This document shows positions 1 through 31,626 of a stretch of DNA of 31,626 nucleotides, in pieces. Position 1 is the first letter of the stretch. Each line of letters starts with the position of its first letter. The position numbers and the translations under genes are program-made. Below the pieces are notes generated by a model. That model saw only the letters and a program-made list of their open reading frames with translations. It did not search any database and had not been told where the DNA came from. The stretch covers positions 62,001 through 93,626 of the forward strand of contig MEDY01000163.1 in NCBI GenBank assembly GCA_001724265.1, given 5' to 3'. This stretch comes from Rhizaria sp. SCN 62-66 (lineage: Eukaryota).

Positions 1-1
1 G

Positions 2-3000
2 GCAGCAAGTAAAGAGCTTGTGCCTGGAAACACCGCTGGTGGACAACGCATTCATTTTACAGTCCGGTCTGGTGTGGGCCTTGTGACGCCATTTTTTAGC
101 GCTGTGCGCTATTCGAACCCAGATAAGATGTTATATCAAGACCCAGAGCTATTGCTGTACGAATGCACTGAGGTTGAGGCTGTGCGTGCGACGAGTGTTG
201 CAGAGGCCGCCGCAGGGTTTAGTTTTTACGACGTTTCCTGTGCACTATCAGCTGGTCAGGGTGCGAGCTTGTATCTTTCTGTGCAATACTGCGTTGCCGT
301 ATACGGCCAAGCCGAGCCAGACTGCAGCCGTTGGAACTCTAACTGGCAGGGCACACAGGCTCCGGATGACTTGCTGCACCGCGATGTCAACGAGGGCCTC
401 CGGGTGACGTATCCCATGCCTGCGTTTGTGCGTGCCTCACTGTCCAGTATTACACCGAGTGGCTTGACGCAGCGCACAAGCGATTACGTCAGCCTGACCT
501 CGCTTGGCGAAGATGTCATCATGAGTGTTGACAACTTTTATCTCAAACGCCCAAAGCTTATTGCAGTTAGCTACGGCGAGGGACGCGACGACTCGGACTT
601 TACGTACGTCTGCGAGTTTAACCTCGGCATTGCTCTTCTGTACAGCGACACTGTGCTCGCATTGTCGTGCCGCACACAAGACGGTGTGAATCGGATTGAT
701 CTACGATTTAAGCTCTGTATTGCGGGTCGCTGCACGATCTCGACAGACCGTTACTCATATCCGCAAATTCCCGAGGTGACATCTGTTACTGGCTGCGCTG
801 TCGACGATATTGTCAATGGTCGGACCAGTGAATGTCCGACGGATAGCGCTGGCGTAAGGCTGACTGTTACTGGTTCCGGCTTCTTAGAGCCACTCTCTGT
901 CATCATCAGTGGCCGTCAGTGCTCGGCAATCGACCGTCACAATAACACGTATCTGACTTGCTTGCTTCCGAGCAGCGCTGGTGTAGGCTTGCCAATTACG
1001 ATCAAAGCAGGCTCGCAGCGAGCTGAGTCTAGGAACCGCATTACATATACGGGCCCAACAATCACGAGTATTGAGGGCTGCGACTATGTATCGAATGCGG
1101 AGATCCGCGAGTGCCACCGCTTGGGTGGCAACACGATTGCGCTCAATGGTCGGAACTTTGGCGTCACAGCTTCAACTGTTATGGTTGGCGGACAGAACTG
1201 CCTTAATGTTACACACGACAAATTTCGGCCGCATGAGCGCATTACCTGCACTACTCCCCCAGGCTCTGCGACAGAACGCTCTGTCACTTTGCTCCAACGC
1301 TCAGGTCTGATGTCGATAGATAACATACTGCTTTCGTATGTCCAGTGCACGCCTGGCATGTATGGTCTTGATGTGTCTTGCTTACCTTGCAAGGTTGGGT
1401 ATTTTAACGACATGTGGTCCCAGAACTCTTGTCGCCAGTGCGAGCCAGGTCTTTACGCCAACAAGACTGGTTCCACAAGCTGCTCGATCTGCCCTGCAGG
1501 CTATTCCTCCGGTCTCGGTGCGCATACCTGTCAGCCCTGCGCGCGAGGTACCTTCTCGGGCGAACGATCTGGCTCATGTCTTCAATGCCCACCGGGCACG
1601 TTTGCACAGCACGAAGGGTCGTCCGCCTGCGAGGCGTGCGCGCTCAATGCAGAGAGCAACGATGACTACACGTTCTGCCGCTGTTCTGTTGGCTCTTACT
1701 TGGAGACAAATGGGGAGTGTGTTGCGTGTATGCTTGGTGGTGATTGCAGGGTCCCAGGTACAACTGTGTTTAACGTCAAGTCACTCCCTGGTTACGCACC
1801 TGCAGTGATTCGATATGCACGCGACAGTGTCATCCGTATGTCTTTGTATTATCCCGCAAGTACAGCAACCGAGGAGGCACGTAAATATGCACGTGCAGCG
1901 GTTTCTAAGCTACTATATGATAACTCCGAGTTGCCGATGGAACGTATTGTTTTTGTGGATGTCATTTTTGAAACAGAGGGCACACTGCGCGCCGCGGCAA
2001 ACGCTAGTGCGGCTGCAAGCTACAACGTTTCATATCGAGATATGTACGCTGAGAGAATCCGTTACAAAATCAAGTCTAGCTTACACGACCCACGCGCCGA
2101 TGATGAGCTAGTTGCAGTTGTTAAAGTCGATATTTACCCAGACCTACGAGGTGCGTATGCTGTCGCGAACTCAACCGAAGCTCTTTACACACGCATTTTA
2201 GATCAGCTTGTCTTTAACGCAATACTTTTCGGCAAAAGCTCTAATCAGACTGCTTCAACATTGACTTCAGATTGCGTTACTCGCGATGTGTCGTTCAATC
2301 ATTTTGCCACACCCGAGTTTGAGCTATGCATTAACAATGCCTGCAGTGGAAGCAATATCTGTCTGCGGGGACACACTGGAAATCTGTGCGCTGTTTGTGA
2401 GCCGGGCTACGGCAAGAGCTCATCATACGAATGCAAGCGCTGCAATGAACCCGCGCTCCGAACGTTTCTGCTTGTGCTTGCTGTGGTTGCCGCCATTGTT
2501 GTCTGCGGTGTGCTAGTGTGGAAGCAAATTATCGATGGAAAGCAATCCATGAATGAACTCCCTGCGCCTGCCGTACCAATGCTGCTAAAGATCACGACGT
2601 CCGGCCTTCAGGTGATGTCAATTGCCTCTCGTTACGAGCTTGCGTGGCCAGGGTTTCTTGCCGGCGTATTTAACGCTGCTGACACTGCCGGTGGGGTTGG
2701 CACTGCATTCTTGTCTCTTGATTGTTTCCTCTCGGACAGTCCCACAATCAGGCCCTTTTGGGTTACCACGATTTGTATTATGATCTTGCCTCTTGCGGGC
2801 GTCTTAGTACCAATGGGTGTGTTTGTACCAATGTATTTCACCGCACGCAACCGCTACCGCGCCAATCTAATTGCAGAGGCCGTCGCAGAGCGCGCACTGG
2901 CAGCAGAGGCGTTGATTGAGCTTAGATCATTAGAGAGGCAAGATCGTCAAGCCACTATGCAGCAGCGCCAGAAAAAGATGATTGTAGACAGTGGTCTTAT

Positions 3001-6000
3001 ATGGGAGCATATCATGGAGAGTGATGGAATTACGCCGGAAACTGACGCGCCAACAGCAATCACATCATTCCTGCCCTCTCCTGGAGTCACGCCCAAAGTA
3101 CCCTCGCGTGTGCAAGGCAAGGGGCATCGTACCACGAGGCGTAGGGTTGCGAAGTCGGCGATTACCGAGGTGAACTCAAGCAGCCCACTGCCTCCCCCTG
3201 TTTCACCCCCAGTTGGAGAGGACTCGACACCAGTTCCGAGTGAGCTCGTTGATGATGTTTCTGATGAGATAACAATAGTGCAGTACGATGTTACGACACC
3301 GCTACCACTGATTGTGTCACAATCCACTCCTGAGCCAAGCACGTTAACATCACCGCGTACTCCCGCAGGAGTTGCTCTTGGTGCAGTGCCAGTCACCGAC
3401 TCAGCACACAGGTCTCCGCTCGCAGTGCGTACTGATCATATTGCACACCGGATCCTCGCTCCAGCCAGCCCAAGTTTACTGTACGGTTTTAAGCTTGATT
3501 CTGACCGTGCTTCTTTTTCTTCGCTCCCATCCTGCGCGTTCAATCCTGACACGCTCACACGATCATACTCAGCCAACAAGGTCGGCCTGGGCCAGCCAGT
3601 TCTTGAGACTCCCAGGCTGCCGCGTGCGAGCACTCTTGTCGTCCTTGGCGCCACGCCAGCGGCCGGACCGCAACTCTCGTTCAGTGGTTCGCCAATCGTT
3701 GGAAGCTTGAATGCAATGCTAAGTCACTCTCAGTTGCCTCAGCGCCATCGCGCAAATTCACAGCAGCAACCTCGTTATGGGACCCAGCCTAAAGCGCGAG
3801 GGACTTCGATTCTTATTCCTGCTCAAGGCAACATCCACTCTGATGGTTTTGATGTGTTTGGCGCAAATGATGAGGCGAAATGGCGCACCGAGCGCGCGCT
3901 GTTGTATGCGTTTGACGCCTCCAATATACCAGTCTTGCCGCGCGCAGGTAGCGCGGTTTCTGATCTCCGTGATTGGACCAACATTACTCGACTAAAGGAC
4001 GAATCAACGGATCTTGACTTTGCTCAAAATGCGTTGGTGGAGCCTGGTAGTGATGAAGACGTCCAGGGAGCAACTACTGATGTGGCGCCTGCAAAGGCAA
4101 AAGACATTGCGGAAGGTGAGGCGAACAATGCTAGAGTTATGGCTGATTTTGCCAGTGCCACGGATGTTGGCTTATTAAGGAAGCATGACCAAAGTCTTAA
4201 TACCGGCAGCACAGGCACCAATGATACTCCTAAGAGCAACGAAGAGACAATGAGCTCCCTTCCGCAGTCAAAGAAATCTCGAAATTTGACTGCTAAGAGG
4301 AACATTGACGCAATGTTTTTTGAGGATGACGGCGAGACAACTGACGACCTGCGCCAGTACGGATTGAAGGTGGCATTCGATGAGTTGCGGGGATCTCGAT
4401 TAATCTGTGACGACTACACACTTGAGATGGAATACCTGATGGACAACGCTGATGCTGTCGCTGGAATCTATGCCGCAGAGTGCGAGTTTTCCACGCGTAC
4501 CGCTGTCCAAGGCTCAGTGACTCACACGGAGTGGACAAAGCAGTTTGAGGACTACCGCAATGATTCAGGCGACTTTGACGACGAGCGCATCAAGGCAGAC
4601 GCCGCTCTGCGCATTGACACCGCTGCATCAAGTTCGGATCTTGCAAACATATTACAAAGTGCAGCAGATATGCACAACGCATTTTCAGTTATGAGCGAGC
4701 CCATCGAGACGGTGTACGAAGCGGAAGTGCTGCGCGAACGCACTATTCGTTATGAACGCGCTGTTGAGCGTGCACGTGCGTACAAAAAATTGATGTGGTA
4801 CATTGCCACTTATGGTGACAACGAAGGGACAAAGCTGTATGAGCAAAGCCAAGAGCTGCGTGCAAAGGCAACAAAGCCACGATTGACTCATAATGAGATG
4901 CGTAAACGTCTGTACGCCGCAGAGTACACCTTGAACAATGTGTTCACCGAGTTCTCCGGCTACGTTATTACCGCTACTACCGTCGTTATGTTCATGATTC
5001 ACCCCAATATTACGCAACAATTCTTCATGGTGCTGTCCTGCAAGAGTATCGGCGGCACTGCAGACCCCGGCGCTAGCTTCATGCTCGGCGACCTGAGTGA
5101 GCCATGTTACTCACCGCAACACGTGATGTTTATCCTTGTGTTAGGTGTACCAATGTTGATTCTTTGGGTACTGGGAATTCCGTTGTTTGCGTTTGCAATT
5201 CTGTTTCGGAATCGCGCGCTAATTCAAGCACCAGCCGTCGGCACGTCTGACATTACGCGCGCTCAAAAGAGGAACTTTGAGTCACAAATGGCCTTTATGT
5301 ACCGCGGTTACAAGCCTACCCGGTACTATTGGTTCCTGAGCGAAATGTTCCGTAAGGCAGCATTGGTTGCAATCTCCGTCTTTTTCCCAGGTGCGCTACA
5401 TACGCAGCTTATGCTAGCGTCACTTCTGATCTTCGTTTGTATTTTATTGCAGATCTTCGGTCAGCCGTTCGAAAATCGCATTCCTGGTGCCGTGGAGTTC
5501 CTGTCACTGGGCACCTCATTCATGATCTTCTTCTTGGCAAATTTCCTTTTTGTGGACACAATATCGCACTCAGCAAAGGTTGCTGCAACCATGCTTATCT
5601 GTGTCCTTGTATTTGCCTTCTTTGTCGTCGTTGTCATTGCATTTATTGTGCTGCAGCGCGAGGAACTCAAGCTCGCCCCGTTGCGCCGCCGTTTACGCGA
5701 AGCGTACATTCACGGCCACGATATCGCGCAAGTCATGGCAAAGTGGCGCCAAGAGAAACTCCGGGAGAGGAAGCTTGCGCTTGAAAAGAAAGATCGTGCT
5801 GGTCCTGAACGTCTACCCGATCCCACCGTCCGTGATTCAGCCGTGGAAATCAAAAACAGTCCTGTTGATGTGACAGATAAGAAGCCGCATGCACGAGCTT
5901 TAGCTCATGCTACCCCGATCAGACTCCAGAATGAAACGCAGAACCATGTGATAAGTTCTGTGGACATCGGCAGTATGAGTAAGTCTGTTGCGCGTGGCCA

Positions 6001-6262
6001 TGACACGCTGTTGACAACAACATTCCACGGCCCCACCGCTTGGTCACGCACAATTGATGAGATTCGAGCACAATCTAACAATGGCGCAAGCACCACGCAT
6101 GCAACCAATGCAATTGGTGGTGGTGGGAGTCCGGCGACAGCTGCAATCGACGCTATTGCAGGTGCCTGTGAAAGGCGAAGGGCGATGAAACGCAATGAAA
6201 ACCCCGAGCTTGTAGTTCAGCTAGACTACAACGAAGAAGGCAACGGTGATAGAACGCCTTAA
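2..6262 (+). CDS. Large multi-pass membrane/surface protein, 5'-partial: IPT/TIG-like Ig domains, GCC2/GCC3 (ephrin-receptor-like) Cys-rich repeats, Cys-rich stalk and multi-TM region
   Basis: The frame is open to the window edge (gca gca agt aaa gag ctt gtg), so the GTG at 20 is probably not the real start. TIG-like motifs: 'LTVTGSGF...VIISGRQC...LTCLLP' and 'IALNGRNFG...VMVGGQNC...ITCTTPPG'. Repeated 'CxxCxxGxF/Y' units at ~1345-1750, then 'CLRGHTGNLCAVCEPGY'. Hydrophobic helices at ~2460-2840 and ~4960-5650, with 'FMYRGYKPTRYYWFLSEMFRK'. Stop TAA at 6260-6262. Confidence 0.88.
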   Translation, partial: AASKELVPGNTAGGQRIHFTVRSGVGLVTPFFSAVRYSNPDKMLYQDPELLLYECTEVEAVRATSVAEAAAGFSFYDVSCALSAGQGASLYLSVQYCVAVYGQAEPDCSRWNSNWQGTQAPDDLLHRDVNEGLRVTYPMPAFVRASLSSITPSGLTQRTSDYVSLTSLGEDVIMSVDNFYLKRPKLIAVSYGEGRDDSDFTYVCEFNLGIALLYSDTVLALSCRTQDGVNRIDLRFKLCIAGRCTISTDRYSYPQIPEVTSVTGCAVDDIVNGRTSECPTDSAGVRLTVTGSGFLEPLSVIISGRQCSAIDRHNNTYLTCLLPSSAGVGLPITIKAGSQRAESRNRITYTGPTITSIEGCDYVSNAEIRECHRLGGNTIALNGRNFGVTASTVMVGGQNCLNVTHDKFRPHERITCTTPPGSATERSVTLLQRSGLMSIDNILLSYVQCTPGMYGLDVSCLPCKVGYFNDMWSQNSCRQCEPGLYANKTGSTSCSICPAGYSSGLGAHTCQPCARGTFSGERSGSCLQCPPGTFAQHEGSSACEACALNAESNDDYTFCRCSVGSYLETNGECVACMLGGDCRVPGTTVFNVKSLPGYAPAVIRYARDSVIRMSLYYPASTATEEARKYARAAVSKLLYDNSELPMERIVFVDVIFETEGTLRAAANASAAASYNVSYRDMYAERIRYKIKSSLHDPRADDELVAVVKVDIYPDLRGAYAVANSTEALYTRILDQLVFNAILFGKSSNQTASTLTSDCVTRDVSFNHFATPEFELCINNACSGSNICLRGHTGNLCAVCEPGYGKSSSYECKRCNEPALRTFLLVLAVVAAIVVCGVLVWKQIIDGKQSMNELPAPAVPMLLKITTSGLQVMSIASRYELAWPGFLAGVFNAADTAGGVGTAFLSLDCFLSDSPTIRPFWVTTICIMILPLAGVLVPMGVFVPMYFTARNRYRANLIAEAVAERALAAEALIELRSLERQDRQATMQQRQKKMIVDSGLIWEHIMESDGITPETDAPTAITSFLPSPGVTPKVPSRVQGKGHRTTRRRVAKSAITEVNSSSPLPPPVSPPVGEDSTPVPSELVDDVSDEITIVQYDVTTPLPLIVSQSTPEPSTLTSPRTPAGVALGAVPVTDSAHRSPLAVRTDHIAHRILAPASPSLLYGFKLDSDRASFSSLPSCAFNPDTLTRSYSANKVGLGQPVLETPRLPRASTLVVLGATPAAGPQLSFSGSPIVGSLNAMLSHSQLPQRHRANSQQQPRYGTQPKARGTSILIPAQGNIHSDGFDVFGANDEAKWRTERALLYAFDASNIPVLPRAGSAVSDLRDWTNITRLKDESTDLDFAQNALVEPGSDEDVQGATTDVAPAKAKDIAEGEANNARVMADFASATDVGLLRKHDQSLNTGSTGTNDTPKSNEETMSSLPQSKKSRNLTAKRNIDAMFFEDDGETTDDLRQYGLKVAFDELRGSRLICDDYTLEMEYLMDNADAVAGIYAAECEFSTRTAVQGSVTHTEWTKQFEDYRNDSGDFDDERIKADAALRIDTAASSSDLANILQSAADMHNAFSVMSEPIETVYEAEVLRERTIRYERAVERARAYKKLMWYIATYGDNEGTKLYEQSQELRAKATKPRLTHNEMRKRLYAAEYTLNNVFTEFSGYVITATTVVMFMIHPNITQQFFMVLSCKSIGGTADPGASFMLGDLSEPCYSPQHVMFILVLGVPMLILWVLGIPLFAFAILFRNRALIQAPAVGTSDITRAQKRNFESQMAFMYRGYKPTRYYWFLSEMFRKAALVAISVFFPGALHTQLMLASLLIFVCILLQIFGQPFENRIPGAVEFLSLGTSFMIFFLANFLFVDTISHSAKVAATMLICVLVFAFFVVVVIAFIVLQREELKLAPLRRRLREAYIHGHDIAQVMAKWRQEKLRERKLALEKKDRAGPERLPDPTVRDSAVEIKNSPVDVTDKKPHARALAHATPIRLQNETQNHVISSVDIGSMSKSVARGHDTLLTTTFHGPTAWSRTIDEIRAQSNNGASTTHATNAIGGGGSPATAAIDAIAGACERRRAMKRNENPELVVQLDYNEEGNGDRTP

Positions 6263-7911
6263 GCGGCGCAACTAAGCCGCCGTCCATTATTTTAGAGTGC
6301 TACTCACATGAGATGAAGCGGCGAGTAACGCATCGTGATATCATGTGTCTATCTGTATCATTATCGTAGCTACAACATATGTTTTTACGTTACCAAATTG
6401 TATTTTTTAGATGATGTTTATTTTCATATCTCTGCGCCTTTAAAGGTTTTGCGTATTTGTGTTTTTATGTTTTATGTTATCACCTGGGTAGATGCGGAAT
6501 ATTGTGTTTCACGTTCAACTTTTTCTCGCTCACAAGCACGTATTGTTATTTATATTTTCAAGTCATTTGTGTATTCATTCATATCGTATTATCCATTAGC
6601 ACTTTGTGAACTCCATCTGTGTAACTTAGAGTTGGAGCTCCCTCGTTGTTTCAGGTTTAGCCACATTTTGTACATATCCTGGTTATCCCCCCAAAGATCC
6701 CGAGTTCTAGCATATGCTTGGAACGTCTTTTATTTGCTCTGATGGTGGTTTAGATGATGCGCGCTGTCGCATATCCTGTCTTGGCACCATATTTTCCCTA
6801 AGTTTTTGTGTCGAGCATATGTTGTTTGCTCCAGTGTGATGACTATCTATGAGAAGTGCATCACTCTATTATCTCATACTTCTCTTCAACTAAAGGAATA
6901 CATTCTCAGATTCAAAACTACGATCGACTTGTGCCGTTCATACGCGATCCACACGTTCCACAATGCAAGACTGTACGCCCTCCTCACTCAGAAGATTGCG
7001 TACTGACGATGGAAGAGACTGACTCTGTATAAGTGACTATATGCAAGCGACTTGTTGTTGAACAAGCAGTAAATTCGCAGTAGTAGCGTAACTGTGAGCA
7101 CGCAGCTGTGCGAATGTCAAAGTGTCTCGGAGGAGCAAATGGGACCGCGTTCTCATTGTAGAGTACACTCACGTGAACTTACATGTGAAGAGCTTTTCTA
7201 ATGATTAGGGGCGAACACGCCGCCCCGCCGAGGATGTCGCAATTTATTTTTCTAGTTATGAAAGATGGTACGACTACTATGTACGAAATATTAGTGACAT
7301 GTACTTTACTTAAATCGAATATAAATGTGCAAGGGCGTATGAACATAATACGTATATATGTTAGGGTCTTCAATATTGCCTTGAATGATGTGCTATGATC
7401 ATACTACTTACCATAAACGTCAACCTTAAAGAATGACTGTAACCGTAACTGGCTGTTCACAGACACGCGGTGATTCGGACAACACAAACATCTTCAGCAG
7501 TATTATTACAGTATTTATTCAGCATGCACCACTTTGGATCCCCAAGCCACATACGGTATACCTAAAGTGCCATTTGACGTACTTCCTGCGCGACGCCAAA
7601 AAGACAAGAAACATAGGTTCAATGGACACGCCGGAAACAAAGCGCAGTGACATAAATCAGCACACATACTGAAGTACCCTCACGTTGGTCGAGACAACAA
7701 AATTGTCATGCTCAGGAGAAAACGTAAAATTGTGTAAAGACAAAAACGACTCCAAAAAGAAAGCTATAATAGACTAGAGAAACAATCAAGTACACATGTC
7801 ACCGTGTCAGCATCAAATAAACAAAGCACACCACGACAGACATCGTACTCATAAAGGAACTTAACAAAGCAGCAACACAGAACGTTAGACGTATGCTCAT
7901 TCTGCCGCTCT

Positions 7912-8658
7912 TTAGCCCGTGCCCGAGAGGCTGGAGGCGGTGGCGAGGACCTTCCTGAGCAGCGAAAGCGACACTTCGACCTCGGCCCTGCACTCCTGCG
8001 TGTAGAGCGCGTTCTTGGTGACGACGATGAAGCTGCAGCGTTCGATGCGGTAGAGTGAGAGCGTGGTCTTATCGTTGCGCAGAGAGGTGGAGACGTGCAT
8101 GTCGCCGCGCTCGTGCATGACCATGACCTCCATGGCCAGGTCCAGCGTGCGCGCGTGGTGCGCCAGCGTGCCGTACTTGTCGATGTCCTGCGTGGCGTGC
8201 AGCACGCTGCTGCCCTGTGCGCTCGTCAGCAGCGCCAGCGCGACGCCGCGGTGCGCAGCCAGGTGGTCCAGGATCGGGCGCACCGTGTGCAGCAGCACCT
8301 CGGGGATGTCGGCGTTAAAGCTAACGTAGGCGTCGACCGAGGAGACCTTGTTCTCGAGCTCGGCCGAGAAGCGGACGACGAAGGTGCGCAGCAGCTCGTT
8401 GGCGATGAGCGACGCGAAGTCGGACCCGTCGGACGCGTCGACCACGACGATGACCTTGATCTGGCTGTTGTGGACGATGGCGACGCCGTGGGACGGGAGC
8501 TCGATGTAAGACACGCTCATGCCGGTGCGCTGAATGGAGAAGTCGACCATGGCGGTGATGATGGCGCCGAAGATGTCGGGCTGCACGTCTGTGCGGGCGA
8601 ACTCTTTGAGGAACAGCGTAGTGCCGCCGGCGGACACGATCATGATCTGCTGCAGCAT
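7912..8658 (-). CDS. Probable longin-domain protein with a roadblock/LAMTOR-like C-terminal domain (248 aa, intronless)
   Basis: ATG at 8658 (MLQQIMIVSAGGTTLFLKEF) coincides with the onset of strongly GC3-biased codons. The N-terminal 'hhh-x-x-GG-x-x-LF-x-K-x-F' hairpin, helix, three strands and helix resemble a longin fold. The C-terminal 'ILDHLAAHRGVALALLTS' resembles a roadblock start. Fold assignment is by eye. Confidence 0.7.
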   Translation of the reverse strand: MLQQIMIVSAGGTTLFLKEFARTDVQPDIFGAIITAMVDFSIQRTGMSVSYIELPSHGVAIVHNSQIKVIVVVDASDGSDFASLIANELLRTFVVRFSAELENKVSSVDAYVSFNADIPEVLLHTVRPILDHLAAHRGVALALLTSAQGSSVLHATQDIDKYGTLAHHARTLDLAMEVMVMHERGDMHVSTSLRNDKTTLSLYRIERCSFIVVTKNALYTQECRAEVEVSLSLLRKVLATASSLSGTG

Positions 8659-9762
8659 CCGCGCTCGGGGGAACACACGCGTAGCGGCGGGAGCAACGGT
8701 TCTGAGCAGTCGCGTGAGTCGAACAGTGAGGCGCTGGGCGCAGGGGAGGCGCTGAGTGAAGTGACTACTGAGGCTCGGTGCTGAGAAGGGGGGAGGGGAG
8801 GGAACGCGGAAAAGGGTGTCCGTCGCCCGCCCGAAGGTGCTTTGGAGTGTTACTGTGCCTGCGCAAAGGGTAACTACGTGCTGCTCAGAGGGAGAAGCGA
8901 GAAAAGAGCTATGGAGGTTGGGAAAAGACGGTGTGAGCAGGGGCAAAGAAAGGTGTGGTCAGTTGGACACATGAGGCAGGACGGGATCTTAGCGAGGGGA
9001 TACAGGACATATAGCATCAGCGTATAAGTAATACCGATAATAGAAATGAATATAGACGCACTAGTCAGCCTCATAATTTCAATAGCAACTCGATTGTGCG
9101 GATTTAGGGCATGGTTTCAGTCACATTTCGATCGTCATTTCCAACTGAGTCCAACGCACGAGCCCCGACCGACAGTCCCCTCGAGCTGCCACTCGACATA
9201 GCACGCCGACACATATGACTTGATATACACACTGTAACAAAGATGTATCTGGATGAAACTGACGAGTATCTTTTGGAAAATACAATAAACGACGGCCATA
9301 TGGTTTATTTTAAAATATGTGCTTTCAGCCTTGTGTTATACTCTCTGAGACACAGATTTCGAGTTGCGTTACGAAAATCGCGTTACTTCAAGTTAGATAT
9401 ACCAAAGAAGACTAGTGCCTGCGAACGTGAAATTTCACGCCGATATATATTTAAATAATTTTGACATTATTTCTGAGTATTGTTAATCATGGTAGCATCT
9501 ATGCACGAATATTCCTTGTTTTGTCACGCTGACCACGAACGCAAATTGGTGTCGGTGGTTGTCAGCGGTAAGTCGCAGTCTCGGTGCTGCCTCATCTTGT
9601 GACCATTGCAGCACGTCACAATCTCCGTCAGGAACAAATACATATCGTCAGTCAGAATTAACACGAACGCATATTGTTTATACTTGAACATATGTGATAT
9701 AACCTACCGATTTTTGACTCTATTTCTCCCTCAAACTCGCACCTTCACGCAGCGCCGCACAA

Positions 9763-10503
9763 ATGCTGCGTTTGTCATCTCGTTTCACAGCGCCAGTGCG
9801 CTACGCCCTGCCTGCGCTGCCTTTTCCCGTCCGTTTATTCTCCACAGCGACGCCGACCGACGCCTCGACTCTTGCGCAGTCCGCTTCCGCCCCTGCGTCG
9901 CCCGCTGCAGCGCACAAGGACGCCGCCGCGTCCGCCGCGTCTGCTGAGGCTGCCGCGGCTGCCGCGGCCGCCAGCGGCTTCAGCGCGAGCCAGAACAACC
10001 CTGCCCCGGTGCAGCTTACGGGGCAGCAACAGTATGAGCTTAAGGTGCAGTATTACGCCGAGCAAGGTCCGTCACACCCAACACCAAAAGCTCTCAGCTC
10101 AATTTTACACCTTTCCCCTGCTCACTCTCTTTCACCACTCATATATTCCCTTATTGCGCTTGTTTTTGCTTTATCCCCAGAGCGACGCCTGGCGTCTGCG
10201 ATGGACCGCATGCGCAGCAGTTCTGGCACGATGGCGGGCGCCTACGCGGGCGCGGGCGGCGGCACGAGCGCGCTCACCCGCCGCCCCGGCCAGCGCAGCA
10301 AGGACGTTATGGCGCGCGTGCACGCCGCCATGGACTACAAGGCGCGCGTCACCGCTGTGCGCAAGGAGGAGGACGAGGCGCGCACGGCCAAGGAGACCGC
10401 CGAGGAGGAGGCGGCCGCGAACGCGACGCTGTTCGAGAAGGCCAGCGAGCGGGCCACCGACGCGTCGGGCAAGGCCAAGTCGTGGTTTAACAAGTTCTTT
10501 TGA
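9763..10503 (+). CDS. Hypothetical protein with predicted mitochondrial presequence, join(9763..10066,10181..10503), 208 aa
   Basis: The N-terminus MLRLSSRFTAPVRYALPALPFPVRLFST is Arg/Ser-rich, has no acidic residues, and contains an RxF|S cleavage-like motif. The GC-rich coding sequence is interrupted by a pyrimidine-rich GT..AG segment; splicing gives YYAEQ-E-RRL. The C-terminus is charged and helical. Confidence 0.75.
   Translation: MLRLSSRFTAPVRYALPALPFPVRLFSTATPTDASTLAQSASAPASPAAAHKDAAASAASAEAAAAAAAASGFSASQNNPAPVQLTGQQQYELKVQYYAEQGPSHPTPKALSSILHLSPAHSLSPLIYSLIALVFALSPERRLASAMDRMRSSSGTMAGAYAGAGGGTSALTRRPGQRSKDVMARVHAAMDYKARVTAVRKEEDEARTAKETAEEEAAANATLFEKASERATDASGKAKSWFNKFF
10067..10180 (+). 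other. Spliceosomal intron (114 nt, phase 1, length 3n, stop-free)
   Basis: G|GTCCGT donor and 'tgtttttgctttatccccAG' acceptor, with a sharp GC drop relative to the flanks. Confidence 0.8.
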
Positions 10504-10910
10504 ACTGAAGTCGGAACTAAAACATGATAACCACGTATATATTGACACAATAAAGTGGGCCATACGTTTTTATGTGGAAAACCCGTAATAGAGGCGAGAT
10601 ATACTCGTTTTAGTCTGCTGTGACTGTGGGCTTGTGCGCGACGTCGCTCTGCTGAACAGATCCGACTATCCGACCGAGTGGGGCAAGCACGCCAGCCAGA
10701 TTTTTTGAAATGCATAATCTCTGTCCCTTTAACATCAAGTGCGTTGAATTGACGATATTAGTGATTTAATTTTTACAGTATGCCCTTTTTTCTTTTTCTC
10801 ACCCCGATAACATGTTGGGAATGCTTCCAAATCTCACTCCTATCCACGTCGCTCCTTTCTCCGCTGCATGAACTTGCCCCCGCCTCACCGCTTCCAGGTA
10901 CACGCGCCCC

Positions 10911-13447
10911 ATGACGGCCCCGTCGTCGCAGTCGCGCGCCGCCCCCAACACCGCCGTGGGCTCCCCTGCCACGGGCGCCGCGCCCCAGAAGAAGCAGCCG
11001 AAGCGCTCTGGCGGCGGCTTCGGCCTGCTGACGGCGCTGACGGCCGCGGCCGCGATCGTGGCGGCCGTGCTGCTCAACGACGCCGTGCCCGACGCGCTGC
11101 TCACGCTCGCGGGCGGCAGCGCCGCGCCCGGCGGGCTGTTCCCGCGCGCGTTGCCCCCGCTGGAGGCCAGCTACCCCAAGGTGTTCCCCACGCACACCGT
11201 GGTTGGCGCTGTCGAGCGCGAGGAGTGGAACCCGTCCAAGCCGGTCGCGGCGCCGCTGCTCGCGGGCGGCAAGGCTAAGGTGCTCTCTAACACCTTCGTC
11301 AAGGACTGGGCCGCGATGAGCAAGTGGGATTTGTATTCCGCGTACTTCCCCGCGCGCCTGCCGCCCGTGCTGACGAACATCTACCGCGGCGCGACGCCCT
11401 ACTTCGGCCCGCTGTTCCGCCCCCACAAGCCCATGTACAAACAAGGCCCCAACGTCACCAAGTGGCACAACCCGCACGAGATTGTCCACATGGACACCAA
11501 GACGTTCTTCAACCGCGTCTCGGGTCGCGTGCCCCCGACCGAGCCCGAGGATGGGAAGCGCACATGGCTCTACTACACCGGCGACCTCAACGCGCCCTTC
11601 CTCTCCAAGTACGTTCATCAAAACACGACGCATCTCTCCTATTAAATGCTTATCGGGAAATGAGTATTCAATTTCCGTTTAATTTCGTATTATAAATCCG
11701 TTTGTAAAAGATTTCCATGCAGCAATCCAATCCAATCTAATATCATTTATTGCCTTTTTTTATTCTCGTTCTTACACTCTCTTGATATGTCAACAGGGAC
11801 CTTGAGCCGTGGCGCGAGCTGATCCCCCGCCCCGAGGGCCAGCGCATCAACGTCTGGGTCTCGGACAAGGGCGTGACGACGCACCTGCACATCGACGGCT
11901 TCGACAACTTCTTCGTGCAGATCCAGGGCACGAAGCGCATGCTTCTCTTCCCACCCGAGCAGAGCGTCAACTCGGGCTTCTACCCCTTCACGCACCCGTC
12001 CTTCGGCCAGTGCCACGCGCACCTCCCGGGCACGCCCACGGTTGCCAAGTACGCCAACGAGCCCTCGGCCTACGCGCCGCCTAACCGGGCCTTGCTCGCC
12101 GTCGCGCGCGCCGTCAAGGCCGCCTCGCTGGCCGCCAAGCGACAGGTCCGCCTGCTCCAGACCGCAATCGGCGGCGCGGTGAGCAAGGCGCTGGCGGCGC
12201 TGAACCTCGACGCTGCGGCGAGCGCGGACCCGGCCACGCGCGCCGCCGCGGCTGCCGCCAAGGCTACCGCGACAGGCGCCACCGCCAAGGACGCCGAGGA
12301 GGCGAGCGCGGAGGAGAGCTTCCTGAGCGACATGACCGCGCCCTACGAGCCCATTTACCGCACGCCCAAGTGCAACCTGACCGACACGACGTACCCCTCT
12401 GCGGCAACGAGCCAGACGATGGCGGGCGAGGCGGCGCGCATCCCGGCTGCGAAGCACCTGCAGGGCTACGAGGTGCTGCTCAACCCCGGGGACCTACTCT
12501 ACATCCCGCCCAACTGGATGCACTACGTCGAGACGCTTACCCCCTCCATCTCGGTCAACTTCTGGACGCAGGTATGTCAGGGCGCTTGCGCATCCATCGT
12601 AAACAACAGGATTGGACTGCTATAATAACATTGAATGCCTCTTCATTTCACTGAGCTCACTTTTTGCTGTGATATCATCTTTTGTTCTTTTGCTGTTCGT
12701 TTGTTCCCTCTACAGGCGCGCTCGCAGCCGCGCTACGACGCGGCGATCCGACTGGTTGTGAGCCACGCTGTGCACGACTGGACGCTGAGCCAGAAGCGTT
12801 TCGCCGTCGCGCTCATCCTCAACGGGCTCCTCACTGAGCCCAAGATCTCGGCCGCCTTCCCCGTGCTGGGCAAGACGGACGTCGCGCGCGCCAACAAGAA
12901 GTTCGCCTCGCACGGGACCAACATCGTCGACTTCGACGCCGACGACGAGGACAGCGACACGGTCGTCAAGCGCTTCATCAAGCAGCACGTGCTGTCTCGC
13001 TTCGAGCCTCTCATTGCCAACGGCGAGGCCGCGATTAAGGCCGCCACGCTCGACGACTGCGGCTTCGACTCCGAGCTCTCGATGCCCGAGTCCAACGCGC
13101 GGTCGCACGCGCAGCTGCTGCAGCTCGTCGGGCTGATTCCCGCTGAGGCCGCCGCCGAAGCCATGGCGCAGGCCGAGCTTGAGGACGCCGGCTTCGACGA
13201 GAATGGCCGCCGCATCAACCCCAACAGCGACGCCAAGATCACCATGGACAAGGTCTACCGCGGGCTGGGCGAGCTGGCCGTCAAGATCGCCAAGGAGTTC
13301 GTCCAGGTGCCTGCCCGCGAGCGCCATGTGTGGGTGGGCAACTTCGCCGAGTCTCTGGCCTACTGGGCGTCGGACCCCGCGGGCGAGCAGACGGCCACCG
13401 TGCTCCACTGCCTCGCCAACTTCAAGGTCGACGTCTCGCGCAACTGA
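10911..13447 (+). CDS. JmjC/Cupin_8 family Fe(II)/2-oxoglutarate oxygenase, join(10911..11608,11797..12571,12716..13447), 734 aa
   Basis: The spliced frame is continuous. Motifs: '[36 protein letters not shown]' (HxD) and '[32 protein letters not shown]' (distal His). N-terminal hydrophobic segment [19 protein letters not shown]. Confidence 0.92.
11609..11796 (+). other. Intron 1 of the JmjC gene (188 nt, phase 2)
   Basis: AA|GTACGT ... pyrimidine tract ... caacAG|G. AT-rich; removal restores the frame (SK-DLEPW). Confidence 0.9.
12572..12715 (+). other. Intron 2 of the JmjC gene (144 nt, phase 0)
   Basis: CAG|GTATGT ... ttgttccctctacAG|GCG. Contains an in-frame stop; removal joins ORFs 11873 and 12635 in frame. 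Confidence 0.9.
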
Positions 13448-13836
13448 GCACGGAGCACTGAGCCAGATATGGACGAGAGCTTAGATTGCAAAGTGATGTC
13501 TTGTACGCAGTGCTACTAAGCTGAGCGCAAGTCAGTTTACCGTGAGGTAACGGGCCAAGTGCTTATCGGTCGAGTCGCAACAGCCTAGCTGTGTGGTGTT
13601 TTATTTTGATTTGTTTTGTTGTGTTAGTCACGTATGAGATGTGCTATATGACACTTATACTAACTTAAAATACTCACTTACATCCGTTTTTATTTTATCA
13701 CGAAGGTACTAACTACAATACGTCTAATTATATATCGACGATTTCTCTTCTATTTGTCACACTATGACAACTAGCAATACAAAAGATCGCGTCTATTTGT
13801 TTCAACAGTCCTCGACCACTTCTATGGAGGTATGAA

Positions 13837-13859
13837 GTCACATGTTTTAAACATGTGAC
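13837..13859. repeat. Inverted repeat with 11-bp perfect arms and a 1-nt spacer
   Basis: gtcacatgttt-t-aaacatgtgac, intergenic between convergent genes. Confidence 0.85.
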
Positions 13860-14787
13860 CTTGGTGACAGTAGTACGTAGTACGGATTAAGCTCGCATTT
13901 GTCGTTTTTGCAACGTGCTAACGCACGAGAGACTTATCAGGCCAACTTAACACGATCACCTCTGTGTGTCTCAGTACAGTATCTAGGTGACGAGGTGTCA
14001 ACAAGCAAAATCCGGGTGATGTTCACGCGTTTATGAAGGATTTTAGAGTGGCTATTTATACTTACAGGTATGCATGTGAATTTTGAGTAGTATATAATAA
14101 AGCGGATTATTATATACTACTTTTGATTTTATGTCTGTTCATTTCAATTCAGCTACCTTGCGGAGTTCAAATCACTTTTACAATTAAGCAGCGTGACTGT
14201 TCAAATGCAAACTTGAGTTCATATATATTAATAACGATTGTTGTATGTAAGAATAGTATACGCCCGGGGCAAAATAGACAACTTTGAGCTTTGACACGAT
14301 AAAGCACACTCAAGCGATGCCGAGGTACATGTAAATAATATAAAACTTTCATTGTTATTGATAGTAGAGGTGCAGCCCTGTGGCTGATACCTAACTTCTG
14401 ATAACCTATTTTAATTTTCTAATAACAGCGTTTGTGTGGTGCATGCTATGAAAGCAGAATAGCAACGAGTCCTTATAACACACCAGAGTTGTGTCGTTTG
14501 AAGTTGCGAGGGCATAACAGTGAGCCGAACATGCAACACTCGCACCAAAGTGAGTGTTCGTTGTCCTCTTTGTTTAATCACTGCTCGCCAGAGCAAACAC
14601 AATGCTTGTTTGTGAGTCTATATCGGCCATGATAATTCAGCAATCAGCCACACGCTATGACTAAGACTGCAACTGCGTTCGTCACGACTATATGACTGAT
14701 TGGCAGTGATTGTGTGAATCCCTCAGAGCTCAGCAGCGACCCGCGCCACCCGTGAGCCTTGCGCGCGCTTGCCTGGCGCCGGCGCGC

Positions 14788-16546
14788 TTACTTGGTGCGC
14801 TTACGCGGGGCGAGGATGGGCCTGCCAGCAGACGACACCTTGCCCGCCGTGCCCAGGTTGAACCCCCCGGCCGCGGGGCCGCCGAAGGCCGGCGCGGCCG
14901 CCACGGGCCCACCGAAGGCCGGCACGGCGGCGGGGGCACCGAAGGACGCCGCGGGGGGCTGGCCGAACGTGGGCGCGGCGGCGCCGAAGGCCGGGGCGGG
15001 CTGCCCGAAGGTGGGGGGCTGGCCGAAGGCGGGGGCCTGCGCTGGGGCGCCGAACGTGGCCGCCCCCGCCTTCGGCCAGCAACCCCAGTTCGGCCAGGCC
15101 GCGCCCGCCTTCGGGCAGACCGCCCCGCCGCCGAACGCGGGCGCGGGGGTCTGGCCAAAGGTGGGCGCAGGCGCGGCCTGACCAAACGCAGAAGAGCCGC
15201 CGAAGCCGCTGGCGGCGGGGGGCGGGACGCCGAAGGCGGCGGGCTTGGCCTGGACTCCGAACGCGGGAGCCTGGGCCTGGGCCGGGGCGGGGACGCCAAA
15301 CGCGGGGGTGGCGGCGCCGAAGACGGGGGCCTGCGCGGGCGGGGGCACGCCGAAGCCCGTCGCGGGGGCGGGGGGGATGGCCTGGGGGGGAGCCGGCACG
15401 CCGAAGCCGTTCGGGGGCTTACCAAACGCAGAGGGGGCGGCGCCGAACGTAGGGGCCGCGGCCGGGGCACCGAACGTGGGTGTAGGGGCGGCGGCGGCGT
15501 TGGCGGCGTTGGCGGCCCCAAAGGTGAAGCCGGGCGTGGGGGCGGTGCCGAAGGTCGGCACGGCAGCGGCGGCGGGGGCGGGAGCGGTGGCAGGGGCACC
15601 GAAGGAGAAGGTGGCGGCCGGGGCGGCGGCAGCGGCGGCGGGGGGGGGGGGCTTGAGGCCGAACACGGGGGTCGCCGAGGCGCCCGCAGTGGCGGCCGCG
15701 GGGGGCACGCCGAAAGCCGGCGCGGAGGGAGCGGCGGGCGCGGCGGTGGCGGCGGTGGCGCCGAAGGAGAAGGTCGGGGCGGGGACAGGGACAGGAGCGG
15801 GGGCGGCGGCGGCGGGGGCGGGGGTGACGGGCTTGGCGGCGCCGAAGACGAAGCCCGCGGCGGGGGCAGTGCCGAACAGCGGCGCAGCAGCCGCTGGGGC
15901 CGCAGCCGCAGTGGCTGGGGCAGCGACGGGCGCGGTTGCGGTGGCGGCGCCTGGGGTGGCACCGGCGGCAGGGACGGGGCCGCCGACACCGAACTTAAAC
16001 GCGGCCACCACGGGGGGCTTGGGGGTCTCGGCGCCGCTGCTGGCGCTCGTCGCGAGCGCGGGCGCAGGCGTCGTCGTCGCAGTACCAGCAGCAGCACCAG
16101 CAGGGGCGGCGATGGTAGCGGCGGCGGTGCTGGGGGCAGCGAAAGAGAACTTAGGCGCGGCCGCAGCAGCGGGTGCGGCTGGAGCGGCAGCAGTCGCGGC
16201 GTCGGCGGGCTTGGGAGCGCCGAAGCTGAACTTTACAGCAGGTGCGCCGACAGCAGAAGGAGCAGCAGCAGGAGCAACAGCAGCAGCGGCGGCGGCGGCA
16301 CCAGCAGCGGCGGCGGCGCCAGCGGCGGGCTTCTCGGGGGTCGCAGGGCGGCGGATGGTGAAGGTGCGGGCGGGGGGCGCAGGCGAGTCGCTGTCACTGT
16401 CACTGCCGCCGCCGCTGCCGCCGGCGGCCTTGGCGGGCTTGCTGGGGGTGGTGCCGGCGGCGGAGGGGTTGAGAGAGGCGAGGCATGCAGAGTGCTCGAA
16501 CTCGTCCATGCCGTTCTTGCACACGGGACAGTTCTTCGGGCCGGCC

Positions 16547-16582
<36 letters not shown>

Positions 16583-19500
16583 GGCGCCGCAACAGCAGCG
16601 GCGGGGGCGGGCTTGGCGGCGCCGCCGCCGAAGGAGAACTTTGGGGCAGCAGCAGCAGCGCCGGGCGCGACAGCAGGGGCGGCGGCAGCGGTGGTGGAGC
16701 TGGAGCTGTCGGTGCTCGCGGCAACGGGCTTGGGGGCACCGAAGCTGAAGGCAGGCTTGGCGGGCGTCGCCGCGTCGCCCTCCTTGTCCTTGCTGGCACT
16801 CGCACTCGAGCTACCATTGGTCGCAACATTAGTCGTGGCAGTGGTAGTAATAGGTTTGGGGGTGGTGCCGGGGGCGAAGAACTTGAACGACGGCTTCGTC
16901 ACATCCCCGTCCATGTCGTTGTCCGCGCTACTTGCCGGCGTCGCGGTCGCGGCAGCAATGACAGTGGCGGGCTTGGCAGCGGGGGGCATGAAGCTGAACG
17001 ACGGCTGCTTCGCCGCAGGCTTGGGGCCGCCAAGCGCGACCTCCTCCTCGCTCTCCTCCCCGGCGCCCTTGCTCCCACCAGAGGCGGCGGCGCCGAAGGA
17101 GAAGCTGGGCATGGCGCGCTTCACCTGCGGCCCCGCCAGCCCTCCGCGCGCGCTCGCACTGCCAACGGGATCAGGGCTAGCGGCGGCGGCGGTCGCGGCG
17201 GTTGAGTTGTTATCCGCGGAGCGCTTGGCGACGGTGAAGAGCGACTTGGACGGCGGGGCGTCGCTGTCACTGTCAGCCCCCCCGGCGGCGGCGGCGCGGG
17301 CCTTGCCCGCCTCGCCGCACCAGCTGTGGTCGAAGTCCTCCAGCGAGTTCTTGCAGTCGGGGCACACGCCCGTCTTCTTCGGGGGCGAGTCGGGGATGTG
17401 CTTGATAGGCTTGTCGGGCAGCTGAAACTTGGGCTTGAAGCCGGCAGGGGCGGGGGCGGGGACAGCGGGGGCCGCGGCGGCGCCCGTGGTAGCGGGCTTG
17501 AGAGCGCCGAAGCTGAAGGCGGACTTGGCGGCGCTGGGGCTGGTGACGGCAGACTCGGCGGGCTTGGCCGCGGGGGCACCGAAGCTGAAGCTGGGCTTCG
17601 CAGCAGCGGCAGGGGCAGCGGCGGCGGGGGCGGCGGGAGACTTGTCGGCGGCGGCGGCGGCGGTGGCGGGGCGGGCGATGGTGAAGGTCTTCGGGGGAGG
17701 GATGTCGTCGTCGCTGGCACTGCCCGCACCAGCGGCAGCGCCGGCCTTAGCCGCAGCACCGGCGCCAGCGGCAGCGCCGGGCTTGGCGCCTGGCTTGCAC
17801 CAGCTGTGGTCGAAGTCCTCGAGGCTGTTTTGGCACACGGGGCAGTCGCCGACCTTTTTCGGCGAGTCGGGGATGTGCTTGATGGGCTTGTCAGGTAGCT
17901 GGAACTTGGGCTTGAAGCCAGGGGCAGCGGGGGCCGGGGCCGGGACAGAAGCCGTGGCGGTGGCGGGCTTGGCGGCGGGGACGCCGAAGCTGAAGGTAGG
18001 GGCCTTGGCGGCAGCAGCAGGAGCAGCGGTACTAGAAGCGGAGTCGGCGGGCTTGGGGGCGCCGAAGCTGAACTTTGGCACAGCGGCAGAGGCAGTCTCC
18101 GTCGCAGGCTTGGCAGCAGCAGCGGCGGCAGCGGGGGCGCCGAAGCTGAAGTTCGGCTTGGCTGCAGCAGCGCCAGCGCCGGCAGTCGCAGTCGCCGCGG
18201 CCGCCGTGGCCGCCGCGGCGACGGCAGCGGCGCTGCTGTTGCTGTTGCTGCCGGCGCCGGCGCTGGGCACGGCCTTGGCGAAGGTCTTGGGCGGGGGCAC
18301 GTCGTCGTCGTCGCTGCCGCTGAGGGCGAGGGCGTCGTCGTCGGAGCTGCCCGCGCCCGCCTTGCCGCAGCGGCTGTGATCGAAGTCCTCCAGCGAGGTC
18401 TTGCAGATGGCGCAGTCGCCGACCTTTTTGGGCGAGTCGGGGATGTGCTTGATCGGCTTGTCGGGCAGCTGGAACTTAGGCTTGAAGCCGGCCGGCGCCG
18501 GGGCGGGGGCGGGGGCGGCGGCCGCGGCGGGAGCGCTAGTGGGAGGCTTGGCGCCGAATGAGAACGCAGGCGCCGCAGCAGGGGCAGCAGCAGTAGTAGA
18601 GGCGGGCTTTGAGGCGCCGAAGACAAAGCCGGCGCCGGGGGCAGTACCGAACAGCGGCGCAGCAGCAGCGGGGGCCGCCGCAGCAGCAGCAGCCGCAGCG
18701 GCGGGAGCAGCGGCAGGAGAAGCGGCGCTGATCGCGACGGGCTTGAAGGTGTCCGAGCCCACGTCGACCTTGTCGCTCGCCTTACCAGCACTCGCACTCG
18801 AGCTCGCGGAGGCAACCGCGGCGGCAGTGGCAGCGGCGGCGCCCGCGATGCTTGTGCTGGTGTTGCCGACGCGCCCGAAGAGCGGCGCTGGCGCGGCGGG
18901 CAGGAGGAAACGCAGCGGCGTGCGCGCGGCCTTGGCCGAGACCAGCGGCGTCGACAGGCGCTCCAGCGACGACAGGATACGCTTCGCCGTGGACGATGCC
19001 GACGCCGACGCGGCGGCTGCGGGGGCGGCGGGATGGTTGGGGCTGGGGAGGGAAACGAGGGCGCCGGAGCTACCGTGGGAGCCGTGGGGGCCGGGGGTGG
19101 CGGTGGTGGTCTGGGGACGCGCGAACGAGCGACGACCGCCAGAGGAGCCGACGCCTCCGCTGCTGCCGCCGCTGGCGCTGTTGCGTGCGCGCGAGGGGGA
19201 GACGAAGGAGAAGGATTTGGGGTTGACCTGGAGGTTGGCGAAGACGGAGGCGCCGCCCGCGAAGGGCAGCAATAGACTAGCACCGCCCGTGGCCGCGTGG
19301 CGGTACACGATGGGCGTGTGCAGCGCCGCGCCGGGGCCCGAGCCGGCCGCGGTGGTCAGGCTCACGTCGCCGCCATCGGTCGCAGCGGCGTGGGAGCCGG
19401 CGGCGGGCAGGAAGCCCACGTGCGGATGGCGACGGCGCGAGCGCTGGGTGATCTCGCCCTCCTCCTCGCGCGCGTCGTCGTCGCCGTCGTTGTCGTCGCC

Positions 19501-19776
19501 GTGGGCGGCGCCGCCGTGCCCACCGTCGCCGGAGTCGAGGTCGAGGCGCGCGGGGGCGAACGAAGACTCGCGGGCGCGCTTGGGCCTGCTCCCGACAGCA
19601 GCGTTTGCGGTGGCAGGGCCGCCGGGCGTGCGGAGCGGCGGGAACAGCGAGGCGTACGTGGCCTGGGCCTTGGGCATCGGGGAGGGCGCGATGGGCGTTG
19701 CCGCCGCGGGGGCGGGCGCGCGGGCCACGGAACGCAGCGCTGCGTGCGAGTGGTGGAACGAGAAGGAACGGTCCAT
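14788..19776 (-). CDS. NUP153: Nuclear-basket FG nucleoporin, Nup153/Nup1/Nup136-like (1662 aa, single exon as seen)
   Basis: Many FSFG/FxFG and PAFG/PTFG repeats. 'STAKRILSSLERLSTPL' (~18943-18993) resembles the Nup153 N-terminal RILxSLEKMSSPL motif. The basic C-terminus 'GRPILAPRKRTK' resembles the Nup153/Nup1 tail. The gene symbol is inferred from these motifs. Confidence 0.82.
16483..18489 (-). repeat. Four copies of a C-x2-C-x8-H-x2-C module; three are preceded by GFKPKFQLPDKPIKHIPDSP
   Basis: CAICKTSLEDFDHSRC (18367-18414), CPVCQNSLEDFDHSWC (17797-17844), CPDCKNSLEDFDHSWC (17317-17364), CPVCKNGMDEFEHSAC (16483-16530). Confidence 0.9.
16547..16581 (-). repeat. (GCT)n coding microsatellite encoding poly-Ala in the nucleoporin
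   Basis: Run of about 11 gca units on the + strand. Confidence 0.85.
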
Positions 19777-20389
19777 CAGAGAAGCAGGAGTGACGCAGCG
19801 GTTGCTGTCGTGTGTGATGTCTTTCTTTCTTTGCTTTGTGCGCGGGTAGTAGACGCGCAGAAAGAGGGCGCGGAGACGCGGGTGTGGTTGAAAGAGTGAG
19901 GGAGTTTACAGCGCCTACTCGGGCGAGCGCTAAAGTAAAGGCATGAGTGACAGATGCGGGCAATGAGGAAGATTGGTGGAGGGCGGTTGGGACGTGAGCA
20001 AGAGTAGGACGAGGGATGCAATGTTCACGCACAACACTGTCACTAATTGAGTTTGAGTCAGATGATAAGATACTAACAAGCACAAATTATTCTAAAATAG
20101 CAAAATAATTTCAATTGGCGTTTGAATAATAGCACCAGACACTTCGCTAGATCAGCTCAGCGAGCCGCTGCGACTGCGGTTGGGAGGTGACCGTGCGCAC
20201 CGCCAGCCGTCTGGGTCGAAAAATAGTCACCGTCCACGAAGTGTCGAGCAACAAAAAAATATATCAGTTACACATAATTAAGGCAAATCAAGATTCCATA
20301 AAAGAATAACCCATCTTAGCTCATTGTGTATGCATAGCTATTTGTATTAATTCTCCAGAGTCGTATCTAAAAGTCTCGCACAGTGTGCA

Positions 20390-20412
20390 AAGATAAGAGC
20401 ACCTCTTATCTT
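20390..20412. repeat. Hairpin with a 10-bp perfect stem and 3-nt loop
   Basis: aagataagag-cac-ctcttatctt, extendable with tgc/gca after one mismatch. Confidence 0.8.
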
Positions 20413-20805
20413 CGCATCTGCTGTGCTGATCAGTAGTGACTCGCACGCAGACTCTAAGTTCGTGCGAAAACCACAAAACATGCGCTCATGATCGTCTCTA
20501 CAGGACATAAGACATCGAACGTCATTACTCTTTGCCTCTTCCTATCATTTCCCTTCGTGTTTTCGCGGCGTTGTTTAGTCACTTACGCCACTACCAACAA
20601 GAACAACAGTTAACAATATCATAGATATCAAACGCAACCAAAAAAAGAAAGCATCTTAACTTAGTAAAGCAGATACTGACGTAAGTAAAAAATAAACTTG
20701 TTATGTTGGGAACATTTCTTTAATCAAAAACAAACACGTAAGCTCTTAATATGAAATCATTTTTCACTATCTCATCTCCTCCTTCCTAATTGTTTCTCTT
20801 CAGCT

Positions 20806-23800
20806 TTAGTTGAAGCTGCTGCCGCCGTTGTTCGCCGCCCAGGCCTGGAGGCGGCGGCGCGTGCCCAGCGGCTTGATGAGCTCAGCCCAGTCGGCCTCCT
20901 TGAGCAGCAGCAGGTCCTCGGGCTCGGTGATGCCGTTCTCCTTGAACACGCCGAGGCACGTCTCGGCGCGCAGGGCCAGACACAGATCCTCCAGCGCGCT
21001 CGTCTTGCTGGCGGGCGCCGACAGCGCGAGACCGGCGCCGGAGCCCTCGCCGCTGGCGGAGGCGTTGGCAGCCGCGGCGGCGGCGGCGGCGGCGTCGGCC
21101 TCGGCCTGCAGCAGCTGCGCGGCCGCGGCGGCCTTCTTGGCGTCCTTGCTCGCGCGCTTGGCGGCGTTGCTGTTGCCCGCCGCGGCTGCCGCGGTGGCCT
21201 GAAGCAGCGCGACGACCTGGTCCGCGTTCTTCTCCTGCGCGTAGTCGAGCGCGGCCTTGCCGTCGTAGGCCGGCTTGCGCCAGTCGGCGCCACAGTCGAT
21301 GAGCATGCGGACGGCGTCGAGGCGGCCCAGCGAGGCGGCGTGCACGAGCGCCGTGCGGCCGAGCTTGTCCGTCTGGTTGATGCCGACACGCCCGAGGCGG
21401 ATGAGCACCGCCATCGACTCGATGTTGCCCCACGCCGCGGCGCGGACGAGCGGCGTGGCGCCCTCGTAGTTCTGGATGTCGACGTCGGCCTTAGCATTGA
21501 TGAGCATGGCCAGCGCCTCGTAGTGCCCGCGGAAGGCCGCCACGTGCAGCGCCGTGTTGCCGTGCTCGCCGACGGCGTTGACGTCCGCCTTGGCCTCCAT
21601 CAGGATCTGCAGGCTGTCGTGGTTGCGCCACACGTTGTTGTTCCAGTACATGGTCCGGATTAGCGGCGTGTGGCCGTGCACGTTGGCCAGGTCCACGCTC
21701 GCGCGCGCCTTGAGCAGCAGCCGCACGCAGTCCGGGTACCCGCGGTCCGCCGCGTGCAGCAGCGCCGTAGCGCCGCCCTCGCCGCGGACGTCCACGCGCG
21801 CCTTGCGGGTCAGCAGCAGCGACACGATGTCCGAGTGCCCGCCCTAGGAAAGAGAGAGAGCAAGCGAACGCAGGAAGAAAGAGATAAAGGATGGTATATG
21901 TGAGATTTGAGAAGAGTGATACATCATTGAAGTATATAGACATGAAATAAATATAAGTATACATAAAGTACAATGAAGACGTCTTATAACGTTGAGATAT
22001 CTTTGCTTAAAGCAAATGCACGTACCTGGACCGCGGCGGAGAGCGCGGTGGAGCCGGCCTCACCGAGCGCGTTGACGCTGGCCTTGGCATCGAGCAACGC
22101 GCGAACGCAGGCCAGCTGGCCGGTCTGCGCGGCGCGCAGCAGCGCCGTGGCGCCGTACTTGTCGCGGGACTCTAGCGAGGCACCGGCGCGCAGCAGGCGG
22201 GAAACGACGCTGGCGTGGCCCTGGCGCGCGGCCGCGATGAGCGGGCTCGACGTGGCGGGGCCGGCCGCGGCGTCGAGCGCCGAGCCGTCGAGCGCGACCG
22301 CGATACCGTCGACGTTGGCGCCCGACTCGAGCAGCACGCTGACCATCGAGTCGAAGCCCTGGCGCGCGGCGTGCGTGAGCGCCGTCTCGCCGCCGTCGTC
22401 GGCCAGGTCGGGGTGCGCAGCGCACTCGAGCAGGCGCCGCGCGCACAGTACGTGGTTGCTCATCGCTGTCGACATGAGCGCCGTCGCGCCGCGCGTGTTG
22501 CGCGTGTTGATGAAGTCGCGCAGCAGCACGGGCGCGTTCTGGTACCGCGCCGCCGCGTTGGACAGCGCGCTCCGCGTCAGGCCCGTGATGTAGCTCGTCG
22601 TCGCGCCCGCGTTGCTGCAGACGCCGCTGTTGTCACCGGTAGCAGAGGCGGGGAAGAAGCTACCATTGCCGCTGCCGTTGGCGTCCGCGTGGGTGGCGCT
22701 GAGACTGGCGGCGACCAGCGAGGCCGCAGCGGCCACGGTCGCGGCGGCGGCGGGCGAGGGCAGGTTCACACCGCTCAGCCCGGCGCGCGCGGTCGCCGCC
22801 GCGAGCGCCGCCGCCGACTCCTTGCTGGCCGCGGCGTCCGCGGTGGCGCCGCCGCTTGCGCCGCTGGAGAGGGGGACGAAGACCGATGGCAGCAGGGGCG
22901 CCGTGGCCGAGGGGCGCTCGCCAGAAGGCTGCTTGTTGGCCCCGGGCCCCTCGGTGGCCTCGGCCGCGGCGGCGTCAGCTGCGGCATCGGCCGCGTCGGC
23001 CGTCACGGACGAGCCCGAGAGAGTCGCCGTGGCAGTCGCTGCGGCCGAGGGCGGCTGCAGCGGGAGCCCGGTGGCGGGGGCGCAGTTGCTCGAGCTGGCC
23101 GCGGCGACGTTGGCGGCGTGCAGCGCGGCCGCGGCGGCCGTGACAGACTCGGACGTGATCGAGTTCTTGCGGCGCCGCTGCCCGCCGTCGTACGTGGGCG
23201 CGTTCTCGGCCGCCTCATTTTCGGGCTCCTCCTCGTCCTCCACCAGAAGCGCGGCGGCGGCGGCGGCGGCGGCGGCCTTGGAGCCGCCCTTGTGGTGCAG
23301 GTTGAGGCTCGACTTGGAGCGCGTCATCGTCAGCGCGCCGAGGGACCCCGCGACCGCGCCGGCGCCAGAGGCAGCAGTGCTGGAGCTCGCGCTCGGGTCA
23401 GCAGAGCCGGCGCCGGGGGCGGCGGTGGCGGTGTTGGCGCTGGCGCCGCGGGCGCTGGCGGCCGACGCCGCGCCGCCGCTGCTGGCGCTGGGGACGAAGT
23501 CGGACTCGTAGCCCTGGAGGATGGCGAAGACGTGCTCCAGCAGCTGCTCGGGAGTCGCGGCCGCGCCCGCCGTCGCCGCGGCAAAGGGCGCGGTGAGGGC
23601 CGAGGAGGAGGACGACGACTGGCCGGCGCCGTTGCTGAGGGTGGCGAGGCCGGAGATGTTTGCGGCGAGCCCGGCCTTTGCGGCGACGACGAGCAGCAGC
23701 TGTTGCGCGACGCCGTCGTTGCCGTTCTCGCACGCAAAATGCAGCGCCGTGTTGCCCAGGTCGTCGCGCCGCGTGCAGTCCGCGCCCTCGCGCAGCAGCA

Positions 23801-25380
23801 GCGCCGAGCAGCGCTCGAAGCCCGCCTTGGCGGTCGACATCAGCGCCGTCGTGCCGAACCGGTTGACCGTGTCGACCTGGGGCTTGGGCGAGAAGCTCAA
23901 CAGCAGCTTGACGCAGCGCACGCGGCCCTCGCGCGCGGCCAGGATCAGCGCCGTGGAGCCGAACTGGTCGGGGTAGTCGATCCAGTGCCGGTGCTCGCCG
24001 CGCGCGAAAGCGCCGTAGCCGGCCCCGTTGCGCAGCCGCCCGCGCGCGAGCTCCAGCGTGAGCGCCACGTGGTTGCCCGTGACGGCCGCGCGGCGCAGCG
24101 CGGCGCAGTCCTCGGTGGCCCGCTGCAGCAGCGGCTGCGCCACGGCGCTCGTGGTGCGCCGCCCGCCAGCGCTCCCGGCCGCGGCGGCGTTGGCGGCGGT
24201 GGCCGCGGGCGCGGTGAGCGGGCCCGCGGTGACCGAGGGCGCGGCGGCGCTGGCGAGCGAGAGCCCGCTGTACGCGTTACCGCCGCTGCCGACGGGCGCG
24301 CCAGCGGTGTGGAGCAGCGGCATGGGCACGAGCGAGGCCACCGAGGCGCCGCGCGAGAAGGCCGGGGGCGCGGCGGCCAGGAGGCGGCGCGCGGCGGCCA
24401 CCGAGGAGCCGGCCGCAGGGGCCGCAGCGGTCAGCGCGGTCGCCGCCGGGGACAGCGCCTGCAGCGACAAGGCGCCGTTGCCCGCGCTGGCGGCGTTGGC
24501 CGAGGCGGCAGCGGCTGCGTTGTTGGTGGCGAAGAGCGAGGCGAGGGGGATGTAGCCGAGCTCGATGGCGATGTCGCGCGCGGACCGGCCGTCGCAGTCG
24601 CGCAGCGCCTCGTCCGCGCCGTGCGCCAGGAGCACCTGCACGATCTCGTAGTGGCCGCCCGCCGCGGCCATCATAAGCACGGTGCGCCCTGCCAGGTCGG
24701 TGTGGTCCGCGAAGGCGCCATGGGCGAGCAGCTGCGTCACGCAGTCCATGTTGCCCCAGGTGGCGGCGCGCATGAGCGCCGTGCAGCCCTCGACGTCCTG
24801 GAGCTCGACGTCGGCGCCGACCTGCAGCAGGCGGCCCACGCAGCGCGAGTGCCCGCGGGTCGCCGCGATGATCAGCGCCGTCGAGCCAGAGTGCGACTGC
24901 ATGTTGACGTCGGCGCCGGCGGCGAGGAGCAGGTTGAAGGCCTCCTCGTTGGCCCACTTAGTCTTGTTCCACACCGTAGCGCGCATCAGCGCCGTCTGAC
25001 CGAACTGGTTCACCAGGTCGGGCGCCGCGTTGGCGTCGAGTAGCGCGCGGACGACGGCGCCGTGCCCGCGGTCCGCGGCCCACATGAGCGCCGTGGAGCC
25101 TTCCGAGTCTTGGAGGTCGGTCTGCGCGTGGAAGCGAAGCAGCATGGCCACGCCGTCCAGGTCGCCGATGATGGAGCACACGATGAGCGGCGTCGCCATG
25201 TCGCCGTCGTAGCCCTCGGGGACGTCGCTGGGCCGCAGCATCACGCGCTCCTCCTCGCGCTCCGGCGCGGCCTGCTCCGGCTGGCCCGACTGCTGCTGCA
25301 TGGCGCCGCTGGGCACGAGCGCGCGGGGCGAGGCGACGACAAGGGCGGTGCTGCTCGCGTCGGCGGGACTGCCATTGCCG

Positions 25381-25424
<44 letters not shown>

Positions 25425-28400
25425 GGCGTCCGCCGAGGAGGGGGTGATAGTGATGGGGAGTAGGGCCTTGCTGGCACTGCGGACATGCCCGCTATTAGCA
25501 CCCGAAGCGTTGTTGTCGTTGTTGTTGTTGTTGTTGCCTGCGCCGGAAGTGACGGGGCGGGCGCGGGACAGCTTCTGCGCCTTGAGCAACGCGGTGCTGT
25601 CGGCGGCGCGGCCCTTGAGCGTGGCGATCTTGCTGGCCGCGGCGGCAGCGTCGTCGTCGTCGTCGTGCGCCGGGCCCATGTGCTCGTCGTCGCCCGTGAT
25701 GCTGTCGTCGTCCTCGTCGTCCGCGTGCGACCGTGTCGCCGACAGCGCGGGCGTCAGCACAGACGACTGCTGCTGCGGACCGAGCCCGCCGCGCGCGCCG
25801 CCGGCCTGCCCCGGCTGCTCGCGGTCGCCGTGGCCGTGCGTGTGGTCCGCGTCGGTCGTCCCCACGACACGCTCGTCGTGCGCGTCCGCGCCGCCGGACT
25901 GCATCAGCACCGCGGCCGTGGCGGCGCTGACGGCGACCGCGTTGCCGTTGCCCGACGCCTCGCGCGCGCGTGGCAGCTGCGACCCAGACCCAGTGGCACC
26001 AGTGGCGCTTGAGGCGAGCGCGTGGGGCGGCGGCGGCGGCGGGGGTGCCTTGCCCTTGGCGAAGATGGTCGCGCGCAGCTTGGCGGCGCCCGACGCGAAG
26101 GCAGCCTTGGCTGTCGAGGGCAGCGGGCGGCCGACGCGGCGCGTGTCGGGGTCGGCGCCGTGCACCAGCAGCAGCTTCATGCAGCGCACGCGCGAGTACT
26201 CGGCGGCGCGCAGCAGCGCAGAGCAGCCGAACTGGTCGCGCAGATTGAGCAAGATGGCGAGCTGCTCCGAGATCTCGCCGATGGCCACGTGCGCGGCCGG
26301 GATCAGGATGGTGTTGTTGTTGGCCTCCATGCAGGCCGCCGTGTTGATGCTGCCGTCGCTACCCAGCGCGTTGTGGCCCAGCGAGCCGTGCAGGTTCGTC
26401 GACGTCTGTGACAGCGAGAAGGACAGCGACGGCGAGCAGGGCGTCGCCACGCCGCTGCACGTCGGCTCCAGACGCGGCGTCGCGTCGTTGTGGTTGCCGT
26501 TGTTGTTGCCGTTGGGGCAGGGGCTGTAGAAGGCGTTGCCGGCGATGGCGGCGTGGCCGTGGGCAGCCGCTGCCGCTGCGGTAGTACTGGGCACCGCGAG
26601 CGAGTTGTTGGCCGCGCCTGGGGAGCGTGCGGCCCCGCCCATGGGGGCGGCCGAGCGCGAGTGCGCGAAGAGCGTTCTCCCGCCCGCGCCGGCGTCGTCG
26701 TCGTCGTCGCTGCCATGGTCCCCGTCATCGTCGTGCTCGTGCTCATCTCCGTGGTTGTCATCCGCCGACGCAGTGCCCTCCAGCAGCGAGGGACGCCCGC
26801 CGCCGCTGACGGGGGGCCGGCCGGCCACGGCGCTCAGCCCGGCCGTGGCGGCGGCGGCCTTGGCGGCGGCGGCGGCGGCCGTGGCGGCGGCGGCGGAGGA
26901 CAGCGCAGCCATCCGCGCCGCCAGCGCGTGCGCGCTGCCGCCGTTATTACCACTGCCGCTCCCGGCGGCCCCCGCCCCCGCCATAGTAGCGCCCATGGCG
27001 GCGGCCGCGGGGCCCGTGGTGGAGTGGCGCGGCAGCGAGCCGGGCAGCGGCGGCTTACCCAGGTCGGCCACGGCCGCGACTGCCGCGGCTGCGGCGGCGT
27101 TGGCGCTGGCACAGCCGAACCCGTTACCAGTACTGCCAGTGCCAGTGCCAGGGGCGGGGAGCGGGAAGGCTCCCGGCGACCCAGGGCTATGCGTGCTCGC
27201 GCCCGTAGCCATCATGCCGGGGGTGATGCTGCTGGAGCTGTGCGTGAGCGGCGTGAAGGTCATGCTGGTGAGCGCGGGCCGGCGCGCGGGGGCGCCGCGG
27301 GCCATGGTCAGCGTCGCGGGCTGCGTCGTGCCGCGCTGCAGAGCCTTGCGCTGGCGCTTGAGCGCGCGGCGCTGCGCCTTGGGCATCGCCGGGTCCAGCG
27401 GGTCGAGCCCCAGCGCGGCGGCCGCGGTGCGCAGCGCGGCACGCTTGCGCTCCATCTGCTCGAGGCGCGCGCGCGAGTGGTATTGCTTGGCCATGGCCGA
27501 GATAAGCAGCGACGCAGAGGCGGTGTTGCCGCGCACACACGCCGACAGCAGCGGCAGCGACGACGTGGGCAGCTCGCCGTCGCGGTCCGCGCCCAGTGTG
27601 CCCAGCGCCAGCGACTGCGCGCGCGAGAGTAGCGCCTTGACGACCTTAGCGTGGTTGCCCGTCGCGGCCACCGAGAGAGCCGACTCGATCTTGTCGTTCT
27701 TGTGGCCTGCATCGGCCTTGGCGTCAAGCAGCAGCTGCGTGACCGTGGCGTGTCCGTGCTCGGCCGCCAGCAGCAGCGGCGTGTTGCCCTGCTTGTCCAC
27801 GGCGTCCGTCGCCGCGCGCGCCCCGATGAGCACCTGCACGCACGCGTTGGCGCCGCGCTCGGCCGCGTAGTGCAGCGCAGTCAGCCCCAGGTCCGAGCTC
27901 TTGTGGGCGTCGGCGCCCGCGGCCAGCAGCGCGGTGACGCAGCCCGGGTGGCCGTTGCGCGCGGCAGCGATGACGGCCGTGACGCCGTAATGGTCACACT
28001 CGTTGGGGTCCGCGCGCGCGGCGAGCAGCTCGTTGACGCAGTCAACCCAGCCGCCCTTGGCCGCGAGGATGAGCCCTGTCATGCCGTAGCGGTCGGGCAC
28101 CGAGGGCGACGCGCCCGTGTCGAGCTCGAGGCGCAGCGCGTTGGCGTCGCCGGTGCGCGAGAGGAAGCGCACGCGGTGGTTCTTGCTGATCTGCTGCGTG
28201 TAGGGCACCGAGCGGTCGATGATCTGGTAGAAGGGCTGCCGGTTGATCGACGCCAGGTAAGGTCCCAGCGTGTACTTGTCCGTCAGGCGGTCGTGCTTCT
28301 TCAGGATCTTAAGGAAGGCCATGTAGTTGAGCTCGACGTAGCATCGCAGCTTGTCGTTGAGCGTGTTAGCCGACTCGAACAACGACAGCACCTCGGCCTG

Positions 28401-30775
28401 CAGCGTCTCGTCGTCCGTGTTGTCGTGCTGCCGGTAGTCAAAGTTCAGCGCCGCATTCTCCAGCACGCGCACGTGCTCGGCGATGCGCTTGTAGTGCGCG
28501 TTGATCATCTCCTTGTCCTACGTAGGGCCGAGGAACAAGGTCGAGTTATATGACGAAAAAGTGTTAAAATGAAGGTTTTGTGAGTATAAGTTGTGTAAAA
28601 AAGAAAACAATTAAATGACTAACTGATATAATTCACTATGAAACACATTATTTTTGGGAAAAAACCATCAGTATATCAGTAGCTCCTGCTTCGGTTTCGT
28701 AAACGTACCTGGTCGATGAGACGAAAAAACTCCCTCTCGAGGTCGGCCAGCTGTTGGTGGAGGCTGCGCACCGGCAGCTCCGCGCTCACTACAGCCGTGC
28801 TCGCGGCGCCCGCGTTGGCGGCGTTGCTGTTGGCGTTGTCCGCAGTCGGGGAGGAGCCCGTTGCAGCAGCGTTGGCAGCGGCGTTGGCAGCGGCGGCGTT
28901 TACGGCGTTGGCGGTGTTGACAGCCTCGGAGGCCGCGGCGGAGGAGCCCTGCGTGGCGGCGGCCGACGACGGAGACGGCAGCGGCAACAGCCCCGTGCTG
29001 GGGAGCGCGTTGACAATCAGCGCGCTCAGCGGAGTCCCGGTCCCGGTGCCTGTACCAGCGCCGCTGTGGCCGTGGCCGTGGCCGTGACCGTGAGCGTGGG
29101 AGGCCGAGGCCTTGGCGGTGGCGGGCGCGCTGGGGGCGCCGACCGCCGCGGGAGCGCTGGGGTTGACGCTGAGCCCCGCCCCGGCCCCAGCCCCGACCCC
29201 CGCCGCAAAGGTGGCGGTGGCGCAAGACTCGGGGTCCGCCGTGGGCGTGTTGTCGCTGTGACCCAGGTAGAGGCTGTTGCCGCCTTTACCGTTACCGTTG
29301 CCGCTGCCGTTGCCGTTTGCTATGTTGCCGCAGAGCGGTAGCGGCCCCTCGGGGCCCATGGGGCTCAGCGGCGTCTGACTGGCGGCCGCGGCGGCCAGCA
29401 GCGCTGCTGTGTCGTTGGCCGCGCTCAGGTGGTAGTCGATGTTGTGCTTGCTGGAACTAGAGCTGGAGCTAGAGCTGGTACTAGAGCTACTGGCTGACTG
29501 CTTCTGTGGCGACGCCGCCGGGCCCTGACTGCCCGCGGGCGCAGCAGCAGCGGCGGCAGCGGCAGCGGCGGCGGCGACCGAGGCGGAGGTGGAGGGCGCG
29601 GTGAGCGCGAGCGCGGCGGCGAGCGAGGGGTTGGCGCTGAGCGCGCGGTGGGGCGTCACGGTGGCGGCGGCCGAGTGCTGGGCAAGCCCAGGCGCGGCAA
29701 CTCGGGACAGCGCGAGCAGCTCATCCTCGTCCAGGTCGTCGTCCTCCTCCTCCTCCTCGTCCTCGGGGTGCGCTGCGCCGGCGCCGCGCGCGTCCTTGTC
29801 GTTGCCGCCCTCAGGATTGATATTGTTGAGCCTGTTGCTGTGCCCGGAGGAGAGCGCGCGCGGGGAGGCCGAGCGCGGCGAGGCGTGGCCGCTGGCGCTG
29901 GCGGACTCGGTCGTCGTCAGAGGCGCCACCGAGCCGTCGTTCGGACTAGCGTTGGGGTTGATGTTGCTGTTGTTGCTGTTTTCAGTGTCAGACTCCGGGA
30001 TGAGGCTGGCCAGCAGGCCCGACCCAGTCACTGAGCCAGCGCCAGCGCCAGCACCAGGGACGGAGCCAGAGCCAGAGAAAGAACCGGGGGCGGCCGCGGC
30101 GCTGCTGCTGCTACTGGCGGGGGCAGCGGGAAACAGCTCGACCGAGGCTCCGCTGGCCACGGCCGTAAGCGTCCCGGTCCCGACCCCGGCGTGACGGGTC
30201 GGGGAGGCGGAGGGCGCGGCCGAAAGTGTCGTCGAGCTGATGTTCGCGGCGCCGGCGCCGCCGGTGGTGTGGAGGCCAAGACGACTGGATGCGCGTGAGT
30301 CCGGCTTGGACCCAGCAGCAGCAACCGCGGCAGCGGCGGCGGCGGCGGCAGCTGAGTTGAGGGCGGATGCTGAGGGGGTGGGGCCGGCGCCGGAGCCGGA
30401 GCCGGGACCGGGGCGGTCGGCGCTGGCGGTGTTAATAGCCGACAGGGAGGAGCTGAGGCCCAGCGCCGTCAGAGAGCTCGAGCCTGAGCCCGAGCCTGGG
30501 GCGGGGGCGGAGGTGGATGCTGAAGCTGTGGGGGTGAGGAGGCCAGGCTTGGGAGCGCCTTCGTGAGGCACCAGCGCCGTGGCCGCGTTGGTCGATGCGC
30601 CGGCGTCGGCGGCGGAGTCGCCGCGGAGAAGGCTGGGGTGCTTCGGCGCGGCCTCGGAGAGCAGGGTCTGCGCACGTGTGATCTTTTTGAGGTGGTCTTT
30701 GAGCAGTTTGTAGCGCACGTACTGCCCCTCCCATTCGGGAGTCATCTTCTCCTGTAGTGTCTGCTCGAACTTCAT
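20806..30775 (-). CDS. SPX-domain / ankyrin-repeat / SAM-domain protein, join(complement 30775..28709, 28517..22026, 21843..20806), ~3198 aa
   Basis: SPX motifs: 'MKFEQTLQEKMTPEWEGQYVRYKLLKDHLK', 'FFRLIDQ|DKEMINAHY' across intron 1, and 'YVELNYMAFLKILKKHDR'. More than 20 ankyrin repeats (GxTALxxAAxxGH), one spanning intron 2 (TALSAAVQ|GGHSDIVSLLL). C-terminal SAM-like 'LGVFKENGITEPEDLLLLKEADWAELIKPLGTRRRL'. Confidence 0.92.
21844..22025 (-). other. Intron 2 of the SPX-ANK-SAM gene (182 nt, phase 0)
   Basis: Minus strand CAG|GTACGT ... ctctctctttcctAG|GGC. AT-rich; removal completes an ankyrin repeat. Confidence 0.92.
25380..25424 (-). repeat. (AAC)15 coding microsatellite encoding poly-Asn
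   Basis: Perfect (gtt)15 on the + strand, within exon 2 of the SPX-ANK gene. Confidence 0.95.
28518..28708 (-). other. Intron 1 of the SPX-ANK-SAM gene (191 nt, phase 0)
   Basis: Minus strand CAG|GTACGT ... ccctacgtAG|GAC. AT-rich; removal restores the SPX helix-3 motif. Confidence 0.9.
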
Positions 30776-31626
30776 GCTGAAAGAAGCCCGCAAAACACTG
30801 ATCAAAAGAAAGGAACGGAGTAGAAAGCGAGATGAGGCAAACGGGAACGCATTGGCGAGGTTTAGAGCAGAGAGAGGTGGCTGGGGGCATGACGCGAGAG
30901 AGCAGAGAGAGCAATTATAGACGCACAACAGTTGCGATTTCGGGGATAGAAGCGATATATATCTTGCAAGATATCAGATGCTGCATGCGAGTGCCATTGA
31001 GATGCAATACTATACCGAAGGGGGCGTCAACGGGGGCTTGTGGCGCGAGGGGGGGTGGCGGGGTGACGGGTCGCGATGCAAGTTCCAGGACCCGCCTCCA
31101 CGAGTCGAGCACACGTCTGCAATGCGCCCCAAATTAATAAAATAAAGGGAGTGCATATAGAATACCGATTGCAATCTATATTAATTGCCCCAAGTATGCT
31201 ATACAACGGCGGCTATGGTCAGATATTTGAGCCATACCGACGACGAAGACCTCGAGAAATTGTCAGCTGGGCTGTGGACCGAAAAAATATGTGCTCAAGC
31301 AGGCGAGGGCGCCAGTTTCTGCCCTCATCGACAGCGTGTCGAACACCTTCGGAAGGTTATTGCGAAGCAATGGCACTATATTGGGCATTAAAGTTTGTTC
31401 AACAATACATATGTTTTTCATAAATATTATGTTTAAGTTTCATTCAAAAAGCAATTTCTAACCGGGCAAAAATATACATATTTGAACGACCAACAGACCG
31501 GGCAGCAACAGGAAAAGGGCCCACAACACAACCGCACGATAACGGAAATGTCCGTTATCATGTATGCAAATGAACAAGCGGATTCAATCGTAAAATTGCA
31601 ATTTTATAGCTAATCCATCATGTAGA

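Follow-up and report, generated by a model that had tools for sequence, protein, structure and literature searches.

A putative C2HC mini zinc finger repeated among FSFG units of a probable Nup153/Nup1-like FG nucleoporin from an uncultured microbial eukaryote

Zinc fingers in nucleoporins are usually regarded as an animal feature, represented by Nup153 and Nup358, with NUP149 as a recent oddity. The RanBP2 finger has four Cys ligands, a Trp at position -2 relative to the first Cys, an N-x6-C element and a 10-residue loop, while the UBZ4 finger has the spacing C-x2-C-x11-H-x3-C and carries its acidic residues after the His. A CPxC knuckle followed by H-x2-C makes a standard four-ligand set. 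To our knowledge, no zinc fingers occur in yeast Nup1 and Nup60 or in plant Nup136/Nup1. These yeast and plant proteins are homologues of Nup153 (PMC8421043). Another case is TbNUP149 of trypanosomes, which the available excerpts of two papers (PMC4758718, PMC11825100) describe as a series of near-identical repeated units, each with a lineage-specific putative zinc finger and SxFG/FxFG repeats. According to the same excerpts, these fingers differ from the Nup153 and Nup358 ones and hold four cysteines on three beta strands, and the protein lies on the cytoplasmic side as a member of the NUP76 complex; it was also heavily labelled by Ran-TurboID (PMC11825100, in the excerpt available). In a further excerpt (bioRxiv 10.1101/2022.09.10.507405), the BIR-like domain of ZC3HC1/Pml39 is given the signature G-[WYF]-X-C-X2-C-X(>14)-H-X3-C-X-[WY] and is composed of several beta strands and an alpha helix, and the retroviral-type zinc knuckle is written as C-X2-C-X4-H-X4-C.

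Within the window, the whole 31,626-nucleotide stretch of DNA that was analysed, we found a single-exon gene whose product, P0001, is rich in Ala, Pro, Gly and Ser and carries FG repeats (Table 1). The gene has a GC content of 0.75 and a GC3 of 0.83, and both of its flanks are AT-rich DNA with in-frame stops. A neighbouring JmjC gene in the same DNA contains AT-rich introns; the source is an uncultured, intron-bearing microbial eukaryote. The 43 FG dipeptides of P0001 include 19 of the PxFG and 12 of the FSFG type, with FSFG in the middle of the protein and PxFG in the tail. No structured nucleoporin domain is present in P0001, its last 50 and last 100 residues match no Pfam family at E<=10 (PF10599 included), and NCBIfam, Rfam and tRNA scans returned nothing.

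Table 1 Features of the P0001 gene, with positions in the window and in the protein
Feature	Sequence or core	Residues (aa)	Window positions	Strand	Basis or remark
P0001 ORF, single exon		1662 aa in total	14788-19776	minus	stop codon TAA
Nup153-like motif	core RILSSLERLSTPLVSAK	259-286	18919..19002	minus	PF08604 match below cut-off
Repeat unit 1		425-614	17935..18504	minus	unit alignment
Finger 1 (putative)	CAICKTSLEDFDHSRC; core SLEDFDHSRC	455-470	18367..18414	minus	
Repeat unit 2		615-773	17458..17934	minus	62% identical to unit 1
Finger 2 (putative)	CPVCQNSLEDFDHSWC; core SLEDFDHSWC	645-660	17797..17844	minus	
Repeat unit 3		774-940	16957..17457	minus	57% identical to unit 1
Finger 3 (putative)	CPDCKNSLEDFDHSWC; core SLEDFDHSWC	805-820	17317..17364	minus	
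Finger 4 (putative)	CPVCKNGMDEFEHSAC; core GMDEFEHSAC	1083-1098	16483..16530	minus	
PxFG-rich C-terminal tail		~1298-1632	14881..15885	minus	positions and types of FG dipeptides
Basic C-terminal end	RPILAPRKRTK		14791..14823	minus	

The pattern C..C.{8}H..C (C-x2-C-x8-H-x2-C) matches P0001 exactly four times. A first-pass annotation, made from the letters alone, had listed four such motifs between a Nup153-like motif and a PxFG tail, and number, places, cores and order all agree with what we found; the range that it gave, 16483-18489, is bounded by the last Cys of finger 4 and the beginning of unit 1's pre-finger motif (GFKPKF...). Twelve of the 14 Cys residues in P0001 belong to the four motifs, and a finger match appeared in 0 of 20000 shuffled P0001 sequences. 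When the whole window was scanned in six frames, five matches were obtained, the four fingers and an unrelated one on the plus strand (14562-14609), which was taken as a chance match in the low-GC DNA bordering the gene. The fingers are dispersed, each lying within its own repeated unit of 160-190 aa together with FSFG repeats. In unit 1 the pre-finger motif is followed by finger 1, the acidic tract, PPPKTF and the FSFG repeats; the fourth unit, with finger 4, is more diverged and has no pre-finger motif. Among units 1-3, replacements are confined to non-ligand, variable positions. The annotation had also proposed that the fingers stand in place of the RanBP2 block of Nup153, which fits their central position but not their spread over the FSFG units, where no contiguous cluster is formed.

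Given the FG content of P0001 and a sub-threshold match to PF08604 at the same profile positions in P0001 and in a metagenomic relative (L033), P0001 appears to be a Nup153/Nup1-type FG nucleoporin, and its location would be at the nuclear pore. The match in P0001 (16.7 bits, E 0.0034, profile positions 192-219) was reported only when a 100-aa piece with the motif was scanned by itself, and that in the L033 motif piece was stronger (22.4 bits, E 6.2e-5, positions 193-224), both below the cut-off of 25 bits; the earlier label “Nup153-like nucleoporin” is in line with the FG content and with this sub-threshold match in two proteins. PF08604 was reported for two of three 100-aa motif pieces (none for that of the relative L029) and for none of seven longer or whole sequences. 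The motifs of P0001 and L033 share 12 of 17 residues, and a PDB sequence search with the motif piece gave one chance-level row only. Like vertebrate Nup153, P0001 has an N-terminal motif, several finger-like modules in mid-protein, an FG-rich C-terminal part and a basic end. The two differ in that Nup153 has clustered C4 RanBP2 ribbons whereas P0001 has putative C2HC fingers of 2-8-2 spacing among FSFG repeats, and in the family features of PF08604: the FxFG-type repeat domain is present in P0001, but PF08604 itself stays below cut-off and the C-terminal Nup_retrotrp_bd motif (PF10599), a feature of only part of the family, was not found. Yeast Nup1/Nup60 and plant Nup136 are likewise disordered Nup153-family FG nucleoporins outside animals, whereas the P0001 family has two to four fingers.

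Relatives of P0001 were found solely in metagenome-derived records. A profile search based on P0001 against 1.84 billion proteins (E<=0.001) gave six matches, three of them FG-type proteins with two fingers each; the other three (P0002, P0003 and P0007) consist of tandem repeats rich in arginine or proline, lack any FG context and were judged spurious. Scanning metagenome contigs with a DNA pattern gave 34 loci, five of which have a finger (L016, L024, L025, L029 and L033), and a DNA pattern search from a second alignment (A2) matched 99 pattern stretches, none confirmed as a relative. In a word-indexed protein search, residues 1-1150 of P0001 found 0 matches among 8000 candidates, their words being swamped by low complexity, the finger alignment recovered only the three known proteins, and the relative P0006 recovered only itself. 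The family totals 17 fingers in eight ORFs, 16 of them with the exact spacing, and has the consensus TGD-CPVCG-x2-(L/M)-E-D-x-D-H-(S/T)-x-C, in most cases with an acidic tract behind it. None of the four ligand positions changes across the 16 exact-spacing fingers, although the positions next to them do, and the residue preceding the His is D in 15 of these fingers and E in one. In the 30 residues after the finger, acidic residues outnumber basic ones in 13 of 17 cases.

Two relatives, L029 and L033, have the full architecture, with a Nup153-like motif, FSFG repeats, two fingers with acidic tails and a PFG tail (27 and 26 FG dipeptides, respectively). Both also have an amphipathic WxGRIKS block; an upstream exon with this block was sought for P0001 and was absent in the three frames of 19701-20810. 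With low complexity masked, L029 and L033 gave only five alignments at E<=1e-5, namely four finger pairs (87-91% identical) and one of the Nup153-like motif (86%). The two fingers of L029 differ from each other by nine synonymous and no replacement differences in 30 codons, and between L029 and L033 fingers 15-18 of the 30 codons show synonymous and 4-6 show replacement changes. The fingers are a conserved module under purifying selection. A third type of putative finger, to all appearance unrelated to those of animals and trypanosomes, thus occurs in this kind of protein and is conserved to the same degree as its Nup153 motif, whereas the rest drifts; this suggests that small folded docking knobs are needed time and again within peripheral FG domains. 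The module is not pore-specific and not confined to FG proteins, since two copies stand beside a CCCH finger in the metagenome ORF L025, where FG dipeptides are absent.

The first-pass annotation had suggested a possibly undescribed finger family whose spacing differs from RanBP2 fingers and is shorter than that of UBZ4, and had proposed a Pfam search as a check. In Pfam scans, 0 of 13 fingers matched PF00641 or any other Pfam family above cut-off, and PF00641 was not reported in whole proteins at E<=10, although HMMER filters may conceal very weak matches. None of the 18 PDB sequences returned by profile searches (E<=10) aligned over all four ligands, the spacing string was not found in any paper in the literature, and the suggestion is supported on these points. 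The zf-CCHC family was not reported, and 2-8-2 differs from the spacing of the retroviral-type CCHC knuckle. ZC3HC1/Pml39, in the excerpt available, likewise combines a C2HC set with a nuclear-pore-associated protein, but PF07967 and PF08600 were not reported, and the P0001 module, of about 20 residues, departs from the published signature in its loop of 8 and its His-Cys gap of 2. It is unlikely that the fingers are shortened relatives of the UBZ4-type C2HC ubiquitin-binding finger, tethering ubiquitylated or SUMOylated cargo or pore proteins, even though they share its ligand order, the CPVCG start with its CPxC knuckle and a short acidic stretch around the His, and though one weak PDB row hit ZUFSP, a UBZ-bearing deubiquitinase (E 0.5, first knuckle only). 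Sixteen of 17 fingers have the 2-8-2 spacing, with a loop three residues and a His-Cys gap one residue shorter than in UBZ4; the conserved acidic residues lead up to the His here and follow it in UBZ4; and neither Pfam scanning of 13 fingers nor profile searching of the PDB at E<=10 turned up a UBZ family or chain, whether RAD18-type, WRNIP1-type or other. Strong divergence from the RanBP2-type fingers of a Nup153 ancestor, with no independent recruitment, would account for the comparable position within a Nup153-like protein, for the Asn that 5 of 16 fingers have two residues past the second Cys (with six residues between it and the third ligand, as in N-x6-C) and for a language-model feature search in which Nup153 and Zn_ribbon_RanBP Atlas clusters were nearest (score 0.86, rated a lead only; it also counts for P0001 being of the Nup153 kind). 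The third ligand, though, is His in 17 of 17 fingers, none of the 17 has a Trp two before the first Cys, and the loop is 8 and not 10, which together with the PF00641 results makes such an origin quite improbable.

The layout of P0001 is closest to that of NUP149, a published precedent for lineage-specific fingers in an FG nucleoporin (PMC4758718, PMC11825100, in the excerpts available), and one finger plus FG repeats per unit is the arrangement of that cytoplasmic protein. P0001 might accordingly be a cytoplasmic-face or other FG nucleoporin of the NUP149/Nup358-like kind and not a nuclear-basket equivalent of Nup153, which the sub-threshold PF08604 score would also allow. We regard this as unlikely: L029 and L033 have just two conserved islands in common, of which the Nup153-like motif is one, PF08604 scores in two proteins, and the six matches of the P0001 profile search (E<=0.001) were the FG-type relatives and the spurious repeats, this profile detecting no similarity to NUP149. 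By their published description (PMC11825100, in the excerpt available) the NUP149 fingers are C4, whereas those of P0001 are C2HC, and introns in the genome argue against a kinetoplastid. An orthologue of kinetoplastid NUP149 was rejected on the introns of the neighbouring JmjC gene, the different ligand set and the lack of such profile matches. It is very improbable that the Cys/His pattern holds no metal and is a linear motif, a redox-sensitive disulfide pair or a nucleic-acid-binding knuckle; the low to moderate confidence of the fold models would permit it, but the invariance of the four ligands amid variable neighbours and the standard CPxC and H-x2-C set speak against it, as do, for the nucleic-acid version, the conserved acidic residues and acidic tails.

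We consider it fairly probable that P0001 is a Nup153/Nup1-type FG nucleoporin with an undescribed putative mini zinc finger, repeated as docking knobs. The central part would consist of repeated units, each with FSFG repeats and one module of about 20 residues, C-P-V-C-x3-(L/M)-E-D-(F/V)-D-H-(S/T)-x-C, predicted to fold around one zinc ion. Two zinc ligands would come from the Cys-x2-Cys knuckle and the remaining two from a His-x2-Cys helical turn. Three acidic residues are kept immediately before the His, and because of these and the usual acidic tract the module may form a small, rigid, negatively charged knob within an otherwise disordered FG domain. At the pore, a conserved soluble partner would dock on such knobs. 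Two AlphaFold2 models of the finger (39-43 residues) had moderate confidence (mean pLDDT 67.5 and 65.7); in the second, mean pLDDT was 75-78 across residues 11-30, and H-S-W formed a helical turn. Foldseek found nothing in the PDB for either model, VIA-align gave 0 of 48161 chains at Z>=2, and for short models of moderate confidence these results are uninformative either way. The confidence of the models and the lack of a structural match weigh against the docking-knob reading, as do the PF08604 scores under 25 bits, the lack of a structured nucleoporin domain and the L025 fingers that occur without any FG dipeptide.

Our first choice of partner for the fingers is Ran, on the model of Nup153 and Nup358 with their fingers and of trypanosome NUP149; this choice is speculative and tentative, and the acidic finger surface is unlike the Ran-binding face of Nup153 fingers. 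We read the P0001 fingers as resembling the RanBP2 fingers of Nup153 and the fingers of NUP149 in role, not in sequence. It is possible, if rather doubtful, that the module is an undescribed zinc-finger fold-family that took over the docking of Ran or another transport factor from RanBP2 fingers in the Nup153 orthologue of an unsampled eukaryotic lineage. If so, peripheral FG nucleoporins would have gained zinc fingers independently for a third time, the animal RanBP2 and trypanosome NUP149 types being the first two, and finger-type docking at the pore periphery would be a general functional need beyond animals. The module is one more candidate for the list of minimal zinc-binding folds. With about 20 residues, it allows any binding of metal and of partners (Ran, ubiquitin, karyopherins) to be tested with synthetic peptides despite the organism being uncultured.

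Many read “joints” were seen, and reading them as introns was rejected because their sides are 20-23 letters long and they are present in DNA runs too; they were taken as low-complexity artefacts. Pieces of the P0001 ORF were covered by contigs of a polyA metatranscriptome run, a weak hint that the gene is expressed. The relative P0006, like P0001, has a basic cluster at its C-terminus (KPKKRK).

The window protein (P0001) is encoded by one long ORF of the window with a G+C content of 75% and a GC3 of 0.83, and both flanks of the ORF are AT-rich with stops in frame. The protein consists mostly of Ala (30%), Pro (14%), Gly (10%) and Ser (9%), ends in a basic cluster and contains 43 FG dipeptides, of which 12 belong to FSFG repeats, all central, and 19 to PxFG repeats, nearly all within the final ~330 residues. 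The PxFG tail is broken by an odd stretch with two Cys, three Trp and a repeated PKAGAA, which coincides with a 21-base tandem repeat and is spanned by an independent DNA run with 0 differences. Exactly four C-x2-C-x8-H-x2-C motifs were found in the protein, and what the first-pass annotation observed was right in every detail. These motifs hold 12 of the 14 Cys, and none of 20000 shuffled versions of the protein had any match. The six-frame scan of the window returned one extra, unrelated match, located in low-GC DNA just beyond the gene and in a different frame, which we take as chance.

Features of the window (positions in nucleotides of the window)
Feature	Position	Strand	Residues	Remark
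Finger 1	18367-18414	minus	aa 455-470	window protein
Finger 2	17797-17844	minus	aa 645-660	window protein
Finger 3	17317-17364	minus	aa 805-820	window protein
Finger 4	16483-16530	minus	aa 1083-1098	window protein
Long ORF	14788-19776	minus	1662 aa	window protein
Cys/Trp stretch	15067-15129	minus	aa ~1550-1570	window protein
Extra C-x2-C-x8-H-x2-C match	14562-14609	plus
TIG/Ephrin-receptor-like ORF	128-6262	plus	2044 aa
ORF of intermediate GC3	10773-11633	minus
JmjC/cupin-8 gene	11939-13447	plus		split by AT-rich stretches with in-frame stops
Ankyrin protein	20806-21651	minus	281 aa	downstream of nucleoporin gene
Ankyrin-repeat giant	21984-28508	minus	2174 aa	downstream of nucleoporin gene
SPX-domain protein	28676-30775	minus	699 aa	downstream of nucleoporin gene

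Fingers 1-3 each lie within a repeated unit, 160-190 aa in length; identity to unit 1 is 62% for unit 2 and 57% for unit 3. Within a unit, a Pro/Lys-rich pre-finger motif (GFKPKFQLPDKPIKHIPDSPKK) precedes the finger, and an Ala/Gly linker, an acidic run (SDDD or DSDSD), PPPKTF and two to three FSFG follow it in this order; unit 4 has diverged further and has no pre-finger motif. Over 43 codons, units 1-3 differ by 6-8 synonymous and 6-7 replacement changes, every replacement falling at a variable, non-ligand position.

A profile built from the four window fingers was searched against 1.84 billion proteins (E ≤ 0.001), and three of the six hits (P0004, P0005 and P0006) were counted as real after reading; as this profile came from the window protein alone, the true range of the family may be wider. 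All three carry two fingers among FG or FxF repeats, and P0006 also has a RILSSL motif and a basic C-terminus like that of the window protein. P0002, P0003 and P0007 were rejected as tandem-repeat artefacts. Metagenome contigs were also scanned for DNA able to encode C-x2-C-x4-E-D-x-D-H-[ST]-x-C, which gave 34 loci: five carry the finger (L016, L024, which is the contig of P0005, L025, L029 and L033), 12 code for a different small Cys/His-rich protein, and 17 look like chance. The full architecture of Nup153-like motif, FSFG repeats, two fingers and PFG-rich tail is present in L029 (open frame of 1425 aa, 27 FG) and L033 (1265 aa, 26 FG), where QEELNGG and then an acidic tract come after every finger. 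Altogether 17 fingers were collected in eight ORFs, and all the relatives came from metagenome-derived records. The spacing is exact in 16 of the 17, and in these 16 the four ligands are invariant and L, M or F always occupies the fourth position after the second Cys. His is preceded by D in 15 and by E in one and is followed by S or T in 15, and D and E stand three and four residues before it in 14 and 12, respectively. Acidic residues outnumber basic ones over the next 30 residues in 13 of the 17 fingers.

L029 and L033 also have in common an N-terminal block, W-x-G-R-I-K-S...T-V-(K/R)-F (aa ~60-85 and ~65-90 of the open frames), which resembles an amphipathic helix, together with a RKQGLLFSPY block; neither block was found in the window protein or 1.1 kb upstream. 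The small Cys/His-rich family (L001-L004, L007, L008, L011, L018, L020, L030, L031 and L034; for example L007:1279-1692, minus) has open frames of 89-212 aa, several ending at a contig edge, and has the C-x2-C-x8-H-x2-C spacing, with the core MEDGDHSxC, embedded in a wider pattern of Cys and His. No Pfam match was obtained for these 12 loci, and the family may be either kin of the nucleoporin finger or merely picked out by the scan pattern. A partial ORF at L025:3940-4755 (minus), adjoined by a RecQ-like helicase ORF, carries two family fingers and, after them, a CCCH finger (PF00642; 22 bits, cut-off 20.5) and basic clusters. This ORF contains 0 FG dipeptides, and the finger module is therefore portable and not confined to the pore.

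That the finger works as a functional module is supported most strongly by the comparison of L029 with L033. With low-complexity sequence masked, only five segments aligned at E ≤ 1e-5: four finger pairs (87-91% identical) and one segment of 28 aa with the Nup153-like motif (86% identical). Synonymous and replacement differences number 15-18 and 4-6 over 30 codons of the fingers and 17 and 4 over 28 codons of the motif, and the two fingers of L029 encode the same 30 residues with nine synonymous and 0 replacement differences. Thus the fingers and the Nup153-like motif are held fixed while the rest of the protein drifts freely.

The first-pass annotation had called the protein a Nup153-like nucleoporin, and this holds in part. 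When aa 221-320 were scanned alone, PF08604 (Nup153) matched aa 259-286 at profile positions 192-219 (16.7 bits, E 0.0034), and the corresponding piece of L033 matched at positions 193-224 (22.4 bits, E 6.2e-5); both are below the cut-off of 25, yet the match recurs at the same profile place. This recurrence and the 43 FG dipeptides speak for the assignment. On the other side, PF08604 was not reported for the motif piece of L029 or for any of seven longer or whole sequences, the whole window protein matched no Pfam family above any cut-off, and PF10599 was not detected at its C-terminus in the Pfam scan. The nearest clusters in the Atlas feature search were Nup153 and RanBP zinc-ribbon (score 0.86), which the tool itself grades as a lead only. 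The protein is thus probably an FG nucleoporin of the Nup153/Nup1 type, and we infer its location at the pore and the side it occupies.

The suggestion of a possibly undescribed zinc-finger family was supported, in that Pfam scans of 13 fingers gave no family above its cut-off and PDB profile searches no match over all four ligands. When 7 and later 13 fingers were scanned one by one (E ≤ 10), the matches were all below threshold and fell to assorted families with a CPxC knuckle, any one of which matched at most 4 of the 13, and the PF00641 (RanBP2), UBZ, LYAR and CCHC-knuckle models were absent from them. The PDB sequence profile searches (E ≤ 10) gave 6, 26 and 18 rows with a best E of 0.011; all the alignments shown are limited to the first knuckle plus a few residues beyond it, and never include the His-x2-Cys part. 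Full-text literature searches for the spacing, written in four ways, returned no paper, and those combining nucleoporin with C2HC, zinc finger or FG returned nothing describing such a finger. The consensus spacings of RanBP2 and UBZ4 fingers also served for comparison. The C2HC sites of the basket protein ZC3HC1 are reported to have the signature C-X2-C-X(>14)-H-X3-C with flanking aromatic residues, and retroviral knuckles have 2-4-4 spacing; the window finger differs from both (bioRxiv 10.1101/2022.09.10.507405). The closest precedent is T. brucei NUP149, described as a threefold repeat of a nearly identical domain in which putative zinc fingers stand together with a few SxFG/FxFG (PMC4758718), the same layout as in the window protein when compared by published description. 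Its fingers are predicted to have four Cys carried by three beta strands and do not resemble those of NUP153 or NUP358, and it is cytoplasmic and strongly biotinylated by Ran-TurboID (PMC11825100). The ligand set differs from that of the window protein, and so, probably, does the side of the pore. Judged by its sequence, the mini zinc-finger family of this Nup153-like FG nucleoporin is real and selected, with putative zinc binding, and is apparently undescribed so far.

AlphaFold2 gave moderate confidence only. Mean pLDDT was 67.5 for a 43-aa piece (4 rows), which had no secondary structure, and 65.7 for a 39-aa piece (7 rows), in which residues 11-30 reached 75-78 and H-S-W formed a helix of three residues. 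The models weakly fit a Cys-x2-Cys knuckle with His and the last Cys on a helical turn; structure searches with both gave 0 matches, which is uninformative at such small model size. In the most likely reading, each module would bind one zinc and form a rigid, acidic knob inside the FG domain, and the knobs, like the Nup153-like motif, would be docking sites. Ran is tentatively proposed as the first-choice partner, a possible one at best, by comparison with Nup153, Nup358 and NUP149; ubiquitin or SUMO, bound in a UBZ-like mode, would be a second choice of low probability, and nucleic-acid binding is unlikely because the fingers are acidic.

Metagenome runs from bioreactors and wastewater, belonging to several studies, match the window, and its source is an uncultured eukaryote. 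The AT-rich stretches of the JmjC/cupin-8 gene are probably short introns; the organism thus probably has spliceosomal introns and would not be a kinetoplastid, although its nucleoporin gene consists of one exon. Several parts of the nucleoporin ORF are covered, with 0-1 differences, by contigs of a polyA metatranscriptome run. This run has no depth in the flanking bins farthest from the gene (14400-14593 and 19832-20200), and a second run of the study does have depth there; transcription is weakly suggested at most. Codon composition is strikingly uneven for a single contig: GC3 is 0.52 in the TIG/Ephrin-receptor-like ORF and, among nine other ORFs checked, 0.74-0.96 in eight and 0.61 in one.

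What the first reader, a model, noticed from the sequence alone, without database searches (positions are those of the whole stretch)
15059..15126. ~68-bp micro-inversion inside the FG-repeat domain
Seen: the minus-strand protein suddenly reads 'GAVCPKAGAAWPNWGCWPKAGAA', with Trp and Cys out of place among FG repeats. The plus strand of this segment reads AAPAFGQQPQFGQAAPAFGQTAP. Flipping 15059-15126 restores an in-frame '...AFGG-AAPAFGQQPQFGQAAPAFGQTAP-TFGAPAQ...'. The segment forms a perfect 19-bp inverted repeat with its neighbour (15018-15036 / 15062-15080) and an 11-bp one (15001-15011 / 15108-15118). Inference: either a frame-preserving template-switch inversion that removes three FG motifs, or an assembly/consensus artefact. 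Exact breakpoints are uncertain by a few bases.
Basis: seen in the sequence. Interest (0 to 1): 0.75.

Follow-up and report, generated by a model that had tools for sequence, protein, structure and literature searches.

The report
Flipped 68-base stretch in nucleoporin gene
In an uncultured wastewater protist, a 68-base piece of a nuclear-pore protein gene is flipped end for end in one population and unflipped in another, a real but probably harmless copying or repair accident of a known kind that rewrites 21 amino acids at once.

Summary
Window 15059-15126 is an in-place inversion in the C-terminal FG domain of a 1662-aa Nup153/Nup1-like ORF (14788-19776, minus strand). Independently assembled contigs of two DNA runs span both junctions in the window's orientation with no differences. 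A contig from a poly(A) RNA run of another study carries the segment un-inverted, at exactly these coordinates, with one linked synonymous SNP. An assembly artefact is therefore unlikely. The best reading is a recent, strain-level micro-inversion. It changes 21 of 23 residues, removes 3 of 46 FG motifs, and creates a strong mRNA hairpin (z = -5.6). The 19-bp and 11-bp inverted repeats are by-products of flipping a tandem repeat, not causes. The junctions share only 1 nt, so this is not the usual inverted-repeat spacer inversion. A 12-bp palindrome is centred on the right breakpoint of the un-inverted allele. Open points: no matched DNA and RNA from one population, the left junction of the un-inverted allele was not bridged, and the lineage was not determined. 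Known kind of mutation, unusually large for coding DNA.

The parts
14788..19776 (-). ORF of a 1662-aa FG nucleoporin with Nup153/Nup1-like layout (start = first ATG, inferred; introns not excluded)
   Evidence: Nucleoporin_FG E 2.3e-4 but below cut-off; atlas leads under 0.9; RNA run X6 covers the stop codon and 3' flank, 14675-14885
15059..15126 (+). 68-bp segment inverted in place (equivalent: 15060-15125); alters residues 1551-1573, 21 of 23 changed, three FG motifs lost, three Trp and two Cys gained
   Evidence: opposite orientation in X6 record 25, window orientation in X1 record 1 and X3 record 9
15018..15036 (.). outer arm of the perfect 19-bp inverted repeat (partner 15062-15080); a direct repeat in the un-inverted allele
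15001..15011 (.). outer arm of the perfect 11-bp inverted repeat (partner 15108-15118)
14984..15114 (-). 53-nt, 83% complementary arms (14984-15036 / 15062-15114); with a second stem towards 15170-15180 they give a predicted mRNA structure of -151.8 kcal/mol over 211 nt, against -92.1 for the un-inverted allele
   Evidence: z -5.59, 0 of 200 shuffles as good; control stretch 15200-15410 z +1.31
15127..15132 (+). hexamer identical to 15059-15064; in the un-inverted allele the two form a perfect 12-bp palindrome centred exactly on the right breakpoint
   Evidence: the only centre with arms of 6 or more among 1070 positions of the FG domain, 6 of 4970 in the ORF; junction bridged by X6 record 25
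15157..15157 (+). synonymous difference (third position of a Phe codon) on the same X6 contig as the un-inverted segment; marks another haplotype
   Evidence: single contig of depth 4.5
16483..18414 (-). four CxxC-x8-HxxC modules (residues 455, 645, 805, 1083) where Nup153 has its zinc fingers

Best explanation
A real, recent, one-off inversion in place of 68 bp in the germ-line DNA of one population of this protist; the window carries the derived allele. SHOWN: both orientations exist; the breakpoints; no loss or gain of bases at the right junction; no junction homology beyond 1 nt. INFERRED, direction: the un-inverted form is ancestral, because its codons continue the FG array. INFERRED, mechanism (about 0.5 within this reading): a replication or repair polymerase stalled or met a break, most likely at the short palindrome on the right breakpoint, copied 68 nt from the opposite strand and returned (type 1-3-2-4, without flanking repeats). 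Excision at two breaks with end-joining in reverse is the next candidate (about 0.3). INFERRED, why it persists: the length is unchanged, no stop arises, the antisense register is the one of three that stays low in charge and rich in Ala, Pro and Gly, three Phe are traded for three Trp, 43 of 46 FG motifs and the basic C-terminal tail remain, and FG domains are redundant. It is probably near-neutral.
For:: X1 record 1 (24055 nt, depth 29.4) covers 14200-15658 and X3 record 9 (2661 nt, depth 7.2) covers 14200-15345, both in window orientation with 0 other letters and 0 gaps. X6 record 25 (248 nt, depth 4.5) has the segment reversed and bridges the right junction with 68 and 170 letters. X6 differs by 2 letters in 603 (records 24, 25, 28). 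X4, of the same study as X6, differs by 3 letters in two pieces of 444 and 215 nt, so that study holds a slightly diverged haplotype. Codon scan. Junction homology of 1 nt, as in 714 of 950 random placements with 0-1 nt. Palindrome. Register classes give 8%, 31% and 41% charged residues; the observed class is the 8% one. PMC2172579 (passages): yeast Nup1 and Nup159 FG domains can be deleted or swapped without loss of bulk transport.
Against: Only 4 of 14 listed runs could be laid, and 3 of these 4 cover the site. Orientation is fully confounded with run type: both DNA runs inverted, the one RNA run not. The un-inverted form rests on one contig of depth under 5. Its first 10 letters were not shown, so the left junction is inferred, not bridged. 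X1 may be the window's source. X3 equals X2 in size and share and may be the same data as a sample of X1's study, so the inverted allele may be known from one population only. Contigs drop rare variants and the joint table was cut (95 rows not shown), so a minor un-inverted allele in X1 or X3 is not excluded. No mechanism is shown: PMC8755829 argues that both two close breaks and homology-poor template switches are unlikely. The register match has a 1-in-3 chance. The palindrome was noticed after the fact (roughly 0.005 before correction for looking). No orthologue was found to polarise the change.
Confidence: 0.86

Rival explanations
1. Assembly or library artefact: the true gene is un-inverted everywhere and the window is misassembled or chimeric.
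For: The segment is 80% G+C repeat sequence. The un-inverted form exists (X6). Only contigs, no raw reads, could be laid. X1 may be the source run.
Against: Contigs of two runs from a separate assembly pipeline span both junctions in window orientation, unbroken, with no differences, at depths 29.4 and 7.2. There is no flanking inverted repeat that could let a graph assembler flip the piece.
Confidence: 0.04
2. Programmed or reversible rearrangement: the DNA holds the segment inverted and it is re-oriented in expressing cells or in the RNA (unscrambling or a switch).
For: Both DNA runs that cover the site show one orientation and the one RNA run shows the other, which restores the FG array exactly.
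Against: The RNA contig carries a linked synonymous difference, T to C on the coding strand, and X4 of the same study has three more, so it is another haplotype. There are no pointer repeats or recombinase-type sites at the junctions. No second such segment in nine ORFs. No recombinase family in six long ORFs scanned.
Confidence: 0.03
3. The un-inverted X6 contig is itself an artefact (reverse-transcriptase switch on the hairpin, or misassembly) and the whole species carries the inversion.
For: One contig, depth 4.5. The inverted mRNA would fold strongly. The left junction is not bridged.
Against: The switch point equals, to the base, the breakpoint predicted from the protein alone, and it restores the FG register. 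A chance switch would have no reason to do so. Even then the inversion in the DNA would be real.
Confidence: 0.03
4. Real inversion, but of the ordinary inverted-repeat spacer type, guided by the 7-bp inverted repeat near the ends (15046-15052 / 15123-15129 of the un-inverted allele), with slippage at the junctions.
For: Such a repeat exists. PMC8755829 accepts repeats a few bases off the boundaries.
Against: The offsets are unequal (6 nt outside on the left, 4 nt inside on the right), so a plain spacer flip gives a different product. 81 of 950 random placements find 7 bp or more within the same tolerance.
Confidence: 0.04

Closest known systems
Short-range template-switch events of type 1-3-2-4, 'inversion in place' (PMC5453318; PMC7954356; bioRxiv 10.1101/2021.11.26.470150; passages read)
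   Same: A fragment is replaced by its exact reverse complement without a copied repeat, and the change segregates within a species.
   Different: It lies in coding DNA and is tolerated in frame. In the human haplotype survey 24 of 2200 loci were coding, and of three examined one was false and one real case gave an early stop. PMC7954356 withdraws the earlier claim that this is the commonest type.
Human-chimpanzee microinversions (PMC8755829; parts 1-4 of 5 read, supplements not)
   Same: Pure, precise inversion of under 100 bp.
   Different: All 59 there were 17-33 nt (search range to 40), all flanked by inverted repeats of 3-75 nt, and none touched coding sequence. Here: 68 nt, 1 nt of junction homology, coding.
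Inverted-repeat spacer inversions in yeast genes (PMC8604942; passages read)
   Same: Protein change through a small inversion, differing between strains of one species.
   Different: Spacers there were 2-5 bp between arms of more than 9 bp, with at most five residues changed. Here 21 residues change and there are no arms.
Human polymorphic micro-inversions under 100 bp (PMC7658078; passages read)
   Same: Size class and polymorphism.
   Different: 30 of 2140 regions overlapped coding sequence; their effect on proteins is in a supplement that I did not read.
Nup153 (vertebrates), with Nup1 and NUP136 as functional counterparts
   Same: Unique N-terminal region, metal-finger region, FG-rich C-terminal domain with charged proximal and uncharged distal linkers, short basic tail (layout from PMC3679279, passages).
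   Different: The fingers are CxxC-x8-HxxC and dispersed, not tandem RanBP2-type; there is no match to PF00641 or PF08604.

Membership tests
Inversion in place (four-point type 1-3-2-4) | Segment equals the exact reverse complement of the other allele's segment | tested here: met
   X6 record 25, 68 letters, 0 other letters, 0 gaps
Inversion in place (four-point type 1-3-2-4) | No duplicated or deleted sequence at the junctions; flanks nearly identical between alleles | tested here: inconclusive
   Met on the right (contiguous; 1 difference in 170 nt). On the left only 10 letters, not shown
Inversion in place (four-point type 1-3-2-4) | Origin by polymerase template switch during replication | not testable with these tools
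   The product alone does not separate a switch from two breaks and end-joining
Inverted-repeat-flanked spacer microinversion | Inverted repeat of 3 nt or more at the boundaries of the inverted segment | tested here: not met
   1 nt; nearest 7-bp pair is offset unequally and is matched by 81 of 950 random placements
Site-specific invertible switch or programmed unscrambling | Recombination sites or pointer repeats at both ends | tested here: not met
Site-specific invertible switch or programmed unscrambling | Both orientations within one population, or DNA and RNA of one population differing | tested here: inconclusive
   One orientation per run among the rows shown; contigs drop rare variants; no matched DNA and RNA
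Nup153/Nup1 basket nucleoporins | FG-rich C-terminal domain | tested here: met
   32 FG in the last 400 residues of the un-inverted form, 29 in the window; PF13634 E 2.3e-4, 22.4 bits, below the 32.2 cut-off
Nup153/Nup1 basket nucleoporins | RanBP2-type zinc fingers (PF00641; vertebrate Nup153) | tested here: not met
   No PF00641 hit; modules are CxxC-x8-HxxC; atlas points to RanBP2-finger and Nup153 clusters at 0.78-0.84 only, a lead
Nup153/Nup1 basket nucleoporins | Nup153 N-terminal domain (PF08604) | tested here: not met
   No hit at E up to 10 for two N-terminal pieces; no PDB relative
Nup153/Nup1 basket nucleoporins | Terminal importin-alpha site; location at the nuclear basket | not testable with these tools
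   A basic tail ends the ORF; binding and location untested. The protein is filed as Nup153-like in layout, not as a member

The most novel reading that the evidence does not exclude
The orientation tracks the molecule, not the strain: this protist stores the segment inverted in DNA and re-orients it, without pointer repeats, in expressing nuclei or in the transcript, so that the mature mRNA encodes the intact FG array. Every DNA run that covers the site is inverted and the only RNA run is not, so my data do not exclude this. A linked synonymous difference and the lack of junction signals argue against it.
Probability: 0.03. Interest if true: 0.92.

Novelty: new member of a known kind. Interest (0 to 1): 0.36.

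Why it matters
As it stands this is a clean natural example, with both alleles in hand, of a micro-inversion that rewrites 21 residues of a nucleoporin in one step and has no flanking inverted repeat. That departs from the pattern in the great-ape and yeast surveys I read, where repeats were always present and coding changes were at most five residues. It shows how G+C-rich, disordered FG domains can take up antisense-derived peptide, and how flipping part of a tandem repeat makes a long mRNA hairpin at once. It is one event in one uncultured organism with no phenotype, so it changes no model by itself. It would matter much more if matched DNA and RNA disagreed.

Tried and rejected
No whole genome is held for this window, so no genome-wide count of such inversions was possible. 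Orthologue searches for the nucleoporin found nothing: C-terminal 192 residues against shorter proteins, 0 of 8000 candidates; finger region by phmmer, 0 hits in 1.84 billion representatives; JGI metagenome scan, 0 of 596 stretches confirmed; 27-nt pattern in viral contigs, 0. A synteny route through the neighbouring gene 7915-8658 gave 6 proteins at 47-100% identity but one locus of only 1041 nt. The cluster look-up that could have named relatives could not be made, so the lineage stays undetermined. X4 does not cover the site; this is no evidence either way. The 7952-7998 peak of the 15-codon scan was rejected as an inversion, because relatives align through it. A blunt cut at the hexamer on the right breakpoint by a restriction-type enzyme (enzyme class recalled) was rejected: the second such site lies 10 nt from the left breakpoint, and the domain holds eight. 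A G-quadruplex-like run ends 24 nt from the left breakpoint, but there are five in 1.3 kb. The palindrome supplies no homology for either switch (reasoned). The model of one finger module was uninformative (pLDDT 63.5, pTM 0.26), so no fold search was run; the PDB profile search gave only E above 2. Support for Trp replacing Phe is weak: bioRxiv 10.1101/090159 tested Trp in reporters entering FG gels, not in FG domains. bioRxiv 10.1101/2021.03.20.435662 (passages) added only that NUP136 is the proposed counterpart of Nup153. The scan's own notes hold nothing for this genome or look-alikes.

Full report
Setting. The window comes from a G+C-rich eukaryote. Runs that hold much of 10500-19900 are labelled bioreactor, wastewater and activated-sludge metagenomes (14 runs listed, 3 with half the words or more). 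The lineage could not be determined. The finding lies in a minus-strand ORF, 14788-19776, of 1662 residues from its first ATG. It has 46 FG motifs in the un-inverted form, four CxxC-x8-HxxC modules and a basic tail. This is the layout of Nup153 as described in PMC3679279 (passages). No Pfam family passes its cut-off, the fingers are not of RanBP2 type, and the atlas leads score under 0.9. I therefore call it Nup153/Nup1-like, not a member.

Observation. The odd peptide, the plus-strand FG reading and both perfect inverted repeats are as described. A scan that knew nothing of the claim ranked 15059-15126 first of 7554 windows of 22 codons for antisense-like codon use; with 15-codon windows it came second among non-overlapping peaks. 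GC skew reverses in the segment. No other convincing inversion appeared in the nine ORFs scanned.

Real or artefact. Four of the 14 runs were laid on 14200-16300; all are contigs, not raw reads. X1 (possibly the source; 24055-nt contig, depth 29.4) and X3 (2661-nt contig, depth 7.2) cross both junctions in the window's orientation with no differences. X4 does not cover the site. X6, a poly(A) RNA run of another study, has a 248-nt contig of depth 4.5: its letters 11-78 lie on 15059-15126 minus and its letters 79-248 on 15127-15296 plus. The only equivalent breakpoint pair is 15060/15125. The same contig has one synonymous difference at 15157, and X4 of the same study has three differences in the 3' flank, so that study holds a haplotype roughly 0.3-0.5% diverged. 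Limits: the left junction of the un-inverted allele is not bridged (10 letters, not shown); X3 may duplicate X2 from X1's study; the tables were cut, so minor alleles are not excluded; and orientation is confounded with DNA versus RNA.

What the inverted repeats mean. They do not flank the segment. In coding sense, the segment and its neighbour are two diverged copies of the FG repeat, differing at 9 of 53 positions but keeping all three FG codon pairs. The 19-mer is the longest exact direct repeat of the un-inverted domain, and 100 of 630 simulated 68-bp inversions create a 19-bp inverted repeat. So the segment evolved in sense orientation and was flipped recently, and the repeats are a consequence of the flip. 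The practical result is a predicted mRNA structure of -151.8 kcal/mol over 211 nt (z -5.59), against -92.1 for the un-inverted allele and z +1.31 for a neighbouring control stretch. Whether it affects expression is untested.

Mechanism. Junction homology is 1 nt, as in most random placements (714 of 950 have 0-1 nt). A 7-bp inverted pair near the ends is unequally offset and is matched by 81 of 950 placements. The classical spacer inversion, in which all 59 human-chimpanzee cases had flanking repeats (PMC8755829), therefore does not fit. The product does match type 1-3-2-4 of the four-point model, which only inverts a fragment (PMC5453318). One feature stands out: in the un-inverted allele a perfect 12-bp palindrome is centred on the right breakpoint. 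It is the only one with 6-bp arms among 1070 positions of the domain, and one of 6 in 4970 in the ORF. It gives no homology for either switch, so at most it marks a stall or nick site; it was noticed after the fact. I favour a homology-poor template switch started there (about 0.5) over two breaks with reverse end-joining (about 0.3). Neither is shown.

Why it is tolerated (inference). An in-place inversion keeps the downstream frame, and 941 of 1070 simulated 68-bp inversions in this domain make no stop. Of the three possible registers, the observed one gives 8% charged residues on average, against 31% and 41%, and trades three Phe for three Trp; this has a 1-in-3 chance and is only consistent with selection. 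43 of 46 FG motifs and the tail remain. In yeast whole FG domains of Nup1 and Nup159 can be removed without loss of bulk transport (PMC2172579, passages). No RNA with the inverted allele was seen, so its expression is not shown.

Comparison and novelty. Micro-inversions under 100 bp, polymorphic and occasionally coding, are known. In the papers I read, coding cases were rare, or limited to 2-5 bp spacers and five residues. Five literature searches listed no micro-inversion in an FG nucleoporin; the library lacks most subscription journals, and I read no supplements, which may hold larger coding cases. Two earlier findings of this scan describe 89-bp and 130-bp inversions in dead prokaryotic genes between 8-11-bp inverted repeats (unchecked). 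This case differs in lying in an apparently intact gene and lacking such repeats. Verdict: real, a new member of a known kind, somewhat unusual in size, coding position and lack of flanking repeats. Interest 0.36. The DNA-versus-RNA reading is not excluded but is unlikely (0.03).

Noticed in passing
window 16483-18414 (-): Four CxxC-x8-HxxC modules in the place of Nup153's RanBP2 fingers; the first three are 70-77% identical to each other's first copy and share a basic linker. No Pfam family above cut-off, no relative among 1.84 billion representatives, low-confidence model. Possibly an undescribed finger type in a basket nucleoporin.
   Followed up: partly
window about 18870-18940 (-): A short predicted-helix-like motif near residue 280-300 of the nucleoporin recalls a conserved N-terminal motif of Nup153 (resemblance recalled, not from a call); Pfam and PDB searches did not confirm it.
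   Followed up: partly
window 7915-8658 (-): 248-aa conserved protein with no Pfam family, but relatives at 47-89% identity in five other clusters; looks like a longin-type fold by eye (recalled, untested).
   Followed up: partly
window 2-6262 (+): Long receptor-like ORF (TIG and ephrin-receptor-like repeats) at about 50% G+C, whereas the other coding regions are 60-80%.
   Followed up: no
window 21984-30973 (-): SPX fragment followed by many ankyrin repeats with very long low-complexity insertions; layout reminiscent of Pho81-type proteins (recalled); exon structure not worked out.
   Followed up: no
window 10872-13447 (+): Intron-split JmjC/cupin-8 gene with an Ala-rich insertion inside the domain; closest other protein 64% identical over 28% of the query.
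   Followed up: no
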